Shown: positions 1 through 64,000 of the stretch, piece by piece | Layout: each line of letters begins with the position of its first letter | How positions within the stretch are numbered: the first letter of the stretch is position 1 | Assembly: GCA_965223665.1 (NCBI GenBank) | Contig: OZ245011.1 | Location: 896,001 to 960,000, forward strand | Length of the DNA: 64,000 nt | Reading direction: 5' to 3' | Source: Nitrospinaceae bacterium | GTDB taxonomy: Bacteria; Nitrospinota; Nitrospinia; Nitrospinales; Nitrospinaceae | The notes under the pieces: model-generated | Database searches by the model: none | Seen by the model: only the letters and a program-made list of their open reading frames with translations | What the model was told of the DNA's origin: nothing | Position numbers and translations under genes: made by a program

Positions 1-1104
1 ATTACCTGGAGGGTTTTTTTAGACCTTGTAGCGCAAAGGGAGGCCTTTAAAGGAGGAGAGTTCGATGCCCATATGATCGCCAGTTCCAGGGATTGGGCAT
101 TGGACTATAAAGGGAAATTTGTTGAAAAGGGTTATTATCTTAGGGAAGAAATTCCTCATAAGCGCGTTGCTGGTATGCAGGGTTTTATTATGAATATGCG
201 CAATGACATTTTCAAATCCAGAAAAGTACGTGCGGCTTTGGCAATGGTATTTGATTTTAAATGGAGTAATAAAAATCTTTTTTATAACCAATACACTCGC
301 AATGAATGTTACTTCGACAATAATCCCGAAATGAAGCCAATTGGACTCCCCAAAGGTGAAGTAAAAAAACTATTACTAAACTTAAGAGAAAAGCATGGGA
401 AAAGTTTTGTTCCTAAAACTGTTTTCACCAAACCAGTGGGAGCTCCCGGCCAGGGAATACCCCATGAAAAAAATATAGCCATCGCTAACAAACTTCTTGA
501 TTCCGCTGGCTGGAAAATGGATAAAGACGGCATCCGAAAAAGAAACAATAAAAAACTCTCTTTTACTTTACTTTTACCCGATGCAGGTTTTCAAAGAATA
601 GCCGAGCCATACAAAAATAGTTTAAAAAAAATCGGCGCAGATATGACAATCAAGGTTGTTCAAGTTGCTCAATATGAAGAGAAAACGAGGGAATTTAAAT
701 TTGACATGATTGTAGTTAACTATGGGCAAAGCCGCTCACCTGGTAATGAACAGCGTTATTTATGGGGCAGTGAAGCGGCAAAACAACCTGGTTCTAGGAA
801 TTTTGCAGGAATAGAAAATCCTGCCATTGATGAATTAATCGATATTATTGTAAAGGCAAAAACCCGGAAAGAGTTGGTTAATGCTATTCAAGCCATGGAC
901 CGCATTTTAACTCATCAATTCTATTTAGTTCCTCATTGGTATATCAGTTATGATCGCTTGGTATATTGGAATAAGTTTTCCAGGCCTTCCTTAAATCCCT
1001 CGCAAGAACAGATGCTAAATAATGTTGTCCAATGGTGGTGGTGGGATAAAAATAAAGCCAAAACATTGAAAGAGGCAAGGAAATCAGGAAAATCAATTAA
1101 TTAG
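1..1104 (+). CDS. yejA: Peptide ABC transporter substrate-binding protein (YejA-like), 5'-truncated by window edge
   Basis: Frame is open from base 1 (ITWRVFLD...). Motifs MQGFIMNMR, VRAALAMVFDFKWSNKNLFY, SPGNEQRYLWGS, GSRNFAGI are typical of YejA-type family 5 SBPs. Lies upstream of yejB/E/F homologs. Confidence 0.85.
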   Translation: MTWRVFLDLVAQREAFKGGEFDAHMIASSRDWALDYKGKFVEKGYYLREEIPHKRVAGMQGFIMNMRNDIFKSRKVRAALAMVFDFKWSNKNLFYNQYTRNECYFDNNPEMKPIGLPKGEVKKLLLNLREKHGKSFVPKTVFTKPVGAPGQGIPHEKNIAIANKLLDSAGWKMDKDGIRKRNNKKLSFTLLLPDAGFQRIAEPYKNSLKKIGADMTIKVVQVAQYEEKTREFKFDMIVVNYGQSRSPGNEQRYLWGSEAAKQPGSRNFAGIENPAIDELIDIIVKAKTRKELVNAIQAMDRILTHQFYLVPHWYISYDRLVYWNKFSRPSLNPSQEQMLNNVVQWWWWDKNKAKTLKEARKSGKSIN

Positions 1105-1222
1105 TTGTATCTCTTTACCCATATTTTAAACGTAAGGCTTTAATTTGTTCATATTGGTTGAACTGCAATAAGTTTTTAATTACAATGTGCCTGTAAATAT
1201 AACTACTTTTTTTGGATTGATT

Positions 1223-1588
1223 ATGGCAAAGATTTTAATTGTTGAAGACCACGAAGCCACTAGAAGAACTTTGATTAAACGGTTGTCCAAAGCCGGCCAT
1301 GAAGTTGAAGGCGCAGATTCAGGTATTTTTGGTTTAGAGTTATTAAAAGTAACTGACTTCGACCTGGTGGTTCTGGATTTTATGATGAAAAAAATGAATG
1401 GAATGCAAACGTTCGAGCAAATGAAAGTTTTAAAACCCTCCATTCCCTATGTCATGCTAACTGCTTATGCTCATGAAGGCATGATCAAACAATTTATGAA
1501 TGAAGGCGGGGCAGACTTTATTGTTAAACCGTTTAAAGAAGATTTAGAAACACGAATTGAAAAAGCTTTAGGCGCTTCTGAAAATTAA
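1223..1588 (+). CDS. Single-domain response regulator (receiver)
   Basis: KILIVEDH...LVVLDFMM...MLTAY...FIVKPF receiver motifs. ATG 1223 preferred over GTG 1187. Confidence 0.85.
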   Translation: MAKILIVEDHEATRRTLIKRLSKAGHEVEGADSGIFGLELLKVTDFDLVVLDFMMKKMNGMQTFEQMKVLKPSIPYVMLTAYAHEGMIKQFMNEGGADFIVKPFKEDLETRIEKALGASEN

Positions 1589-1777
1589 ACTCTTAAGTAA
1601 AAATTTTATTTGTTAAATTCTGACTTTAATTGTCACATTCATCCAATTAAATCTTTTCTCTTCTAATTTCCCCACCCCATGAATAGTTGATATAATAATC
1701 ATTAGAACTGCCAGGTGTTTATCAAAACTCCTCGCCCACTTTCTAAATACTTAATATAGCTACAATTAAAAATCTCT

Positions 1778-2917
1778 ATGATTGCTTATATCATCCGTAG
1801 ATTTCTATTTATGATTCCTACCCTGGTAGGAATTGTAACAATCACCTTTATTGTCATTCAGTTTGTTCCCGGGGGCCCAATAGATCAAATTAAATCCCTT
1901 TTGCGGGGGCATTCTGGAGTAATGAATGAAGCGGGTGGGATGGCCCTTGATAGCCAAATGGATAAGGCTCAAGAGCTCGACCCTAAGCACATGGAGGCAT
2001 TGAAAAAAGTTTACCATTTAGATCGACCTCTTTGGGAAAGATATCTTCGAACATTTTTATGGTATTCACCTAAAAACAATCAGGGATCATTTGGTGATAG
2101 ATTCTTCAATAGAGAAAACTGGGAAGGATTTTTGGTATTTAAATTCGGAAATTCTTTTTATAGAAATAAATCGGTCCTGGAATTAATAAAAGAAAAACTT
2201 CCTGTTTCTGCCTCATTAGGTGTTACCAGTTTTTTTCTCACTTATATCATTTGTATTATTCTAGGAATTGCTAAAGCTGTTCGTAGTGGAAGCAAGTTTG
2301 ATACTGCTTCCAGTATTCTTGTGTTGATTGGTTATAGTACTCCTGGCTTTGTTCTCGGAATTTTCTTTATTGTTTTTTTTGGTCCCGGAGACAAAGCCAT
2401 TGCACACCTGATTCCTCTAACAGGCCTCACTTCAGAAGGTGTCCTCGGTTATGAGACCTGGACTTTTTGGGAAAAGTTCATTGATTATTTACATCATTTA
2501 ATTGCACCATTAATTTGCTTTACCCTGGGAAGTTTTGCCACCTTAACCATGCTCACAAAAAATGCGGTAATTGAGGAAATGCGCAAACAATACGTTATTA
2601 CTGCACGCGCCAAAGGGTTATCTGAGAAAACCGTGCTTTATAAACATATTTTAAAAAATGCCATGATTCCCCTGGTCACAGGTTTTCCAATTGGATTTCT
2701 CGCCATGTTTTTCACAGGATCTTTATTGATCGAACAAATTTTCACGTTAGATGGTTTGGGGTTACTGTCCTATCAGGCAGTCATTCAAAGGGATTATCCC
2801 ATCGTATTAGGAACCTTGTTTATGTTTTCTTTGCTTGCACTTGTCGGCCAACTGTTAACGGATATTTCTTACGTAATCATTGATCGCAGAATATCATTCG
2901 AGGAGTCTCAAGCTTAG
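1778..2917 (+). CDS. yejB: Peptide ABC transporter permease (YejB-like)
   Basis: MIAYIIRRFLFMIPTL..., VIQFVPGGP, EAA loop YVITARAKGLSE, C-terminal DRRISFE. Confidence 0.9.
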   Translation: MIAYIIRRFLFMIPTLVGIVTITFIVIQFVPGGPIDQIKSLLRGHSGVMNEAGGMALDSQMDKAQELDPKHMEALKKVYHLDRPLWERYLRTFLWYSPKNNQGSFGDRFFNRENWEGFLVFKFGNSFYRNKSVLELIKEKLPVSASLGVTSFFLTYIICIILGIAKAVRSGSKFDTASSILVLIGYSTPGFVLGIFFIVFFGPGDKAIAHLIPLTGLTSEGVLGYETWTFWEKFIDYLHHLIAPLICFTLGSFATLTMLTKNAVIEEMRKQYVITARAKGLSEKTVLYKHILKNAMIPLVTGFPIGFLAMFFTGSLLIEQIFTLDGLGLLSYQAVIQRDYPIVLGTLFMFSLLALVGQLLTDISYVIIDRRISFEESQA

Positions 2918-4302
2918 TGGCAAAAGAAAACAACCAAGAATTCAGAATCAAATTTGAAAAATTCAAAAGGGATAAGAGAGCCTACTATAGCTTCCTCATC
3001 CTGGCCCTTGCCTTTTTTATTACCTTACCCGCCGAGCTTCTTTGCAATGTGAAACCCATTTTACTTATATTGGACGGAAAACCTTATTTTCCAATTTTTT
3101 TTAAATATAGCGAAAAAGATTTTGGGGGAACCCAACTGACAGAACCAGACTACAAATCAGCCCAGTTTGAAGGATTATTAAAAGGCGTTGATCCTAAAGC
3201 ATTAGACTTAAAAATGGACACCAGGACAAATAATGAAGGGTTTGATATTTCAATGGACGATTTTGATGACACCGAAGAAACTGGATTAAATTTAGGGTTA
3301 GATGACTTTGAGGATGAAGAAGATCAACCCATAATACAACAAGATATAAAAGTCACAACAAAGGAAAATTCTTTCGAAATTGGATTAGATGATTTTGAAG
3401 AAGAAGGTATATCTATTGATGAATCTGTTTCACCGGAAATACCAAAATCATCTCCTAACCCATCTAATTCGAATATTAAAGAAAACAGAGAGTTTTGGAT
3501 GTTATGGCCTCCTGTCCGTTATGATTATAAATACATTCCCACAGATAGTGTTACAGGGCAAGTTGCCCTTGCAGCTCCTTATAAAACTAAAACCCCAGAC
3601 GGTAAAGTTACCATATCCTCTTCATGGCTGGACGGACATTACTTGGGAACGGATGATAGAGGACGCGATGTATTGGCAAGATTAATATATGGATTTCGAA
3701 TATCACTAATCTTTGGAGTTTCTCTGGCTATAACAGGGACGATGATTGGATGTTTATTGGGAGGAATCCAGGGATTTTTTGGAGGTTGGATAGATTTAAT
3801 TGGTCAAAGATTAACAGAGATATGGGGCTCCATCCCTCGTCTTTATATTTTAATAATTTTGAGCGCGTTCTTGGTCCCTTCCACTCTCCTTCTATTCGCC
3901 ATTTTAAATTTAACCGCCTGGATGGGAATAGCCGCTTATATCAGAGCGGAGTTTTTAAAATCTCGAAACCTGGAATACGTTAAAGCCGCAAGAGCTCTTG
4001 GGGTTTCAAACTTTTCAATTATGCGCAAACATATTTTGCCAAATTCGTTGACTCCTGTAATCACTTTCTTCCCTTTTGAGGTTACCGCAGGAATTTTAGC
4101 CCTAGTGAGTTTGGATTATCTCAATTTGGGAGTGCCCAGTCCCTCTCCTAGTATTGGAGAATTATTGGCGCAAGGAAAAAATAATTTACAGGCAGACTGG
4201 ATTCTCCTTCCAACATTCTTTTTGCTTACGATTACCATTACTTTATTAACGTTTGTAGGGGATGGAATTCGTAATGCATTTGATCCACGTAAATCAGACT
4301 AA
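2917..4302 (+). CDS. yejE: Peptide ABC transporter permease (YejE-like) with an acidic insertion
   Basis: LGTDDRGRDVLARLIYGFRIS, EYVKAARALG, RNAFDPR. Start overlaps the yejB stop (TAGTG). Confidence 0.9.
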   Translation: MAKENNQEFRIKFEKFKRDKRAYYSFLILALAFFITLPAELLCNVKPILLILDGKPYFPIFFKYSEKDFGGTQLTEPDYKSAQFEGLLKGVDPKALDLKMDTRTNNEGFDISMDDFDDTEETGLNLGLDDFEDEEDQPIIQQDIKVTTKENSFEIGLDDFEEEGISIDESVSPEIPKSSPNPSNSNIKENREFWMLWPPVRYDYKYIPTDSVTGQVALAAPYKTKTPDGKVTISSSWLDGHYLGTDDRGRDVLARLIYGFRISLIFGVSLAITGTMIGCLLGGIQGFFGGWIDLIGQRLTEIWGSIPRLYILIILSAFLVPSTLLLFAILNLTAWMGIAAYIRAEFLKSRNLEYVKAARALGVSNFSIMRKHILPNSLTPVITFFPFEVTAGILALVSLDYLNLGVPSPSPSIGELLAQGKNNLQADWILLPTFFLLTITITLLTFVGDGIRNAFDPRKSD

Positions 4303-4329
4303 AATCTTTCGGGCAAATGAAATAAATTT

Positions 4330-6339
4330 ATGCTTTTAAGTGTACAAAATTTAAAAACTCATTTTAGAGTTGGCCATAAAAATATTGCAAAAGCAGTTGA
4401 TGGGGTGTCTTTTCAAATTCAGGAAGGCAAAACTTTAGCTTTGGTGGGTGAATCCGGATGTGGCAAATCCCAAACTGCTTTTTCAATAATTAGACTAATT
4501 GCAGAAAATGGGTTTCATCCCTCTGGAAAGATAATTTTTGATAAGAAAGACCTATCTTCCTTTTCGGAATTAGAGATGCAAGAAGTGCGTGGAGATGATA
4601 TCGCAATGATTTTCCAAGAACCTATGACATCTCTTAATCCACTTTATCGAATTGGAAATCAATTACAAGAACCTTTGCGTCTTCACAGAAAAATGCAAAA
4701 AGGTCCCGCCCGTAAAAAAGCAATTGAATTATTGGACAGGGTAGGAATTCCTGACCCAGATAAAAGAATAGATGATTTTCCCCATCAACTTTCGGGAGGA
4801 ATGAAACAACGCGTAATGATTGCCATGGCTTTAGCATGTGAACCCAAATTATTAATTGCGGATGAACCTACAACAGCACTGGATGTAACCATTCAAGCCC
4901 AGGTATTGCGCCTTATTTCAGATCTTCAACAACAAACGGGAATGGCCATTTTACTAATTACTCATGATATGGGAATAGTTAACCAAATGGCAGATGATCT
5001 AGCCATAATGTACGCGGGGAAAATAGTAGAACAAGGTTCTCGGGATCAAATTTTTTCGAAAATGCTTCATCCTTATACTCATAGACTATTCGATTCAATC
5101 CCTAAACCGGAAGACACAGGGTATTTATTAAAAACAATTCCTGGTCTCGTACCTCCAGCCACAGATTACGGCAGTGGTTGTCTATTTGCGGATAGATGCG
5201 AGTTTTCAATGGATCATTGTCACAATCAAGATAGTCCTGTCTATTCAAGAGATAAAGGACACGATGTACGTTGTCACTTGTACAAGGATTCTGAATTCCC
5301 GGATTTGGAACAAAATAACAACAAACTTTCAGCACCCCAAAAAACCATTAGTTCCGAAAACCTTTTGACAGTAAAAGAATTAAAAACCTGGTTTCCGGTT
5401 CACAAAGGCGTTTTCAGAAGAGTTGTGGGTCATGTAAAAGCCGTAGACGGAATTGATATGGAAGTAAAAACAGGGAGCACCATAGCTCTAGTTGGAGAAT
5501 CTGGATGTGGAAAAACCACCTTGGGAGAATCCCTCCTTCGCTTGAATAAAGAAACTAAGGGAATTGTTACCTTTAAAAATCAAAATCTTTTAGATTTGCC
5601 TTCGGATGAAATCAAGAAAATAAGAAAACACTTGCAAATAGTTTTTCAAGACCCATTTGGTTCTTTATCGCCAAGGATGAGAGTTCAAGAGATTATTGGT
5701 GAAGGTTTGGAGGTCCATATTCCAAAAATTTCAGATCAGGAAAAATCTCAAAAAGTAAGTTTAGTACTTCAAGAAGTTGGCCTTGACCCTTCAGTAGCAA
5801 ATCGCTACCCCCATGAGTTCTCTGGGGGTCAAAGACAACGGATCAGCATTGCCCGCGCTCTAATTTTAGAACCTGAATTTTTAGTACTAGATGAGCCAAC
5901 AAGTGCTTTAGATGTTTCAGTTCAGGCTCAGGTTTTAAATCTACTTCAACAAATACAATCAAAAAGAAAACTAACTTATATGTTTATTACCCATAACTTA
6001 AGTGTTGTGAGGTATCTAGCCGATAAAGTTGCGATCATGTATTTAGGACGGGTAGTTGAATATGCAGAGGCCAAGGATTTATTTAGTAAACCTCTTCACC
6101 CCTATACCCAATCGTTGATTGAAGCCATTCCCTCATTAGGAGATCGAACACCTTTTAAGTCTATTACTGGAGATGTCCCCTCCCCCTTGAACCCACCTCA
6201 AGGCTGTCATTTCCATCCTAGATGTCCTATTTTCCAAAATGAATCAAAGGGTTCCAATTTACAAAAAAAATGCTTAAATGAATATCCAGGGAAGACTTAT
6301 AAAGGGGAAGGATTTGTTGCTTGCCACGCGGAACAATAA
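4330..6339 (+). CDS. Peptide ABC transporter ATP-binding protein with two fused ATPase domains (YejF/DppD-DppF type)
   Basis: Two Walker A motifs ([16 protein letters not shown]), signatures LSGGMKQR and FSGGQRQR, and Cys-containing oligopeptide-transporter C-terminal extensions. Confidence 0.92.
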
Positions 6340-6668
6340 AATCTATTAAGTAGACAGATTTTAAAGTTTTAACTTCGATTAATGAGCTTTACTTTCAGAT
6401 ATAAAGTAAAAAATAACTCCGATTATTGCAACTCCGCCAAGTCCATACAAAAGTAAGCATGTTAAATTAATATCCATAATTGAACTCTAGTAAGGGTTTA
6501 AATTGGGAGGAAATATAGCACTTCTTTACCCTATTAATCAATATATATTCCCCAAATTCGATTGTTTAATTAGAATCTACATCTATCTAAAAATAATCTA
6601 AATAAATAAAAGAATATTTTTCTTTCAAAAATATCGAATAAACCAAACCTTAGATAATTGAGTCCTTT

Positions 6669-7535
6669 ATGAAAATTCTTTATCCATTCGCAAAAAGATT
6701 TATTGCCGGTGATAACCTAACCAAAGCCCTACCTAATATAAAGTCACTGCACCAAAGTGGTTATTTTTCCACCGTTGATGTATTGGGAGAAAATGTCCAT
6801 ACAAAAGATCAAATTCAAGTGGCTAAACAAGAATATTTAGATTTAATTGTTGCGATGGAAAGTTTAAAGGTTCCCTTTGACCTTTCTATTAAACTTACGC
6901 AAATGGGATTAAATATTGATTATCAATTATGCAAAAGTAATGTCGAAGAAATCCTTAAAAAGGCAGGGGAAAATACCATCCGCTTCGATATGGAAGGATC
7001 AGATTGCACAGAAAGAACGATTCAAATGGGGTTAGATCTTCAACCATCCTACTCTAATTTAGGTCTTGTGTTACAGGCTTATCTTTTAAGAACTCAAAAA
7101 GATATTGAATCGGTAATTGATAATAAAATTTCGACTCGACTTTGCAAAGGAGCTTATAAAGAGCCATCTGATATTGCGTTTCAACAAATGGATAAAATTC
7201 AAAATAATTTTTTGAACCTAGCTTATAAATTGTTAAAAGAGGGTAATCTACCCGCAATCGCCACCCATGACGAACTTATAATTAAAAAAATCATAAAATT
7301 TATTCAGAAAGAAAAAATAAACTCTGATTCATTTTATTTTGAACTACTTTATGGTGTAAGAAGAGATTTACAAAAGGCTCTTTTAGAAAAGAATTACCAG
7401 GTTCGAATTTATGTACCTTATGGAAAGTCTTGGCTGCCTTACACTTTAAGGCGTTTAGCGGAAAGAAAAGAAAATATATTTTTTGTGATTAAAAACTTAA
7501 TAAAAGAAACCCTTGGATTAGGAAAAGTAAATTAA
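6669..7535 (+). CDS. Monofunctional proline dehydrogenase
   Basis: RFIAG, SIKLTQMG, RFDMEG, VLQAYL, RLCKGAY, IATHD, VRIYVPYG...RRLAER. Confidence 0.9.
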   Translation: MKILYPFAKRFIAGDNLTKALPNIKSLHQSGYFSTVDVLGENVHTKDQIQVAKQEYLDLIVAMESLKVPFDLSIKLTQMGLNIDYQLCKSNVEEILKKAGENTIRFDMEGSDCTERTIQMGLDLQPSYSNLGLVLQAYLLRTQKDIESVIDNKISTRLCKGAYKEPSDIAFQQMDKIQNNFLNLAYKLLKEGNLPAIATHDELIIKKIIKFIQKEKINSDSFYFELLYGVRRDLQKALLEKNYQVRIYVPYGKSWLPYTLRRLAERKENIFFVIKNLIKETLGLGKVN

Positions 7536-7555
7536 GGTAAAAATAATTTCAACAA

Positions 7556-8431
7556 TCAAATCCCCGCTAATTGAGCCTGTCTATCGGCTAGGTAAGAACT
7601 ACGAATTAAAGGACCAGATTCTACATGTAAGAATCCCATAGAAACACCAATTTCTTTATATTCCTGAAAAACATCCGGATGAATATAATTGACCACCTTG
7701 GCATGACTAAGGGAAGGTTGCAAATATTGACCAAGAGTTAATATTTGACATCCTGTATCTAATAGGTCTTTCATAGTCTGAATAACCTCGTCTTTCTTTT
7801 CACCATGTCCCAACATCAAACCACTTTTTGTAGGCAAATGAAACTTTTTTGAAGCCAAAGATAATGTTTTTAACGACCACTGATAATCACATTGTGGCCG
7901 AATTGATTTTTGAAGCGAAAAAACCGTCTCAATATTATGAGATAAAATATCTGGTTTAGCCGTACATACATTAGCAATTAATTTCTCTTCTCCCTTAAAG
8001 TCAGGAATTAGCGCCTCAATTTTTAATTCAGGTTTTTTTTGACGGATTTTTGTTATTGTTTGTGCCCATATACTCGATCCTCCGTCTTCAAGATCGTCTC
8101 TATCCACAGAAGTAATTACTACATATTTTAAATTCAAATACCCCAACATATCGGCCACATTATAGGGTTCATCCCAATCAATAGGCTTCAATGAACCTGT
8201 AGGAACATCACAAAATCGACAAGCCCGTGAGCAAGTGTCCCCTAAAATCATTATTGTAAGCGTTCCAGAATCCCAACATTTCCCAATATTCGGACAGGAA
8301 GCAGATTCGCAAACTGTATTCAAACCATATTTATGTAGAAGCGAGCGGAGTCTGAAAAACTCCGCCTCCTTGGGTAAAGTTGTTTTTAACCAAGGTGGTT
8401 TATTTCCATCTTTTATCGAAAATCCAGACAA
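7556..8431 (-). CDS. lipA: Lipoyl synthase
   Basis: CESASCPNIGKC and radical SAM CSRACRFC motifs, C-terminal RSSY. Confidence 0.95.
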   Translation of the reverse strand: MSGFSIKDGNKPPWLKTTLPKEAEFFRLRSLLHKYGLNTVCESASCPNIGKCWDSGTLTIMILGDTCSRACRFCDVPTGSLKPIDWDEPYNVADMLGYLNLKYVVITSVDRDDLEDGGSSIWAQTITKIRQKKPELKIEALIPDFKGEEKLIANVCTAKPDILSHNIETVFSLQKSIRPQCDYQWSLKTLSLASKKFHLPTKSGLMLGHGEKKDEVIQTMKDLLDTGCQILTLGQYLQPSLSHAKVVNYIHPDVFQEYKEIGVSMGFLHVESGPLIRSSYLADRQAQLAGI

Positions 8432-8549
8432 CAGGTTTTTCCTTTTTTACTAAATTAATTCAAGTATAATTATTAAATAATGCATTTCTGTCCTCTAAAA
8501 CTACCATTCCTTAAAACCAAATTATCTAAAAACAATATTAGCAATATTA

Positions 8550-9731
8550 ATGAAAATCATCCACAAATACATTTTTAAAGAGCTTCTCAAAATTTTTATT
8601 TTAAGCTCCATGTTTCTAACCCTCATATTGTTTGTGGATAAAATCTTATTTTTAACGGAAATGGTAATCAATCGAGGAGTTACCTTTTGGGAAGTCGTTC
8701 AGATGATGTTTTTTATTTCTCCAGTTTTTATGGGAATCACTATTCCCATCAGCGTTTTATTATCTGTTGTTGTAGTGTTTAATCAACTATCTGCAGATAA
8801 TGAATTTGTTGTTATGAAAGCCAGTGGCTGGAGTTTTATGTATATGATGAGACCTGTATTATTATTTTCATTGGTTGCTTATATTTTGACTAATGTCGTG
8901 GTGTTTTATTTACTTCCTTGGGGAAATCAATCCTTCAAGGAATTGGTATATAAAATTATTGAAACTCGAGCTAATGTAGACATAAAACCTCAGGTTTTTA
9001 ATAGAGACTTTAAGGACCTGGTTATTTTTATCAAAGACAAAACCAGCAGCAATCATTTAAAGGGAGTTTTTATTGCTCAAACAGAATCTAATTCTCAGTC
9101 TAAAATAATTCTTTCTAACGAAGGTATTATAATCAGCGAACCAGATTCATTAAAAATTCGTCTTCAATTAAAATCCGGAACCATACATGAGACCAGCATA
9201 GAAAGTCCAGATTATCAAACTTTAAGTTTTGACAGTTATGATTTAAATCTGGATCTCCCTAGCGCAGAAGAATTGAAAAAAAAAGGATTTATTAAACCTA
9301 GAGAAATGTCTCCCACCGCTCTCCTCAAAAGAATTAATGAAAAAAAAGCGAAGGGCAGAACTGCATTTGTTGAAGAGGTGGAACTTAGTAAAAAATTTTC
9401 TATTCCTATTACTTGCCTTTTATTTGGACTGGTTGGAGCTCCCTTTGGAATAAAATCAAGTCGGTCAGGAAAATCCGGAGGTTTTGTAATTGCCGTAGCA
9501 ATAGTTTTAGTATATTACGTTCTATTAGTATCTATGGAAAATTTGGGAGCTACTGGGCAAATCCCAGCACTATTTTCAGTTTGGGTACCCAATATCTTAT
9601 TAATTTTTTTAACCATTTATGTAAGCTTAAAAACCCAAAAAGAAATTCCTTTTTCATTAATTGAAAAATTAAACAATGGTCTTAATTCTTTAAAAATGAT
9701 TTTTTTAAATCGAAAAAAAAATCGCTTATAA
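8550..9731 (+). CDS. lptF: LPS export ABC transporter permease, LptF/LptG family
   Basis: MKIIHKYIFKE, LSADNEFVVMKASG, SIPITCLLFGLVGAP, WVPNI, with six TM segments and a periplasmic domain. Confidence 0.8.
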   Translation: MKIIHKYIFKELLKIFILSSMFLTLILFVDKILFLTEMVINRGVTFWEVVQMMFFISPVFMGITIPISVLLSVVVVFNQLSADNEFVVMKASGWSFMYMMRPVLLFSLVAYILTNVVVFYLLPWGNQSFKELVYKIIETRANVDIKPQVFNRDFKDLVIFIKDKTSSNHLKGVFIAQTESNSQSKIILSNEGIIISEPDSLKIRLQLKSGTIHETSIESPDYQTLSFDSYDLNLDLPSAEELKKKGFIKPREMSPTALLKRINEKKAKGRTAFVEEVELSKKFSIPITCLLFGLVGAPFGIKSSRSGKSGGFVIAVAIVLVYYVLLVSMENLGATGQIPALFSVWVPNILLIFLTIYVSLKTQKEIPFSLIEKLNNGLNSLKMIFLNRKKNRL

Positions 9732-9788
9732 TGCCCTAATTTCAATCAAAATTTAATCAAACAAGTTATTATCCCAATATAACCTTTT

Positions 9789-10766
9789 ATGACTACAGCA
9801 ATTTCTAAAGAATTGAATCAGTGTAATTTATGTGGTTCAAAAGAATATAAACTCCTGTCCCAATTAAGCCGGGATAGTAAAAATTTAAAAACGGTTATCT
9901 GCTGTCAATGTGGCTTGGTCTATAGCAATCCGTTTCCTATTGATCCGTTTATTTACTACCAAAAAGAATATCGTATTAGTTACAAAGGAGTGTATCAACC
10001 CAGATTGAAACATATTTACAGGGCAGCCCAAATTGCCGCCCAACGAATAAATTCCATTAAAAAATATTTGACCCCCAATAATAAAATTTTGGATATTGGT
10101 TCGGGTGGCGGAGAGTTTATTTTTTTATTAAAAAATTTAGGATTTGATGTTACAGGAATCGAACCACATGAAGGGTATGCAAACTTTTCCAAAAATGAAT
10201 ATTCATTAAATATAAGGAATTGTTTTCTTCAAAATGCCGAGTTTTCTAACAGCACTTTTAATTTGATAACAATGTGGCATGTATTCGAACATACTGATGA
10301 TCCTATAAATGTCCTAAAAAAAATAAATTCATGGATTTGCGCGGACGGTTATCTGGCAATCGAAGTTCCCAACGTTGAAGCAATTTGCCAAACCCCCAAA
10401 AATACTTTTCATACAGCCCATTTATTTAATTTTAATAAAACCTCATTAAACAAAATGGCTGAATTGGCAGGTTATGAAAAAGTTCATGAGTTTTTTTCAG
10501 AAGACAAAGGAAACATTACTCAGATTTTCAAAAAAACCAATGCTCCAATAAAAAATAAAACAGCGGGATTGGAAGAAAATTACCAGCGAATTAATAGAAT
10601 CGTAACCAATCACACACGTTTAAAGTACATTTTTTCTATTTACCCCTATTCAAGATTAATAAATAAATTCATCCGTTCGGTAAAAGAAAAATATATTTCA
10701 AATAAATATTCGAATGGGAAAGAAATACTCAATGATGTATTATCTTCTATAAAACAACATTACTAA
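9789..10766 (+). CDS. Class I SAM-dependent methyltransferase with N-terminal Zn ribbon
   Basis: CNLCGS...CCQCGL, ILDIGSGGG, WHVFEH, IEVPN. Confidence 0.85.
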   Translation: MTTAISKELNQCNLCGSKEYKLLSQLSRDSKNLKTVICCQCGLVYSNPFPIDPFIYYQKEYRISYKGVYQPRLKHIYRAAQIAAQRINSIKKYLTPNNKILDIGSGGGEFIFLLKNLGFDVTGIEPHEGYANFSKNEYSLNIRNCFLQNAEFSNSTFNLITMWHVFEHTDDPINVLKKINSWICADGYLAIEVPNVEAICQTPKNTFHTAHLFNFNKTSLNKMAELAGYEKVHEFFSEDKGNITQIFKKTNAPIKNKTAGLEENYQRINRIVTNHTRLKYIFSIYPYSRLINKFIRSVKEKYISNKYSNGKEILNDVLSSIKQHY

Positions 10767-10814
10767 AACTTTAAAAATGCAAGTTAACCTTTCAACTTAT
10801 AACCCAATCGAAAA

Positions 10815-11267
10815 ATGCTATTAGCCAAAGATGTAATGTCCACAGATGTAATAACGGTTAAAAAAGATTTATCGCTTCGTGATCTTTCCAACAAATTTAT
10901 AGAACACCAAGTAAATGGATTTCCAGTTGTAAATGATGAAGGAAAATTAATAGGTATGGTTACTGAAAATGACTTAATCGAGCAAAATAAGAATCTTCAT
11001 ATTCCTACGGTCATTGCACTTTTCGATGGAGTTTTTTATTTGGAAAGTGAAAAAAAATTTGAAAAGGAAGTTCAGAAACTTTCAGCAACTACTGTAAATG
11101 ATATATTTAATTCAAAAGTAATCACAACAACTTCAGACGCTTCTCTTTCCCAAGTAGCTACACTTATGGCGGAAAATAATGTCCACACAATCCCTGTAGT
11201 AGAATCAGATAACTTACTCGGGGTCATTGGGAAAGTTGATATAATCCGAGGAATGGCGCAAGAATAA
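10815..11267 (+). CDS. CBS-domain pair protein
   Basis: AKDVMSTDVITV, GFPVVNDEGKLIGMVTENDL, IPVVESDNLLGVIGKVDII. Confidence 0.9.
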   Translation: MLLAKDVMSTDVITVKKDLSLRDLSNKFIEHQVNGFPVVNDEGKLIGMVTENDLIEQNKNLHIPTVIALFDGVFYLESEKKFEKEVQKLSATTVNDIFNSKVITTTSDASLSQVATLMAENNVHTIPVVESDNLLGVIGKVDIIRGMAQE

Positions 11268-11357
11268 AATTTTCTACTTTCTTTTCGATCCTAATCCATC
11301 ATAAAATTAGAGGAATTTGGTTGATCAACTACAAATTGAAGACCGGGAGGTGTCACC

Positions 11358-14907
<3,550 letters not shown>

Positions 14908-15184
14908 GAGGGAATCTCTCAGATCTTTTAATCAATAAAAACAGCGAATTAAAATTTATCCTTTGGGAAAAATTTGATTTCGATAACTGTCTGGGTAGCA
15001 TTTTAAATGTTTGTAGAATCAATATTGGTGATCTAAGGTTGGCCAACTTTTCCAATATTAATCTCCTAGCCAACTTAAGTCAAGGTGTACTCACAAGGAT
15101 GAAACCATTAAATTTTTTTAAATTTGAGTGTATTAATTTTTTGGTGTTTTATAAAAGTCTTAAAAGATTGACTTTAATGCATTG

Positions 15185-15200
15185 TGTTAGAATCCTAACA
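15185..15200. promoter_or_regulatory. Perfect 16-bp palindrome TGTTAG-AATC-CTAACA overlapping a putative extended -10 (TGtTAGAAT) and the cyclase start codon
   Basis: Read directly from the sequence. It has the TGT-N10-ACA geometry of Crp-family operators. No Shine-Dalgarno is visible before ATG 15200. Confidence 0.45.
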
Positions 15201-17428
15201 TGAAAACTCGTTGGTTAAATGCTTTCACAGTATCTATTGCGATTTCCCTCAGCTTAATTTTTGTATATTCCCTCGATCTTACATTTATTAAACTTCTAGA
15301 ACTTAAAGCATACGATTTTAAAATGTCCTTGAGAGGAAAACGACCTGTATCCGACAAAATAGTAATTGTCGCAATTGATGAGCATAGCTTACAACAAGAG
15401 GGACGGTGGCCCTGGCCGCGTACCCGTCTTGCAAATCTAGTTAACAAATTAACTAAATTTGATGCGACAGTAATCGGGTTAGATATCCTATTTCCAGAAA
15501 AAGACATTTACATTCCACTAGACGAAGTGATACGCGAGATAAAAAAAAAAGATCTCACAAAAATTAGTCGTAGCGAAGCTGTAAGTTGGTTAAAGCAAAT
15601 AAGTAATTCGGATGGCAAATTTGCTGAAGCAATTCTTCAGTCGAACCGTTTGGTAATGGGTTATTTTATTTATTCAACAGCCCAACAGGCAAAAAAATCA
15701 GCTAGAATGATGGGACCAAGAGAATTGGAGCTACTAGATTCTTCACAATATTCCATAGTCAATTTCAACAATAATTCTCAGGTTTTTGATTTTCTTCATC
15801 CTATTTTTGCTGTAGGTCTCAACATTCCATCTTTGATGAAAGTTGCCAAAAGAGCTGGTAGTCTTCACTTTATGCCAGATCGAGACGGAATTCTAAGGTT
15901 TATTCCCATGGTCCAGGCATACAAAAATGTTTTATTTCCCCCGTTCAGTTTACAAATTTTAAAAGAAGCTACTAATTGGAATACCACCATCGATATTTTT
16001 TCTGACCACGTTGCAGAAATCCAATTGGGAGATATACCCATTCCAGTTACAGAGAAGGGAGATTTTCTCATCAATTATTACGGACCGAGTCAAACCTTTA
16101 CTTACATATCCGCCTCCGACGTAATAAATGAAAGGGTGGATCCAACAACATTAAAGAATAAAATAGTACTCGTTGGCGCCACCGCAACTGCTCTCCCGGA
16201 CCTTCACAGCACTCCTTTCGACCCCTTGTATCCTGGGGTTGAGGTGCATGCAACCGTTATGGAAAATATTCTAAACCAAGATTTTTTGCAACGTCCACCT
16301 TGGATTCGTCTCTTGACCTTAATAATGGTTTTAATTACCGGGGTGCTTCTAGGTTGGGCTTCTCTTCATTTTAAAGCTTTTGGCACATCCATAATTTTAC
16401 TTTTTGGAATTGGGGGATATTTAGTTACAGACTACGTGCTTTTTACTCAGAAGGGGCTGTGGGTTTATACCGTGTATCCTGTGTTCTCTCAATTTCTTAT
16501 ATTTTCAGGAGTTACCCTATATCGATTCATTTTTGAAGAACGTGAAAAGCGTTTTATTAAAGGTGCATTCAGCCATTATTTAGCACCAACGGTGGTCAAC
16601 CAACTGGTGGAAAACCCAAAACTCCTTAAATTAGGCGGAGAACGTAAAGTGCTCACAGCTTTTTTTTCTGATGTGGCTGGGTTTTCTTCAATTTCAGAAA
16701 AAATGGAAGCAGAAGAATTGGTAGATTTGCTAAATGTTTATTTAACGGACATGACAGAAATAATTTTGAAATATGAAGGTACGGTAGACAAGTATGAAGG
16801 TGATGCAATCATTGCTTTTTTTGGAGCTCCTATTGCTTTTGAAGATCATGCCACCCGAACCTGTTTAGCAGCCATGGATATGCAAAAAAGACTGGCTGAG
16901 TTGCGGGATATTTGGAAAAAAGAAGGTCTTCCCGAAATGTTTATGCGTATCGGTATCAATACAGGGCCAATGGTGGTGGGTAATATGGGATCAATTAACC
17001 GTATGGATTACACTATGATGGGAGATTCAGTAAATTTAGCGGCACGGTTGGAAGGCGTCAACAAACAATATAAAACATATACAATGATCAGCGAGTATAC
17101 TTACGAGTTAGCAAAAAACAATATAGAAACCCGTGAATTGGATTCCATTCGAGTTGTAGGAAGACAGGAACCACTAAAAATCTATGAAGTATTGGGTAAA
17201 AAAGGTGAAATAAATGATTTTATACATCCCATTTTGCCTTACTTTAAAGAAGGCTTGAATCATTATAAAAATTTAAGGTGGGAAAGAGCTATCGAATCTT
17301 TCCAAACAGCATTAAACCTTTATGAAAACGATGGACCTTCAATGACTTATTACGAAAGGTGCATTACCTTCCAAAAACATCCCCCACCCTCTGACTGGGA
17401 TGGAGTATTTGATATGCCATCCAAATAA
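15200..17428 (+). CDS. CHASE2-domain membrane class III adenylate cyclase
   Basis: N-terminal TM, CHASE2 (IVIVAIDEHSL..GRWPWPR, IGLDILF, YPGVEVHA), three further TMs, cyclase domain (FFSDVAGFS, DKYEGDAI, MRIGINTG, DYTMMGDSVNLAARLEG) and a TPR-like tail ending DWDGVF. Confidence 0.93.
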   Translation: MKTRWLNAFTVSIAISLSLIFVYSLDLTFIKLLELKAYDFKMSLRGKRPVSDKIVIVAIDEHSLQQEGRWPWPRTRLANLVNKLTKFDATVIGLDILFPEKDIYIPLDEVIREIKKKDLTKISRSEAVSWLKQISNSDGKFAEAILQSNRLVMGYFIYSTAQQAKKSARMMGPRELELLDSSQYSIVNFNNNSQVFDFLHPIFAVGLNIPSLMKVAKRAGSLHFMPDRDGILRFIPMVQAYKNVLFPPFSLQILKEATNWNTTIDIFSDHVAEIQLGDIPIPVTEKGDFLINYYGPSQTFTYISASDVINERVDPTTLKNKIVLVGATATALPDLHSTPFDPLYPGVEVHATVMENILNQDFLQRPPWIRLLTLIMVLITGVLLGWASLHFKAFGTSIILLFGIGGYLVTDYVLFTQKGLWVYTVYPVFSQFLIFSGVTLYRFIFEEREKRFIKGAFSHYLAPTVVNQLVENPKLLKLGGERKVLTAFFSDVAGFSSISEKMEAEELVDLLNVYLTDMTEIILKYEGTVDKYEGDAIIAFFGAPIAFEDHATRTCLAAMDMQKRLAELRDIWKKEGLPEMFMRIGINTGPMVVGNMGSINRMDYTMMGDSVNLAARLEGVNKQYKTYTMISEYTYELAKNNIETRELDSIRVVGRQEPLKIYEVLGKKGEINDFIHPILPYFKEGLNHYKNLRWERAIESFQTALNLYENDGPSMTYYERCITFQKHPPPSDWDGVFDMPSK

Positions 17429-17501
17429 TTGAGAAGATTATTAGTAAATAGAAATTTTACGAAATAAAAACAAATTGAAAAAAGAAAGAATCAGGACAAT
17501 T

Positions 17502-18152
17502 CTAGCTCAAAATTCCTTGCTTATATGCATAACGAATTAATTGTGCGTTACTACTCAAGTTCATTTTTTTAAGTATCCGGGTTCTATAAGTACTAATGGT
17601 GGAAGCACTGAGTGAAAGTTCAACAGAAATATCATTTACAGATTTACCCAGAGCAATAAGACGAAATACCTCAAATTCCCTGGAAGAAAGGTTTTTATGA
17701 GGCGGTTTTCCATTGAATACTATTTCATTAATTGCAATCACATTGGCAAGATTAGGACTGATATATTTTTCTCCTTGAACCACTTGCCGTATGGCTTCAA
17801 CAATTAATTCCATAGAGCTTACTTTCTCCAAATAACCTGATGCACCTTCCTGAAAACACAATTTCGCACTGTCTTCTTCAGGAGAAGCACTAAATACGAT
17901 AATTGGAAGGTTCGGATATTCAATTTTTAACTGACGCATAACGTCCCAACCATTTTTTTCTGGCATATCTAAATCCAGGAGAACTATATCCAATTCCAAC
18001 ATTCGAGTTTGTTCTAATAACTCTATTCCATTTTTCACTTTCTTTACCACGGTCATATCCGAAATTTGGGACAGTATTTGCGCCAATCCTTCCCTAACGA
18101 CTTCATGGTCGTCAGCAATAATTATTCGGATTTTTTCCTTTTGGGCTACCAT
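17502..18152 (-). CDS. NarL/FixJ-family (UvrY/GacA-like) response regulator, REC + LuxR HTH
   Basis: IIIADDHEVVREGL, LLDLDMP, LSSREFEVFRLIALGKS...TISTYRTRILKKM. Confidence 0.92.
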   Translation of the reverse strand: MVAQKEKIRIIIADDHEVVREGLAQILSQISDMTVVKKVKNGIELLEQTRMLELDIVLLDLDMPEKNGWDVMRQLKIEYPNLPIIVFSASPEEDSAKLCFQEGASGYLEKVSSMELIVEAIRQVVQGEKYISPNLANVIAINEIVFNGKPPHKNLSSREFEVFRLIALGKSVNDISVELSLSASTISTYRTRILKKMNLSSNAQLIRYAYKQGILS

Positions 18153-18807
18153 AAAAACTTCAAAAAAAACGAAAGATTTTCTTTTTTCTTATCGTTAAAT
18201 GTTTAAGAATGTGTTCCGATCAAATTCTCCATAATCCCGTTATTATAGAAAAAGGTACCATAATTCGCATGACTTGCAACGAAATAACGCCTTATTTGAC
18301 TTATTTTAGACGGTTAATAAATAATTGAAATTAACATCTCAATCCCAAAATATTCACCACTATAAAACTATTTCAAAGAAGCCTGAATTCTATAAATCAC
18401 AACCATAATCCCAAAAATTATTTAAAATTTTTTAATTCCTTTCTGAGCAAATACAACAGTAGTTAATTCCATGTCGCTATTTCAACGACAAAATTTTCAC
18501 AACTCCTGTGACAAGACAAAACATTTTTTATTGATTATATTTAGACCTAGAATCTTCAATAAATTTTTTAATTGAAGAAAAAGATTAGTAGGTAGTTTGA
18601 GTTTTAGGACGGGTTATCCAAACCTGGCAAATCAAACAAGCCTTGGTTTGAACGAAATTAAATTCCTTAAGACAAACTACCGTCAGCTTTGACATAGGAG
18701 GGATTAAAAATGTTATTAGAAACTATAAATCTAGCAAACCATCGCAGGGATCAAAAGTTTTCTATAGCACTCCTTTTGAAAACGCAAAGGAAGAATTTAA
18801 TAAACCT

Positions 18808-20496
18808 TTGGACACTATAAATGCAATGGAACTATTACAAGAATCAAAAGTATCCTATCAGACACTTCTTGATAATTCTTTCGATGCCATTATTTCAATT
18901 GATGCTGAAGGGCTAATCAAGGTATGGAATCATCGTGCAGAATCAATGTTTGGTTGGAAAGCAGAAGAAGTTATTGGTAAAGCTCTCACCCAAACGATCA
19001 TTCCACCTTCTTTTCATGAAGCGCATACTAAAGGCTTAAAAAACTTTTTAGCAAAAAATGAAAGTCGAGTTCTAAATCAAAAGTTGGAATTAACAGCAAT
19101 TCACCGAAAAGGAAATGAGTTTCCAATCGAAATATTCATTTGGGCAACTTACATAAGAAACAAAGTTTCTTTTACGGCCCTTATAAAAGACATAACTGAA
19201 AATAAAAACTTTCAGAAGGAAATGCGTCTTAAAAATGCAGAATATAAAGTACTGCACCAGGTGGCTCAAGTTCTTCAAAATTCAAAATCAATGGAAGAAA
19301 TGTTACACCATGCAATGGAAGTAATCAGCCAAAGCAAGGAACTACATGTAGAAAACAAAGCCGGAGTTTTTCTTGTGGATGAGGAAAAAAATGTACTGCG
19401 ACTCGCTTCTACCTTAGGAAATTTTCCAAAGGGTTTTCTGGAAAACCAGGCCGAGATTCCTTTTTACAATGTTCCCTATGGACGTTGCTATAGTACTGGA
19501 GAGATCCAAATCAAAGATTATTGCCAATTTAAACCTCATCGATTAGGTCCATTTGGAAATTTAGCCAATTATGGTACTTACATTATCCCCCTTAAAAGCA
19601 AAGCTAAAGTTGTGGGTATATTGTTTCTTTATACTCCAGAAACACCACCTTGTTATGAAGGTAGTACTGAAATTTTGATGTCAATCGGTTCCCTTATGGG
19701 CAATGCGATTCAACAAAGGAAATATGAAAAGAAAATTCATGAACAAAATAAAAAATTAAACAAACTCAATGAATTAAAAAACAAATTTCTTGGAATTGCT
19801 TAACACGATCTTCGAAGTCCCCTATTCGTAATTTTATCTTATAGCCGTATTCTTGCCGATGGATCCAAAGGCCAAATTAATGACCAGCAACTTTCTTTAA
19901 TTCAAAAAATAATAAATTCTGGTGAATATATGTGTGATTTATTGGGAAACTTATTGGACGTTTCAAAAATTGAAAGTGGCCAATATTTTTTAAATAAATC
20001 CGCACACAATATAAATGCTCTTGCATTTGAGGAAGTTGAAAAATTTCAACATGTCGCAAAAGAAAAAAATATTGAACTTCATTTTGAGAAAATGGATTCA
20101 CCCAACTTGATGGTGGACGTATGCTCCATAATCCAGGTAATGGATAATTTCATTGGAAATGCCATTAAATTTTCTCCTAAAAATACAAAAGTCTTCATCA
20201 AAACAGAAAATTTGAAAAGCTGGTTTCGATTCTCTGTGAAAGATCAGGGACCTGGAATTTCAGAAGAAAATAAAAAATTAGCTTTTAAAGAATTCCAAAC
20301 TTTAGGAAATAAACCCACTGGTGGGGAGAAATCGACCGGCCTGGGATTGGCTATTTCCAGGAAAATAATTCAACTGCATGAAGGCCAAGTTGGAATTATT
20401 TCCGAGATTGGAAAAGGGAGTACTTTTTACTTTGACCTACCAATCCTTAGAAAGGTCAACACGGAAGACGGTCAAACATTGATTAAAAATGACTAG
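18808..20496 (+). pseudogene. PAS-GAF-HisKA-HATPase sensor histidine kinase interrupted by an in-frame TAA at 19801-19803
   Basis: ORFs 18808..19803 and 19930..20496 share a frame. Read-through gives KFLGIA*HDLRSPL (H-box), then NFIGNAIKF, DQGPGI, STGLGL, GKGSTF. It could be a true nonsense allele or a sequence error. Confidence 0.8.
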
Positions 20497-20636
20497 TTTT
20501 TATTTAATTGTAGAAAGGTATCAACCTTTCAAAAATAGAATTTTTAAACTCTCAAAATAGAGAGAAGTCGATTTGAAAGATAGTATTACAATCTTACAAA
20601 AAGGCTAATTCACAACCCAAATGAAGGAGAATAAAA

Positions 20637-21059
20637 ATGTCAATTTTAGAAAACATTTCAGGAACCCATGGAAAAATTTTAATTGTAGATGATGACACAG
20701 AAATTAGAGATATCGTCAAATCGCAACTAATTGAAGGAGGTTATCAGGTACTGGAAGCCAAAGATGGAGAAGAGGCGATTAACCTTATGAAACAGGGATC
20801 AAATTTGCTCCGAGTGGGTTTGATTATCTGTGACATTCGTATGCCAAAAGTAAATGGTATCGAGGCTATTGATTATATAAAAGAAAATGCACCGTCTATT
20901 CCTATCATGGTGCTTACCGGATATCCAGATACTTATTTGGCATTATCCTTATTGAAAAAAGGAATTAAAGAATATGAGATTAAACCGGTTGAAAAAGATC
21001 GATTACTTGAAAAGGTACGAACTCTACTTGCTGCTAAACAAGATTTTAATTATGTCTAG
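20637..21059 (+). CDS. Single-domain response regulator (receiver)
   Basis: ILIVDDD, IICDIRMP, VLTGY, IKPV, with an AAGGAG RBS. Confidence 0.9.
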   Translation: MSILENISGTHGKILIVDDDTEIRDIVKSQLIEGGYQVLEAKDGEEAINLMKQGSNLLRVGLIICDIRMPKVNGIEAIDYIKENAPSIPIMVLTGYPDTYLALSLLKKGIKEYEIKPVEKDRLLEKVRTLLAAKQDFNYV

Positions 21060-21068
21060 TTTAAAAAT

Positions 21069-21110
21069 TCTCCCCCTTTTCTATAAGTTTCAACATAAAA
21101 AAGGGGGAGA
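21069..21110 (+). terminator. Inverted repeat, probable terminator after the receiver gene
   Basis: TCTCCCCCTTTT (21069-21080) pairs with AAAAGGGGGAGA (21099-21110). Confidence 0.6.
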
Positions 21111-21559
21111 CCAGAAAAAAATAATTTTGTAATTAAATAAATTATCTTTCTTAAAAATTTTTACTACATAATTCTGTATCGCAAAGAGAATTGCAATAAA
21201 TATTTCTTATGATCTAGCTCAAGTGACCGAGGAACATATCGAAAGAAGGATAATAAAATAATTTTTTATAAATGGTTTTATAAACACAGCGGACCAGAGC
21301 AAATGTTTACTAGTTTTTTACAAGCATGGTTAAAGAGAACTTCCAAAATACCCCAATTAGGCGTTGGAAAATTTTTCACCTTTGCCGAAAAAAATATGCT
21401 ATTGTTGGCAAAGATTTTCCAGTGGAAGCAAAATATGCGCCGCAAGAATGTTTTGCTCCAAAGTTTAATTGTTTTACCAGGAAACTACTATGCAGTAAAA
21501 AAACTCGAGGCGTTTGCTCACTGATTTTGCAAAAACCGCCTTATCTGGGAGGGTGGGTG

Positions 21560-24500
21560 ATGAGAAACTACAGCGGACACCTAATTCATTTTCAAATATT
21601 CTTATACCTGACAATCTTTGGATTTTATCCTCATGTTTCATTTGCTGCGAAATGCGAAAAGCCTATTGCCAAAATTGTATCGGCACAAGGAAGCGTAGAG
21701 GTACAACACGTTGGAAATGCAGATTGGAAACCAGTTGTATTAAATGAAACTTTTTGCCCGGGAGATAAGCTTCGTACAGATCCAAAAAGTCGTGCTGAAA
21801 TTGCGCTGGATAAATCTATTCTTCGCCTGAACGCCAATACCCTCCTTACCCTTAAAAATGTAAAGGAAAATAATACTGCCCTGATCGATTTACTTAAAGG
21901 AATCGCTTATTTTTTCAGTCTTGCCCCCAAAAGCCTCGAAGTCACAACTCCCTTTGCCATAGCTGCAGTCCGAGGCACAGAATTTCTGATAACTGTTACC
22001 CTCCAAAAAACTTTAATCACGATTTATGCCGGTAAAGTGTTTGCTTCCAATTCTAATGGATCCCTCATTTTGAAAAATGGGCAATCTGCTATCGCTGAAA
22101 GTGGTCAAGCTCCTGTTTTGCAGGTAAGACTGCGTCCACAAGACGCCGTTGCCTGGACTTTGTATTATCCACCAGTTATTAATATTCAAACTGAAGGTTA
22201 TCCGGAAGCAATCCGGCAATCGATTCAATATTATCAAAAGGGAAATATTAAAGGAGCATTTGACAGTATTGAAAACGCACCTGAGTTTCAGGATCCCAAG
22301 CTTTTAAACTATTTGGCGTCTCTAGAACTATCTGTCGGCCAGGTAGAAGCCGCCAACAAATACATTCAGAAAACCTTAAGCATTGACCCTAAAAATAGCG
22401 AAGGGTTGGCACTGCAATCAATCATTGCTTTGACTCAAAATAATAAAGAAGAAGCTTTAAGCAAAGCCAAACAGGCTGTTCAAGCCAACTCCCAATCTGC
22501 AACGGCGCAGATCGCTTTATCATATGCCCATCAGGCCAGGTTTGATATGAATAGCGCTCTGGCCAGTGGTCTAAAAGCCGTTGAACTGGAACCGCAAAAT
22601 GCACTGGCCTGGGCACGCCTTGCAGAACTCTGGTCGGCCAAGGGCTATCAAAAGAAAGCTCTGGAAGCAGCCCAAAAAGCGGTTTCGCTAAACCCAAACC
22701 TGGCAAGAACGCAAACGGTTCTTGGATTTGCTCATCTTACAAATGAAGATACCTCCAGTGCTCGCACCGCTTTCCAAAAAGCCATCGAACTGGATCAGGC
22801 AGACCCTCTTCCCAAATTGGGTCAAGGCATGGCTAAAATTCGAGACGGTGAACTGGAGGAAGGACGAAAAAATATTGAAGAAGCGGTCAACCTGGATCCA
22901 AACAATTCCCTGATGCGCAGCTATCTGGGAAAAGCATACTACGATGAAAAACGCAGTGTCAAAGCATTAGAGCAGTTCAGTATTGCTAAAAAGCAGGATC
23001 CCAAAGACCCAACTCCCCTTTTCTACAGCGCTATTGAAAAGCAAACCACCAACCGACCGGTGGAAGCATTGCACGATTTGCAAAAAGCAATCGATTTGAA
23101 CAATAATCGAGCACCGTTCCGGTCCCAGTTGTTAATGGACAAGGATCTCGCTTCTCGTAGTTCTGCCGTAGGGCGCATTTATACCGATCTAAATTTCCAG
23201 AATCGGGCCTTATTAGAGGGTTGGTTATCACTCGCTACAGACCCTACTAATTTTTCTGCCCATCGTCTTTTAGCAGACTCATACTCTATTTTACCGCGAC
23301 ATGAAATTGCCCGAGTCAGCGAACTGCTTCAGTCACAACTTTTGCAACTTGTTAACATGACCCCCATACAACCGCGCCTGGGGGAAAGTAATTTATTACT
23401 CATCAGTTCTGGTGGTCCGGGGGCCTTGTCCTTTAACGAGCTCAATCCCCTGTTCCAAAGCAATGGTATCACTTTCCAGGGAAATGGGATTGCCGGGGAA
23501 AACGATACCTACTCTGGCGAAGGCATCATTTCGGGAATTTTTGGAAAAGCTTCCTTCAGTGTAGGATACAGCAAATTTGATACCAACGGTTGGCGCCCAA
23601 ATGCAGACCAGGAAGATGACATTGTCAACGTTTTTACACAATTTCAGATTTCTCACCTTACAAGCGTACAATTTGAATACAGGTTCCGCGAGACTGTACA
23701 AGGAGATATTGTACAAAGGTTTTTTTCCTCAGACTTTCAGGCAACCTTAAGGAATAAAGATACAACAAATACAGCTCGCTTGGGTTTTCATCATGTATTC
23801 ATGCCTGGATTGGATGTTATTGGTAATTTTTCTTATCAAAATATGGATCGAGAATTGAAAGATCCATTTTTTTCAGTTGAACTCATGGGCAAAGATAAAT
23901 CTCTCGGTGGTGAGCTCCAAATGCTATTCAGGTCGAAATATATTAATATGGTGACCGGTGGAGGGTTCTTCTACATAAATATCAAAGAAACTTTTACCTT
24001 TACCCCCTTTCCACCCGAAATTTCGGATTTTACTCAGAAACATTCCAATTTTTATTTATATTCCTATATTAAAATATTAAAGAATTTAACCCTCACTATT
24101 GGAGGTAGCGGTGATTTCTTTAACACGGACAATCCCATGGCAAAGGATAAAAACCAATTTAATCCTAAGATTGGGGTCGTTTGGGAACCGCTCAAAGGAA
24201 CTACTATTCGTGGCGCCTGGTTTAGAGTCCTAAAGAGAACTTTGGTAGCTCAACAAACCATTGAACCGACTCAGATCGCCGGATTCAACCAGTTTTTTGA
24301 TGAACTTAATGGAACTGACTATTGGGTACGCGGAGTTGGTATTGATCAAAAATTCACTAAAAGTTTTTACGGTGGAATACAATTCACTGAGAAAGATTTG
24401 GATGTTCCTATTCTGTTTAGTTTCCCTCCAGCCCTGCCACAGCTAAATATTTTCTCCTGGGAAGAAAAACAAGCTCGCGCTTATTTATTTTGGACGCCGC

Positions 24501-24904
24501 ATCAATGGGTATCTCTATCTGCAGAATGGATTTGGGAACGCCTGGACAGGGAATCACTACTCAATTTAAATGTCCGAGCTTTAGAAACCCATTATTTTCC
24601 AATGAAGGTTAATTTTTTCCACCCTTGCGGGTTAAGCCTTTCCATCAAAGAAACCTATGTGAATCAAAAAGGCACTTTTAATCGATTGACTGCACTACCG
24701 GGAGTCCTTACCCCTGGAAAAGATAGTTTTTGGTTAACTGATATCGCCATCAAATATCGTTTTCCAAAGCGATATGGATTTCTGACCGCGGGGGCCACTA
24801 ATTTGTTTGACGAAAGCTTTCAGCACTTTGACCCGGATTTAAATAACACACGTATACAACCAGTCCGGGCTTTTTTTATTTCAGTGACACTAACAATTCC
24901 ATAA
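21560..24904 (+). CDS. Outer-membrane FecR-TPR-beta-barrel protein (NsrA-like architecture)
   Basis: ATG 21560 follows GGAGGG and begins a signal peptide (..HVSFA/AKC), so it is preferred over ATG 21326. FecR-like domain (SAQGSVEV..CPGDKLRT..VTTPFAIAAVRGTEF), many TPRs, and a C-terminal amphipathic beta-strand region with a TonB-receptor-like end (GATNLFD...RAFFISVTLTIP). Confidence 0.85.
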   Translation: MRNYSGHLIHFQIFLYLTIFGFYPHVSFAAKCEKPIAKIVSAQGSVEVQHVGNADWKPVVLNETFCPGDKLRTDPKSRAEIALDKSILRLNANTLLTLKNVKENNTALIDLLKGIAYFFSLAPKSLEVTTPFAIAAVRGTEFLITVTLQKTLITIYAGKVFASNSNGSLILKNGQSAIAESGQAPVLQVRLRPQDAVAWTLYYPPVINIQTEGYPEAIRQSIQYYQKGNIKGAFDSIENAPEFQDPKLLNYLASLELSVGQVEAANKYIQKTLSIDPKNSEGLALQSIIALTQNNKEEALSKAKQAVQANSQSATAQIALSYAHQARFDMNSALASGLKAVELEPQNALAWARLAELWSAKGYQKKALEAAQKAVSLNPNLARTQTVLGFAHLTNEDTSSARTAFQKAIELDQADPLPKLGQGMAKIRDGELEEGRKNIEEAVNLDPNNSLMRSYLGKAYYDEKRSVKALEQFSIAKKQDPKDPTPLFYSAIEKQTTNRPVEALHDLQKAIDLNNNRAPFRSQLLMDKDLASRSSAVGRIYTDLNFQNRALLEGWLSLATDPTNFSAHRLLADSYSILPRHEIARVSELLQSQLLQLVNMTPIQPRLGESNLLLISSGGPGALSFNELNPLFQSNGITFQGNGIAGENDTYSGEGIISGIFGKASFSVGYSKFDTNGWRPNADQEDDIVNVFTQFQISHLTSVQFEYRFRETVQGDIVQRFFSSDFQATLRNKDTTNTARLGFHHVFMPGLDVIGNFSYQNMDRELKDPFFSVELMGKDKSLGGELQMLFRSKYINMVTGGGFFYINIKETFTFTPFPPEISDFTQKHSNFYLYSYIKILKNLTLTIGGSGDFFNTDNPMAKDKNQFNPKIGVVWEPLKGTTIRGAWFRVLKRTLVAQQTIEPTQIAGFNQFFDELNGTDYWVRGVGIDQKFTKSFYGGIQFTEKDLDVPILFSFPPALPQLNIFSWEEKQARAYLFWTPHQWVSLSAEWIWERLDRESLLNLNVRALETHYFPMKVNFFHPCGLSLSIKETYVNQKGTFNRLTALPGVLTPGKDSFWLTDIAIKYRFPKRYGFLTAGATNLFDESFQHFDPDLNNTRIQPVRAFFISVTLTIP

Positions 24905-24965
24905 AAACTTGAATTGTTAGAATCTGGAAAGATTATAATCGAAACCATTCTGAGGAGGGCTAAAT

Positions 24966-25601
24966 ATGCTTAACAAATCAAAGGAAAAAGTACCTAAGTT
25001 AATAATTAAGTTAATTTTAATGATTTATTTTACCATTTCATTTTCCGCTTGCACAAAGACAATACCAAACTATGAGCATCCTATTCCTGATACCACTCGA
25101 ATACCCACTCGAATAAATAAAACTATTGAATTCAAAGGAAAAGGAGAAAAAGAAAGTAAAGTAATATGCACCCAAGTAGATCCAAAAACTCAATGTGAGA
25201 TACAAGTCCCCTGCCAAACAGGAGAAAAAGTAGAAACGAAAACTCTCGCAGAAGTTTTAGGCGTGGACAAAGCAATAGTTGATATTGAAAATCATGCTTG
25301 TGCAACATTTAGCCTGGATCTAGGTCACCAAAAAAATCCTTATTATTGTTCCGGAGGTTTTTGTAGGTGGTCACCATCTGACAGAAGATTAAAGAACAAT
25401 ATCCATAAAATTGGGCAATTGAAAAATGGTCTCAATATCTATAAATTTAAATATATTTGGGATGATGCCTGGAGGGTGGGAGTAATGGCAGATGAGGTAC
25501 GTAAAGTTTTACCCGAAGCCGTGATTACCATCAATGGATACGATCTCGTGGATTATTCAAAAATCAAAATTGACTATTCTGCAATTACAGATGATCAATA
25601 A
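24966..25601 (+). CDS. Cys-rich putative lipoprotein (cassette A) fused to a C-terminal peptidase S74-type intramolecular chaperone domain
   Basis: GAGGAGG RBS, hydrophobic signal with lipobox FSAC, six-Cys domain paralogous to 25957..26451. From 25377 it reads SDRRLKNNIHKIG...IYKFKY...GVMADEV...PEAV...GYDLVDYSKI. Confidence 0.8.
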   Translation: MLNKSKEKVPKLIIKLILMIYFTISFSACTKTIPNYEHPIPDTTRIPTRINKTIEFKGKGEKESKVICTQVDPKTQCEIQVPCQTGEKVETKTLAEVLGVDKAIVDIENHACATFSLDLGHQKNPYYCSGGFCRWSPSDRRLKNNIHKIGQLKNGLNIYKFKYIWDDAWRVGVMADEVRKVLPEAVITINGYDLVDYSKIKIDYSAITDDQ

Positions 25602-25626
25602 AATGCAAATTTCATAATTCTGTATT

Positions 25627-25654
25627 AAGGCAGGGTCTTTTTGGACCCTGCCTT
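25627..25654 (+). terminator. Rho-independent terminator after cassette A
   Basis: AAGGCAGGGTC-TTTTTG-GACCCTGCCTT, a perfect 11-bp stem. Confidence 0.8.
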
Positions 25655-25956
25655 CTTCATTTATGAACATTTGGATAAATAATTTACCTGTATTTTTTTT
25701 AGAATATGGAATGAACCTTCATCATCAACTTCCTAGAAATATTTACCAATCCATTTGCCTCTTTTAATAATTTTCTTAAATTTTTTTCTGCATTTAAATC
25801 AGCAATGATGTTTTAATAACTTGTCTCCTTGTTCAGGATCTAGGAAAAAGTGAATTTAGCAAATCAGGATTAAAATAGTGTAACTATTGATAATGTATTG
25901 AGATGTTTTTGAACAAGAAATTTTTATCGAATCAAACCAAATGAGGAGGGATAAAT

Positions 25957-26451
25957 ATGCTTTACAAATCTAGAGCACCCATCACCATCATAATGATTAA
26001 AACTTTTGCACTTGTTTATTTTATTATTTACTTTTCTGGAATTGCAAATTCCAATGAGATTCAGCAGGGTCTGGACACCACCCGAATACCTACCAAAATT
26101 AAAAAAACAATAAAATTTTTTGATAACAAAGAAAAAGCAAGAACAATGGAAAGTTTTGGAAATGAAAGAATAGCTAGCACATCAGAAAATTCTGACGCCA
26201 CCCCGGATACCAGCAAAACAGTGTGCACGGAAGTGGATCCAAAGACTCAATGTGAAATTGCAATACCTTGTGGATCGGAAGAAGAATTAGAAAAATTTTC
26301 GCTGGCGGAAATCTTGGGAATGGGAAAGGCTAATATCATCATTCCTGGTCAAACTTGTGCAACCTTTATTCTTGATATTGATCACCCCAAAACTCCCTGG
26401 TATTGTTCAGGAGGAATTTGCACTTTGTATGGTTCAGGCAATTCTGGATGA
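25957..26451 (+). CDS. Secreted six-Cys protein (cassette B), paralog of cassette A without the S74 domain
   Basis: GAGGAGG RBS, signal peptide, DTTRIPT motif and the same C-x8-C-x5-C-x28-C-x15-C-x4-C spacing as cassette A. Confidence 0.8.
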   Translation: MLYKSRAPITIIMIKTFALVYFIIYFSGIANSNEIQQGLDTTRIPTKIKKTIKFFDNKEKARTMESFGNERIASTSENSDATPDTSKTVCTEVDPKTQCEIAIPCGSEEELEKFSLAEILGMGKANIIIPGQTCATFILDIDHPKTPWYCSGGICTLYGSGNSG

Positions 26452-26503
26452 AGAACTTGATATCTCTAAAATTGGAAAGTATTAAGATTTTGAATAAAAT
26501 ATA

Positions 26504-26536
26504 AAGAAGGCCGGGTAATTTTTTCTCGGCCGTCTT
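26504..26536 (+). terminator. Imperfect hairpin after cassette B, related to the cassette A and D terminators
   Basis: AAGAAGGCCGGG...CTCGGCCGTCTT around a T-rich loop. Confidence 0.5.
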
Positions 26537-27143
26537 GGCTTTGAGAAATATATTAGAGGATTATACCGTTTTTCATGCCTCTTTAATTCTTACCAAATGT
26601 GACATTCCAATTTTTCCTAAGGAAAAAAAATTCTCTACATTCTCATTTTCAGAGTTTCTTGCCAAAGATTTTCTTGTCCCAAATTTTATTCTCCCTTCTA
26701 AACTCCACCCTTCCCCAAAATTCATTCTTTATTTTCTGACCAAAGGACAACTGACAATTGCTTACCTTTGTCGTAGAACCCCTAAAACACAAAAAACTAC
26801 ATTTTTTGGTTGTATTTTACCAGGTTTATAGTATATTCCGTTTAACTAAATTTTTGGTTTATTAAACTTCTAACCTTTGGTGTTTTATACATGAAAACTA
26901 ATTAAAGCCTTAAGTTTAACCAAAACGAGAAGAGCCCGCCAGAATCAATTGGCTCCTTATTATTACTAAACCAAATAATTTTGGATTATAAAAATTTTGT
27001 CTTCAACGATTTTACCCGTTTTCTTGAAAAACCTCCAAGGGCAAAACCATACGCTCTTAACCAACTAAATCTATTTTTTTATAGGCCTAGTTGAATATAT
27101 ATAAAAAAGCGTTTTATTCAAAACCATTATAGGAGGGCTTAAT

Positions 27144-27638
27144 ATGCTTATCAGGCAAAAAACATATTTCTTAATTGGCTTATGGTTTTTGATGTTGTTT
27201 GTACTTTACGCTACACCCCAAATAGTATTAGCAAAAGAAAAAGGTCAAAAGGAAGAATCTACAAAAAATTTAACTGGCCCATCAGCCAACCGTACTTGCT
27301 TAAACTTGGGAAGAGCCTCTATTTTGGTTTCATTTACAGATGGTTGTCCGAGAGATCCCAAAAAAGTTAAATTTTTCACAGAAACCCAATGCCAAGGAAA
27401 AAGAAAAAATCCGGATATTTTATCAAAGGCTGTGACCGTGTACAGCTCAGGAATCGACACAGGAGGGGTTCTCGAATGTAGGTGGAATGCAAAAGTTTGG
27501 AAAGTCAATCCATACTGGTATGTCTATTCTGCGGGAGGTAATGTAGCTTGCACCTGTTACGATTTCACCAATCCGCTTCCATATACATGCGACCCGGAGG
27601 ATTTAAATAATCCTCCTGCTAATTGTTCAGGAAATTAA
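27144..27638 (+). CDS. Secreted eight-Cys protein (cassette C)
   Basis: AGGAGG RBS, signal peptide (..QIVLA/KE), and a C-terminal 41-aa block homologous to cassette D. Confidence 0.8.
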   Translation: MLIRQKTYFLIGLWFLMLFVLYATPQIVLAKEKGQKEESTKNLTGPSANRTCLNLGRASILVSFTDGCPRDPKKVKFFTETQCQGKRKNPDILSKAVTVYSSGIDTGGVLECRWNAKVWKVNPYWYVYSAGGNVACTCYDFTNPLPYTCDPEDLNNPPANCSGN

Positions 27639-27797
27639 TTAAGTCATGTTTAATTAACATTTAAATATGCAATAGTGATCGAGCCAACAGGTTAGACACA
27701 GTTGCTTCTGGTTCTTCCAGAGTAAAAAGATAATTAATAAACAAGATCTCTTTAAATCTTGCTTGAACAAATTTCCAATGAAGAAAAGGAACGTAAA

Positions 27798-28286
27798 ATG
27801 AATAACAAATATATAAAACCAGCTAAACCATTATTTGTCCAATTAGGCATTATAATCCTCTCAGCCTTGGTATTCCTTGGATCTGATAATGGATCTAATT
27901 TGATTGTTTCCAATACCTGCATTAATTTGGATAGCAATGCATCTGTTTGTATTACTAGAAACGATGATGGAACCCCATCAACTGTAGACTGGTTTCCAAG
28001 AACGGGATGCCCACGTTCACTGGCATGTCCTTCTCTTGATTCTTCTACTGAAAAGAGCAATCTTGCCTTGGGAGATTCCTCGGATATTTTTACTTCCAAA
28101 GAGGAGGGCGAAATTTGCACCGATGGGCACTCTAATGAGTGTCTTGATAAAGAGATATTTAACCCCACCTGGTATCAATATACTGCTGGGGGTAATGCAT
28201 ATTGCAAATGTTATGACTTTACTGCTGCTCCTCCCTATACATGCACACCGGAGCAATTAGCAAATCCTCCCTCTTGGTGTTCATAA
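27798..28286 (+). CDS. Secreted ten-Cys protein (cassette D), paralog of cassette C
   Basis: ATG 27798 follows AAGGA and is preferred over TTG 27759. Hydrophobic N-terminus, and the block NPxWYxYxAGGNxxCxCYDFT...PYTCxPExLxNPPxxCS shared with cassette C. Confidence 0.78.
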   Translation: MNNKYIKPAKPLFVQLGIIILSALVFLGSDNGSNLIVSNTCINLDSNASVCITRNDDGTPSTVDWFPRTGCPRSLACPSLDSSTEKSNLALGDSSDIFTSKEEGEICTDGHSNECLDKEIFNPTWYQYTAGGNAYCKCYDFTAAPPYTCTPEQLANPPSWCS

Positions 28287-28291
28287 TAATT

Positions 28292-28393
28292 ATAGGGGTT
28301 ATGGCAGATGAGGTTAAGAAAGTTAAACCGGAAGCCGTAATTACCATCAATGGATATGATCTCGTGGATTATTCGAAAATCCCATTGAACTAA
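28292..28393 (+). pseudogene. Orphan C-terminal half of a peptidase S74 domain
   Basis: Translates as IGVMADEVKKVKPEAVITINGYDLVDYSKIPLN*. 28301-28381 matches 25485-25565 at 71 of 81 nt by manual alignment. Confidence 0.85.
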
Positions 28394-28438
28394 TCTACTG
28401 GTAAAAATAATCCATTGTTTTTTACTTTTTCTAGTTAT

Positions 28439-28470
28439 AAAGGCAGGGTCTTTTTCGGCCCTGCCTTTTT
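28439..28470. terminator. Terminator (possibly bidirectional), near-copy of the 25627 hairpin
   Basis: AAAGGCAGGGTC-TTTTTC-GGCCCTGCCTTTTT, between convergent genes. Confidence 0.8.
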
Positions 28471-28489
28471 CAAAATTTTTTTGATGAAA

Positions 28490-30880
28490 TTAATTACTTC
28501 GTGGAATGGTAAAGAAAAAGGTGCTCCCCTTCCCTATTTCTGACTTGAACCCGATTTTCCCTTTGTGTCCTTCCTCAATAATTTCCTTGCAGGACATCAG
28601 GCCAAATCCATCACCGTCAGGTTGAGAGGTAAAGTTTTCATTAAACAAAAGTCTTTTGATTTCTTCCGGAATTCCCGTTCCTTTATCCTCAATACGGACC
28701 TCAATAAATTCCTCTAAACCTTCAACAGAAACACAAATTTCAGAATTCTTTTGGGAGGCATAACCTGCGTTGAGTATCATGTTCTGTAGAACTCTTTTAA
28801 TGTCCAATGTGTTTACCGGTCCAATAGAATTAGAATCATTTTCAAGAAGTGTTACTTTTTTATTTTTAATGTCATCATGAAAGCCAATTTCTTCTTTTAC
28901 TTCCTTAACTAAATCAAAAATATCTATTTCTTTTTTTGGATATTCTCGAGTTCCCTTTTGGACACAAGCCAGGCTTTGGTCAATCATTGAAACCATGTTA
29001 TTTTTTACGGAAATCATAACCTCAAGACCTTTTTTGAGTTTATCAAGGCCCTTACGCATATTATGCTGCTCATTGGAACCGGTTAGTTTTTCCAGAGTAT
29101 TTTGAAAATGCATCTTGGAAAACTCCAGAGGCACTAAACAGTTTTTCATGTCGTGAGTAAAGTGACTCAGTTGTTGAACATCATTGGACATTGTATCCAG
29201 GTCATTTCTTAAACGGCGTGAACATACTTTCATCATTTCCAGCAGGGCTTTGGAATTGGACACAATGTATTTGGCAAATAAATCTTTATCGATTTCAATT
29301 ATTAGACCATCGGTTAATGCCACTGCAGAAGCTGACCGAGGCAAATTGTCAATCAAGGAAATTTCTCCAAAATATTCTCCCGGGTTTAGATCCGTAATAA
29401 CTTTTTGGTAGTTTGGCCCCTTACTAATTCTGACTTTTCCACGAAGAAGAATATGAAGATATTGTTCATCCCTGGCCCCTTCCTTTATCAAAACATCCCG
29501 CGCCTTAAGAACCACATCCCTGCTTTCTTTTGCAAGATTTACTTTTGCCTCCAGTGGGAGACAGTCAAAAAGATCAATCTGCTTTAAAAGTTCTAACTTC
29601 CTCGTTATAGCATTATCGTCTGTAATATTGGTTTGTGATAATTGACCGGACTCTTTTTTAGGTTCGGTTCTTATAGATTTGGGCAGGGTGAAACAAAACT
29701 TTGTACCCTTCCCCCAATGAGATTCAAATCCAATTTTTCCATTATGGTATTTTTCAATAATCTCCTTACAGGATATTAAACCTATTCCGTTTCCATCCGG
29801 CTTAGAGGAAAAACTTTCCTTTAAAATAAAGGGTTTAATATCATCCGGAATACCAGAGCCGTTGTCCTCAATACTGATTTCAATTGCATGGTTCATATTT
29901 TTTACAATACAGACTATTTGATCTTTTTTCTGGGTTGCATAACCTGCATTGATGATCAGGTTTTGCAAAACTCTTTTAATATCCAAATAGTTGATTTTCC
30001 CAATGACTTTGGATTCCGGAGATTCCACCCTGAGTGTTTTGTGTTCAAGTTGCTTATGACAGGAAATTTCTTTTACCGTTTCTTTGGCTAAGGCCAATAT
30101 GTCAAAACTATCTTTGACGTATTCTCCCTGCTGTTTTTTAACGCAGGCCAGACTCTGATCGATTAATGTGGTCACATAATCCCGAACTTCTATAATTGTA
30201 TCCACTCCCATTTTCAACTTTTTAAAACCATCCCGCCTTATATGACCTTCTTCAGTCCCATTCATTATTTGCAAAACTTTTTGAAGATAGCTTTCTGAGT
30301 TTTTTAAGGGTAAAAGAACGTTGCGCATGTCATGTGTAAAACAACTCATTTTACGCATGTCTGATTCCATACGGGCTAAGTCATTTCGAATTCTTTGAGC
30401 AAAAACTTTCATCATCGCCACCAAGGCCTTTGAGTTGGAGGCAATATACTTTTGAAAAATTGTCTCATTGATTTCCAGCAATAAGGTATTTTTCATAGAC
30501 TTTACTGAAGCCGAACGGGAATTCGAATCTACTAAAGGCAATTCGCCTACATAATCGCCAGTACTTAAATAGGAAATAATTTTTTTTGATTTAAAAACCA
30601 CCACACGGCCAGTGAGGATAATATACATGGATTTCTGCTGCTCACCTTCCCATTCGAAGAGGATTTCCTCCTCACCCAGGCGCCAAAGGGGACTTTCCTC
30701 TATAATCCTCAGCAAGGTCTCTTTGTTAAAACAATTGAAAAGCTCAATTTTCATCAATTCTTCCAATTCCATTTCTTGAAGTTTCTTTTGCAGTCCCATT
30801 TGTCCAGGATTTGGCGAAACTTTTTTATAAGAATGGATATCAGATACCTGAGTCTTTTTTTCTGGAGAAAAGTTTTTCAT
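28490..30880 (-). CDS. Cytoplasmic tandem [cyclic-nucleotide-binding domain + histidine kinase] x2 protein
   Basis: cNMP cassettes GDYVGELPLVDSNSRSAS and GEYFGEISLIDNLPRSAS, H-boxes FTHDMRN and FTHDMKN, two HATPase domains (NLIINA/DNGSGI/GIGL/GKGT and NMILNA/DKGTGI/GFGL/GKGS). No TM segment seen. Confidence 0.88.
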   Translation of the reverse strand: MKNFSPEKKTQVSDIHSYKKVSPNPGQMGLQKKLQEMELEELMKIELFNCFNKETLLRIIEESPLWRLGEEEILFEWEGEQQKSMYIILTGRVVVFKSKKIISYLSTGDYVGELPLVDSNSRSASVKSMKNTLLLEINETIFQKYIASNSKALVAMMKVFAQRIRNDLARMESDMRKMSCFTHDMRNVLLPLKNSESYLQKVLQIMNGTEEGHIRRDGFKKLKMGVDTIIEVRDYVTTLIDQSLACVKKQQGEYVKDSFDILALAKETVKEISCHKQLEHKTLRVESPESKVIGKINYLDIKRVLQNLIINAGYATQKKDQIVCIVKNMNHAIEISIEDNGSGIPDDIKPFILKESFSSKPDGNGIGLISCKEIIEKYHNGKIGFESHWGKGTKFCFTLPKSIRTEPKKESGQLSQTNITDDNAITRKLELLKQIDLFDCLPLEAKVNLAKESRDVVLKARDVLIKEGARDEQYLHILLRGKVRISKGPNYQKVITDLNPGEYFGEISLIDNLPRSASAVALTDGLIIEIDKDLFAKYIVSNSKALLEMMKVCSRRLRNDLDTMSNDVQQLSHFTHDMKNCLVPLEFSKMHFQNTLEKLTGSNEQHNMRKGLDKLKKGLEVMISVKNNMVSMIDQSLACVQKGTREYPKKEIDIFDLVKEVKEEIGFHDDIKNKKVTLLENDSNSIGPVNTLDIKRVLQNMILNAGYASQKNSEICVSVEGLEEFIEVRIEDKGTGIPEEIKRLLFNENFTSQPDGDGFGLMSCKEIIEEGHKGKIGFKSEIGKGSTFFFTIPRSN

Positions 30881-31387
30881 TTTCTTATTTGAAATGTATT
30901 CAAAGTTCTAAATCAATCCAATTAGATTCCATATTTCAGATTTGTCAAGATATATCTGGCACAGCATAAAATTATGGCCCGTCTTGACTGGATTCCCCCT
31001 CAGCCAGTTATTCAGTCCCAAAGTAAATGAAAAGCAATTTTAGGCGCTATAATAATGGCTCTTAATGGAATTCCAATATGAAACATTAATTTATAAAGGG
31101 TCCATTCCCAGCCCTAAAAGAAAAATAACTACAAAAGGCTAATTAATCCAATCTTTTAGAGGGATCAATAGAAAAATCGGGAAAAATAATATACTTAATA
31201 TATAAATAAACAAATAGGGTGTGGTTGGGGGATGTCAAACCAATTGAAATAAAAGGGTCCCAAATCCGTAAGTGGGGAGAATAAATTTTCCCGGGGGCAT
31301 CAAAAATAAGCTTTTAAAAAGTTTATAAAACAAATCATTAACCTGTATTTACTCTTATCACATATTCTTAAAAAAATTGTCTTCCAT

Positions 31388-31777
31388 TTAATATTTGCAG
31401 AATATGTCAGGATAAAATACATATACATAATACTCCCCTCTCAATACAGACCCGGACACGTAGGTACGATAACCTTGATGAAGATAATATTTAGATACTT
31501 GGTATGCACGATTTTGCGTTACAAAAGGCCCAAAAACTCTTTTGCATACACCCTGAACTGAAAGAAATGAGGAAGAGGTATCGTAAAAATATCTTTCTCC
31601 TTCATCGCTTCTCACTCTTTCAGTTAATGTATGAGACCTCTTCCCTGAAAGTTTTTGAATGGCATGTTGCTCTTCACCATATACCAGTGGATTCCAAAGG
31701 AATATCAAACTCCCAAAAACCAGCGTATACAATAAAACTAATAAAATATAAATGGATAAATTTGTTTTGGTATTCAT
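31388..31777 (-). CDS. Hypothetical exported or membrane-anchored protein
   Basis: GGAGGGG RBS, long hydrophobic N-terminus, two Cys, aromatic-rich C-terminus. No family recognised. Confidence 0.6.
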   Translation of the reverse strand: MNTKTNLSIYILLVLLYTLVFGSLIFLWNPLVYGEEQHAIQKLSGKRSHTLTERVRSDEGERYFYDTSSSFLSVQGVCKRVFGPFVTQNRAYQVSKYYLHQGYRTYVSGSVLRGEYYVYVFYPDIFCKY

Positions 31778-32090
31778 GACGCCCCTCCGATTGAAAAACT
31801 ATAAATTTTGGCAGTTCTTGATCTCATCTTATTCACTCAATTTTCAAATCATCTTTAATAATCGATCTCAATGATTAATATGGTTCATTTGAGAGAATCC
31901 AGATATCGTTGAAAATATCCTTTTTTTATAGAATTCAAATGGAGACGATGTCATACATTAAATGACTGTTTTGCTTACATCCAAATGATGAGAAACGAGG
32001 AAAATCGGTAAGAAATTGTTAAGAGACGTCCAGGGTCTTACAGGCGAGGTCTTCTATAATCAGCTAATATTAAAAATTAACTTATTGGAA

Positions 32091-33491
32091 TCAGTAGGCA
32101 TGGCGGTTTAAAAATCCCTTCCATAGGGTGAGGGCAAGAATCTTCAAGTCAAAGAGCCAGGACCAATGCTGGATATAATATATGTCATGTTCAATACGTT
32201 TTTGGATGCACGTGTTTCCTCGCCAACCATTTATTTGAGCCCATCCGGTGAGACCCGCCTTCATTTTTAAACGAAAATTATAACTTGGAATTGACTTTTT
32301 GAATTCTTCTACAAAAATAGGTCTTTCAGGACGAGGCCCTACCAAACTCATGTCACCCATTAAAACATTTAACAATTGAGGAAGTTCATCTAAACTTGTC
32401 TTTCTAAGGATCTTCCCAAATCGGGTTGTCCTCATATCGTCTTCGACAGCCCACACTGGACCACAAATTTTTTCTGCTTCTTTCTTCATAGTACGAAACT
32501 TAAAAATCTTAAAAGACTTACCATCCAGGCCCACTCTTTCCTGAATAAAAAATATCGGACCCTTGGAATCGAGTTTAATTAAAACCGCAAGAACTAACAT
32601 TAATGGAAAAGAAACTACCAAGATCAAAAAAGAGCAAATTATGTCCGTCAGACGTTTAAAAAATGAATTCCAACCATATAAAGGACTTTCGTTCAAATTA
32701 ATAATCGGCAATCCATCAAAATCATCCACACCTCCTCTAAGATCCATAAATTTCAATAAATCCGGGACCACCTTAATATCGACCGCAGTATTTCTAATTT
32801 TAGAAATAATATTTTGAATTTGATTATTTGATTTAAATGGAAGTGCAATATATAAATGGTCAACAGCCTTTTCCTGGACCACCTCAGAAATTTCATCCAA
32901 CTTTCCTAATATTTCCATAGCCTTTTTTGTTGGACCCACTGAGGTCTGGTCGGTGACATGTCCCACAACGTTGAAACCCATTTCAGGAAAAACTTCAAAT
33001 TTTCTGGCCAAAGATTGAGCCAATTCTCCGGTCCCTACAATTAAAACATTTCTTAAATTTTTCCCCCTTCGGCGAAAAAACATCAACATTTTTCGAAGCA
33101 TTAAGTGAGTCAAAATCAGGCCCAAACTTATTTGCAGATAAAATAAAATTATGACCCCGCGAGAAATACTTTGCTGTCTGTAGAAAAACAAAATGGCCAA
33201 GAAAATAATTGTGGCCATAGTGGCACCCTTTAAAATATTAAAAAAATCATTCTTTAGTGGTTTCCCTCTTAGGGGTTCATATAATCCAGAAATTTTAAAA
33301 CTGGCTAAATAAATAATAAGAATAGGAATGATTAGGAAACTGTAGGACTCAATGGGAGGCAAACCCATCGTATCGTTAAACCAACCACTAAAAAATCTCA
33401 GATGAAAAGCCAAAAACCAAGACACACAAACAACAATTCCATCACTTAAAACAAGCGCTGATAAAAAAAACTGACTATATTTCTTTAGCAT
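32091..33491 (-). CDS. wcaJ: Undecaprenyl-phosphate glucose phosphotransferase (WcaJ-like)
   Basis: N-terminal TMs, VLIVGTG, KRLTDI, FKFRTM, SLDELPQLLNV..MSLVGPRPERP, GLTGWAQINGWRG. Confidence 0.88.
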   Translation of the reverse strand: MLKKYSQFFLSALVLSDGIVVCVSWFLAFHLRFFSGWFNDTMGLPPIESYSFLIIPILIIYLASFKISGLYEPLRGKPLKNDFFNILKGATMATIIFLAILFFYRQQSISRGVIILFYLQISLGLILTHLMLRKMLMFFRRRGKNLRNVLIVGTGELAQSLARKFEVFPEMGFNVVGHVTDQTSVGPTKKAMEILGKLDEISEVVQEKAVDHLYIALPFKSNNQIQNIISKIRNTAVDIKVVPDLLKFMDLRGGVDDFDGLPIINLNESPLYGWNSFFKRLTDIICSFLILVVSFPLMLVLAVLIKLDSKGPIFFIQERVGLDGKSFKIFKFRTMKKEAEKICGPVWAVEDDMRTTRFGKILRKTSLDELPQLLNVLMGDMSLVGPRPERPIFVEEFKKSIPSYNFRLKMKAGLTGWAQINGWRGNTCIQKRIEHDIYYIQHWSWLFDLKILALTLWKGFLNRHAY

Positions 33492-34641
33492 AGGGTTCTT
33501 TAAATCTTTCTTTTATTAGTTCATTAAATTTTTGGGAAAATATTTTCTTGTCATACAGCAACGCATGCTTTCTTAGAGCTTGCCTGCAAAAACTGGACTC
33601 AATTGTTTCAAAATGTTTAACCGCTTTAATTAGATAATGTTCATTTTGAGAATAAAAATAAACCCCTGTAGGTTGACTTGTTTTTTCCACGGGAATGTCT
33701 GTTTCCTTACACCAGGAGCCTTGATCAGGAATTACAGTCTCTAGTACTCCACCCTTACCGTAACAAATAACTGGGCTTCCCATTGCCTGAGCTTCCAATG
33801 GAACAATTCCAAAGTCTTCTTCTGCAGGAAAAATAATTGCTCGGCACTGCTCATAGTAGTCCCGAAGCTCGTTATCTGAAACCCAACCTAAAAACTTTAT
33901 ATTTGAATTTGCTATTTTCTTTAAACTTTCTACTTCTTGTCCATCTCCAATCACGATTAATGGAATTCCAAGTTCATTAAACGCTTTAATTGCTAAATCG
34001 ACTCTTTTATATGGGGCAAATGCTGAAACCATCAAATAAAAATCCTTTTTCACATTTCCCTGAGGGCAAAAAAATGAAGTGTCTACGGGAGGGTATAGAA
34101 CAGTTGAATCTCTTTTATAAAAATTTTGAATCCGCTTTTGAACAAATTTTGAAATAGCGACAAATTGACTAACATTTTTATTAGCACCCACATCCCATTG
34201 CCGTAACCAGGGACGGAGCCCTTTCATTATCCACCTTACAGAGGTTTTTGCTTTTTCCTTGCTGAAATAATTTTCAAATTGATCCCAAACATACCTCATA
34301 GGGGTAAAACAGTAACAAAGATGGGGAATTTCCGGTGGAACAATAATTCCCTTGGCCACACAATGGCTACTACTCAGAATTAAATCATAACCTTTAAAAT
34401 CCCAGCCCCTTACCGCGAAAGGCATGATCGGCAAATAATATCTATAGTGAGATTTAATTTTAGGAAACTTTTGCAGAAAGGAAGTATTAATCGAATGCTG
34501 TTCAATTTTTTCTGATATGGATCCCGGAATATGTAGTAGAGAAAATAAATCTGCTTGGGGAAATAGATCGCAGAAAACTTCCAAGCATTTTTCCCCACCC
34601 CGCATACCGGTAAGCCAATCATGAACGATGGCTATCTTCAT
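33475..34641 (-). CDS. Glycosyltransferase family 4
   Basis: MKIAIVHDWLTGMRGGEK, YKRVDLAI, EDFGIVPLEAQA. Confidence 0.92.
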   Translation of the reverse strand: MKIAIVHDWLTGMRGGEKCLEVFCDLFPQADLFSLLHIPGSISEKIEQHSINTSFLQKFPKIKSHYRYYLPIMPFAVRGWDFKGYDLILSSSHCVAKGIIVPPEIPHLCYCFTPMRYVWDQFENYFSKEKAKTSVRWIMKGLRPWLRQWDVGANKNVSQFVAISKFVQKRIQNFYKRDSTVLYPPVDTSFFCPQGNVKKDFYLMVSAFAPYKRVDLAIKAFNELGIPLIVIGDGQEVESLKKIANSNIKFLGWVSDNELRDYYEQCRAIIFPAEEDFGIVPLEAQAMGSPVICYGKGGVLETVIPDQGSWCKETDIPVEKTSQPTGVYFYSQNEHYLIKAVKHFETIESSFCRQALRKHALLYDKKIFSQKFNELIKERFKEPYAKEI

Positions 34642-34713
34642 GGTGGGATTTTAGGTGAGACAGTTAATTAAAAAAAGATACGTAAACCTAATTTCTATCT
34701 TTAGAGTAAGGGA

Positions 34714-35700
34714 CTATTTAATCTCCATCAACTGTTTTTCTATTTTTTTTCTAACTTCTTGAGGTGGGTTACTTTTTAATGCTGCTTCCAAAATATCCAA
34801 AGCCCGTCCCGTATCACCCTTCTTCTGATAACTTATTCCCATTAGCAATCTTGAATCATGGACTTTGTTACCGTTGGGATACTGATCAAGAACATTTTGA
34901 AATTGATTAATTGCTTCATCAAACATTTGTAACTTCAGATAATTGCTACCAATCCAGAACACAACATTATCTTTTAAGCTGTCCGGAGGATTTTTCAAGC
35001 TATATTCTTGGAATAACAATATGGACTCATCATAATTTCCCGCTCGATAGGCTGATAAGGCTTGGTCATACTCTGGAGGAGTCTTAAAAGAAGATTTCAT
35101 TCTAGGTTTAGCGGATTTACTAACCTTAGCCATTCGCGGCTGACTACTACTCTTTAAATCAGAAATCTCGCTATTCAGTCGAGCGATTTCTTCCTTAAGA
35201 GCTAATACCTCTGGTTCCAAGGATTGCGTTTCCATTGAAGCGGACCCTAAAGAACTCTCTAAACGATCCTGAGTTGCAGTAATTCTAGGTTCCATAGATT
35301 GAACAATTTCTTGCAATTCTCTTACCCGTGTTATTAAAGCTTCTTGCTGACTTTGCAGGGTTTCAATATCTGTTTTTAATTCTTTTTGGTCGGTATTTTG
35401 ATCTACACTAGCAAAGCCTCCCGTTCCCTCTTCGGAAAAAACATCGCCATCACTTGATCCCTGCGAACTAGATTTTTGCTCCCCTTCTGAAAAAAAATCA
35501 TCTTCCTTTGACTTTCCAGAAGCTTGATCAAATTCTGGATCGGGCTCACTGAATTCCTGTTCAAAGGCCAAATCTTCCTCATCAACATCTTTTTTACCGA
35601 ATGGCCATAGACTGCAACCGCTAAGGATTAAAGAGGAAGAAACCAACACAATTCCAAAGATTCGGAAAATTGGCTTATCGAGGGGCATAATTTTCTCCAT
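34714..35700 (-). CDS. Tol-Pal-associated CpoB/YbgF-like lipoprotein (coiled coil + TPR)
   Basis: Lipobox LSGC, acidic linker, coiled coil, C-terminal TPRs (YDQALSAY...DNVVFWIG...YPNGNK). Confidence 0.7.
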   Translation of the reverse strand: MEKIMPLDKPIFRIFGIVLVSSSLILSGCSLWPFGKKDVDEEDLAFEQEFSEPDPEFDQASGKSKEDDFFSEGEQKSSSQGSSDGDVFSEEGTGGFASVDQNTDQKELKTDIETLQSQQEALITRVRELQEIVQSMEPRITATQDRLESSLGSASMETQSLEPEVLALKEEIARLNSEISDLKSSSQPRMAKVSKSAKPRMKSSFKTPPEYDQALSAYRAGNYDESILLFQEYSLKNPPDSLKDNVVFWIGSNYLKLQMFDEAINQFQNVLDQYPNGNKVHDSRLLMGISYQKKGDTGRALDILEAALKSNPPQEVRKKIEKQLMEIK

Positions 35701-35817
35701 TTTGAGCCGAAAAAAGAATATGGCCTTTAAAATTAATAATATACAAAAATCAAATTAATCTTAACACAAAATTTGCTCTAAATTCCATATTTATAATATT
35801 TTTTAACCCTCCAACAA

Positions 35818-36978
35818 TTATGTAAGGTTGGAAATCGACTTTTTCTCTCTAATTTCCAGGATAATATTTTTAATATATTCAAAAGCTTTTTCTACCTCAT
35901 CTTCCGTAGTGTGCCGTCCTAAACTAATTCGAATAGAGTTAAATATTTTTTTTTCTGTAACTCCCATAGCAATTAAAACTTCAGAAGCTAATGCAGAACC
36001 TGAACTACATGCGGTTCCAGTAGAAATTGCCACCCCCATTAAATCTAATTTAATCATTAAGGACTGACCATCAACTTCGTCAAACCCCAAACAAAGGGTA
36101 TTTGGAAGACAATCTTCGGAAGCTCCCCAAAAATCAACCCCAACAATCTCACTGAGTATTTTATTTTTAAGGATGTCACGCAATCGACGAATTCGTTTGG
36201 AATCTTGTTGAACTCTTTTTTTTGCAATCGAAGCCGCTTTTCCCAAACCAACAATACCGGGGATATTTTCAGTTCCTCCTCGTCTCTTTTTTTCTTGTCC
36301 TCCGCCTGAAATCAAAGGGAATAAAGGAGGAGTTCCACGCTTAACATATAATGCACCCACACCCTTTGGACCATAAATTTTATGAGAGGATATGGAAAGC
36401 AAATCAATGGAACCATTAGATAAGTCCACCGGGATTTTCCCAACACTTTGAACTGCATCTGTATGAAAAAGAATTCCCCTTTCTTGAGCGATCCGGGAAA
36501 TTTCCTCGATGGGCTGAAGCGTCCCAACTTCACTATTAGCATGTTGAATAGAAATCAATGTGGTTTTAGGAGTTATACAATCTTGGATGGTTTCCTCATT
36601 TACCTTTCCAAAAGTATCTACTGGAACATAGTCAATTTTAAACCCCTGCTTCTCCAGATTTTTACAAGCGTTTAAAACGGCTGGATGCTCGACCTGGCTT
36701 GTAATGATATGATTTCCTTTTTCCTTTAATCCCCATGCAACACCCGAAATAGCAAAATTATCCGATTCCGTTCCCCCACTTGTAAAAATTATTTCTCCAG
36801 GACGGCAAGTTATTAAATCAGCAACCTGCTCCCTTGCTTCATCCATTTTTACTCTTACTTCACGACCTAAAGCATGGGTACTGGAGGCATTGCCAAAAAA
36901 ATCCCTAAAAAAAGGAAGCATTTCCTCTAGAACTTCCGGCTCTAAAGGGGTCGTTGCATTGTAATCAAAATAAATCAT
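35818..36978 (-). CDS. iscS: Cysteine desulfurase (IscS/NifS family)
   Basis: IYFDYNATTP, FTSGGTES, SSHKIYGPKGVG, STGTACSS. Confidence 0.9.
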   Translation of the reverse strand: MIYFDYNATTPLEPEVLEEMLPFFRDFFGNASSTHALGREVRVKMDEAREQVADLITCRPGEIIFTSGGTESDNFAISGVAWGLKEKGNHIITSQVEHPAVLNACKNLEKQGFKIDYVPVDTFGKVNEETIQDCITPKTTLISIQHANSEVGTLQPIEEISRIAQERGILFHTDAVQSVGKIPVDLSNGSIDLLSISSHKIYGPKGVGALYVKRGTPPLFPLISGGGQEKKRRGGTENIPGIVGLGKAASIAKKRVQQDSKRIRRLRDILKNKILSEIVGVDFWGASEDCLPNTLCLGFDEVDGQSLMIKLDLMGVAISTGTACSSGSALASEVLIAMGVTEKKIFNSIRISLGRHTTEDEVEKAFEYIKNIILEIREKKSISNLT

Positions 36979-37062
36979 TAATGCTTATCACACTATTGGA
37001 AAAGATTTTAAATTAATTATTTCTTACAAGAATGAATTCAGAAAGAGAACGCAAAACAATCT

Positions 37063-37788
37063 TTACGTATCATTTGAAGCTTTTTTAATGGTAGTATTCG
37101 GATTTAAGGGAACGGGTTCCGATGGTTCTGACCCTTCAACATTTTTATCATCTAAAGATTCTCTTAAGGTGCGAATTTCTTTTTCCATTTGCGGAAGTCG
37201 ATCCAAGACGCATTCAATGGCCTGGGCAACAGGATCTGGAAAAATCTCTTCACCATCTTCATCCTCAGCAGATATACCAGAAAATACAACCCGACCAGGA
37301 ACCCCAATAACAGTTGAATAAGCTGGAACACTTTGCACCACTACTGATCCAGAACCAATTTTACTGTTATTTCCAACTGCTACAGGACCTAATACCTGAG
37401 CACCAGCTCCAATTACAACATTGTCCCCAATGGTTGGATGTCGTTTACCCTTTTTCATACTTAATCCCCCTAAGGTTACACCATGATATAAAAAAACATT
37501 ATCACCAACCTCAGAAGTTTCTCCTATGACAACACCCATTCCATGATCAATAAAAAAACGCCGCCCAATTTTTGCAGCAGGATGAATTTCAATTCCAGTA
37601 AGCCACCTCGCCACATAAGAAATGAATCTGGCTATTAATTTAATATTATGCTTCCAGAGCCAATGATTAAAACGGTAAGCAATTACAGCATGGACCCCTG
37701 GGTAGCAAATTAAAACTTCCCAGGGATTTCGGGCCGCGGGGTCTTTTTCAAGAGCAATATTAATATCTTCTTTTATTTGTTTCAGCAT
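37063..37788 (-). CDS. cysE: Serine O-acetyltransferase
   Basis: [41 protein letters not shown]. Confidence 0.96.
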
Positions 37789-37869
37789 CTTCTCAAATGA
37801 ATCGTAAATTCAAGGCTTTGTTGAATTGTAATATAACCCTAGCTTAAGGGCAATATTCAAAAAAACAAA

Positions 37870-37902
37870 ACCCCAACCGGATAAAAATCTATCAGCTGGG
37901 GT
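37870..37902 (-). terminator. Imperfect hairpin followed by a T-run on the minus strand
   Basis: ACCCCAACCGGATA...TATCAGCTGGGGT, with an A-run at 37859-37870. Confidence 0.45.
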
Positions 37903-37935
37903 CGAATATAGTAAAGGCAATCAAAAGGGGTCGAA

Positions 37936-38328
37936 TCAGTCAATTACATTGTGCCCCCGGTTACGCATACAATTTCTATAAGCATATTTAAATCGATCTT
38001 CCGAGCTAAAACCCTCTCTGGCCCCACCTCCAAACCCGCCAGCAGCGGCACCAATTGCAGCTCCTGTCCCTGGGTTTCCAGTGGCTGCACCAATAGCCGC
38101 ACCCGCAGCCGCTCCGATCATTCCTCCGATAATGGTCCCACGAGCGGTATTTTGGGCGGTTCCACCTGAAGCTTGCAAGGCTAAGGAACGACATTCATAT
38201 AAATCTTGACCAATACGGTCGGAGCGCGGATCACCATAAGGATCCACCGTCGGTTGGTACCCTCCCTGCGTTGCACACCCCGAAAAGTAAAAAGCGCCTA
38301 AAATGATCACTACTGGTATGAGTCTCAT
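37936..38328 (-). CDS. Glycine-zipper lipoprotein
   Basis: ATG 38328 follows AGGAGG. Lipobox FSGC, Gly/Ala zipper GGMIGAAAGAAIGAA, and YRNCMRNRGH. Confidence 0.85.
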   Translation of the reverse strand: MRLIPVVIILGAFYFSGCATQGGYQPTVDPYGDPRSDRIGQDLYECRSLALQASGGTAQNTARGTIIGGMIGAAAGAAIGAATGNPGTGAAIGAAAGGFGGGAREGFSSEDRFKYAYRNCMRNRGHNVID

Positions 38329-38639
38329 CTTCCTTCCTCCTGTTAAAGGAACATACAATCCCGGCAATCCCTATGCCTGAGGCAATTGACAAATTCAATT
38401 TTTTCCAAAAAAACATAAAACCATTATTTCCATCAAGTTTATCGCTTACCAGAATGAAATGTCAAAACCAAAGATTATTACAAATTAAGTCTCTTTTACA
38501 GCAAACCGCGTTTTGATTTAAAAATTTTGGAGAACTTTATCTATCTATTATTAATCTGGGGTGGCAACCATTGAGGACAAACTTACCAAATAGAACAAGT
38601 AAATTGTATATGGGAAATTAAAATATATTTTTTCAATAT

Positions 38640-39446
38640 CTAGGCTGATTTTTCTTCTTGAACGGAATCGCTATCTACTATCAATCCGGGTTCAACCTCA
38701 TGAAAACCCTGCAGTACTTTTTCTTGAGTTTCTTTATCAGAGGTTAAAATCACCCTTATAGGTTCATTAACTCCAAGCTGTTGAATCCGAATTAAACTCA
38801 TTCTTATCAATTCCAATAAAGATAAAAACGTTACTATTAATTCATCTTTTGTTTGAAGTTCCTCAAATAATGATTCAAAAATCAAACTTTGCCTGGCATT
38901 TAACATATCTAAAACAATTCGAAGTCGCTCTGCTACTGAAAGAGTGGTAATCTTAACTTCATAATCTTTACGAAAAGAATTTTCTTCAAGTATTTTTTTA
39001 AAAGCACTGAATAAATCAAACACAGTGGCATCCACTAAAGTATCGTCTCCTTCTTCCTCGAACACAAACTCACTTTGTCGAAAAAACATTTGTTGACGAT
39101 CATGTTCTTTTTGCCTCAATTCAAATGCTGCATTTTTAAAGCGCCTATATTCCATTAATCTTCTAACTAGAGCCGCCCTGGGATCTTCACCATCTTCATC
39201 TTCATCATCAGTTTGCACTTGAGGGAGCAGCAATTTCGATTTTATGCGTGTTAATTCAGCTGCCATCAGTAAATATTCACCAGCTATTTCTAAATTCAAA
39301 TCTTTAAGAAGATCAATATATTCCAAATATTGTTTTGTAATTTTTGCAATGGGAATATCGTAAATATCCATTTTCTGTTCTTTAATCAAATGAAGAAGCA
39401 AGTCTAGGGGCCCTTCAAAAATATCTAGTTTAAATTGATAAGTCAT
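38640..39446 (-). CDS. scpA: Segregation and condensation protein A
   Basis: FEGPLDLLLHLI, IKSKLLLP, IVTFLSLLEL. Confidence 0.95.
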   Translation of the reverse strand: MTYQFKLDIFEGPLDLLLHLIKEQKMDIYDIPIAKITKQYLEYIDLLKDLNLEIAGEYLLMAAELTRIKSKLLLPQVQTDDEDEDGEDPRAALVRRLMEYRRFKNAAFELRQKEHDRQQMFFRQSEFVFEEEGDDTLVDATVFDLFSAFKKILEENSFRKDYEVKITTLSVAERLRIVLDMLNARQSLIFESLFEELQTKDELIVTFLSLLELIRMSLIRIQQLGVNEPIRVILTSDKETQEKVLQGFHEVEPGLIVDSDSVQEEKSA

Positions 39447-39506
39447 AGTTTTTTCAGGGATTTCTTCTTCCCTTCTCCAGAATAAAAATTATGAAAATAA
39501 GTGGGA

Positions 39507-40244
39507 TTAAATATCGCCCCATATATGTTGCAATAAAGACAAAACTACTAAGGATGCTGAATCGGCTCTAAGCTTTCTCGGCCCTAGAGAAACAGTTTTA
39601 AAGCCATAACATTTTGCCTGTTCAACTTCCTCTCGAGACCAACCTCCCTCTGGACCCACGAGAAATGCAATACTTTTAATATCACTTTCCTTTGAGAAAT
39701 CCCTCAGGCTGGTAATTGCTTCTTGTTCCCAAAAAATAAATTTCAAATCAGATTCCTGAACCAAATCAAAATATTGCTTCAAATCTAAAATTGAGGGATA
39801 CACCTCAGGTATTTTTGTTCTTTCACTTTGTTTAGAAGCTTCTTGAGAAATTCTTTGCCATCGTTCAAGTTTTTTTGACTCTTCAGCTTTTTTAAATTTG
39901 GGAATGCTACGAATAGTATGAAGAGGAACGACCGAACCAACGCCCAATTCTACCGCTTTTCGCACCAAGTTATCAAATCGATTCCCTTTTATTAGAGACT
40001 GCCCCATCCAAATAAAAACTGGAGATTCTGTTTCTAGCTTTTGTTGCGCAACAATTTTTCCCTTTACTTTGTCATGTTTAACCTCCATTACTTCAACTTT
40101 AAACTGATTTCCATTCCCATCTAATGCGTAAAAACAATCTCCTTTTTTAAGACGTAATACCCTTCCTATGTGATTTACGTCCGGACCCACTATTGTAACT
40201 AAGTCTTCTGAAAAACCTTCAAGCGGTACAAAAAAACGATGCAT
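39507..40244 (-). CDS. rsmE: 16S rRNA m3U1498 methyltransferase
   Basis: HIGRVLRL, KAVELGV, EASKQSER, VGPEGGW, LGPRKLRA. Confidence 0.93.
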   Translation of the reverse strand: MHRFFVPLEGFSEDLVTIVGPDVNHIGRVLRLKKGDCFYALDGNGNQFKVEVMEVKHDKVKGKIVAQQKLETESPVFIWMGQSLIKGNRFDNLVRKAVELGVGSVVPLHTIRSIPKFKKAEESKKLERWQRISQEASKQSERTKIPEVYPSILDLKQYFDLVQESDLKFIFWEQEAITSLRDFSKESDIKSIAFLVGPEGGWSREEVEQAKCYGFKTVSLGPRKLRADSASLVVLSLLQHIWGDI

Positions 40245-40252
40245 TTTACAAA

Positions 40253-40972
40253 TTATTTTGAAATTTTAAGCAGGTCGGTTAAGGAAGAAATTTCGTAGTT
40301 AGGAACGATTCCAGATGGAAGAACCTTATGGTTTCTATTAATCCAGGCTGACAAAATTCCCACCCCTTGAGAACCCTCTACATCTGCATGCAAGTTATCT
40401 CCTACATATAGTATCTCTTCAGGTCTATAGTTCAAGCGATGAATGGCTAACTGGAAGATGGAGGAATGTGGCTTACGAAAAGGAACGACTGAAGAATATA
40501 TTGAAAACTCAAAATAAGGGTTCAGACCAGAAAGGGATAATTCATACTCTTTCATATATCCAGGGTTAGTGGTATTGGAAATAATACCCATTCGAACTCC
40601 CATTTCCTTTAATGCATCCAATGTGGGAATAACGTCCGAATAAACCTTTCTCCTTGAATATATGACTGAGTAATATTTTTTAACCAGGTCTTTAATATCA
40701 AATTTTCCATTTAAGCTAACACTATTTTGAATCAACAAATAATTTAGGGCATTTTCAAAATTAGCTTCCAAACCGGTTTCTCGAGATATTTCAATCATTC
40801 GATAAAAGTGAAGTTTAAAGGTTTGATAGAAACTTTCAAAAGATACCAAATTAATATTTTCGGATTCCAAAAAGTCATAAACAAACTTTAGAGGTTCCCG
40901 ATCATTTTCATTAACCAAGTCAACTAAAGTGTAAGCCCAATCAAACAGGACTGCTTTATAAGGAAATTCCAC
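40253..40972 (-). CDS. HAD-superfamily hydrolase
   Basis: VLFDWAYTLVD, GIISNT, KPHSSIF, YVGDNLHADVEG. Confidence 0.85.
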   Translation of the reverse strand: MEFPYKAVLFDWAYTLVDLVNENDREPLKFVYDFLESENINLVSFESFYQTFKLHFYRMIEISRETGLEANFENALNYLLIQNSVSLNGKFDIKDLVKKYYSVIYSRRKVYSDVIPTLDALKEMGVRMGIISNTTNPGYMKEYELSLSGLNPYFEFSIYSSVVPFRKPHSSIFQLAIHRLNYRPEEILYVGDNLHADVEGSQGVGILSAWINRNHKVLPSGIVPNYEISSLTDLLKISK

Positions 40973-41178
40973 AAAAAACGCCTCTCATAAAAATAAATTA
41001 AAAATCCTTATTTAATAAATAGTTATTTATTTCTTTTAAATGCAAAACATTAATTTTGAAAAAGGGGAGCTTCTTTTTCTACTAACAATTCCAAATTGAA
41101 TTATTTGCAGAGGTTTAATATTATCACAGTCTATCAATCTCTTATCAATTCGGTTTCCTTTATTGGATTTAATTAATA

Positions 41179-41724
41179 ATGAAATCACAGAATCAAAAAT
41201 TGAAAAGTTTTCCCTCTAACATTTGCAATAATAAAGAACTAATTCAGGAGGCAATTGATCTTGGTAGCGTTCAGACCAAGATTATCTTAATTCAAAATAT
41301 TGCATTAGGAAATTGGATTAAACTTCAATGTCAATTTGGGTGCTCCTATTATGGGCGTAGACATACCTGCCCAGGCTATTCTCCCTCCAGTTTTGAAATG
41401 GCAGAAATTCTTTTGGACTATCAGAAAGTCTTGGTTGTAGAGTCCACTTCGTCGGAACTCACCAACAACATAGTATTGAATTTGGAAAAAAGATTTTAAC
41501 AAAAAGGTATGTATAAAGCTTTTGCACTTGGAGCCACTCCCTGCAATCTCTGCGAAACGTGTAATACAGAAGTGGCTTGCAAATATCCCGAAAAAGCTCG
41601 CCCCACCATAAAAGCCTGTGGCATCGATATAGCCCAAACACTAAATAATATAGGTTGGATTTTTGATCCTAAAAATGAACCCTGTTCTTCTCAATTACCC
41701 CTCGGAATGGTTTTAGTCAATTGA
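41179..41724 (+). pseudogene. DUF2284-type Cys-rich metal-binding protein interrupted by an in-frame TAA at 41497-41499
   Basis: ORFs 41179..41499 and 41509..41724 share a frame: CQFGCSYYG..TCP...LEKRF*QKGMYKAFALG..PCNLCETC...CKYPEKARP..ACGID. Confidence 0.72.
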
Positions 41725-41741
41725 TCCTTTTACCTAAACCT

Positions 41742-42611
41742 TTAAGAATTAACTGAACTTCTTAGGGCAGCAATCCTCTCTTCAAGTGGAGGATGGCTCA
41801 TAAAAAGCTTTTTAATTCCTCCCGCCAAACCACCATTTATTCCAAAAGCCGCAATTTGATCTGGAAGTCTTGAGGGCTTTCCTACTTCCTGAAGGCGATT
41901 CAGGGCGGAAATCATATCCTCTCTACCCTCGAGGTTTGCCGCACCAGCATCGGCAGCAAACTCTCGCCGACGACTAAACCACATGACTATCATAGTGGCT
42001 AAAAAACCAAGAACAGTCTGCGCTATCATATAAGTTCCTGTGTATCCCATACCCATTCGACCTTCACTTCCATCCCTACGATCCACCATAGCTGATATTG
42101 CCCGAGCCAAAACCATCACAAACGTATTAACTACCCCCTGAATTAAACACAGAGTAACCATATCTCCATTAGCCACATGGGACACTTCATGTGCCAGTAC
42201 AGCTTCAACTTCTTCCTTATTCATATGGTTTAATAAGCCGGTACTGACTGCCACAAGAGCACTATTTTTATTAGCTCCCGTCGCAAAAGCATTTGGAGCA
42301 GGAGAATTAAAAATGGCTACTTCTGGCATACCTATCCCAACTTTTTGGGATTGCAATCGCACTGTTTCAACCAACCATTTTTCTGTGTCGTTTTTAGGAG
42401 TTTCAATAACCTGAGCTCCTGAAGACCTCTTGGCCATACTTTTAGACATCATAAGGGAAATGAAAGACCCACCAAGACCCATAACTCCGGCTATGAGAAT
42501 AAAAGGAGTCCAATTCATTCCTGGTTGATTTAAACCAATCAGATTAAGAATAAATGTCAGTACAATTAATACAGCAAAGTTAGTGATTATAAATAAGCCT
42601 GCCCTCTTCAT
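41742..42611 (-). CDS. htpX: Protease HtpX
   Basis: PNAFATG, HEVSHVANGDMVT, FSRRREFAAD, SHPPLEERI. ATG 42611 follows GGAGGG. Confidence 0.95.
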   Translation of the reverse strand: MKRAGLFIITNFAVLIVLTFILNLIGLNQPGMNWTPFILIAGVMGLGGSFISLMMSKSMAKRSSGAQVIETPKNDTEKWLVETVRLQSQKVGIGMPEVAIFNSPAPNAFATGANKNSALVAVSTGLLNHMNKEEVEAVLAHEVSHVANGDMVTLCLIQGVVNTFVMVLARAISAMVDRRDGSEGRMGMGYTGTYMIAQTVLGFLATMIVMWFSRRREFAADAGAANLEGREDMISALNRLQEVGKPSRLPDQIAAFGINGGLAGGIKKLFMSHPPLEERIAALRSSVNS

Positions 42612-42733
42612 TGATTTCCCTCCCCACAAAATAAATTTTCTCAAAATGAATTAGATAAGAAAGAATTTTGAACTATGGTGTGGTTTCGCTAATTTTATAA
42701 TACTTAAAAAGGGGAGAAAAGAAAAATCGATTC

Positions 42734-43936
42734 CTAAAGTAATTCCTTAACTTCACTACCAGAAATACCTAAAAAATAAAGAATTAATTGCAGGTTTGCT
42801 GTGTTAATGCTTGCTTGAGCATGTTGCTGAACAATTGGCTTAGCATTAAAGGCAATTCCCAATCCAGCACTGGCAAGCATATAAATATCATTAGCCCCAT
42901 CACCTACTGCCACCACTTGCTGAGGTGAGATTCTTTCTTTCCCGGCTAAATCAAGAAGGATTTCCTTTTTTGCTTTTGCATCAATAATGTTTCCTTCTAC
43001 CTCGCCAGTCAAAATGGAGTTCTCAAATTTCAATTGATTCGCGAATCCATAATTTAACCCATATTTCTTTTTTAATCGATCTATAAAAAAGGTAAAGCCT
43101 CCACTCACGATAGCAATTTTATATCCCAGTCTTTGGAGAGCATGGACTAACTCTTCAGCACCAGGAGTTAAAGGTATTTGTTCAGCTAATTGCTCCAATT
43201 GCTCAATTCTAAGACCTTTTAATAATGCAGCTCTTTGCCGAAGCGCGGAAGAGAAATCTAACTCCCCAGCCATCGCTTGATGCGTTATTTTTGCCATTTT
43301 CTCCCCTACTCCTGCCATTTTCCCCAACTCATCTATCACTTCACATTGAAGAAAAGTCATATCTGCATCAAAAACAATTAACCTTTTGTTTGTACGAAAC
43401 AGAGTGTCTTCCTGCACAGCCAGGTCGATATCAAAGTTCTCCTTAAACTGAACCAGCGTATCCATGATTTCCACATTGGTTACTACCTGCTTAGCCCCAA
43501 TGACAATTTCCAATACATGCTGATCTCCATAATCCAACTGTTCAATACGAATAATATTAATATCGTGGTCTGCAAGAGTCCTGGTTAATTCATGGAGAGC
43601 AATGGGGCCTATTTTTCGTCCCAATACAGTGACAACCATTCTATGTTTATAAACTTCTTCAGGTCTGAAGCCCGGCTTCCAGGGATAAACATTAACCATT
43701 AATTGTTTAGCTTGTGCGAATTCTGAAAGAGATTTTCTAAGATCTTCAAGAGTTTCCGGTTTTCCACTTTCTAGCAAAAGGGACAAATTCAGGAGTCCAC
43801 TAAATACAAATTGCTTGATATCCACAACCAAGCATTCGTGCTGAACAATGGAATTTAAGGATTCAGCTAAGATACCAGGCCTGTCTGAACCGGCAATATG
43901 AACGTGAATTTGATGTTTATTGGATGATGTGGGCAT
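42734..43936 (-). CDS. serB: Phosphoserine phosphatase with two N-terminal ACT domains
   Basis: GSDRPGI, FDADMT, EVIDEL, VSGGF, VGDGAND. Confidence 0.92.
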   Translation of the reverse strand: MPTSSNKHQIHVHIAGSDRPGILAESLNSIVQHECLVVDIKQFVFSGLLNLSLLLESGKPETLEDLRKSLSEFAQAKQLMVNVYPWKPGFRPEEVYKHRMVVTVLGRKIGPIALHELTRTLADHDINIIRIEQLDYGDQHVLEIVIGAKQVVTNVEIMDTLVQFKENFDIDLAVQEDTLFRTNKRLIVFDADMTFLQCEVIDELGKMAGVGEKMAKITHQAMAGELDFSSALRQRAALLKGLRIEQLEQLAEQIPLTPGAEELVHALQRLGYKIAIVSGGFTFFIDRLKKKYGLNYGFANQLKFENSILTGEVEGNIIDAKAKKEILLDLAGKERISPQQVVAVGDGANDIYMLASAGLGIAFNAKPIVQQHAQASINTANLQLILYFLGISGSEVKELL

Positions 43937-43939
43937 TGA

Positions 43940-44392
43940 TTATCCGCGGGGTTTATATCGCCATCCATCTCTCTTTTTGCAAGTCCAACCATCATTTATT
44001 TGAAAGGTAGACATTCCATTTAAATGCTGAGATTCAAACAGTGCAATTATTCCGGGTCCCATAATTTGATTGCCTTTAATATGCAGGCGCTTTAAATTTG
44101 GAAGATATTCCGATTTAGCTAGATATTGAATACCAAGGTCGGTCAACTCGTTGTTATTTAGATTAAGATACTGAACGTTCACAAGATTCTTACACTCTGA
44201 CAATTCCTTAACTCCTCTATCTCCCAGTGAATTATCATCCAAATCCAGCCAACTGACTTCTTCCATTCGTGGGGATTGCCATAACAAACTTGCATCTTCC
44301 GGTGTTAAAGCCAATCCACTTAACATACACTGATTTCCTCTTAGTCTGCCCTCAAATATAGATTCGACAGATTCAAATCTTGCCTTGTTCAT
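43940..44392 (-). CDS. Short leucine-rich-repeat protein (ribonuclease-inhibitor-like)
   Basis: Repeats LDLDDNSLGDRG, LNLNNNELTDLG, LHIKGNQIMGPG. Confidence 0.8.
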   Translation of the reverse strand: MNKARFESVESIFEGRLRGNQCMLSGLALTPEDASLLWQSPRMEEVSWLDLDDNSLGDRGVKELSECKNLVNVQYLNLNNNELTDLGIQYLAKSEYLPNLKRLHIKGNQIMGPGIIALFESQHLNGMSTFQINDGWTCKKRDGWRYKPRG

Positions 44393-45693
44393 GTATCTCC
44401 TATTAAACTCTTCTTTTTTGGAGGAATATATTTGCTTCCTTTTAATTCATTTGGCAAATATTCTTGCTCTACAAAGTTCCCTGGGTAATCGTGAGGATAC
44501 TTGTAATCTCTTCCATAGCCATATTTTTTAGCGTCCTTGTAGTGACTATCTTTCAGATGATCCGGAACTGGAAAAGATTTCCCTTTCTGTTCAATATCAT
44601 TTAAGGCACTATCAATCGCCTGGATTGCTGTATTATCTTTTGGGGCTTTAGCAACATAAATTACAGCCATCGCCAAGGGAATCCGGGCTTCCGGAAGCCC
44701 AATTCGCTCCACGGTATCTGCTGCAGAATTCGCAATCACCAAAGCCTGAGGGTCAGCCAAACCGACATCTTCTGCCGCCGTTATGACCAGTCGTCTGGCA
44801 ATAAATTTAGGATCTTCACCCCCGGCAATCATTTTTGCAAGCCAGTAAATAGCTGCATCAGGATCGGAACCTCTTAGGCTTTTTTGGAAAGCCGAAGCAT
44901 GATCATAATGCTCAGTTCCATTTTTATCATATAAAACTTCAATTCGCTGGATAATTCCTTCGACTGTTTTCCGATTAATGGGCTGAGTTCTAGTTGCAGA
45001 TTTTTCAAGATGATAACTTACAGAGGCTTCTAATATATTTAATGCCCGTCTGGCATCACCGTTTGCATGAATGATTATCAAATCCAAAGCGTCTGGAGCT
45101 AAAGAAATAGAATCCTTTCCAAAACCATTATCTTGGTCTCGGATTGCCCTTTCCAGAATCGAGCGAATATTATCAATTGTTAAATTTCCTAATCGAAATA
45201 CCTGACAACGTGAACGCAATGAAGGAATGACTTCAAATGAAGGATTTTCCGTTGTAGAACCAATTAATCGAAAGGTCCCGTTTTCCACATAGGGTAATAC
45301 CGCATCCTGTTGGGCTTTATTAAATCGATGAATCTCATCGATAAAAAGAATGGTCCTTTTTTTTCTGGAGGTCCATACCTGTTGTGCTTGTTGAATTATT
45401 TTTCTAATATCAGAAACTCCGGAATTCACGGCACTGATTTCTTGAAAATCACTATGAGTTAATTGAGCAACAATTCTCGCGATGGTCGTTTTTCCTGATC
45501 CAGGGGGTCCCCATAGTATGAATGATATATTTGTATCCTTTTCTAAGATATGTCTTAAAGGACTCTGTTTTCCTATCAAATGTTCATGCCCAAAAAATTC
45601 TTGCCACTCATTAGGGCGCATTCTTTCTGCCAATGGTGCAGGAGGAGATTGCTTATTATTCTCATATTCTGGAAATAATTCCATAATAGACAT
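44389..45693 (-). CDS. rarA: Replication-associated recombination protein A (MgsA/RarA)
   Basis: PLAERMRP, WGPPGSGKTT, FIDEIHRFNKAQQD, KSLRGSDPDAA. Confidence 0.95.
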   Translation of the reverse strand: MSIMELFPEYENNKQSPPAPLAERMRPNEWQEFFGHEHLIGKQSPLRHILEKDTNISFILWGPPGSGKTTIARIVAQLTHSDFQEISAVNSGVSDIRKIIQQAQQVWTSRKKRTILFIDEIHRFNKAQQDAVLPYVENGTFRLIGSTTENPSFEVIPSLRSRCQVFRLGNLTIDNIRSILERAIRDQDNGFGKDSISLAPDALDLIIIHANGDARRALNILEASVSYHLEKSATRTQPINRKTVEGIIQRIEVLYDKNGTEHYDHASAFQKSLRGSDPDAAIYWLAKMIAGGEDPKFIARRLVITAAEDVGLADPQALVIANSAADTVERIGLPEARIPLAMAVIYVAKAPKDNTAIQAIDSALNDIEQKGKSFPVPDHLKDSHYKDAKKYGYGRDYKYPHDYPGNFVEQEYLPNELKGSKYIPPKKKSLIGDT

Positions 45694-45720
45694 GATACGT
45701 TTGACGGAAAGGAGTGTTAA

Positions 45721-47415
45721 TTAAATATCTTTATTTCTAAGAACCTTGATACCTCTACGTAAGGGCTCCATAGTAACAAAAAGAGAAAGAATAATTATCA
45801 AAGAATACATCAAAGTCACATCAAAACCACCGACTGATTCTAACAAAAACTTTTCTTTTAAATGAACATAAATAGGACGGGCTCCTAAAATTAGAATCAG
45901 GCCAACAAAAATCAGACTGGTTAACATATAAAGTATGCCGCCTGTTCCAGTAGAAATTTCTGAGATATTCTGATAATCAAATCGGGGATACATCGCTCCC
46001 ATACCCACAGCCATTCCTACTAAACCCGTTGTCATCAAGAATACTCCAATCACAGAGGATTTCATAACAAAGGCATCCACCTGGAGCAAATAATTTGAGG
46101 CAATTACTAATATCTCCCCTATTAATAAAAGAGGGGGCCAATACATCCAAAATTTACTCATCAAAAAAACCCGCATATTTACCGGGGCGGTGTAAATGAT
46201 CCAAAGTTTTTTTCCTTCAATACTTACCGCAGAGAAAACAAACCTTACCGATAGAGCAGATAAAACAAATCCAATAAGCCCGATATTAAGAACAGAAACC
46301 ACATTTTTTAAAACCAAATTCTCTAAGGGCAAATTCATAATATTAAAGAGGTACACTGCTACTAGGGCTATTAATATTAAAAATTGAGACCATTGTGACG
46401 GATCGCGGGAAAGGATTTTTAGATCTTTATGTAATAAAGCTCCCTTAATTTTTGACCCAGAAAACCAAGAATCATATTTTTTTTGGTTTATTGGTTTCTT
46501 ATAAATTTTGGGAGCATTATGTACTTCTTGATAGTTTCTCCAACCAGGAAAATAAATTGAATTGCTAATCATTTTAAAAACCATCCATCCAATTAACAAT
46601 GCTCCGTATAAATACCCCATATTTAAATAACCTGCATAATAATCACCATTAACCCAACGCTCCAAACCATAACTTATCCAACTAGTAGGCAAAAAATCAA
46701 ATTCCGGAACTCTTAGGCTCTCTACAAAAGCGATAATCATTTCATCAGAGACGTTTTTACTGAAAAATTTTTCTGGTGAGAGAAACCTAAAAAACATGAC
46801 TAACCCCACTAAAAAAAATAACCCCAAAAACGATAAAACTTGATAAGCCCTATCGGTTGGGAAAAAACGCATCAGCAACATTATTCCCAATATCCCTAAT
46901 AAGACAGGGATCGTTACAAAGGGCAATAAACACATGGTTAGAAAAACATAATAACTTGTAGATACACCAAAATAATTTCCATATGCACAAAAAATTGGAA
47001 AAGAAAAAATCATCACCATCAAAGTTGAGTTGACTACCGTTTGTATAACCCGGACGTTTATAATTGATGATAAAGATATTGGCAGTGAATGAAGAAACGA
47101 TGAATCCGCAGATATGAAAAATATAGAAAGAGAAGAAACTACACTTGAAAACAAAACCATTGCAAAAAGAGTGAGAAAAATTACTCCCATTAGCTGGAAT
47201 ATTAACTCCTCGCCAATGTTTAGGGGAAGTCCGTCAATGTGCTTGATAATTCTATAAAAAAATACATAATCCCCTACTAAAAATAATATCCCCAGGGTCA
47301 ACAAAATGGACCATCGAACCAATTTATTAGGTGTTGGTCTTACAGTTTCATTCTTTAAAAATAGAAATCGAAGATGAATTAAACGAGTAGTGTCTTTTAA
47401 ATTAAACCCTAGCAC
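45721..47415 (-). CDS. Putative ABC-2-type exporter permease
   Basis: Many TM helices, KDLKILSRDPSQWSQ, RFVFSAVSIEGK. Confidence 0.7.
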   Translation of the reverse strand: MLGFNLKDTTRLIHLRFLFLKNETVRPTPNKLVRWSILLTLGILFLVGDYVFFYRIIKHIDGLPLNIGEELIFQLMGVIFLTLFAMVLFSSVVSSLSIFFISADSSFLHSLPISLSSIINVRVIQTVVNSTLMVMIFSFPIFCAYGNYFGVSTSYYVFLTMCLLPFVTIPVLLGILGIMLLMRFFPTDRAYQVLSFLGLFFLVGLVMFFRFLSPEKFFSKNVSDEMIIAFVESLRVPEFDFLPTSWISYGLERWVNGDYYAGYLNMGYLYGALLIGWMVFKMISNSIYFPGWRNYQEVHNAPKIYKKPINQKKYDSWFSGSKIKGALLHKDLKILSRDPSQWSQFLILIALVAVYLFNIMNLPLENLVLKNVVSVLNIGLIGFVLSALSVRFVFSAVSIEGKKLWIIYTAPVNMRVFLMSKFWMYWPPLLLIGEILVIASNYLLQVDAFVMKSSVIGVFLMTTGLVGMAVGMGAMYPRFDYQNISEISTGTGGILYMLTSLIFVGLILILGARPIYVHLKEKFLLESVGGFDVTLMYSLIIILSLFVTMEPLRRGIKVLRNKDI

Positions 47416-47424
47416 CCAAACACC

Positions 47425-48453
47425 TCAAACCGCAATTGCTGAATATTCCTGTGAAGCTTTGAGTTCTCTGAAAGAATTTTCTACCCACACAACACAAAAA
47501 TGATCTAACCATCGGCGATCTTTCCAAGGAGTTTTCTTTTTAGATATGTAACCCATATGCCCCCCAAATTCAGGTTGAATTAGATTTACATTTAAACTCC
47601 TGGGGCTTTTGTCAAAACTCTTAGGGGGAACAAAAGGGTCATCTAAGGAGCTTAAAATAGTAGTCGGAATACTTATATTATTTAAAAACTGATTCGCACT
47701 ACATGTCTTATAATATTCCTGGACATTTTCATAACCGGCTGCAGGGGCTGTGTATTCCGTATCAAACTCATAAATAGTTTTCGCCTTTCCTGAAGGACAA
47801 TAGGCTTCCGGAAAACATTGAGTCATAGCATCTGCTTGTCGATGCATCAATTTCAAATAATAATTATTAAAAATTTTGGCAAAAGGACCATTCGAAATAG
47901 CCAAACTTGCTGCTTCCAAATCGACGGGTGGGTTCACGGCCAAGCCGGAATAAATATTGGATGGGATATTTCTATTTTCACCCAAATATTTTAATAAAAT
48001 ATTCCCACTTAACGAAAAACCAATCAGAAAAAATGTTTTATTTGGATAAAGATTTACCAAAAGTTTTATAGTAGAAGCTAAATCCTCGCTACTTCCTCCA
48101 TTCCAAAGCCGATTACAAAGCCCAATTCCTGGTCCACTACCTCTATGATTCATTTGAAAAACATGGAAACCCTTATTAAATAATTTTTGAGAAATCCTTC
48201 GAATGTATCCGGATTCACTACATCCTCCCATACCATGAGCTAAAAGCACCCCAGGCTGATGGGAGTTTTTTGATGGCATTTCAAATAATACCAATTGATT
48301 TGAGGAGTCTAGCCTTATTTTGTGGACTTTCCTTTGGGGGAGCAAAGTTTCTCCCGGGAATTGAGATCCCCAAATTGTTTGAAATACGCCTCCCTTGATG
48401 CCAGTAAAGGGTTTAAAAGGATTAGATTTTAAAAATACGTCAAAAGAATCCAT
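47425..48453 (-). CDS. YheT-family alpha/beta hydrolase
   Basis: HGMGGCSES, GFSLSGN, DDPFVP, GGHMGY. Confidence 0.85.
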   Translation of the reverse strand: MDSFDVFLKSNPFKPFTGIKGGVFQTIWGSQFPGETLLPQRKVHKIRLDSSNQLVLFEMPSKNSHQPGVLLAHGMGGCSESGYIRRISQKLFNKGFHVFQMNHRGSGPGIGLCNRLWNGGSSEDLASTIKLLVNLYPNKTFFLIGFSLSGNILLKYLGENRNIPSNIYSGLAVNPPVDLEAASLAISNGPFAKIFNNYYLKLMHRQADAMTQCFPEAYCPSGKAKTIYEFDTEYTAPAAGYENVQEYYKTCSANQFLNNISIPTTILSSLDDPFVPPKSFDKSPRSLNVNLIQPEFGGHMGYISKKKTPWKDRRWLDHFCVVWVENSFRELKASQEYSAIAV

Positions 48454-48690
48454 AGAGGACCAAACTCCTCATTATTCCTAATTTTAATCCCAAAAAAGGA
48501 ATAAAATTGAGGTTTCCAAATCAATAGTTTAAATGGTTTAATTTCATTATAAAGGACACATGATTAATTTAAACATGGAATTTTTTTAAAGTTGTTTTGA
48601 ACAGGAATTCTTGACTTAATGTAATCGGATTGTTAAATTCCAATACAGATAAAATCAACTATTTCAACAGATCCCATAATAATTTATTAA

Positions 48691-50064
48691 GTGATTATGA
48701 AACTCCTTGCCTCTAAATTTGTATTTGGATTTACTATTACCTTTTTGCTTATAGCGGGACCAAATTCCTGGGCTTCTTCCGCATTAGAGAAAGCCACCCA
48801 ATTTAGCCGTATTGGGCAATGGGAGAATGCTGTTACCGAATTTCAAAAACACCTATCTGAGAATCCTGATGATGGCAGATCTCAAGCCAATCTGGGAGTG
48901 GCTCTGGGTCGTATAAATCGACACAAGGATGCCATGCTGGCTTTTGATAAAGCAATAGAAATAGGTTATGACAGTGCACAGTTTCGATATTATAGGGGGC
49001 TCTCTTTAGCCAAGTTAAGTTTGCTTGAAGAAGCGGCACATGAAATTGAATTAGCCCTACAAAAAGATTCAAGGATGGCATTGGCAGATTATGACTTAGG
49101 CATCATATATTCAAAACTGGGAGAGTTTAAAAAAGCCAGATCTCAGGTAGACAAACTTTATAAAAGAAATTATAAAATGGCTAAGAAGCTTTTTGACCAA
49201 ATCCCTTCAAAATACCAGGTAAAGTCAGTAGATGATGGAGGCACTCTCAATGGAAAAGTTATTCTTGAGGGTCCGGTTCCAAAAGCCAGGTCTTTTCACT
49301 TAATCCATGCCCCTAATATTAAATATTGTTCCAGAATGTCGGACGGAAAGGGTCACAGAATTGTTTATGATTTTCAGGTTTCTGAGGATAGAGGCATGAA
49401 AGATACAATAATTGCAATTCTAGGAGTGAAAAAAGGAAAACCTTTTTCTACCAATCTGAAAAAATTAAATATTCATAGATGCCATACTCCAAATTATGTA
49501 ATTGCTATCAAAAACGGTGAGGACTTATTACTCGAAAACAAAGATCCAATCAAACATGAAATAGCTGCATACGAAGTTATTGGGGCGCATCGAAATCAAA
49601 TTAGTAATAAAAGTTTATTGCCTAATTCCAGTCAAGTACGATCCGCATTTGTGAAAAAAAACGCTCCTGAGTTTATGTTGAAATGTAATCTTCACCCGTT
49701 TTTGCAATCCCGCGGTTTTTTCATTGAAAATCCTTATTTTGCAATAACCGATGAAAAGGGAGAATTTAATATTAAGGACATACCACCGGGAACTTATGAA
49801 ATTCTTGCCTGGCACCCCTTTATTCCTACTCAAAAAGGAACCATTACAATAGAAGCTGGAAAATCTTCCAAGATCAATTTTTCATTTAATGGAAAAGATG
49901 CTCGCAGAAAACTATACCACGATGATACCAAAGGTTACCGCTTTAATACCTGGTATGATAGTTTTGAAAATTTTTATGGTGGTAAAAGAGTGGATGATCC
50001 AGTTGAAGTTCTTCAAGATTTTAATAATAAAAAACGTTACGAAGGAGATTTAAAACCGTTCTAG
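48691..50064 (+). CDS. Exported TPR protein with C-terminal cupredoxin-like and carboxypeptidase-regulatory-like domains
   Basis: Signal peptide, TPRs, GGTLNGKV, NKDPIKHE, KCNLHPF, GEFNIKDIPPGTYEILAWHP. Confidence 0.7.
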   Translation: MIMKLLASKFVFGFTITFLLIAGPNSWASSALEKATQFSRIGQWENAVTEFQKHLSENPDDGRSQANLGVALGRINRHKDAMLAFDKAIEIGYDSAQFRYYRGLSLAKLSLLEEAAHEIELALQKDSRMALADYDLGIIYSKLGEFKKARSQVDKLYKRNYKMAKKLFDQIPSKYQVKSVDDGGTLNGKVILEGPVPKARSFHLIHAPNIKYCSRMSDGKGHRIVYDFQVSEDRGMKDTIIAILGVKKGKPFSTNLKKLNIHRCHTPNYVIAIKNGEDLLLENKDPIKHEIAAYEVIGAHRNQISNKSLLPNSSQVRSAFVKKNAPEFMLKCNLHPFLQSRGFFIENPYFAITDEKGEFNIKDIPPGTYEILAWHPFIPTQKGTITIEAGKSSKINFSFNGKDARRKLYHDDTKGYRFNTWYDSFENFYGGKRVDDPVEVLQDFNNKKRYEGDLKPF

Positions 50065-50077
50065 TGGTTTTTAATCT

Positions 50078-50779
50078 TTAACCGTTTACCTTTACTACAA
50101 TAGGCCTCAAAGAATAATGTAAGCGAATATCCGAAGCTGCTTTTTGGGCTTCTTCCATTTTTCTATATTTTCCCAAACTTATACGGTGCCACTGGATTTT
50201 GGTTTTTGGATCCCTGACTCGAGTAATAAAAATTGGAAATCCACGGCTTTTTAACTTCATTCCTAAATCATTAGCTAATTTAATATCTTTATAAGAACTC
50301 ACCTGAACAATAAAAAATGATTGATCAAATTTTTTGTTGATCGGAGGGGATTCAGGTATAAAAATGGGTTTTGAGGGGGAAGTTTGGGATGAGGGTTCAG
50401 TTAATAGATTTTCTAACTCTTTATTCAGGCGGCTTTGCAAATCGTTTACGAATTGAGGGTCCGATACAGCTTCTTCAAATTGATCCACCCATTTTTCAAC
50501 TTTTTTCTTCACTACTTTTCCATTTAGGTCAACATATCTAGCCAACTCAGCATCTTTTAAAGTATCAAAAAAAGTAAAATTATACTTTGGCTCAGGGGCG
50601 GGTTCGATTTCAATTAAATTATCTTTTACGGATTGAGACTTTACCGCACGGTTTTTTTTCACAATTTTGGGAGGCTCCTCATCTAGAAAATATTTCGAGA
50701 TATAATCCTCTTTCCCGGCAAAATAAACCATACCCATGGCAAAAAACATTATTGTCAAAAAAAAGCACTTTCGTATCAC
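50078..50779 (-). CDS. SPOR-domain cell-division protein (FtsN/DedD-like)
   Basis: N-terminal TM and C-terminal SPOR (VQVSSY...WHRISLGKY), downstream of argS. Confidence 0.8.
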   Translation of the reverse strand: MIRKCFFLTIMFFAMGMVYFAGKEDYISKYFLDEEPPKIVKKNRAVKSQSVKDNLIEIEPAPEPKYNFTFFDTLKDAELARYVDLNGKVVKKKVEKWVDQFEEAVSDPQFVNDLQSRLNKELENLLTEPSSQTSPSKPIFIPESPPINKKFDQSFFIVQVSSYKDIKLANDLGMKLKSRGFPIFITRVRDPKTKIQWHRISLGKYRKMEEAQKAASDIRLHYSLRPIVVKVNG

Positions 50780-50908
50780 GTGGGACCTTCCTCATTGAGT
50801 GAAACTCAATTCTACCATATTTTTCAAAGAGTTATAACAGTAGACCTTTAATATTTAAAGGCCAATCCACTTTTTTTTAAAGGAAAATTTTGAATGTTAC
50901 GAAAAAAA

Positions 50909-52573
50909 TTACATTTTTTCTGGTGCGGAGACACCTAAGATACCCAGACCACTTGTAATTACATGGCGCAAACAATTAATTAAGTATAGGCGAGCTAATG
51001 ATTGATTTTGATCATCGGTTACAAACCGACATTTCTTGTAATAACTATGAAAGGTAGAAACCAAGTCCTGTAAATAAAATGAGATTTTATGAATTTCCAA
51101 AGCTAAAGCACTTTTTTCAATACATTCTTTGTAAGCTAGAATTTTCTTTATGAGTACAAACTCATCATCAAGCTTCAATTGATTTAAATCAACCTCAATC
51201 GAATCTAATGGTGGGAGACCTTTCTCCTGAGCAGTTTTAAATACATTACAAATTCGAGCATGAGCATATTGGATATAAAAAACCGGATTCTCCGGTGTTT
51301 CTTTTTTTGCCAACTCCAAATCAAAATCTAAATGGCTATCTGAACTTCTCATTAAAAAGAAGAACCGAGTGGCATCCACTCCTACTTCAGTTACTACATC
51401 TGCTAATGTTTCAAATTCTCCGGAACGCGTAGACATTGATACTTTTTCACCACCACGTCGAAGGGAAACAAATTGAACAAGCAATACTTTAAAAACTTCT
51501 TTTCCGTAGTCCATTGCTTGTAATACTGCTTGCATGCGAGGAACATATCCATGATGATCCGCACCCCAAATATCCAAAATGTTTTCAAAACCCCGGTCTA
51601 CCTTATTTTTATGATAGGCGATATCAGAACAAAAATAGGTTTTTTCTCCCCCTTGCTTAATTATGACCCGATCTTTATCATCATTGAAAGCAGAAGACTT
51701 TAGCCAGGTAGCCCCCTCTTTTTCGTATATAAAACCCTTTTCATTCAACCAGTCGATAGCTTTGTCCACGGAGTGATCGTCATATAAACTTTGTTCGCTG
51801 AACCATCGATCAAACTCAACTCGAAATTCCTTTAAATCATTCCGTATTCCTTCTAAAATAAAATTTTTCGAATAGTTTCTGAAAAAGGAAAGAGCCTCTT
51901 CATCTGACTTGTTTAAATGACTATCCCCATCCTTTTCCACAATTTCGCTGGCAATATCTTTAATATAGTCTCCCTTATAGCCATCCTCAGGAAATTCGAC
52001 CGGTTTACCCAATAACTCGCAATACCTTACCCATGTGGATCGCCCCAGATTATTCATTTGGTTACCCACGTCATTAATATAATATTCGGTTGAAACATCA
52101 AAACCGGCTTTTTTTAACAGGCAGGAAAGCGCGTGTCCAACAGCAGCCCCTCTTCCATGTCCTACGTGCAATGGTCCCGTGGGATTTGCACTAACAAACT
52201 CTAACAATACTTTTTGTTTATTCCCCACTTGAGATTCACCAAAATTTTCACCAAGTCGATCTACTTCTTTTAGCTTTTCCAAATAAAAGTTGGGGGACAT
52301 TTTAAGATTAATAAAACCCGGTCCAGCAATATTCACTGAATCCAACCAACCATTTTTATCCTCAATTTCCTCGCAAATAATTTCGGCAATTATTTTTGGA
52401 TTTTTCTTTTCGGAACGGGCCAAATTCATGGCTATAGTAGTGGCAAAATCGCCTAACTTCTCATCTTTGGGAGCCTCAATAATAATGTTTGGATCCTCGG
52501 ATAATATTAGTTTCTCATGCTCTTTTGCACGCGCTAAAGCACCTGCTATGATTTCTGTGACTGAATTTTTCAT
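50909..52573 (-). CDS. argS: Arginine--tRNA ligase
   Basis: EFVSANPTGPLHVGHGRGA, WGADHHGY, MSTRSG, YIQYAHAR, GVSAPEKM. Confidence 0.98.
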   Translation of the reverse strand: MKNSVTEIIAGALARAKEHEKLILSEDPNIIIEAPKDEKLGDFATTIAMNLARSEKKNPKIIAEIICEEIEDKNGWLDSVNIAGPGFINLKMSPNFYLEKLKEVDRLGENFGESQVGNKQKVLLEFVSANPTGPLHVGHGRGAAVGHALSCLLKKAGFDVSTEYYINDVGNQMNNLGRSTWVRYCELLGKPVEFPEDGYKGDYIKDIASEIVEKDGDSHLNKSDEEALSFFRNYSKNFILEGIRNDLKEFRVEFDRWFSEQSLYDDHSVDKAIDWLNEKGFIYEKEGATWLKSSAFNDDKDRVIIKQGGEKTYFCSDIAYHKNKVDRGFENILDIWGADHHGYVPRMQAVLQAMDYGKEVFKVLLVQFVSLRRGGEKVSMSTRSGEFETLADVVTEVGVDATRFFFLMRSSDSHLDFDLELAKKETPENPVFYIQYAHARICNVFKTAQEKGLPPLDSIEVDLNQLKLDDEFVLIKKILAYKECIEKSALALEIHKISFYLQDLVSTFHSYYKKCRFVTDDQNQSLARLYLINCLRHVITSGLGILGVSAPEKM

Positions 52574-52651
52574 AGAAGTAGGATTCTCAAATAAAAAATG
52601 GGGTACTACTATATCAAAAAGAATATAAATTGTTAGAAAAAATGGCGGGAT

Positions 52652-52966
52652 TTAATTTGATTGTTGACGAACGGCTTCGATTTCCTTGTCCATCGCTGAT
52701 TCCAGAAGCTCCTTTTCTTTAATAAACTCTTCTTTTAATTTCTCGGAAGCTTCTACTAACTCCTCCGGACGAACCCGGTCCTCTAAATGTTTTAATTTAT
52801 GTTGAAGGGTAACATCCTTGTCTGCAATTTTAGCTTTATACTCTTTCCGGATTTCCTTAATTTGATCTTTTTGTTTTTGAGTTAATTTTTTTTGATTTTT
52901 AGCTTCAGGAACTAACTTATTTGATTTCTCCAAACTAATTTCCCAAGCACTCTTTAAACCAGACAT
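52652..52966 (-). CDS. Hypothetical helical charged protein
   Basis: GAGG RBS, N-terminus LKSAWEISLEK, coiled-coil character. Confidence 0.65.
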   Translation of the reverse strand: MSGLKSAWEISLEKSNKLVPEAKNQKKLTQKQKDQIKEIRKEYKAKIADKDVTLQHKLKHLEDRVRPEELVEASEKLKEEFIKEKELLESAMDKEIEAVRQQSN

Positions 52967-53038
52967 TAAAAACCTCTTTCAAGTTACAAATATAAAACTT
53001 TTTATGAATATCAAACTAATTTTAATATTTCTTTACCA

Positions 53039-53494
53039 TTAACTTGCCTCTAATTGCGAGGTGCAATTTGGACAACGTGTCGCCTTGATAGGAATTGTAT
53101 TAAAACAAAAACCACAATCTTTAGTAGTAGGCTCTTCTTCCGGGACTTCTTCTTCTCGCTTTAGTTTATTAATTGCTCTAATTAACAAAAATACAGCAAA
53201 AGCCACAATTAGAAAACTAATAATAGCATTAAAAAACACACCATAATTTATTGAAACCGCACCAGCTGTCTTTGCATCAGCAAGAGATGCATAAGGTCCA
53301 GCCGTGGCCCCATCTTTAATAACCAGGAAAAGATTTGTAAAATCAACCCCCCCTAACAACATTCCAATGGGAGGCATCAGCACATCAGAAACTAATACTT
53401 TGACAATGGTTCCGAATGCACCACCAATAATTATACCCACGGCCATATCAACAACGTTTCCACGCATTGCAAACTCTTTAAATTCTTTAAACAT
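53039..53494 (-). CDS. mscL: Large-conductance mechanosensitive channel with C-terminal Zn ribbon
   Basis: [41 protein letters not shown], tail CGFC-x10-CPNC. ATG 53494 follows GGAGGGG. Confidence 0.93.
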
Positions 53495-53819
53495 ATCCCC
53501 TCCTCTAATTTCAAAATGCAATTACAGAATGTGATGATGATGTAGTTTAAATTCAACGAATTTTATCATAAAAATTTATTCTTTTCCCAAAATAGGCCAA
53601 TAAAATTGATATTCTGGAATTCCATCTCCTAGAAACGAAATAATTTAAATTAATAAAAACAATATTTTTTATTTGAAAAATCCAAAACTGCATTAACATT
53701 AGTAAAACAGAAATTAAGAACACATTTAAATTTCAATTTTTCTCAAACCTATTTTCATTTAATTAAACTTTTATTATTGATTCCTAACTTTTTTAATTCA
53801 AATTTGAAAGGTCAACAGC

Positions 53820-54638
53820 ATGCTTAAGTCTTTAAACATTGATCAACTCATCACAAATTATTTAATTCCATGGGCCATTAATATAGTTTTGGCATTGGCA
53901 ATCTTTATAGTGGGTCGATGGATTGTCAAACTATTAGTCTCCTTGTGCAGAAAGTTACTTAATAAATCAAAAGTTGACGGTATGCTTGTAGATTTTATTT
54001 CTTCAATTGTCAGAGCAATCCTTTTATTGTTTGTTATTATTGCCTCATTAGATATGTTGGGAGTGGACACAACTTCTTTAATTGCTATGCTTGGAGCTGC
54101 CGGTCTTGCAGTTGGGCTTGCCCTCCAGGGATCCTTACAGAATTTCGCTTCAGGTGTCATGCTGATAATTTTCAGGCCATTTGATACCGGTGATTTTATT
54201 GAAGCTGGAGGAACTACCGGAACGGTTGAAAAAATAAGTATTTTCAGCACCATTCTGTTAACGCCTGACAATCGGGAAATTATTCTTCCTAACGGTGCCA
54301 TTTATGGTGGAACCATTACAAATTATTCTGCACGCGATACCCGGAGAGTGGACATGGTATTTGGAATTGGATATGGAGATGATATTAAAAAGGCTAAAAA
54401 TTTAATTTTAAAAATACTGGAATCGGACGAAAGAATTTTAAAGGATCCTGCTCCAGCTATTGCGGTAGGAGAGTTGGCAGACTCAAGTGTAAATTTCAAT
54501 GTGCGACCCTGGGTCAAAAAAGAGGATTATTGGCCAGTTAAAGGAGATATAACCGAACGAATCAAATTAGAATTTGATCAGGAAGGGATTTCTATTCCAT
54601 TTCCACAAATGGATGTCCATATGGATAACGCCGCATAA
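53820..54638 (+). CDS. mscS: Small-conductance mechanosensitive channel
   Basis: GAAGLAVGLALQGSLQNFASG, RPFDTGD, ISIPFPQMDVH. Confidence 0.93.
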   Translation: MLKSLNIDQLITNYLIPWAINIVLALAIFIVGRWIVKLLVSLCRKLLNKSKVDGMLVDFISSIVRAILLLFVIIASLDMLGVDTTSLIAMLGAAGLAVGLALQGSLQNFASGVMLIIFRPFDTGDFIEAGGTTGTVEKISIFSTILLTPDNREIILPNGAIYGGTITNYSARDTRRVDMVFGIGYGDDIKKAKNLILKILESDERILKDPAPAIAVGELADSSVNFNVRPWVKKEDYWPVKGDITERIKLEFDQEGISIPFPQMDVHMDNAA

Positions 54639-54643
54639 TTCTG

Positions 54644-54665
54644 GGGCTCGCAAGAGCCCTTTCTT
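54644..54665 (+). terminator. Rho-independent terminator after mscS
   Basis: GGGCTC-GCAA-GAGCCC followed by TTTCTT. Confidence 0.75.
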
Positions 54666-54760
54666 AAATTTTGAAATTTATCGTTATTCTTTTTCTTTTA
54701 TTTGAAAAACATCCTTTATAATTAATCTTAGTCCTGAATGTTAACCATTAATTCCATTTT

Positions 54761-55516
54761 ATGGCAACATCTTCAAAATCACCAAATGAGCGTAAAGCTT
54801 TAGTTCATCAATTAAAAAATTATTTGATTTTTCTTCGGGAAGCAGGCTATACCCATATACCATTAGAATCAAACCTTAGAATTTTTCCTTTAAGTTTTCC
54901 GGGAAAAGAAAAACCTCCTACTGACAACCTTGTTATGCCGGTCAAAAAAAGTAATAAAACCTTATTAGCTGAAGTTCAAAACGAATTAGGAGAGTGTACT
55001 CGCTGCAAACTATGCGATGGAAGAAAAAATATTGTATTTGGTTCTGGAAACCCGAATGCCAAACTAATGTTTGTAGGGGAAGGCCCTGGTGCAGATGAAG
55101 ATGAACAGGGTTATCCATTTGTCGGTCGAGCTGGGAAAAAATTAACAGAAATTATTGAAAATGGAATGCACCTGAATCGTTCCAAAGATACCTATATATG
55201 CAATATAGTGAAATGTCGCCCACCAAAAAATCGTGATCCTGAACCGGATGAAGTCGAAGCATGCAAACCCTTTTTGATAAAGCAAATTCAGGCCATTCGT
55301 CCAAAAGTTATTGTTGCACTGGGAAAGCCTGCCGCCAGCACATTACTTGGACGTAATGTTCCTATTACAAAAGAAAGAGGAACATGGCACGAATTTGAAG
55401 GAATTAAATTAATGCTTACTTTTCACCCGGCTTATTTACTCCGTTTTTATACATTGGAAAATCGAAAAGCCGTACTTGATGACATGAACAAAGTTTTAGA
55501 CGCACTTAAAAAATGA
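54761..55516 (+). CDS. Uracil-DNA glycosylase family 4
   Basis: CTRCKLC, VGEGPGADED, PFVGRAG, KCRPP, TFHPAYLL. Confidence 0.92.
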   Translation: MATSSKSPNERKALVHQLKNYLIFLREAGYTHIPLESNLRIFPLSFPGKEKPPTDNLVMPVKKSNKTLLAEVQNELGECTRCKLCDGRKNIVFGSGNPNAKLMFVGEGPGADEDEQGYPFVGRAGKKLTEIIENGMHLNRSKDTYICNIVKCRPPKNRDPEPDEVEACKPFLIKQIQAIRPKVIVALGKPAASTLLGRNVPITKERGTWHEFEGIKLMLTFHPAYLLRFYTLENRKAVLDDMNKVLDALKK

Positions 55517-56457
55517 ATAAGTCCCAAGAATCTATAAATCGATTAAAGCAAAATATCGAATCTGTTATTGTTGGAAAATCCGAAGTAATCGAGCAGACAA
55601 TAGTAACTTTAATTGGCCGAGGACATCTATTAATTGAAGATGTACCTGGGGTGGGAAAAAGTTCTTTAGCATTCAGTGTTGCTAAATCATTGGGATTAAA
55701 CTTTAATAGAATTCAATTTACTAATGACATCCTCCCTTCGGACATATTAGGGGTTTCTGTCTATAACCAAAAAGAAAGCTCGTTTCAGTTTAAGGAGGGA
55801 CCTATCTTTTCTAACCTGGTCCTGGCAGATGAAATTAATCGATCTTCCCCCAGGACTCAAAGTGCTTTACTGGAAGCCATGAACGAAAAACAAGTCTCCG
55901 TAGACAACCATACCTACAATTTAGAAGATCCTTTCATGGTTATTGCAACACAAAATCCAATTGAAAGTCATGGAGCCCACCCTCTTCCGGAATCGCAATT
56001 AGATCGTTTCATGATGTATGTCTCAATGGGATACCCTTCTATAGAACATGAAAAGAAATTACTTAGTCCCAACTCATCTACCAAAAACATTCGTGATTTA
56101 GAACCTGTTTTAAACAAGGAAGATGTTCTGCATCTTCAACAACAGGCTGACCAAGTTACAATGGAACCCATACTTATTGATTACATCTTGAATATAATTT
56201 CTGAAACCCGTCAATCTGAATATTTATCTTTGGGAGTCAGTCCACGCGGTGGACTTACCTTACAACAAGCAGCCCGAGCCCTCGCATTAGTCAAAGGAAG
56301 AGACTACTGCATTCCAGACGACATCAAGCAACTTGCTGTGCCAGTGTTGTGTCACAGGGTTATCCCAAAATCTCACCACAGCAACCACAAACGGTCCGTT
56401 GCAGATACTTCTGCAATTATTTTAGAAATTGTCGAAAAATTGGAAATTCCTGTTTAA
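55513..56457 (+). CDS. moxR: MoxR-family AAA+ ATPase
   Basis: HLLIEDVPGVGKS, RIQFT, LADEINR, ATQNPIE, LPESQLDRF. Confidence 0.92.
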   Translation: MNKSQESINRLKQNIESVIVGKSEVIEQTIVTLIGRGHLLIEDVPGVGKSSLAFSVAKSLGLNFNRIQFTNDILPSDILGVSVYNQKESSFQFKEGPIFSNLVLADEINRSSPRTQSALLEAMNEKQVSVDNHTYNLEDPFMVIATQNPIESHGAHPLPESQLDRFMMYVSMGYPSIEHEKKLLSPNSSTKNIRDLEPVLNKEDVLHLQQQADQVTMEPILIDYILNIISETRQSEYLSLGVSPRGGLTLQQAARALALVKGRDYCIPDDIKQLAVPVLCHRVIPKSHHSNHKRSVADTSAIILEIVEKLEIPV

Positions 56458-56499
56458 ACTAGAACTGTAATATTTAATCAAGAATATTATAGATACCCA

Positions 56500-57456
56500 A
56501 TGGATAATAAATTCGACCACAAAATCATTTTTAATCTCCACCTCAATAAGCGGTCCTTGGAATTAACCCGAGAAGGTGGTGGATTTTTGCTGCTTACTTT
56601 TGCTGTTGGAATGGGAGCAATTAATACTGGAAATAATTTGCTCTATTTAATATTGGCAATGTGTTGTAGCTTTATAGCAGTTTCAGGTATTCTTTCAGAG
56701 TTTTCGCTTAAAAAATTGGAGTTACAAGGATTCATTCCAAAAACTTTTTTTGCAGAAGATAGTGTTCCATTGACTTTAAAAATAACCAATAAAAAAAAGA
56801 AATTCCCGTCTTTTTCAATATTGGCTGAAGTTGTCCCAGAGCAATTCGCCAGAGTGAATGATGTATATTATTTTTCACAAATAGCCCCTGGGGACTCATT
56901 AGAAAGAACTCATCTATTTACTGTCTTTAAAAGAGGCCCTCTAAAATTTAGACATGTAATTATAAAAACTAGTTTTCCTTTTGGTTTTTTTATTAAATCT
57001 AAACCTATTCCGCTATCACTAGAAGCGTTAGTATATCCATCGATTAAGAAAATAAGTTTACCTGCACCCAATGAAATGGTTAATGATGGAGAAGGAGTTA
57101 TAGGTTCCTCTGGAGATGATTTGTACTCAATTAGAGAATTTCAACATGGAGACTCCCTTTCCAGTATTCATTGGAAATCCAGTGCAAGAACCGGACAATT
57201 CAAAGTTAAAGAATTTACTCAAGGCAGTCAGCATAGTTTTTCCCTCCTATTAAATATCTACGACTCCCATCAAAAGATGATTGATGAGGAAAGTTTAGAA
57301 CCCAAGGTCTCCGAAACAGCTTCATTGGCTTACCATTTAATAAAACGTGGAGATGAAGTCCGTTTAAAAACACATGACATAGAAACCAAATACGGAAATA
57401 CCGAATCCCATTTAGATGGAATTTTAGAATACCTTGCAGTCGTTGGTTTAAAATAG
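56500..57456 (+). CDS. DUF58-domain membrane protein (MoxR partner)
   Basis: AINTGNNLLYL, FPFGFF, IREFQHGD..IHWKSSAR. Confidence 0.88.
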   Translation: MDNKFDHKIIFNLHLNKRSLELTREGGGFLLLTFAVGMGAINTGNNLLYLILAMCCSFIAVSGILSEFSLKKLELQGFIPKTFFAEDSVPLTLKITNKKKKFPSFSILAEVVPEQFARVNDVYYFSQIAPGDSLERTHLFTVFKRGPLKFRHVIIKTSFPFGFFIKSKPIPLSLEALVYPSIKKISLPAPNEMVNDGEGVIGSSGDDLYSIREFQHGDSLSSIHWKSSARTGQFKVKEFTQGSQHSFSLLLNIYDSHQKMIDEESLEPKVSETASLAYHLIKRGDEVRLKTHDIETKYGNTESHLDGILEYLAVVGLK

Positions 57457-57468
57457 TCAACCTAATCT

Positions 57469-58014
57469 ATGAAAACTTCAATGCGTATTGTTGCTGTAAT
57501 TGGTTCAGGAAACGATTCCCATAAAGAATTGTCCGCTCCTCTGGGGCGTGGATTAGCTGAAAAAGGATATAATCTGATTAATGGTGGTGGACACGGGGTA
57601 ATGCAAGCTACATCGGAAGCTTTTTATAATGTTAAAACAAGATTGGGAAAGGTGATAGGGGTTTTACCTTCTCAGAACCCATGTGAATCAGCTAATCAAA
57701 GATCAAACTATAAAAACCCACCGGGTTATCCAAACTCTTTCATTGAACTCTCTATAAAAACGCACTTGCATTTAACAGGTGAATTTGGAAACCAATTAGA
57801 GAGCCGTAATCATATAATTGTATTAACGGCAGATATTATTATAGCTTTGCCCGGGGGCTCGGGAACCCGGTCAGAAATTCAACTTAGCCTGGATTACAAC
57901 AAACCCCTAATTCTACTTACACCTCACGGGGAATGGGACGAGTTTAATGATAAAAATATTACAAAAATAAGAACTGTAGAAGAAACTTTAAATCTGCTTA
58001 CGCAGCAGTTTTAA
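57469..58014 (+). CDS. LOG/SLOG-superfamily nucleotide-binding protein (molybdenum-cofactor-carrier-like)
   Basis: VAVIGSG, GGGHGVM, SRNHIIV, ALPGGSGTRSE. Confidence 0.8.
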   Translation: MKTSMRIVAVIGSGNDSHKELSAPLGRGLAEKGYNLINGGGHGVMQATSEAFYNVKTRLGKVIGVLPSQNPCESANQRSNYKNPPGYPNSFIELSIKTHLHLTGEFGNQLESRNHIIVLTADIIIALPGGSGTRSEIQLSLDYNKPLILLTPHGEWDEFNDKNITKIRTVEETLNLLTQQF

Positions 58015-58056
58015 ATAACTATTTACCTACTTAAAAAAAGCTTAGCCACTCTGGTT

Positions 58057-58836
58057 TTATCTTTTTAGAACTCTCTTGGAAAAATACTTTTTGGGAATGT
58101 TTACATCGAAATGAATTTCATCAAATTGATAAATAGTTTGGGTATTCTCTTTTAGCATATCTCTAAAAATCATTCGTCTTGGAAATAACCTGCCCTCTAT
58201 TGGAAAATAATCCTTAAATTCTATTTTCTTTAATAACTTGCCACTTTTTGCAAACCGCTCCTCTTTTAAGACAATTTTTTTCTTGGGGTCAGTCCATACT
58301 TTTCGAAATTGATAAGTATATTGCGGCTCTAATGCTGTCAGATCAAGTACCATACTTTGAATACCTTCTATGTTTTCAACTCCAGAAATTTTTGCTGAGT
58401 ATGAAATACTTAATTTTTTATCTTCCAACATATCTTCGTAAGACAAATCACTTCCCATCATGGATTGCCGAAGTAAATGTCCAGCAATCAAAATTTTTCG
58501 ATCAGTTTGGGGAGTATACATCCATAGTTTTCTATCCAGTTTTAACATTTTAGTTCCACGTTCACGGGCAGGAGATTTGTAATAGCTATAAGACTTAACT
58601 ACTCCTTCCATCCAGGTTTCCACTTCCATAGTTCGAACACGGCGTCCATTATCTACGATTAGTTTTCCTTCAATATGCTTTGTGTTTGACCATAAGTTAT
58701 CATCAATTTCTTTTAACAATACTTGGGGATCTATATCTTCGAGTTCATTTGAATAAACAAAGGAAATATTTAAGGAGCTTAAACCTGCAAAAAAAATTAG
58801 AGCCAGCAATAAATTGTAAAAAACCCTTTTCTCCAT
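58057..58836 (-). CDS. LolA-like outer-membrane lipoprotein-sorting protein
   Basis: Signal peptide, SPARERGTKMLK, LWMYTP, MMGSDLSYED, FAKSGKLLK. Confidence 0.8.
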   Translation of the reverse strand: MEKRVFYNLLLALIFFAGLSSLNISFVYSNELEDIDPQVLLKEIDDNLWSNTKHIEGKLIVDNGRRVRTMEVETWMEGVVKSYSYYKSPARERGTKMLKLDRKLWMYTPQTDRKILIAGHLLRQSMMGSDLSYEDMLEDKKLSISYSAKISGVENIEGIQSMVLDLTALEPQYTYQFRKVWTDPKKKIVLKEERFAKSGKLLKKIEFKDYFPIEGRLFPRRMIFRDMLKENTQTIYQFDEIHFDVNIPKKYFSKRVLKR

Positions 58837-58838
58837 TA

Positions 58839-60140
58839 CTATCCTGCTTCCATTTCGCGAAACAAATTGGCTTCAGACCTTTTAAAAATTGCCAAATTTG
58901 CTATTAAGTTACCAAATACGCTACAGGTAATTCCCGGAATTATTCCAAATAAAAATGCCTTCCAACTCAATCTAGCTCGAACCACATCATTTAACATCAT
59001 TCCCGATTTTTCAAAAAGCGTACCCATGCTAAGCCCAACCTCTTGCAAATAATAAACAATTCCACCACCCAAAAAGCAACCGGTAAGGGTTCCACCTATA
59101 CCTATTAATAATGCCTCACTTGCCATAAAGGTTACTAAACGTTTGTGGGTTTCACCTAAAGCTAATAATAAGCCTACTTCTCCATAGCGGTGAATGCCAT
59201 TTAAAAGTCCTGCGTTCCATAAAACAATGATCATCAAAATTGAGAAAATTCCAACTACAATATTTTTTATTAGTTCAAATTTTCTAGCCAATTCGAACAA
59301 ATTACGTTGGTCTAAAATCGAGAGAATAATTGGGACATCATCTTTTGCCCAACCCTTAGGTGGATTTTTTAAAATGCTTTCCAATTCTGTATCGATTTGA
59401 GCTTTCAAGAAAGCATATTCTTTATATGAGACCTCACCAGGAAGAAATCCCAACCAATCCGTTACTAAATCTTCCATATAAAAAGATTGTTGGGCATCTT
59501 TAATATCTATTATTGCCATTTTTTTATCCATCGCAGCAACACCAAATCGGATAAAACCGGAAACTTTATAATTATCTGTTGCTAATCCTCCATCAAAAGT
59601 TTGTCCCAATAAAGTTAAAGTATCTCCCAATTTCAATTTCAAGCTCTTTGCAAGTTTATATCCAACTAACATTTGATGAGTTTTAGTTGGCAATCTCCCT
59701 TCGGTAATAGAGGACTTTAAATCTAACCGCTCAATTTCTATCGAGTTTTCATCTAATAGATTTAAAGCCATCCCTGTTATTGGGGTTTGATGTAAAGTAT
59801 TTCCCTCGGAATCAGGAACGTCTAAAATAGCAGCCCAACGAATTCTCGGCGTCCATTTCACTCTGGGGTCCGAGTATTTTTCTAGCCAATCTTTAGTTTC
59901 TCTTTGAGCTCCCAAAGCCCTATCCATTGGATTTAAATGCTCTTCATCATAAAAAGGTTTATTAACAAATCGAAGATGACCTGTATCCAAATTGGCAGTT
60001 GTGTTTATCAGCCCCATAAAAACACCTTCCATAAAACCAATTAAATAAATCATCAAGGTCACACCCACCGTAACTACCAAAAATGGAAATAAAGACCTGG
60101 TTTTATCTCTTAGTAATCCTTTTAATATCCAACGAATCAT
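58839..60140 (-). CDS. ABC transporter permease, FtsX/LolE/MacB family
   Basis: N-terminal TM, large periplasmic loop, RYGEVGLLLALG, C-terminal TMs. Confidence 0.85.
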   Translation of the reverse strand: MIRWILKGLLRDKTRSLFPFLVVTVGVTLMIYLIGFMEGVFMGLINTTANLDTGHLRFVNKPFYDEEHLNPMDRALGAQRETKDWLEKYSDPRVKWTPRIRWAAILDVPDSEGNTLHQTPITGMALNLLDENSIEIERLDLKSSITEGRLPTKTHQMLVGYKLAKSLKLKLGDTLTLLGQTFDGGLATDNYKVSGFIRFGVAAMDKKMAIIDIKDAQQSFYMEDLVTDWLGFLPGEVSYKEYAFLKAQIDTELESILKNPPKGWAKDDVPIILSILDQRNLFELARKFELIKNIVVGIFSILMIIVLWNAGLLNGIHRYGEVGLLLALGETHKRLVTFMASEALLIGIGGTLTGCFLGGGIVYYLQEVGLSMGTLFEKSGMMLNDVVRARLSWKAFLFGIIPGITCSVFGNLIANLAIFKRSEANLFREMEAG

Positions 60141-61306
60141 GTGATTCCCTTACCTCTTAAAGCAAGTGTAGGATTGAGCTTAGAAATCTTTTTAACAGGA
60201 ACCCATGAAATCAAAACTATTATTGCAGAGATCACAAAAATCGTGGCTAATACTTCCCAAGCTTTTATCTCTAAAAATATATTTTCTCGCACAGGAATTT
60301 GAGACTCACTTAAATGAGACACATCCAAACCAACACTCTGAAACCACCCCAATATAAAAAAACCAAGGATAAAACCTAATATTATTGCGGCGGTTGCCGC
60401 CAGCACTCCTTCAAAAACAAAAAGCCTCACAATCCGTTGAGGTTTCATTCCCAATGCCATTAAAGTACCAATTTCCTTTTGTCTTTTAAAAATATTTAAA
60501 TACTGTGTATTAAAAACACTTATTCCCGCCAAAAAAATCATGATAAACCAAAGAATCACCGCATAGCGTTTATCCGTGCGAATTATATTTAAAATATCCT
60601 CAGTTAATTCATCGACTGATAAATATTCCAAACCCTCAACAGAACCGAGGAAATTAGCAACACTTACCCAGGTGATCTCTTGAGGACGTCGGGTTAATTG
60701 CCGCAGATGATCCAACCGTAACCACACCACCCCTTCATCAACCCTTGGATTTAACAGTGGAACAACATCCACAATCTCTGCATCCAGAGCATCCACAGCA
60801 CCTAATTTATCCCTCCATTTCAAAACAACAATATCTCCTAAACCGAGCTTTGCCTTATCTGCCATTTTGGATCCTAAAATTATTGGAACCACCCCATCCA
60901 CGCTAACTTTTTTTTCTTTTAATTTAACAAAAGGCAAGTCTAGTAAAGTTTGATCTATATTTATGCCCCGCAACTGTATGGGAAATAATCTTCTGCGAGG
61001 ATAAATTTCACCTTGTAATACTAATACCTCGGCTTTTTCTTTTGGAGAAAGAGACTTCAAAATTTGGGGAATAATTAGAGTGTGATCCTCCCATTCAGTG
61101 GGTGTCAATATATCAAACCCTGGAACTCGATATTGACCTCCCCCAACATCGGTTCGAATCATATTGAGTTGAGCCTGTTTTTGAAATCCATTATATAAAG
61201 AGAGATTAAAAACAATAGCCACCATTGTTAAGGCAATTACAATCACATTCAAAAATGCCCGGGTTCCTTGCCGGTAAAAATTTTTGAAAGCAATGCTTCT
61301 AATCAT
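60137..61306 (-). CDS. ABC transporter permease, FtsX/LolC family
   Basis: KRQKEIGTLMALGM and KLNPTLALR. Confidence 0.85.
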   Translation of the reverse strand: MIRSIAFKNFYRQGTRAFLNVIVIALTMVAIVFNLSLYNGFQKQAQLNMIRTDVGGGQYRVPGFDILTPTEWEDHTLIIPQILKSLSPKEKAEVLVLQGEIYPRRRLFPIQLRGINIDQTLLDLPFVKLKEKKVSVDGVVPIILGSKMADKAKLGLGDIVVLKWRDKLGAVDALDAEIVDVVPLLNPRVDEGVVWLRLDHLRQLTRRPQEITWVSVANFLGSVEGLEYLSVDELTEDILNIIRTDKRYAVILWFIMIFLAGISVFNTQYLNIFKRQKEIGTLMALGMKPQRIVRLFVFEGVLAATAAIILGFILGFFILGWFQSVGLDVSHLSESQIPVRENIFLEIKAWEVLATIFVISAIIVLISWVPVKKISKLNPTLALRGKGIT

Positions 61307-62010
61307 CTCAGTTCTCCATTGGGTAATTTTGCCTTATCCCACTTCACGTAACCATCTTCAAGGCGAACTTCTCTACGAATATATTTTGTAACTTTTTCAT
61401 CATGTGTACTGAAAATAAAAGCAGCCCCAAATTTTTGGTTGAGGTCCCTCATTAAATCAAGAATGTGATAAGAGTTTTCAGCATCAAGGTTTGCTGTGGG
61501 TTCGTCCGCCAAAACAATAGAAGGTTTCTTTACTAAAGCTCGTGCAATCGCCACTCTTTGGCATTGTCCCCCAGACAATTCATTAGGTTTTTTATTCGCC
61601 TCCGGAGTCAACCCAACTAAATCAACCAAGGAAAGGACTTGATCCCGAACCTTATTTTCTTGTTCATTATTCAAAAGTAGAGGAAATAAAATATTCTCAT
61701 AAACTGTGTAAACCGGGAGCAAATTATAAGATTGGAAAATAAAACCAATATTAAGCCTGCGCAAATCAGCCAAATCTTCTCGACTCATTAAATTTAAATT
61801 GTCCCCATTAACTTTTATTTCTCCCTGTGTAGGTCTGTCCAAACCCCCAATTAAATTTAATAAAGTAGTTTTTCCGGATCCTGAGGGCCCCACAAAAGAC
61901 ATAAATGCACCTTTTTCAATTTCTAAATCAATCTGGTGCAAAGCCGTGAAGTTTTGTTGGCCCACTTGAAAAACCTTAGATACATTTTTTATTTCTACAA
62001 TTGAAGTCAT
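61303..62010 (-). CDS. ABC transporter ATP-binding protein (LolD-like)
   Basis: GPSGSGKTT, IGFIFQSYNL, LSGGQCQRVAIARAL, DEPTANLD. Confidence 0.92.
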   Translation of the reverse strand: MTSIVEIKNVSKVFQVGQQNFTALHQIDLEIEKGAFMSFVGPSGSGKTTLLNLIGGLDRPTQGEIKVNGDNLNLMSREDLADLRRLNIGFIFQSYNLLPVYTVYENILFPLLLNNEQENKVRDQVLSLVDLVGLTPEANKKPNELSGGQCQRVAIARALVKKPSIVLADEPTANLDAENSYHILDLMRDLNQKFGAAFIFSTHDEKVTKYIRREVRLEDGYVKWDKAKLPNGELR

Positions 62011-62018
62011 TTTAATAA

Positions 62019-63149
62019 TTAATAAAATATGATGACAAATAAGCCCACCCGGGATTCGGTACCGGTAACAACTGGACCCTGACGAAACAACCTACCCGTT
62101 AAATTATTTCCATCGATGCTACCGCCAACTTGAGCTTGCAAATAAAGATAGACCTGTTTCCACACGTTATATTCAATTTGGGGAACAAATTGAAAACTCC
62201 TATCTCCAAAATCATAAAATGTAAATAATCTCCAAACAAGATCAATACCAATGGGTTGATCCAGTTGCAAACCCAATTGCTGAATTGTCTTATCCCTTTT
62301 TATGTCCATAACAGCAAAACCGGATTCTTGGGTCCGCAAAAAATACTCAAAAAGAACGTGCAAACCTTGACCCAAATTAAAAGTGTAATCAATTCCAAAA
62401 ACGGTATCAAAACGGAGCGGATCACCCGGACGATTCAATTGGAAATCTAATCGACTCTCATTCCAAAATCCTACCTCTACTTCACCCTTTAAATGATAGC
62501 CTAATTGTAAAAGTTCTTGGTTAAACCCGGACAAAAACCTTAAATCGTTCACAGGATTGTATTGGATAGCAAACCCAGCATCTAGAATTCCAATTTCTCT
62601 TTCACCCCTTAGGCCGAAAATAAAACGATCACTTAAATCTCCAGGAACTATCCACCCTTCAATAAGCGAAGTAGAGGATAAAAAATAAGTACTTCTCAAC
62701 CCATCCACACCTCGAGTAAGCGGAATGATTCCAGAAATAATTCGTGTATCGAAAAACCCTAATGGGCGGTACAAGGCTCCTGATCCAAACAAAATTTGCT
62801 GCCTACCTACACGAACTTTAAAATCTCCTTTTTCCAAACGGATCCAACCACGAAAAATTTCCGCGTCATATTCCTCAGCTATACCGGTTTGTTCACGGAT
62901 TCCACCTGTGTAAAGTAAATCCAAAATAATTTCGTAATCTAAAACGTAATTATTTTTTTCAAAGAGATTTCCTACCAAACCGCTTCTTATTTCTACTTCT
63001 GAATCTAAGTGTGTAAATCCTTGAGGAGGATCAACCAGGACAAATGATCCCGCACGAAATCGTCCTTCAAAATTCCAATCAAACGCTTTAACCGGATTAG
63101 GAAGCAACAAAAGTAAAATACAAAAAGCGAATCGGGAAATGGTGGTCAT
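62019..63149 (-). CDS. Putative outer-membrane beta-barrel protein
   Basis: Signal peptide (VKA/F), amphipathic beta strands, GRQQILFGSG...GVDG porin-like motif, terminal aromatic residue. Confidence 0.65.
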   Translation of the reverse strand: MTTISRFAFCILLLLLPNPVKAFDWNFEGRFRAGSFVLVDPPQGFTHLDSEVEIRSGLVGNLFEKNNYVLDYEIILDLLYTGGIREQTGIAEEYDAEIFRGWIRLEKGDFKVRVGRQQILFGSGALYRPLGFFDTRIISGIIPLTRGVDGLRSTYFLSSTSLIEGWIVPGDLSDRFIFGLRGEREIGILDAGFAIQYNPVNDLRFLSGFNQELLQLGYHLKGEVEVGFWNESRLDFQLNRPGDPLRFDTVFGIDYTFNLGQGLHVLFEYFLRTQESGFAVMDIKRDKTIQQLGLQLDQPIGIDLVWRLFTFYDFGDRSFQFVPQIEYNVWKQVYLYLQAQVGGSIDGNNLTGRLFRQGPVVTGTESRVGLFVIIFY

Positions 63150-63177
63150 TGGACCCCAATGTTAGGAAGGGATTGTA

Positions 63178-63217
63178 TTACCGACCCAAGGATTTAAATC
63201 AACACCCGGGTCGGTAA
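63178..63217. terminator. Intergenic hairpin with a 10-bp stem
   Basis: TTACCGACCC (63178-63187) pairs with GGGTCGGTAA (63208-63217). Confidence 0.5.
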
Positions 63218-63232
63218 ACATTTAATTCAGGT

Positions 63233-63721
63233 TTATAGCATTTTTTTCAAATAAGGTATCAATTGGTCTGCACCCACTCCAGGTGTTCGAGCCCGAATAA
63301 CTCCCTTTTCATCGATAATAATAACCGTAGGCATATCTCGTTGGATATAGGCTGAGTGAATAGTATGGTCAGGATCCAAAAGATACGGGAAATTTACCTT
63401 ACTGGGAAATCCATTTAAATAATCTTCAACATCCTTTTTAGAATCCCCACTGGTATTGATGCCTACAATTACTAATTTATCGGAAGAGATGGAATTTCTA
63501 ACTTTTTCAAACTCCATAGCTTGATTCATACAGGGTACGCAAATATGAAACATCCCCAATAGAACTACTTTTCCCTTTAAACTCTCAAGTGAAATAGAAT
63601 CACCCTTTATAGAGTTAAGTGAAAAGTTTGGCGCGGAATCTCCCGGTTTGGGAGCCCCAGCAAAAGCAGTTTTTGTGAAAATCAAAACAATTATAATGAT
63701 ACTCAATTGGATTTTTTTCAT
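63233..63721 (-). CDS. Exported TlpA/redoxin-family thiol-disulfide oxidoreductase
   Basis: Signal peptide, APNFSL, LKGKVVLL, CVPC, MPTVIIIDEKGVIR. Confidence 0.88.
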   Translation of the reverse strand: MKKIQLSIIIIVLIFTKTAFAGAPKPGDSAPNFSLNSIKGDSISLESLKGKVVLLGMFHICVPCMNQAMEFEKVRNSISSDKLVIVGINTSGDSKKDVEDYLNGFPSKVNFPYLLDPDHTIHSAYIQRDMPTVIIIDEKGVIRARTPGVGADQLIPYLKKML

Positions 63722-64000
63722 GGAACCCTCTTTTGGGAATAAAACTGTTTTTAAAAGCTCTATATAAACATTTGAATTAATTCTAAATCAGCAAGAAGGT
63801 ATTTTAAAACTAAAATATTGTTTTTTTGAATTAAAAACTTTTAATCAAATATTAACACAGGGTTAATACCAAAATACTATAATTTCATTGAATATCAGTT
63901 CCTGAGCAAACCAGGGCAAATGCCTGAAACACTGAATTTTTAAGGCCGTAAGTCTTTCTTGCACTTGTTAGGGGATTGATATATTATTGGCAAGATTTTC

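Follow-up and report, generated by a model that had tools for sequence, protein, structure and literature searches.

Background

Proteins with FecR domains have been described in company with CHASE2 sensors in several bacteria. The closest counterpart of the locus considered here is the NsrA-CyaK/CyaD1/CyaD2-Clr system of Sinorhizobium meliloti, in which NsrA and CyaK are required for sensing a ribosomal protein (PMC7529298, PMC13001267); in the excerpts of these reports, the sensed protein is one of the host and a Crp-like regulator takes part. In Campylobacterota, a CHASE2 cyclase is clustered with genes for a phosphodiesterase, a FecR protein of the outer membrane as well as a TPR protein, and this cluster has been proposed to constitute one pathway and to have been horizontally transferred (PMC9239204). 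It has the same domain set as the locus analysed here, but distributed over split genes, and the excerpted text of that report mentions neither a small Cys-rich partner nor a kinase output. The Burkholderia BiofilmReg operon likewise pairs FecR with a CHASE2 sensor, in the form of a LysM-FecR protein and a CHASE2 histidine kinase; as described in the excerpted portions of that study, it differs in having no barrel fusion and in that CHASE2 directly drives a kinase and not a cyclase, and the factors sensed by CHASE2 are stated there as not known (PMC5192318).

The present analysis concerns a 64,000-nucleotide window of a Nitrospinaceae genome (GenBank assembly GCA_965223665.1, contig OZ245011.1, positions 896,001 to 960,000 of the forward strand; coordinates below count from the first nucleotide of this window). 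Its initial annotation had proposed a self-contained cAMP signalling system, in which small secreted Cys-rich proteins would act as ligands or cofactors of an NsrA-like receptor and a histidine kinase might take the place of a Crp protein. We examined the gene content and origin of the locus, its relationship to NsrA and CyaK, and the distribution of the small proteins and of the kinase in other genomes.

Results and discussion

Gene content and insertion of the block

ORF and Pfam scans recovered the cyclase, the barrel protein, four small Cys-rich genes (s1-s4), the double kinase and the two response regulators of the initial annotation, all at the positions given there. The first gene (15200..17428, forward strand) codes for a CHASE2 domain, membrane helices and a CyaK-like class III adenylate cyclase (Pfam CHASE2, 1e-65; Guanylate_cyc, 8e-23). 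It is followed by a reverse-strand gene (17502..18152) for a NarL/LuxR-type response regulator with Response_reg and GerE domains, which belongs to the same block in the genomes G009 and G015, and by a split forward-strand gene (18808..20496) for a PAS-GAF-HisKA-HATPase histidine kinase by Pfam, which is intact in these two genomes. The ORF scan places an in-frame TAA in the latter at 19801-19803; this stop is polymorphic among three runs of one sample, with TCA in run X2 and TAA in X1 and X3. A single-domain receiver protein (20637..21059, forward; Response_reg 5e-26), also kept in G009 and G015, precedes the gene for the NsrA homologue (21557..24904, forward), whose ORF spans 21326-24904 and whose start is probably at 21557, where the alignment of homologues begins. 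Pfam and AlphaFold divide its product into FecR, TPR, a short conserved segment and a 22-strand TonB-receptor-like barrel. The small genes and the double kinase, described below, complete the set together with a reverse-strand gene for a 129-aa protein with a hydrophobic N-terminus (31388..31777), which lies inside the insertion and has no Pfam match over the cut-off. The PAS-GAF kinase, an S74 domain in s1 and an S74 remnant after s4 had escaped the initial annotation, and both response regulators could equally serve the PAS-GAF kinase. Promoter and terminator counts are at chance level.

The kdsB-like and wcaJ-like genes that flank the block overlap directly in G015 and in G001, a genome of the same genus, both of which represent the empty site. 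Here the kdsB/wcaJ overlap is present twice, once on each side of the block: the copy at the insertion edge (14891..14908, reverse strand) is alike at 15 of 18 nt to that at the end of the wcaJ-like gene (32085..32102, reverse strand). Since this junction is doubled around the block and single-copy in G001 and G015, the whole block of about 17 kb is one insertion, which bears out the view of the locus as self-contained. No integrase was found among ORFs of at least 80 aa in the ORF and Pfam scans. The same seven large genes are clustered in G009 and G015 at other sites and in rearranged order, and the closest named locus is L010 (63% identity). Within the phylum the FecR-TPR-barrel gene was found in 3 of 120 genomes. 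Contigs from public runs match the cassette without differences, all from one sample of one study that is possibly the source of this DNA; no RNA data set with this sequence was listed.

Relationship to NsrA and CyaK

The proposed homology to NsrA and CyaK is well founded. The barrel protein matches S. meliloti nsrA in a tblastn plasmid search (E = 2e-15, 24% identity, residues 1-515), and a profile of 39 members of the barrel family matches NsrA in the FecR, TPR and barrel regions; the E-value for the barrel piece (4e-9) comes from a two-sequence search. Between the cyclase and CyaK there is 34% identity across 394 aa, and the catalytic positions D491, D535, N612, R616 and K531/T605 are all present, with roles assigned from class III motifs, K531 and T605 as the ATP-specifying Lys and Thr. 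Production of cGMP by this cyclase was considered and rejected, as residues of the ATP type are present. The locus thus shares with the S. meliloti system a full-length-homologous FecR-TPR-barrel protein near a CHASE2 class III cyclase of the same active-site type. It differs in its limited similarity (about 24% identity over the FecR/TPR half), in its four partner genes, in the kinases of the block and in that no Crp domain was found in the genome; in S. meliloti, by contrast, cyaK comes straight after nsrA, and no small gene lies behind the latter. The system is a variant of the NsrA-CyaK kind, which would work like it but without the Crp feature.

The AlphaFold model of the barrel (pLDDT 79.6), in which we counted 22 strands, finds its best PDB matches with Foldseek among TonB-dependent transporters, at 10-15% identity. 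Conservation is high in the post-TPR segment (0.90) and low in most of the long barrel loops (0.31-0.55); outer-membrane barrels usually have variable long loops. The family is large, with 5140 of 8000 scored candidates passing an E-value of 1e-30.

A small Cys-rich protein is usually encoded directly behind the barrel

To survey the genes behind the barrels we applied a partner rule (at most 400 aa, at least 2% Cys, and a Cys within the last 25 residues) with fixed gene picking. The genome set comprised 81 barrels in 80 loci, 11 of which were left out for a contig end within 450 nt. A small Cys-rich protein follows the barrel directly in 56 of the remaining 70 genome loci as against 46 of 238 control long ORFs, a comparison in which the thresholds had been chosen after viewing the genome loci and the controls include spurious frames; the control subset of cyclase genes gave 9 of 58. 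With the rule unchanged, 47 held-out metagenome loci, 13 of them not evaluable, yielded a partner in 30 of 34 cases (25 of 29 without near-duplicates), and in each of the four misses a Cys position is occupied by TGA. Of 42 loci with sufficient flanking sequence, 36 have a gene for CHASE2 or a cyclase no more than 4.5 kb away. The barrel, the CHASE2 sensor and the small Cys-rich protein co-occur in many phyla (56/70, 30/34, 36/42), and the proposal of the initial annotation has withstood the genomic test on which it was staked, namely that the small proteins should recur with the barrel and the cyclase in other genomes.

The partners are hypervariable, 36 of 73 being without a relative at an E-value of 0.001, and by eye their types cluster on the barrel tree. 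An aromatic hairpin occurs at the mature N-terminus in one partner group and at the C-terminus in another, as grouped by eye. All four proteins here carry the sequence motif (N/T/S)P-aromatic-GG-C, to which the initial annotation had drawn attention, but of the 97 other partners just 6 do, where shuffling predicts 0.6. A looser C..G..C motif matches 37 of 97 partners (shuffled sequences give 13.6) and none of s1-s4. Among the partners with a C-terminal hairpin, a short family proved real, with 17 of its 27 members recovered at E < 0.001 when they are left out. We also considered a single family of all C-terminal-hairpin partners, and rejected it: the joint profile is too gappy (E-values of 0.04 for s4, 3 for s3, 12 for s2 and 65 for s1), so one partner family is not claimed, and since the families are unjoinable by sequence the shared hairpin is partly a pattern seen by eye. 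Our literature search found no description of the partner protein; the original NsrA study (Garnerone 2018), which may discuss NsrA homologues, lay outside its coverage. The small partner is very probably a working part of the barrel system.

The four small proteins and the S74 cap

The four proteins are 164-211 aa long, with 6-10 Cys each and hydrophobic N-termini, and fall into two pairs, s1/s2 (42% identical) and s3/s4 (30%), with a best cross-pair E-value of 0.05. The first, s1 (24966..25601, forward), is a probable lipoprotein in which a six-Cys domain ending in CSGGxC is followed by a Peptidase_S74 domain (Pfam E = 1.9e-10, 41.3 bits against a cut-off of 22) with its SDxxxK motif at residues 138-143. 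An intrinsic-terminator-like hairpin lies 3' of the gene (25627..25654, forward). Next come s2 (25957..26451, forward), a secreted paralogue of s1 without S74; s3 (27144..27638, forward), a secreted protein of the second family with 8 Cys; and its paralogue s4 (27759..28286, forward, start probably at 27798) with 10 Cys. Behind s4, and out of frame with it, an S74 3'-half remnant (28292..28390, forward) encodes 35 aa at 80% identity to the s1 tail; it belongs to a broken copy, a repeat of 121 nt at 79%, in which the terminator is copied too (28440-28467).

A profile of the s1/s2 six-Cys domain found 23 proteins among 1.84 billion, two of which are long repetitive false matches. In 24 of 25 aligned members of this family no more than 5 residues separate the last Cys from the C-terminus or from the SD motif of S74. 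The fusion of the six-Cys domain to S74 recurs in three other proteins (47-58% identity), whose S74 tails are nearly identical and whose bodies diverge. S74 domains, which occur in phage tailspikes and in the Bdellovibrio MAT fibres, cut themselves at the serine of SDxxxK, according to the excerpted text of PMC10769870. The same cut in s1 would give it the free end of its uncapped relatives, and we accordingly predict that cleavage leaves the conserved Cys hairpin at the s1 C-terminus. Like those trimeric fibres, as portrayed in the same excerpts, s1 has a signal peptide, a variable body and a C-terminal S74 with SDxxxK; it differs in its Cys-rich body of about 110 residues in place of a long beta-helical fibre, and most of its family has no S74.

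Among 120 genomes of the phylum, the s1/s2 domain turned up in two, and in each it lies behind the barrel. Against 9401 ORFs of barrel loci the profile gave only two matches, each the first gene behind a barrel. All placeable genes of the s1/s2 type lie in barrel modules, two here and one each in G015, L016, L067 and L199; as the last three come from the barrel-locus search only, the unbiased test is that of the 120 genomes. The links of s3/s4 to other partners are weak, with E-values of 0.016 for one in G009 and 0.07 for one in L048. Comparison of the s1/s2 profile with the short C-terminal family and with s3/s4 gave a probability of about 1%, while s3/s4 against the short family reached 88% over 24 columns of a hand-picked alignment. 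Searches of s2 and s3 in the ESM Atlas returned no usable match, a word-index search with s2 found only itself, the s1 family had nothing below an E-value of 0.2 among PDB sequences, and a viral scan contained no relative of it. The AlphaFold model of s1 as a single chain is unusable (pLDDT 49), and complex predictions of barrel residues 500-1115 with the s1 domain, which scored 0.00 twice in runs whose controls were not folded, carry no weight for or against binding.

A probable selenocysteine in related partners

The TGA codons noted above proved to fall at the hairpin-Cys position: an in-frame TGA stands there in L101, L103, L105, L107, L113 and L127-L130. Downstream of the UGA, at about 10-13 nt, five of the six distinct loci have a stem-loop with z-scores of -2.0 to -3.2; L127 has no such stem-loop (z = -0.3). 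Judging from this arrangement, five relatives probably encode the hairpin Cys as selenocysteine. The UGA cases themselves lie on metagenome contigs, and selA is present in all 10 other barrel-bearing genomes tested; none was found in the genome of this block. For s1-s4 themselves selenocysteine was rejected, as s1, s3 and s4 end in TAA, the TGA of s2 lies past its last Cys, and selA is missing.

The double kinase as a candidate cAMP output

The reverse-strand gene at 28490..30880 codes for a fused double histidine kinase with two cNMP-binding and two HATPase domains by Pfam, in the order cNMP-HisKA-HATPase twice over. Judged by their motifs, both G-E..R-S-A pockets and both His boxes are intact. 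Crp HTH domains (PF13545, PF00325) had no match in the genome, which is 98.6% complete, against 14 of 14 and 9 of 14 in controls; it holds 7 other cNMP-domain proteins and 2 other cyclases. With no Crp domain detected, cAMP probably takes another route in this organism, and it is somewhat more likely than not that the double kinase reads the cAMP of this system. Of 120 genomes, 42 encode related cNMP kinases, but the fused double form is confined to the three that have the barrel. Unfused adjacent kinase pairs are found in four genomes; three lie 1.1-2.0 kb from a module of ShlB, FecR and TPS genes, and the contig of the fourth is too short to judge its neighbourhood. One single-copy kinase, in another genome, directly follows a CHASE2 cyclase; three examined single-copy kinases have no CHASE2 neighbour, and one genus, in which all four genomes carry the cNMP kinase, has no CHASE2 cyclase that matches. 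The suggestion that a kinase stands in for Crp is therefore plausible here, given the missing Crp domain and the kinase pairs near FecR modules, but it does not hold in general: a fused cNMP kinase lies beside the barrel in 1 of 80 genome loci, as against 11 with a Crp-sized cNMP gene. One literature search that covered cAMP-gated histidine kinases returned no paper on such an enzyme.

A proposed circuit and its alternatives

On these grounds we propose that the block encodes a cAMP circuit across the envelope, similar in kind to NsrA-CyaK, which is portable and carries its own recognition partner, a reading to which we assign a probability of roughly 0.45. It draws on the genes and domains present, their co-travel, catalytic motifs that are intact, the placement of the hairpin with respect to the S74 cut site and the fact that no Crp domain was detected. 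The exported small proteins would present at one end an aromatic hairpin closed by a disulfide, or in some relatives probably by selenium; s1 would be trimerised by its S74 cap, whose removal by self-cleavage would unmask the hairpin. The hairpin may engage the outer face or the lumen of the barrel, whose conserved internal segment and TPR stack would then move the FecR domain. FecR would contact CHASE2 across the periplasm and change the activity of the cyclase, and the cAMP could pass the signal through the double cNMP kinase to a response regulator. We infer the physical contacts, the direction of regulation and the pairing of kinase and regulator alike. That the small partner is the outside ligand of the barrel is a possibility slightly below evens. 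Two counter-points to it should be recorded: 29 of 98 partners lack a signal peptide, which a secreted ligand would not account for if lysis or some other means of release is not at work, and NsrA has no such neighbouring gene.

Two-partner secretion (TpsB/TpsA) and the Slam or type 11 systems encode an outer-membrane barrel together with a dedicated exported partner, and the locus is like them in this respect. It is conceivable, if rather unlikely, that the barrel exports or displays the small protein in the manner of TpsB or Slam, that FecR and CHASE2 report its transit or its capture at the surface, and that the hairpin is an export or anchor signal. Such a role would suit a second module in the same genome (L009), where a ShlB barrel with POTRA, thus of an exporter family, is found with FecR, a TPS-domain protein and a 57% identical CHASE2 cyclase, as well as the presence of the kinase pair with both types of module. 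The barrel protein, moreover, has no Pfam match to a TonB-receptor plug domain, the conserved segment that precedes the barrel (residues about 583-636) is short and modelled at low confidence, and a lipobox-like motif is present in 19 of 69 signal-bearing partners, near-duplicates included. On the other hand, the 22-strand fold has the TonB-receptor shape and so resembles importers, no ShlB, POTRA or Slam-type domain was matched by Pfam in this barrel, for which export is a candidate function only, and NsrA functions without a cargo gene. The 29 of 98 partners that have no signal peptide could not reach the barrel via Sec, which also argues against cargo.

The partner might instead be a permanent accessory, acting as a plug, an inhibitor or a redox switch to define the off state, with the true signal elsewhere (redox, proteolysis, or a foreign protein as for NsrA). 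The probable selenocysteine at the hairpin in five loci points to redox chemistry or a reduction-proof bridge, and the one-to-one linkage and the way types group on the barrel tree agree with a subunit no less than with a ligand; yet the extent of divergence, the four copies from two families at a single locus and a trimerising cap that removes itself are hard to explain for a fixed subunit, and we consider it unlikely. Least probable is a role outside sensing, in which the small genes either encode adhesin-like or antagonistic products under cAMP control or are mere co-residents of the island. In its favour, S74 typically caps trimeric adhesive fibres in the excerpted account of PMC10769870, a terminator-like hairpin of its own follows both s1 and the s4 remnant, and 5 of 70 genome barrels have no partner gene behind them; against it, the slot directly behind the barrel is kept across many phyla, and the ORF and Pfam scans revealed no domain typical of toxins, immunity proteins or adhesins.

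Returning to the circuit with its own recognition partner, a wider version can be drawn, which we regard as doubtful. The partners would be widespread polymorphic protein signals, each acting on its matching barrel only, so that cells sense strain-specific self or damage via cAMP; the hairpin-tipped protein of each lineage would be released by secretion, S74-timed maturation or lysis. NsrA would be a member whose own ligand has gone and which now responds to a host protein, and here the kinase would replace Crp. Kin sensing in this sense is speculation.

Conclusions

The many natural and divergent pairs of barrel and partner make binding and specificity testable by simple swaps, and this locus offers further handles in its four partners to one barrel, a cap, presumably self-cleaving, that predicts the active end, and a genome in which no Crp domain was detected. 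A cAMP-gated histidine kinase, if real, would directly join second-messenger and two-component signalling. The sole worked CHASE2 example that we found requires a foreign protein and an outer-membrane receptor; the small partner protein is a concrete candidate for what sensors of the NsrA type detect.

Partner genes and the S74 cap

Examination of the partner genes, i.e. the small Cys-rich genes behind the FecR-TPR-barrel gene, revealed that in several relatives Cys positions of the Cys-closed aromatic hairpin are occupied by in-frame TGA codons (loci L101, L103, L105, L107, L113 and L127-L130; first gene behind the barrel). Stem-loops lie downstream of the TGA in five of these loci, and from their sequences these genes probably code for unannotated selenoproteins.

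Outside the s1 family, the S74 tails closest to those of its members (up to 68% identity) belong to P0126-P0129, proteins of about 350 residues that resemble phage virion proteins; such proteins might have been the source of the S74 cap. An unrelated small secreted protein combining a Gly/Gln-rich linker with an S74 tail is encoded at L178:146-730 in G057, a genome with no barrel match.

Gene contexts of the barrel modules

The nonsense codon of the window's PAS-GAF kinase (19801-19803) is polymorphic between contigs of one sample, and public run X2 reads TCA at this site. The insertion also contains a gene for a 129-residue protein (31388-31777) that matched no family and whose residues 1-31 are similar to a gene at 3700875 of contig C1 of the window's genome; just outside it lies a gene for a protein with two Tll0287-like haem-binding domains (11358-12464).

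Elsewhere, a single genome (G320) carries four barrel copies with differing neighbors (L198-L201), and at L199 an s1/s2-type gene sits upstream of the cyclase rather than behind the barrel. A CHASE2 sensor-sigma-54 activator fusion adjoins the block in G015, a relative from the same phylum (L006:11076-13796). Genes resembling class II cAMP phosphodiesterases directly follow a barrel or partner gene at L022:5667-6431 and at L018:14856-15635, the latter being the one checked against Pfam. By eye, the barrel neighbor is a CHASE2 protein with a phosphatase-like C-terminal tail at L016, L019 and L067, and a large membrane protein ending in an EAL-like domain at L020, L026 and L029; judging from these motifs, both types would be other outputs located next to the same barrel.

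Possible other readers and a second module in the window's genome

Three further cNMP proteins encoded on C1, with architectures assigned by eye, are possible additional cAMP readers: a cNMP-PAS-GGDEF-EAL protein (4060459-4062675), a GNAT-like protein (1534931-1536637) and one that resembles metallo-hydrolases and carries two cNMP domains (272739-275171). The same contig bears a second module (L009:7398-14736; about 3885400-3892700), which codes for a ShlB/POTRA barrel together with a FecR and a TPS-domain protein; its CHASE2 cyclase shares 57% identity with the window's. This combination suggests that different barrel types serve as attachment points for FecR-CHASE2 couplers.

Follow-up and report, generated by a model that had tools for sequence, protein, structure and literature searches.

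To our knowledge, the only NsrA-type receptor coupled to CHASE2 cyclases that has been studied is the rhizobial one. In S. meliloti, nsrA and cyaK (the latter encoding a CHASE2 plus cyclase protein) abut, and NsrA is described as an outer-membrane receptor needed for the activation of CyaK and CyaD1/D2 by a protein signal (PMC7529298, PMC13001267), which is the host protein uL2 (PMC7529298). The Burkholderia 'BiofilmReg' operon resembles the locus presented here in combining a CHASE2 sensor with a periplasmic LysM-FecR protein and with the small exported DUF4136 protein (PMC5192318), but differs from it in having neither barrel nor TPR, a kinase instead of a cyclase output and an unrelated accessory protein. 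In the open-access literature, supplements aside, we found no small cysteine-rich partner linked to CHASE2 or NsrA systems. Receptors of the NsrA type with CHASE2 cyclases are widespread, a protein search with the receptor described below having returned more than 2,000 homologues in many phyla, and a small protein regularly encoded with such a receptor would be a handle on how it senses and relays its signal. The second element with described counterparts is the self-cleaving S74 domain of phage tailspikes and tail fibres, such as endoNF, and of MyRF (ICA), the usual client of which is a beta-helix or a fibre. We know of no description of S74 trimer assembly being used in bacterial signalling.

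Here, we analysed a 64-kb window (the whole stretch of DNA; its genome is labelled G000, the comparison genomes G015, G009 and G001), in which an NsrA-like receptor gene is followed by four genes for small cysteine-rich proteins, A to D. The relevant features are as follows:

15200..17428, + strand: CHASE2-domain adenylate/guanylate cyclase, 742 aa, CyaK-like putative inner-membrane output enzyme (Pfam)
21563..24904, + strand: NsrA-like outer-membrane receptor with FecR, TPR repeats and C-terminal beta-barrel (Pfam, BLASTP)
24966..25601, + strand: protein A, 211 aa (ORF, Pfam)
25335-25364, + strand: hairpin motif of protein A, N124-C133
25377-25598, + strand: S74 self-cleaving domain of protein A, from S138
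25627..25654, + strand: terminator-like hairpin 3' of A with a 12-pair stem
25957..26451, + strand: protein B, 164 aa, paralogue of A (49% identity to A)
26392-26421, + strand: motif of protein B, T146-C155
27144..27638, + strand: protein C, 164 aa, C/D family
27507-27551, + strand: motif of protein C, N122-C136
27798..28286, + strand: protein D, 162 aa from the ATG, C/D family
28161-28205, + strand: motif of protein D, N122-C136
28292..28472, + strand: remnant of an A-type S74 domain plus a copy of the A terminator
28490..30880, - strand: convergent gene for a 796-aa protein that has two regions each of the cNMP-binding and HATPase_c type (Pfam)

The receptor ORF is open from 21326, and the orthologues point to a start at 21563; protein D has an alternative TTG start at 27759, which would give 175 aa. 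For one sample, which is probably the source, the contigs of four runs cross the region without differences or joints, which backs the assembly and nothing more. A search of positions 20400-28700 against Rfam gave nothing near threshold. We read the locus, with a probability of roughly 55%, as a trans-envelope cyclic-nucleotide signalling module of the NsrA/CyaK type, in which A to D fill a variable partner slot and are putative receptor binders.

The receptor and the genes around it

In Pfam, the receptor matches FecR, TPR families and TonB_dep_Rec_b-barrel (E 7.3e-9). Compared by BLASTP with the annotated NsrA of S. meliloti, it was 24% identical over the N-terminal 518 aa (E 3e-23), its barrel (residues 810-1090) aligned with NsrA residues 917-1183 (E 1e-5), and Pfam placed FecR, TPR and C-terminal barrel in the same order on both proteins. 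Judged by these alignments, the gene is a distant colinear homologue of nsrA, with homology across the N-terminal half and the barrel, although identity is only 21-24%. A TonB-dependent receptor has an N-terminal Plug inside a 22-strand barrel; in the Pfam listing of the receptor the barrel profile alone matched and no Plug family appeared, and we rejected an assignment to that class.

The receptor gene was present in 3 of the 120 Nitrospinota genomes searched, namely G000, G015 and G009, and the gene context was compared in these three, all of them kin. A scan of genome contigs returned only two Nitrospinaceae MAGs, both already in the comparison set, a metagenome scan yielded one partial 3.3-kb contig ending before the downstream part, and none was found among viral contigs. 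The cyclase of the window matches CHASE2 (E 1.1e-65) and Guanylate_cyc (E 7.8e-23) in Pfam. In G015 and G009, cyclase genes of 743 and 742 aa directly adjoin the receptor gene, and a counterpart of the 796-aa cNMP-binding protein occurs at the same place, so that a frame of cyclase, receptor and 796-aa protein is kept in all three genomes. In the window itself the cyclase lies 4.1 kb from the receptor with four two-component ORFs in between, an arrangement that counts against a module of the NsrA/CyaK type.

With NsrA-CyaK (CyaD1/D2, Clr), the locus shares, besides the receptor architecture, a nearby CHASE2 cyclase and a cyclic-nucleotide output. The systems differ in the likely reader, for which the double cNMP-binding, HATPase-containing 796-aa protein is the candidate here, as opposed to Clr there, and in the signal, known there to be the host protein named above. 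They also differ in that no small cysteine-rich gene is annotated beside nsrA-cyaK, in a plasmid gene table that is incomplete, and this annotation implies that the known system does without a partner of this kind.

Directly downstream of the receptor, small cysteine-rich genes occupy the slot in all three receptor-bearing genomes, and they are different ones in each: four in G000, one in G015 and two in G009. The initial annotation had linked the small proteins to an adjacent FecR-TPR-barrel gene, and this link recurs. Judged by eye, the slot proteins of all three genomes have signal-peptide or lipobox-like N-termini, with lipobox-like signals in A, in the G015 protein and in a 223-aa protein of G009. 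The G015 gene is a distant homologue of A and B (hhalign 94.9%, E 4.5e-8).

G001, a sister species of the same genus, has neither the receptor gene nor either family of small proteins, and its orthologous-type CHASE2 cyclase (58% identity) is clustered with a ShlB/POTRA barrel, a 274-aa FecR protein and a 749-aa TPS-domain secreted protein. The G001 cluster again combines an outer-membrane barrel, FecR, an exported protein and a CHASE2 cyclase, and as such offers an analogy for the proposed module. It differs from the window in that its barrel is of the Omp85/POTRA (ShlB/FhaC) type, its FecR is a separate protein and its exported protein is large and not a small cysteine-rich one.

The small proteins might instead be cargo that is exported or displayed on the surface through the barrel, in a manner like that of Slam/type 11 or two-partner secretion, and not regulators. 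Slam or type 11 systems have a DUF560 barrel with TPR and an adjoining lipoprotein cargo gene, and the window resembles them in its order of TPR and outer-membrane barrel with small lipoprotein genes nearby. The lipobox-like signals mentioned above and the true TPS exporter with its secreted TPS protein beside FecR and cyclase in G001 point the same way. However, B, C and D lack a lipobox. The receptor has no DUF560 match at E up to 1, and its TPR_Slam match (E 0.37, 11.7 bits) is far below the cut-off of 35.2, on which grounds we rejected the receptor as a Slam/type 11 protein. Its FecR head and NsrA homology argue for a receptor rather than a Slam, and NsrA is treated as a signal receptor in PMC7529298. 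Cargo transport is improbable in our view.

In the signalling module that we favour, the outer-membrane FecR-TPR-barrel receptor would act together with the CHASE2 cyclase and the cNMP-binding, kinase-like protein. Proteins A to D would all be Sec-exported and disulfide-bonded in the periplasm, would bind to the periplasmic TPR part of the receptor or to its plug-less barrel and, as co-receptors, modulators or self-made ligands, would tune the cNMP output.

Two families of small proteins and their proposed common motif

The initial annotation had presented the four proteins as one array united by a C-terminal (N/T)P-aromatic-GG-Cys motif. Its descriptive part was confirmed: all four + strand ORFs exist and contain the quoted motif strings, the first residue of the NP is number 124 in A and 122 in C and D (with D numbered from its ATG at 27798), TP is at residue 146 in B, and the numbers of mature cysteines are even (6, 6, 8 and 10 in A, B, C and D), the seventh cysteine of A being that of its lipobox, Cys29. 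The pairs A/B (49% identical) and C/D (34% identical) show no significant similarity to each other. In BLASTP, the best matches between the families had E values of 1.4 (A versus C) and 0.021 (B versus D, in the central region and away from the motif), hhalign gave a probability of 0.2% for the A family against C/D, and HMMs built from the C-terminal region of each family found no cross-family match among 24,425 six-frame ORFs. The B-D match and the hhalign A-C match use different cysteines of the C/D family, and both were rejected as homology. From these comparisons, A to D are two unrelated families of small cysteine-rich proteins with signal-peptide or lipobox-like N-termini.

Protein B has a signal peptide, an insertion of 24 aa relative to A and no S74 domain, and it matched no Pfam or NCBIfam family. 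Protein C has a signal peptide, an ML start and an A-type 5' leader. The relatives of D end likewise at ..PPxxC[QS], so D is complete as it stands, with no S74 domain. Metagenomic contigs of at most 4,007 bases yielded relatives of A (P0002-4) and of C/D (P0011-13), and those of both families keep the cysteine pattern. The C/D alignment comprises five members; the 91-aa fragment P0015 was left out, as was P0014, an 821-aa repeat protein whose match (E 2e-6) we judged to be a spurious repeat match. Both families were absent from the 60 relatives searched, save for the weak match in G015, and a metagenome scan found no locus of the C/D family. For protein C, the ESM Atlas gave no usable match, and a structure model built from five rows (pLDDT 46.3) was too poor for fold search or superposition.

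Within the A/B family, [NT]P..CSGG.C is kept in all five members. Across the five aligned C/D members, P.WY and the cysteines are invariant, NP is found in 3/5 and GG in 2/5, namely in C and D themselves. The motif is, on this evidence, a feature of the A/B family only, and the likeness between the pairs is probably not due to shared ancestry; it would be at most a convergent theme, an aromatic, cysteine-braced hairpin.

We consider it unlikely, if somewhat less so than cargo transport, that A to D form one diversified repertoire with a functional C-terminal hairpin that is recognised by the barrel or released as a signal. A regular expression fitted to the four proteins matches no others among the genome's 15,743 six-frame ORFs and turns up in 2-3 of 200,000 shuffled versions of C or D with matched composition; both figures overstate the significance because the pattern was defined post hoc, after the sequences had been seen. 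The NP lies at a nearly equal residue number in A, C and D, and both low-confidence structure models put the GG at the turn of a beta-hairpin. The two G009 slot proteins share a C-terminal cysteine module (E 2e-11), both carry aromatic-aromatic-C..GG.C strings near their C-termini, and C was the second-best non-self match to the HMM of this module among 24,423 ORFs, but with E 0.77. By hhalign, the G009 module matched neither C/D (E 0.044) nor A/B (E 0.14) significantly, and the match of C/D to the 223-aa protein of G009 (E 0.0035, probability 9%) was not significant either. The stretches aligned in these matches look alike by eye.

Against a single repertoire stand the partial conservation of NP and GG in the C/D family, the lack of the motif in the G015 homologue of A and B, and the hhalign probability and HMM results between the families. 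Furthermore, the motif is not the end of the chain, being followed by 25-28 conserved residues in C/D and by the 74 residues of the S74 domain in A, where the description as C-terminal does not apply. What survives of the proposed unity is the motif of the A/B pair; the grouping of all four proteins as one family does not. Since the barrel protein is a member of the NsrA family, a role of the small proteins as receptor partners or modulators is at least as likely as that of a ligand repertoire.

Protein A and its S74 domain

Protein A consists of a lipobox-like signal (..LMIYFTISFSAC29, read by eye only), a cysteine-rich passenger of 108 aa, the hairpin motif and, directly behind the motif, the S74 domain. 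Pfam Peptidase_S74 (PF13884) matches residues 138-186 with E 1.9e-10 and 41.3 bits against a cut-off of 22. The domain starts with a Ser-Lys dyad, S138-D-R-R-L-K143, in which the lysine stands five residues past the serine, and the same SDRRLK with this spacing (i, i+5) is kept in all four S74-bearing members of the family (A, P0002, P0003 and P0004). PMC8326128 gives the same spacing for endoNF (S911/K916) and MyRF (S587/K592). The C-terminal position of the domain is likewise that of the phage and MyRF proteins. On the phage side, PHROGs contained S74 matches at the C-termini of 19 phage families, and the closest phage relatives in tblastn were the terminal parts of podophage proteins (virion, ejection and structural), at 48-55% identity.

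Protein A differs from these precedents in that its domain is short (74 aa), its gene is chromosomal and part of a signalling locus, and its client would be a 108-residue cysteine-rich lipoprotein domain instead of a triple beta-helix fibre. This passenger is small and without fibre-like repeats; it is apparently neither beta-helix nor fibre, which counts against the S74 domain working as proposed below. Among PDB sequences, neither the S74 part nor the A-family profile had a match with an E value under 0.18, and the ESM Atlas had no usable match to the passenger. The structure model of A, from a five-row alignment (pLDDT 49.9), was too poor for fold search or superposition. The predicted complex of receptor residues 290-1113 with A residues 30-137 had a score of 0.30 and a mark of 0.32.

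Protein A would be lipidated at Cys29, and its S74 domain would trimerise the precursor and cut before Ser138, five residues beyond Cys133. The product would be a lipoprotein trimer whose chains end five residues past an aromatic-flanked Gly-Gly hairpin stapled by Cys128 and Cys133. The processing near the motif that the initial annotation had expected is thus predicted for A; B, C and D have no domain of this kind. The further idea, that a C-terminal peptide is released as the mature signal, is not supported by the prediction, as the cut in A would discard a folding chaperone. Such a fusion of passenger and S74 domain would carry the folding device of phages and MyRF over to a small lipoprotein of the bacterial envelope.

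More speculatively, small exported proteins with a cysteine-braced aromatic hairpin might be the missing partners or self-made ligands of NsrA-type receptors in general, four of them being encoded here and one trimerised by a phage-derived, self-cleaving S74 chaperone. We put this forward tentatively and would sooner expect it to fail than to hold.

Possible decay and mosaic structure of the array

The least probable explanation in our assessment is that the array consists of evolutionary debris or hitch-hiking orphans in a recombination-prone gap, with no tie to the receptor and with A as a phage-derived relic. The distribution of the two families among the 60 relatives and the lack of both families and the receptor in G001 fit such a view, as does the phage-like nature of the S74 domain, and the S74 remnant, the truncated B, the long AT-rich gaps and a nonsense codon in a nearby kinase gene suggest local decay. 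However, none of the four frames is disrupted, the N-termini resemble signal peptides, the cysteine counts are even, and the metagenomic relatives of both families keep their cysteines. The slot is occupied in each of the three genomes that have the receptor, and an A/B homologue is again among its occupants. The A family was absent from the viral contigs scanned, and a profile search of the genome identified A as its sole S74 gene. No prophage was noted around A.

Counting against the favoured module, the terminator-like hairpin after A and the long gaps before B (355 nt) and C (692 nt, with a GC content of 0.31 between B and C) imply that B to D may be poorly expressed or decaying.

The DNA behind D contains a remnant of an S74 domain of the A type, its final ~35 codons, which share 80% identity with A residues 171-205, include a TAA and lie in a different frame from D; the terminator hairpin of A is duplicated there at 28440-28467. 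Overall, positions 28295-28472 are 75% identical to 25479-25659 over 181 nt, and the leader 5' of C (27112-27153) is 84% identical to 24933-24975. The C-D block is framed by a 5' leader and a 3' end that are both of the A type, and the array would have grown through tandem duplication and replacement of the inside of an A-type gene.

The receptor gene and the small genes behind it

The variable slot directly downstream of the NsrA-type receptor gene holds two unrelated families of small Cys-rich proteins with signal-peptide or lipobox-like N-termini, A/B and C/D, in the following neighbourhood.

15200-17428: CHASE2 cyclase
17502-21059: four two-component ORFs (LuxR-type regulator, broken PAS-GAF kinase in two pieces, single-domain receiver)
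21563-24904: receptor gene, upstream of A (FecR, TPR, barrel)
24966-25601, + strand: A, 211 aa, 7 Cys, including Cys29 closing a lipobox-like ..FSAC
25957-26451, + strand: B, 164 aa, 6 Cys
27144-27638, + strand: C, 164 aa, 8 Cys
27759-28286, + strand: D, 175 aa (TTG start) or 162 aa (ATG start at 27798), 10 Cys
28490-30880, convergent: protein with two cNMP-binding and two HATPase regions

The observation in the initial annotation was partly confirmed: the four + strand ORFs lie where it placed them, and its motif strings, NP positions (numbered in D from the ATG at 27798) and cysteine counts are all correct. A and B are 49% and C and D 34% identical, and all four have an N-terminal hydrophobic signal, as judged by eye.

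In a tblastn search against plasmids, the receptor matched pSymB genes annotated as nsrA, which adjoins cyaK in Sinorhizobium meliloti; NsrA combines FecR and TPR domains, and CyaK a CHASE2 and a cyclase domain. BLASTP aligned the receptor colinearly with NsrA (24% over 518 aa, E 3e-23; barrel, E 1e-5), and Pfam found neither a Plug domain nor DUF560 in it. Excerpts of two papers describe NsrA as an outer-membrane receptor required for a protein signal to activate CHASE2 cyclases (PMC7529298, PMC13001267). The S. meliloti NsrA-CyaK locus has no small Cys-rich partner annotated, which counts against a role of the small proteins with the receptor. The receptor family is common in many phyla: of 8,000 candidates scored, more than 2,035 matched at E <= 1e-5. 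Within the Nitrospinota the gene was found in only 3 of 120 genomes (G000, the genome of the window, and its relatives G015 and G009). Together with the GC content of the receptor gene (0.42, compared with 0.34-0.40 in its neighbours and 0.36 in the window), this distribution is compatible with a lateral origin of the module.

The C-terminal motif in the two families

The initial annotation held that an (N/T)P-aromatic-GG-Cys motif unites A to D. A regular expression fitted to the four proteins, [NT]P.{0,1}[FWY][FWY].{0,4}[SA]GG.{1,3}C, finds them alone when run against the 15,743 ORFs from a six-frame translation of the genome. When mature C and mature D were each shuffled 200,000 times at matched composition, it arose 2 and 3 times, respectively (445 and 304 for a looser expression). 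These figures overstate the case because the pattern was written post hoc, with the sequences already seen. Conservation within each family is the better test. The A family comprises A, B and three metagenomic proteins (P0002-P0004), with 47-58% identity to A; these three are the sole full-length relatives among eight matches in a search of 5.8 billion proteins, and [NT]P..CSGG.C is kept in all five members of the family. The C/D family also has five, C, D and the metagenomic proteins P0011-P0013, from a HMMER search run exhaustively over 1.84 billion representatives (seven matches, two set aside); P.WY and the next Cys are kept in 5/5, NP in 3/5 and GG in 2/5, namely C and D themselves. The relatives of both families are known from contigs no longer than 4,007 bases.

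Between the families, BLASTP similarity was not significant (A versus C, E 1.4; B versus D, E 0.021 in the central region), hhalign gave a probability of 0.2%, and HMMs built from the C-terminal region of each returned zero cross-family matches in 24,425 ORFs. Because GG and NP are poorly kept in C/D and between-family similarity is insignificant, the motif does not define one family, and it is unlikely to be a unifying feature of A to D. Both families have a Pro-led, aromatic-rich strand-turn-strand with Cys close to the end, and GG sits at the hairpin turn in both low-confidence structure models; a convergent structural theme is possible.

The S74 domain of A and the mosaic array

Contrary to the earlier claim, the motif of A is not C-terminal: it ends at Cys133 and is followed by a Peptidase_S74 domain (Pfam, residues 138-186, E 1.9e-10, above the cut-off), which looks intact and begins at Ser138 in S-D-R-R-L-K143. 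SDRRLK also directly follows CSGG.C in P0002-P0004. In phage tailspikes and fibres, Peptidase_S74 serves as the C-terminal intramolecular chaperone. In PHROGs, A residues 132-208 align with the C-terminus in 19 phage families, and tblastn gave 59 phage records, led by internal-virion, ejection and structural proteins of podophages (48-55% identity). A is the sole S74 gene of its genome, and none was found in G009, G015 or the same-genus genome G001. Self-cleavage of the S74 type, as described in excerpts of PMC8326128, employs a Ser-Lys dyad (S911/K916 in endoNF, S587/K592 in MyRF), occurs only once the domain has trimerised and yields a stable trimeric N-terminal part; the S138/K143 spacing of A is exactly that of these dyads. 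The predicted cut before Ser138 agrees with the earlier proposal of processing near the motif and would leave mature A with the motif close to its C-terminus; the part released, however, would be a folding chaperone and not the C-terminal signal peptide envisaged.

The array is a mosaic at the DNA level. The 3' end of A (the last ~120 nt plus terminator, 25479-25659) is repeated after D at 28295-28472 with 75% identity over 181 nt, and this copy encodes an out-of-frame S74 tail 80% identical to A residues 171-205. D itself is complete, because C/D-family relatives terminate at ..PPxxC[QS] without S74. A leader of 43-48 nt with a ribosome-binding site and ATG-CTT start is common to A, B and C. 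The simplest history is one of tandem A-type genes, of which one lost its S74 part to become B, while in another the C-D pair took the place of the interior. Additional remnants were looked for and not found. Independent contigs from four runs of one sample, which is probably the source, span the region without change. The terminator-like hairpin directly 3' of A and the long AT-rich gaps upstream of B and C count against the proposed role of the small proteins. Within D, an 18-nt string (28101-28118) agrees with the A/B/C leader at 16 of 18 positions (ATTTGC for ATATGC) out of register, which is probably chance.

The slot in related genomes and its possible role

Cyclase, receptor, slot and 796-aa cNMP-binding protein form a frame kept in all three receptor-bearing genomes, and the slot content differs. 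In G015 it is a single protein of 143 aa whose signal is lipobox-like; hhalign makes it a distant homologue of A/B (94.9%, E 4.5e-8), and it lacks both motif and S74. The G009 slot (positions 6809-8703 of its locus, L025) encodes two Cys-rich proteins of 379 and 223 aa sharing a C-terminal module of ~60 residues (E 2e-11; ..IC.D..N..P.GCD..G.D...LC.T(F/Y)(F/Y)C..GG.C..). Inspected by eye, the first half of this module resembles the tail of C/D and the second the hairpin of A/B, a likeness below significance for either family. The adjacency to FecR-TPR-barrel genes that the initial annotation had suggested examining is seen in 3/3 cases, each with one or more small Cys-rich genes in the slot. 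Of its overall interpretation, the tie between small proteins and barrel gene is likely, the unifying motif is not, and processing appears to be of another kind.

The small proteins may be disulfide-bonded and located in the envelope, A being lipidated, trimerised and self-cleaved before Ser138. As putative binders of the TPR part or plug-less barrel of the receptor, they would tune the output of the cyclase, to be read by the cNMP-binding kinase-like protein. The system is of an otherwise known kind; what is unusual is a slot of four genes from two families and the fusion of S74 to a putative lipoprotein.

G001 has neither the receptor nor small proteins of the A-D type. Its CHASE2 cyclase, 58% identical, is grouped on one strand (L033, G001:C13:422000-441000, positions 3287-10626) with a ShlB/POTRA barrel, a separate FecR protein of 274 aa and a 749-aa secreted TPS-domain protein, the same logic as in the window built from other parts. 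Among the literature matches listed for CHASE2 combined with two-partner secretion, no paper contained CHASE2.

In the window, the two-component ORFs separate the CHASE2 cyclase from the receptor gene, whereas in G015 and G009 the two are direct divergent neighbours. The PAS-GAF histidine kinase among these ORFs (18808-20496, + strand) has a single in-frame TAA at 19801-19803, one codon before the H-box His (phospho-His; ..KFLGIA*HDLRSPL..), and the frame continues into the HATPase domain. The interruption is a nonsense mutation or the mark of a pseudogene, with read-through another possibility. It hints at local decay, which also speaks against the proposed role of the small proteins.

Follow-up and report, generated by a model that had tools for sequence, protein, structure and literature searches.

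A minimal peptidase S74 domain at the native C-terminus of a predicted exported cysteine-rich protein: a candidate self-removing pro-domain in a Nitrospinaceae bacterium

Introduction

The accepted role of S74 domains is to fold and trimerise the long fibres and spikes of phages, from which MYRF and the fibres of Bdellovibrio later borrowed them. In the MyRF study (PMC8326128), the protein is cut at P586/S587, the substitutions S587A and K592A each block cutting, these two residues correspond to S911 and K916 of endoNF, and a long C-terminal helical coiled coil is named as the main driving force of MyRF trimerisation. Similarly, Bdellovibrio Bd3182 cleaves itself at S782 and the substitution S782A blocks this, according to Caulton et al. 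2024 (PMC10769870).

Here we describe a gene, ORF A, in which a minimal S74 is found on a small, compact and predicted exported protein, placed at the very residue where the other members of its family end. The gene lies in a 64,000-nucleotide stretch of a Nitrospinaceae chromosome, the whole of which is called the window below.

Results

ORF A (positions 24966 to 25601, + strand) translates to 211 residues, the last 74 of which form the S74 domain (residues 138-211, 25377 to 25598), C-terminal to the part that would be retained. At the junction the protein reads CSGGFCRWSP and then SDRRLKNNIHKIGQLKNGLNIYKFKYIWDDAWRVGVMADEVRKVLPEAVITINGYDLVDYSKIKIDYSAITDDQ; the Ser138 codon starts at base 25377 and the stop codon ends at base 25601. 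The original prediction of a true S74, its Ser-x4-Lys dyad intact, is supported by the profile HMM: within residues 138-211, Pfam PF13884 (Peptidase_S74) matches residues 138-186 over profile positions 1-57 of 58 (E 1.9e-10), and the score of 41.3 bits, where the gathering score is 22, is far beyond chance. In a six-frame search of the 4.35 Mb genome, this domain (44.1 bits) is the sole S74 above the cut-off. The catalytic dyad is S138-D-R-R-L-K143 (SDRRLK), with the Ser138 codon at 25377-25379 and the Lys143 codon at 25392-25394 (+ strand). The predicted scissile bond, Pro137/Ser138 (25374 to 25379, + strand), is placed by Ser138 being position 1 of the Pfam profile and by analogy with MyRF.

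The S74 stretch is matched by 19 phage families of PHROGs, the best being phrog_6121 with 76 bits. When eight short S74 domains, that of ORF A among them, were combined into a profile and run against the PDB, the matches were MyRF (7dc3, E 0.0027), the tip of a long tail fibre (6f45, E 0.03), whose SDRRIK falls opposite SDRRLK in the alignment, and, as a weak match, the neck appendage of GA-1 (3gud, E 1). As a single phmmer query against the PDB, the whole ORF A protein gave no match, and residues 131-211 gave three matches at chance level, none of them S74-related. In an alignment of short S74 domains, including those of phage, DUF3300-like and CSGG hosts, the SDxxxK residues Ser, Asp and Lys do not vary (8/8). 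The description of the domain as "tailspike-type" has to be given up: it is a minimal S74 of 74 residues, closest to the ends of podophage virion or ejection proteins (47-55% identity). Only 25 residues follow the Pfam core, and in the full-length AlphaFold2 model these form no predicted helix as long as four residues; this monomer model, made with 5 sequences, is of low confidence (pLDDT 45.6, with residues 138-211 below 50). A long C-terminal helical part is absent also from the relatives P0005-P0008 and from phrog_6121-type proteins, and is not a requirement of the Pfam family.

The N-terminus of ORF A consists of MLNKSKEKVPK, a hydrophobic stretch and then ISFSA-C29. By translation, a predicted signal peptide (residues 1-28) and a lipobox-like FSAC with Cys29 occupy 24966 to 25052 (+ strand). 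FSAC fits the PROSITE-type lipobox rule and is a probable lipobox, which would make ORF A a candidate lipoprotein. Among the S74-bearing members only ORF A has such a cysteine: P0002 and P0003 lack it, as does the S74-less gene B, and the signal-region cysteine of P0004 follows Val, not Ala, Gly or Ser. Other members of the family show [LF][VIT]SC at residue 23. A weakly conserved linker of low pLDDT (residues 30-58; 25053 to 25139, + strand) leads to the passenger, the predicted mature protein, a six-cysteine domain of 79 residues (59-137; 25140 to 25376, + strand) delimited by conserved cysteine columns and an AlphaFold2 model.

The cysteines of this domain are C68, C77, C83, C112, C128 and C133; the first three are invariant and the others nearly so in alignments of 23 and of 44 sequences. 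They belong to a pattern, C-x8-C-x5-C plus CSGGxC, found at the extreme C-terminus of secreted proteins, and we define the unnamed family that carries it as the CSGGxC family. ORF A has the pattern, with its domain becoming C-terminal only after removal of the S74. The family is rare: a set of 1.84 billion proteins contains 21 representatives (E <= 1e-3), and a set of 5.8 billion contains 27. The CSGG domain is modelled with a pLDDT of 77.6, and this model found nothing in the PDB at E <= 0.001 with Foldseek and nothing at Z >= 2 among 48,161 chains with VIA-align; a missing fold match does not prove a new fold. The ESM Atlas held no usable match to residues 30-137, NCBIfam gave no family for genes A-D or for the small proteins of genomes G009 and G015, and searching the genome contigs with the family alignment gave 88 pattern matches and no relative. 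Among 40 related genomes ORF A was not found, except for a weak match in G015, and a search for S74 in G001, G009 and G015 found none. Four sequencing runs, all from one sample of one study, contain this DNA, and no RNA run is listed for it.

The gene has the attributes of a normal cellular gene. Upstream (21326 to 24904, + strand) is an ORF of 1192 residues for a FecR, TPR and outer-membrane beta-barrel protein (Pfam: FecR 47 bits, TPR families, TonB_dep_Rec_b-barrel 36 bits), with orthologues of 64-69% identity in G015 and G009; because these begin near the codon of 'MRNYSG...', its true start is probably internal to the ORF. Between its end and ORF A there is a gap of 61 bp, for which the terminator scan lists no + strand terminator-like site (24904 to 24966). 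A GGAGG ribosome-binding site, read directly from the sequence, lies 7 nt before the ORF A ATG (24954 to 24958, + strand), and the scan places an intrinsic terminator hairpin with a 12-bp stem 3' of the gene (25627 to 25654, + strand). This hairpin recurs, in the sequence and in the DNA alignment, at 28440 to 28467 (+ strand), after an S74 remnant near gene D, and also after a decayed S74 in the metagenome locus L009. Next comes gene B (25957 to 26451, + strand; 164 residues), by tblastn and tree a paralogue of ORF A with 42% identity, which has no S74 and ends in CSGGICTLYGSGNSG. Genes C and D, which the original prediction had treated together with A and B, belong by tblastn to a different cysteine-rich family. 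The arrangement as a whole is that of a FecR-TPR-barrel gene followed by fast-changing cysteine-rich secreted proteins, with the gene of a cNMP-binding histidine kinase facing them.

The position of ORF A after the FecR-TPR-barrel gene is shared by L008, L009 and G015. A Pfam scan of the 36 ORFs at 1.8-50 kb of the window revealed housekeeping, signalling or polysaccharide genes, and no phage families other than the S74 of ORF A and a sub-threshold match in the frame 28241 to 28393; for these ORFs the assertion that the window has no phage genes is confirmed, and the flanks are chromosomal. The notion that ORF A is a degenerate fragment of a prophage tail fibre, or a mis-called ORF with no function, could draw on the fact that outside the CSGG family all the S74 relatives that this query found in phage records are virion proteins. 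It is contradicted by the intact ORF with its ribosome-binding site, signal peptide and terminator, by the same architecture and junction in P0002-P0004 and L007, by a low pN/pS, by the lack of any phage family in the other 34/36 ORFs scanned and by the synteny with orthologous chromosomal loci, and we consider it extremely improbable.

The two-part CSGG-S74 architecture recurs with the same junction in four more sequences (P0002-P0004 and L007), and can be compared with the natural ends of relatives that have no S74. Among 44 family proteins, 39 fit the CSGG regular expression and 35 of these are S74-less; they end exactly three residues past the last cysteine in 29/35 cases and in Tyr in 25/35. 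The catalytic Ser comes 4 residues past the last cysteine in P0002-P0004 and 5 residues past it in ORF A. The pair P0010 and P0002 (60% identity) illustrates this: the stop of P0010 comes one residue after CYW, at the last residue of P0002 before its Ser, and leaves a three-residue tail in both. There are deviations from the YPY consensus of the family, the predicted tail of ORF A being RWSP (four residues) and that of B being nine residues long. Given these positions, S74 cleavage would restore the native end of the family. The proposal that cutting recreates a natural C-terminus is thereby better supported than could be known from the window alone.

The position of the junction also bears on whether the S74 leaves at all. 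It could be imagined that it trimerises with no cutting, or no efficient cutting, as a permanent oligomerisation or anchoring module, so that the functional protein would be a lipoprotein trimer with the S74 retained as its base. This would be in keeping with the strong conservation across the whole 65-residue core, which would suit a structural role, and with the missing C-terminal helical part that characterised ICA domains possess (PMC8326128). Yet the invariant Ser, Asp and Lys serve cleavage in characterised S74 proteins, a junction exactly at the native C-terminus is a precision that matters only if the module leaves, and there are sisters that have no module. On balance a permanent module appears quite improbable.

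The S74 part of ORF A is under strong purifying selection: compared with L007 and L008 it has a pN of 0.13 and a pS of 0.87-0.92, with saturated synonymous sites. For the passenger, the same comparisons give a pN of 0.38-0.41 and a pS of 0.61-0.70. The S74 has also been lost repeatedly within the CSGGxC family. A clade of nine rows (starred in the tree; support 95/98) contains all four S74 rows, each of which is paired with an S74-less sister (A-B 94/92, P0002-P0010 94/80, P0003-P0016 98/83), and the tree requires four changes of the S74 label. The P0016 gene, the single CSGG gene of L009, is followed immediately, at the kinase end of the locus, by a decayed S74: the junction carries a stop, the Ser codon is deleted, there are frameshifts, and a 3' stretch of about 55 nt is missing. 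The frame of the neighbouring kinase gene is also broken, and part of this "decay" could be poor sequence; pure sequencing error is opposed by the substitutions that create stops, by the Ser codon being lost in frame and by the 3' deletion, which point to a real decay. Since the sister genes manage without it, the S74 appears unneeded for passenger function, and its repeated loss speaks for a dispensable part of the precursor and against an essential maturation switch.

A second trace of an S74 gene is the dead remnant of a 3' half at 28295 to 28393 (+ strand), detected by tblastn, DNA alignment and a sub-cut-off Pfam match (13.4 bits in the frame 28241 to 28393). It reads GVMADEVKKVKPEAVITINGYDLVDYSKIPLN and then a stop, with neither the Ser nor the Lys, and has 80% amino acid identity to residues 171-205 of A, a similarity visible also in the DNA alignment. 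It is situated directly past the double stop of gene D in a different frame. As to gene D being a former S74 bearer, the remnant is out of frame, lies behind two stops and has lost its first half. Like the decayed S74 of L009, which however directly follows a CSGG gene, it is situated at the kinase end of the locus. For these reasons it may just as well be what is left of a second CSGG-S74 gene, and would then be no evidence about D.

These patterns of loss invite a more sceptical interpretation, namely that a fragment of a phage S74 was fused to the passenger by illegitimate recombination and persists as a near-neutral hitch-hiker through clean, intein-like self-removal, with no benefit to the host. 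It accommodates the repeated and clean losses, the S74-less sister of each S74-bearing gene, the stop exactly at the junction in L009, the truncated remnant at 28295-28393 and the small number of S74-bearing forms, about five (A, P0002-P0004 and the L007 variant) versus 40 S74-less family proteins. Purifying selection is expected here too, as selection would keep the cutting activity if the uncut protein is defective. Moreover, the S74 and downstream flank of L007 and L008 are nearly identical (dS 0.10) and their passengers divergent (dS 0.90), which suggests that the module was moved or homogenised by recombination. On the other side, the fusion has outlasted synonymous saturation between A and L007/L008 and spans at least four divergent passengers, and lasso-type precursors of many species have independently acquired a similar S74 fusion, a hint of positive use. 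A hitch-hiker of this kind is in our judgement a serious contender, if not a probable one; it differs from the explanation that we prefer in purpose only.

Discussion

The interpretation that we favour, with a probability of roughly 60%, is that the captured minimal S74 is a scarless, self-removing C-terminal pro-domain of an exported CSGGxC precursor, dispensable for the function of its passenger. The course of events that we infer, from export through trimerisation and cleavage to purpose, is as follows. ORF A would be made as a Sec-exported precursor, composed of a signal peptide with a probable lipobox, the linker, the 79-residue CSGGxC domain and the 74-residue S74. The latter was presumably captured in the ORF A lineage from the short class that ends podophage virion or ejection proteins, and became joined to the passenger precisely where its native C-terminus lies. 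Once exported, the S74 parts would assemble into a trimer, as S74 domains generally do, and Ser138, activated by Lys143, would cut the Pro137-Ser138 bond. This would free a 74-residue fragment and leave a mature protein ending in CSGGFCRWSP, about the end of its S74-less relatives, the module having provided at most a transient trimerisation or a folding check. That such a precursor is encoded by a cellular gene is supported by the ribosome-binding site, the terminator, the synteny and the housekeeping flanks. We know of no demonstration of self-cleavage by any member of the short S74 class. Against the favoured interpretation stand the absence upstream, in ORF A, of a triple beta-helix or fibre, the usual substrate of S74 chaperone function, and the absence of the helical coiled coil that the MyRF paper names as the main trimerisation driver (PMC8326128).

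A much more ambitious, and in our opinion unlikely, scheme would make the mini-S74 (65-75 residues) a portable scarless self-excising C-terminal module that cellular genomes have taken up repeatedly from podophage virion proteins. Its hosts may be small products that need a free C-terminus, such as the cores of lasso-type or other RiPPs, DUF3300-like proteins and the CSGGxC domain, and it may be a protein-level counterpart of the intein. In the present locus it would join three passengers and mask their CSGGxC ends until periplasmic folding is done. The TPR of the co-transcribed FecR-TPR-barrel protein would then read the freed end, either to export the product to the surface or to signal to the cNMP-binding histidine kinase.

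An S74 that is kept by purifying selection, yet cleanly lost several times, leads to the testable idea of a traceless self-removing C-terminal tag. If this is true, a general short-S74 tag would explain why the same module is found on lasso-type precursors in many bacteria, and nature would offer a cleavage tag that leaves no scar and works with no protease added. Attention is also drawn to a conserved and uncharacterised locus with a FecR-TPR-barrel protein, cysteine-rich secreted proteins and a cNMP-binding histidine kinase.

With respect to known systems, ORF A is in the same Pfam family as the ICA/S74 domains of the phage K1F endosialidase, the T5 L-shaped tail fibre, the GA-1 neck appendage and MYRF, and shares with them the SDxxxK dyad, a Ser that is first in the domain and a location C-terminal to the retained part; its Pro-Ser junction is the same as that given for MyRF (PMC8326128). 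Unlike the ICA domains of the endoNF and MyRF type, it has only 74 residues and no long helical coiled-coil C-terminal part, and its passenger is a 79-residue disulfide-type domain, where theirs are a triple beta-helix, a fibre or an enzyme. A signal peptide and a chromosomal locus of signalling and outer-membrane genes set it further apart from these proteins.

The closest S74 class is that of the short ends of podophage virion or ejection proteins (76 bits to phrog_6121; 47-55% identity by tblastn), with examples in the 'structural protein' of Brucella phages Tb and Pr, the 'putative ejection protein' of Pseudoalteromonas phage H6/1 and the 'internal virion protein D' of an uncultured phage. 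In an S74-only alignment ORF A has 50-68% identity to P0005-P0008. The podophage short S74s are likewise terminal and of similar size (63-71 residues), whereas their passengers are Gln/Gly/Ala-rich stretches of 270-300 residues with no signal peptide, and that of ORF A is an exported, cellular, cysteine-rich domain.

The MAT fibres of Bdellovibrio bacteriovorus, as presented in PMC10769870, resemble ORF A in being cellular, non-phage proteins with a signal peptide and an S74 at the end, and their family, like the CSGGxC family, has S74 and non-S74 members together. The same description makes them trimeric beta-helical fibres of about 1000 residues with a conserved domain of about 130 residues after the signal peptide; by that description ORF A, with 211 residues and no fibrous part, shares neither feature.

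Finally, the short S74 class also ends lasso-type precursors that adjoin lasso-cyclase-like genes, and is thus used elsewhere on small non-fibrous products; we found no publication on S74-tailed lasso-type or other RiPP precursors. These are cytoplasmic leader-core peptides, recognised by a Y-x-x-P-x-L-x3-G-x5-T leader, a core Asp/Glu at position 7-9 and an adjacent Asn-synthase-like cyclase. ORF A has no such leader motif, no Asn_synthase gene was found among the scanned neighbours, and in contrast to these precursors it has a Sec signal peptide and a folded six-Cys domain. What they have in common with ORF A is a short S74 located right after a small product whose C-terminus the S74 would define.

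The S74 domain of ORF A

The gene ORF A (24966..25601, + strand) encodes a protein of 211 aa; a GGAGG ribosome-binding site lies 7 nt 5' of its ATG, and a terminator scan places a 12-bp stem on the same strand at 25627-25654. The N-terminus is basic and is followed by a hydrophobic stretch and then by FSAC with Cys29, a motif that we take, by the usual rule, to be lipobox-like; the lipoprotein status in the original prediction is putative. After a poorly conserved linker comes a Cys-rich part closing ...NPYYCSGGFCRWSP, and from there the sequence SDRRLKNNIHKIG...GVMADEVRKVLPEAVITINGYDLVDYSKI... runs to the protein end. The Pfam Peptidase_S74 intramolecular chaperone profile, with a cut-off of 22 bits, matches this last segment from aa 138 to 186 (profile positions 1-57 of 58, 41.3 bits, E 1.9e-10), and nothing else in the 4.35 Mb genome passes that cut-off. 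Together with the Ser-x4-Lys spacing, this match upholds the S74 identity and the Ser138/Lys143 dyad of the original prediction, whose coordinates were exact, since the Ser138 codon begins at base 25377. On sequence grounds, this is almost certainly a real S74 domain with its dyad intact.

The passenger and its junction

The part carried by the S74 module (aa 59-137), which we call the passenger, belongs to a family marked by CSGGxC and six conserved cysteines. A profile made from the N-terminal parts of A and of its S74-less paralogue B (25957..26451, +) retrieved 21 representatives at E <= 1e-3 from 1.84 billion proteins, and a 13-sequence profile retrieved 27 out of 5.8 billion. The domain has no match in Pfam, NCBIfam or the ESM Atlas. 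An AlphaFold2 model of aa 59-137, based on 44 sequences, reached a pLDDT of 77.6 and gave no fold match by Foldseek at E <= 0.001 or by VIA-align at Z >= 2 (48,161 chains).

In all the profile matches the CSGG domain occupies the extreme end of the protein. Tail lengths were obtained with a CSGG regular expression that matched 39 of 44 family proteins, four with S74 and 35 without; the five misses (P0021, P0029, P0044, P0048 and P0049) comprise three variants whose tails are likewise short, and two divergent sequences. Most of the S74-less members (29/35) end exactly three residues past the last Cys, typically as ...CSGGxC-Y-P-Y, and Tyr is the final residue in 25/35; the other tails have two residues in three cases and four, five or nine in one case each. 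The catalytic Ser is residue 4 past the last Cys in the other three S74-bearing members (P0002, P0003 and P0004) and residue 5 in ORF A. The pair P0010 and P0002, which are 60% identical, illustrates the point: S74-less P0010 stops one residue past "...CYW", at the final position before the Ser of P0002, and both have a three-residue tail. The Ser is thus placed at the usual stop point of the family, and a cut before it would recreate a native C-terminus, as had been proposed from the termini of the neighboring genes' products. Of the indirect arguments that S74 is made to be released, this junction is the strongest.

The reading that we favor is that Sec would export the ORF A precursor, that the S74 parts would then assemble, that Ser138 and Lys143 would cut the Pro137-Ser138 bond, and that the 74-aa fragment would leave while the passenger retains its native-type end. 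Taken as one chain, we give these steps a probability of roughly 0.6 to 0.65.

Genomic context

ORF A starts 61 bp past a gene with FecR, TPR and beta-barrel parts (21326..24904, +), and the whole locus spans 21326-30880. After ORF A come B, gene C (27144-27638), gene D (27759-28286) and then a convergent histidine kinase gene, whose product carries two cNMP-binding and two HATPase modules. C and D are mutual paralogues (30% identity) that form a second Cys-rich family with the common motif ...AGGN..C.CYDF....PYTC.PE.L.NPP..CS...; neither shows BLAST similarity to A or B, or any match in Pfam, NCBIfam or PHROG. The barrel ORF as listed opens (region 21326-21560) some 78 codons ahead of the starts of its orthologues in the related genomes G015 and G009 (MMKD...CEKPIA...), and translation probably begins at the internal Met ahead of ...NYSGHLIHFQ.

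The order barrel gene, then CSGG gene, recurs in the metagenome loci L008 and L009 and in G015, while the upstream DNA of a third metagenome locus, L007, is too short; L009 likewise ends in the kinase gene. The CSGG gene of G015 encodes a divergent, lipobox-bearing protein of 143 aa without S74. Behind the barrel gene of G009 lie genes for two different Cys-rich secreted proteins, and the N-terminal domain of one of these also occurs in long CSGG members (E 3e-14 to P0012). Among 40 related genomes, the barrel gene is present in two and was not found in G001, which is of the same genus; ORF A was not found in any of the 40 apart from a weak match in G015, a scan of the genome contig collection gave no relatives of it, and S74 was not found in G001, G009 or G015. 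Across the present locus and those of G015 and G009 (L016 and L017), L008 and L009, conserved flanks that are 64-69% identical enclose one to four fast-changing Cys-rich small proteins with signal peptides, which vary between species. The 36 ORFs scanned between 1.8 and 50 kb encode ABC transporters, LptF/G, CTP synthase, KdsB-like, signalling and polysaccharide functions; none belongs to a phage family, except for the S74 in ORF A and a remnant frame, so that the earlier statement that phage genes are absent holds over this interval, S74 matches apart.

Constraint on the S74 module and its repeated loss

Aligned by codon with L007 and L008, the two metagenome genes having DNA, ORF A gave Nei-Gojobori values of pN 0.13 and a saturated pS of 0.87-0.92 for the S74 part, against pN 0.38-0.41 and pS 0.61-0.70 for the passenger; S74 is thus under tighter constraint than the passenger. 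Between L007 (146-739) and L008 (376-924), dS is 0.10 in S74 and 0.90 in the passengers, and the downstream flanks are near-identical. Such low S74 divergence and like flanks beside diverged passengers indicate that the module has been recombined or homogenised while the passengers beside it changed fast, and it looks as if the variable part had been swapped ahead of a constant module.

A maximum-likelihood tree was built from 44 family proteins, each cut to its final 85 residues after removal of S74; it omits P0024 (which matched N-terminal profile positions only), the G015 protein and the L007 variant. All four S74-bearing proteins fall inside one well-supported clade of nine (95/98), where each has S74-less sisters: B for A (94/92), P0010 for P0002 (94/80), P0016 for P0003 (98/83) and, weakly, P0017 and P0020 for P0004 (90/0). 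Four changes of S74 state are needed on this tree, and at least two are forced by its well-supported branches. Directly 3' of the P0016 gene (L009) lies a decayed S74 in which the junction Trp codon has become a stop and the Ser codon is deleted; the reading frame is further broken by another stop and by frameshifts, a 3' stretch of about 55 nt is missing, and the same terminator hairpin follows. This records an S74 loss under way, though the quality of the contig is uncertain, as the frame of the adjoining kinase gene is also broken. In the window, a 3' remnant of S74 comprising its last 32 codons (28295..28393, 80% aa identity to A 171-205) lies out of frame immediately past the pair of stop codons that ends gene D, without Ser and Lys, and a copy of the ORF A terminator follows at 28440-28467, ahead of the kinase gene. 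The stretch 28295-28467 may be what is left of another CSGG-S74 gene close to the kinase gene, at the end of the locus where L009, too, has its decayed S74, or, alternatively, the former tail of gene D.

Since S74-less sister genes exist, the passenger appears to dispense with S74, and we infer that the module serves at most for transient trimerisation or a folding check; the switch role suggested in the original prediction seems doubtful. The chief rival treats S74 as an intein-like hitch-hiker whose activity is maintained since any protein left uncut would be faulty; this seems to us possible but rather doubtful, and it departs from the reading that we prefer in purpose only.

Short S74 domains on lasso-type precursors

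Searching with aa 132-211 of ORF A retrieved proteins of 129-143 aa (P0060-P0065) in which a short S74 comes after an invariant Y-x-x-P-x-L-x3-G-x-V-x3-T motif and a brief variable segment. A scan of genome contigs yielded 115 confirmed stretches, from which 79 loci (L018-L096) were kept and their motifs counted by script. An ORF with the S74 motif is found in 68/79 loci, and in 59/79 (64 ORFs) it also carries the leader motif. The predicted core is 14-30 aa long, opens with Gly in 40 of the 64 ORFs and has Asp or Glu at position 7-9 in 63 (at position 8 in 51). An Asn-synthase-like gene lies within 1.5 kb in 52/59 loci; in L080 (5958-10349) and L039 (5730-11696) it combines GATase and Asn_synthase, and the best NCBIfam match of the L080 gene is a lasso cyclase model (285.6 bits, under the cut-off of 525). 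Genes for an HprK-related kinase and a methyltransferase come next after the cyclase-like gene, and one precursor passed the lasso leader model NF033521 (20.9 bits vs 19). Our literature search on lasso peptides with S74, tail fiber or endosialidase gave no paper on S74-tailed precursors. By their motifs and neighbors, these putative precursors form a widespread family, whose existence shows that the short S74 has been used repeatedly on small, non-fibrous products.

Comparison with known S74 systems

The S74 stretch of ORF A matches 19 PHROG families, led by phrog_6121 "virion structural protein" at 76 bits, with the second best far lower at 31 bits. By tblastn it matched 61 of 50,697 phage records, every one below 60% identity; the top matches (47-55%) carry the podophage annotations internal virion protein D, putative ejection protein and structural protein. 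With its short form, which phage proteins P0005-P0008 have in common with it, and such podophage matches, the "tailspike-type" label first applied to the domain does not fit. A PDB search with a profile built from eight of the short S74 domains gave MyRF chain 7dc3 (E 0.0027), the long-tail-fibre tip 6f45 (E 0.03, with its SDRRIK opposite SDRRLK) and a weak match to the GA-1 neck appendage 3gud (E 1).

In MyRF the scissile bond is P586|S587, cutting is abolished by S587A and by K592A, and these residues are equivalent to S911 and K916 of endoNF (PMC8326128); the same Ser-Lys dyad logic is reported for MYRF elsewhere (PMC3742443). Ser and Lys are spaced alike in ORF A (Ser-x4-Lys), and Pro precedes the Ser in both proteins. 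The triple-helical coiled coil is, according to the abstract of PMC8326128, the main driving force of trimerisation in MyRF. Unlike the characterised domains, the ORF A module, at 74 aa in all, has just 25 residues beyond the Pfam core, and this C-terminal coiled coil is therefore absent. A structural, non-cleaving role of S74 would agree with the missing helical tail, but it leaves both the invariant S, D and K and the exact junction unaccounted for, and we regard it as improbable beside self-cleavage.

Another non-phage host of a short C-terminal S74 is a 664-aa cellular protein on a GC-rich contig (L011:3086-5080, and L010), with a long low-complexity, Gly/Ala/Lys/Ser-rich middle and an N-terminal region that, by its motif, is presumably DUF3300-like. 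Of the 21 MAT fibres of Bdellovibrio, 13 carry S74, and one of them, Bd3182, has been shown to undergo cleavage (PMC10769870); cellular S74 as such is thus already known, from these fibres and from MYRF. By title and abstract start, the Peptidase_S74/PF13884 papers that we searched concern phages, eCIS and other viruses only, and with those on intramolecular chaperones they gave no precedent for ORF A, though the supplementary tables of PMC10769870, where further bacterial S74 proteins are listed, may contain similar cases. What is new in ORF A, compared with these systems, is a small, compact, putatively exported and non-fibrous passenger, and a module grafted with residue-exact precision that bears a record of repeated loss.
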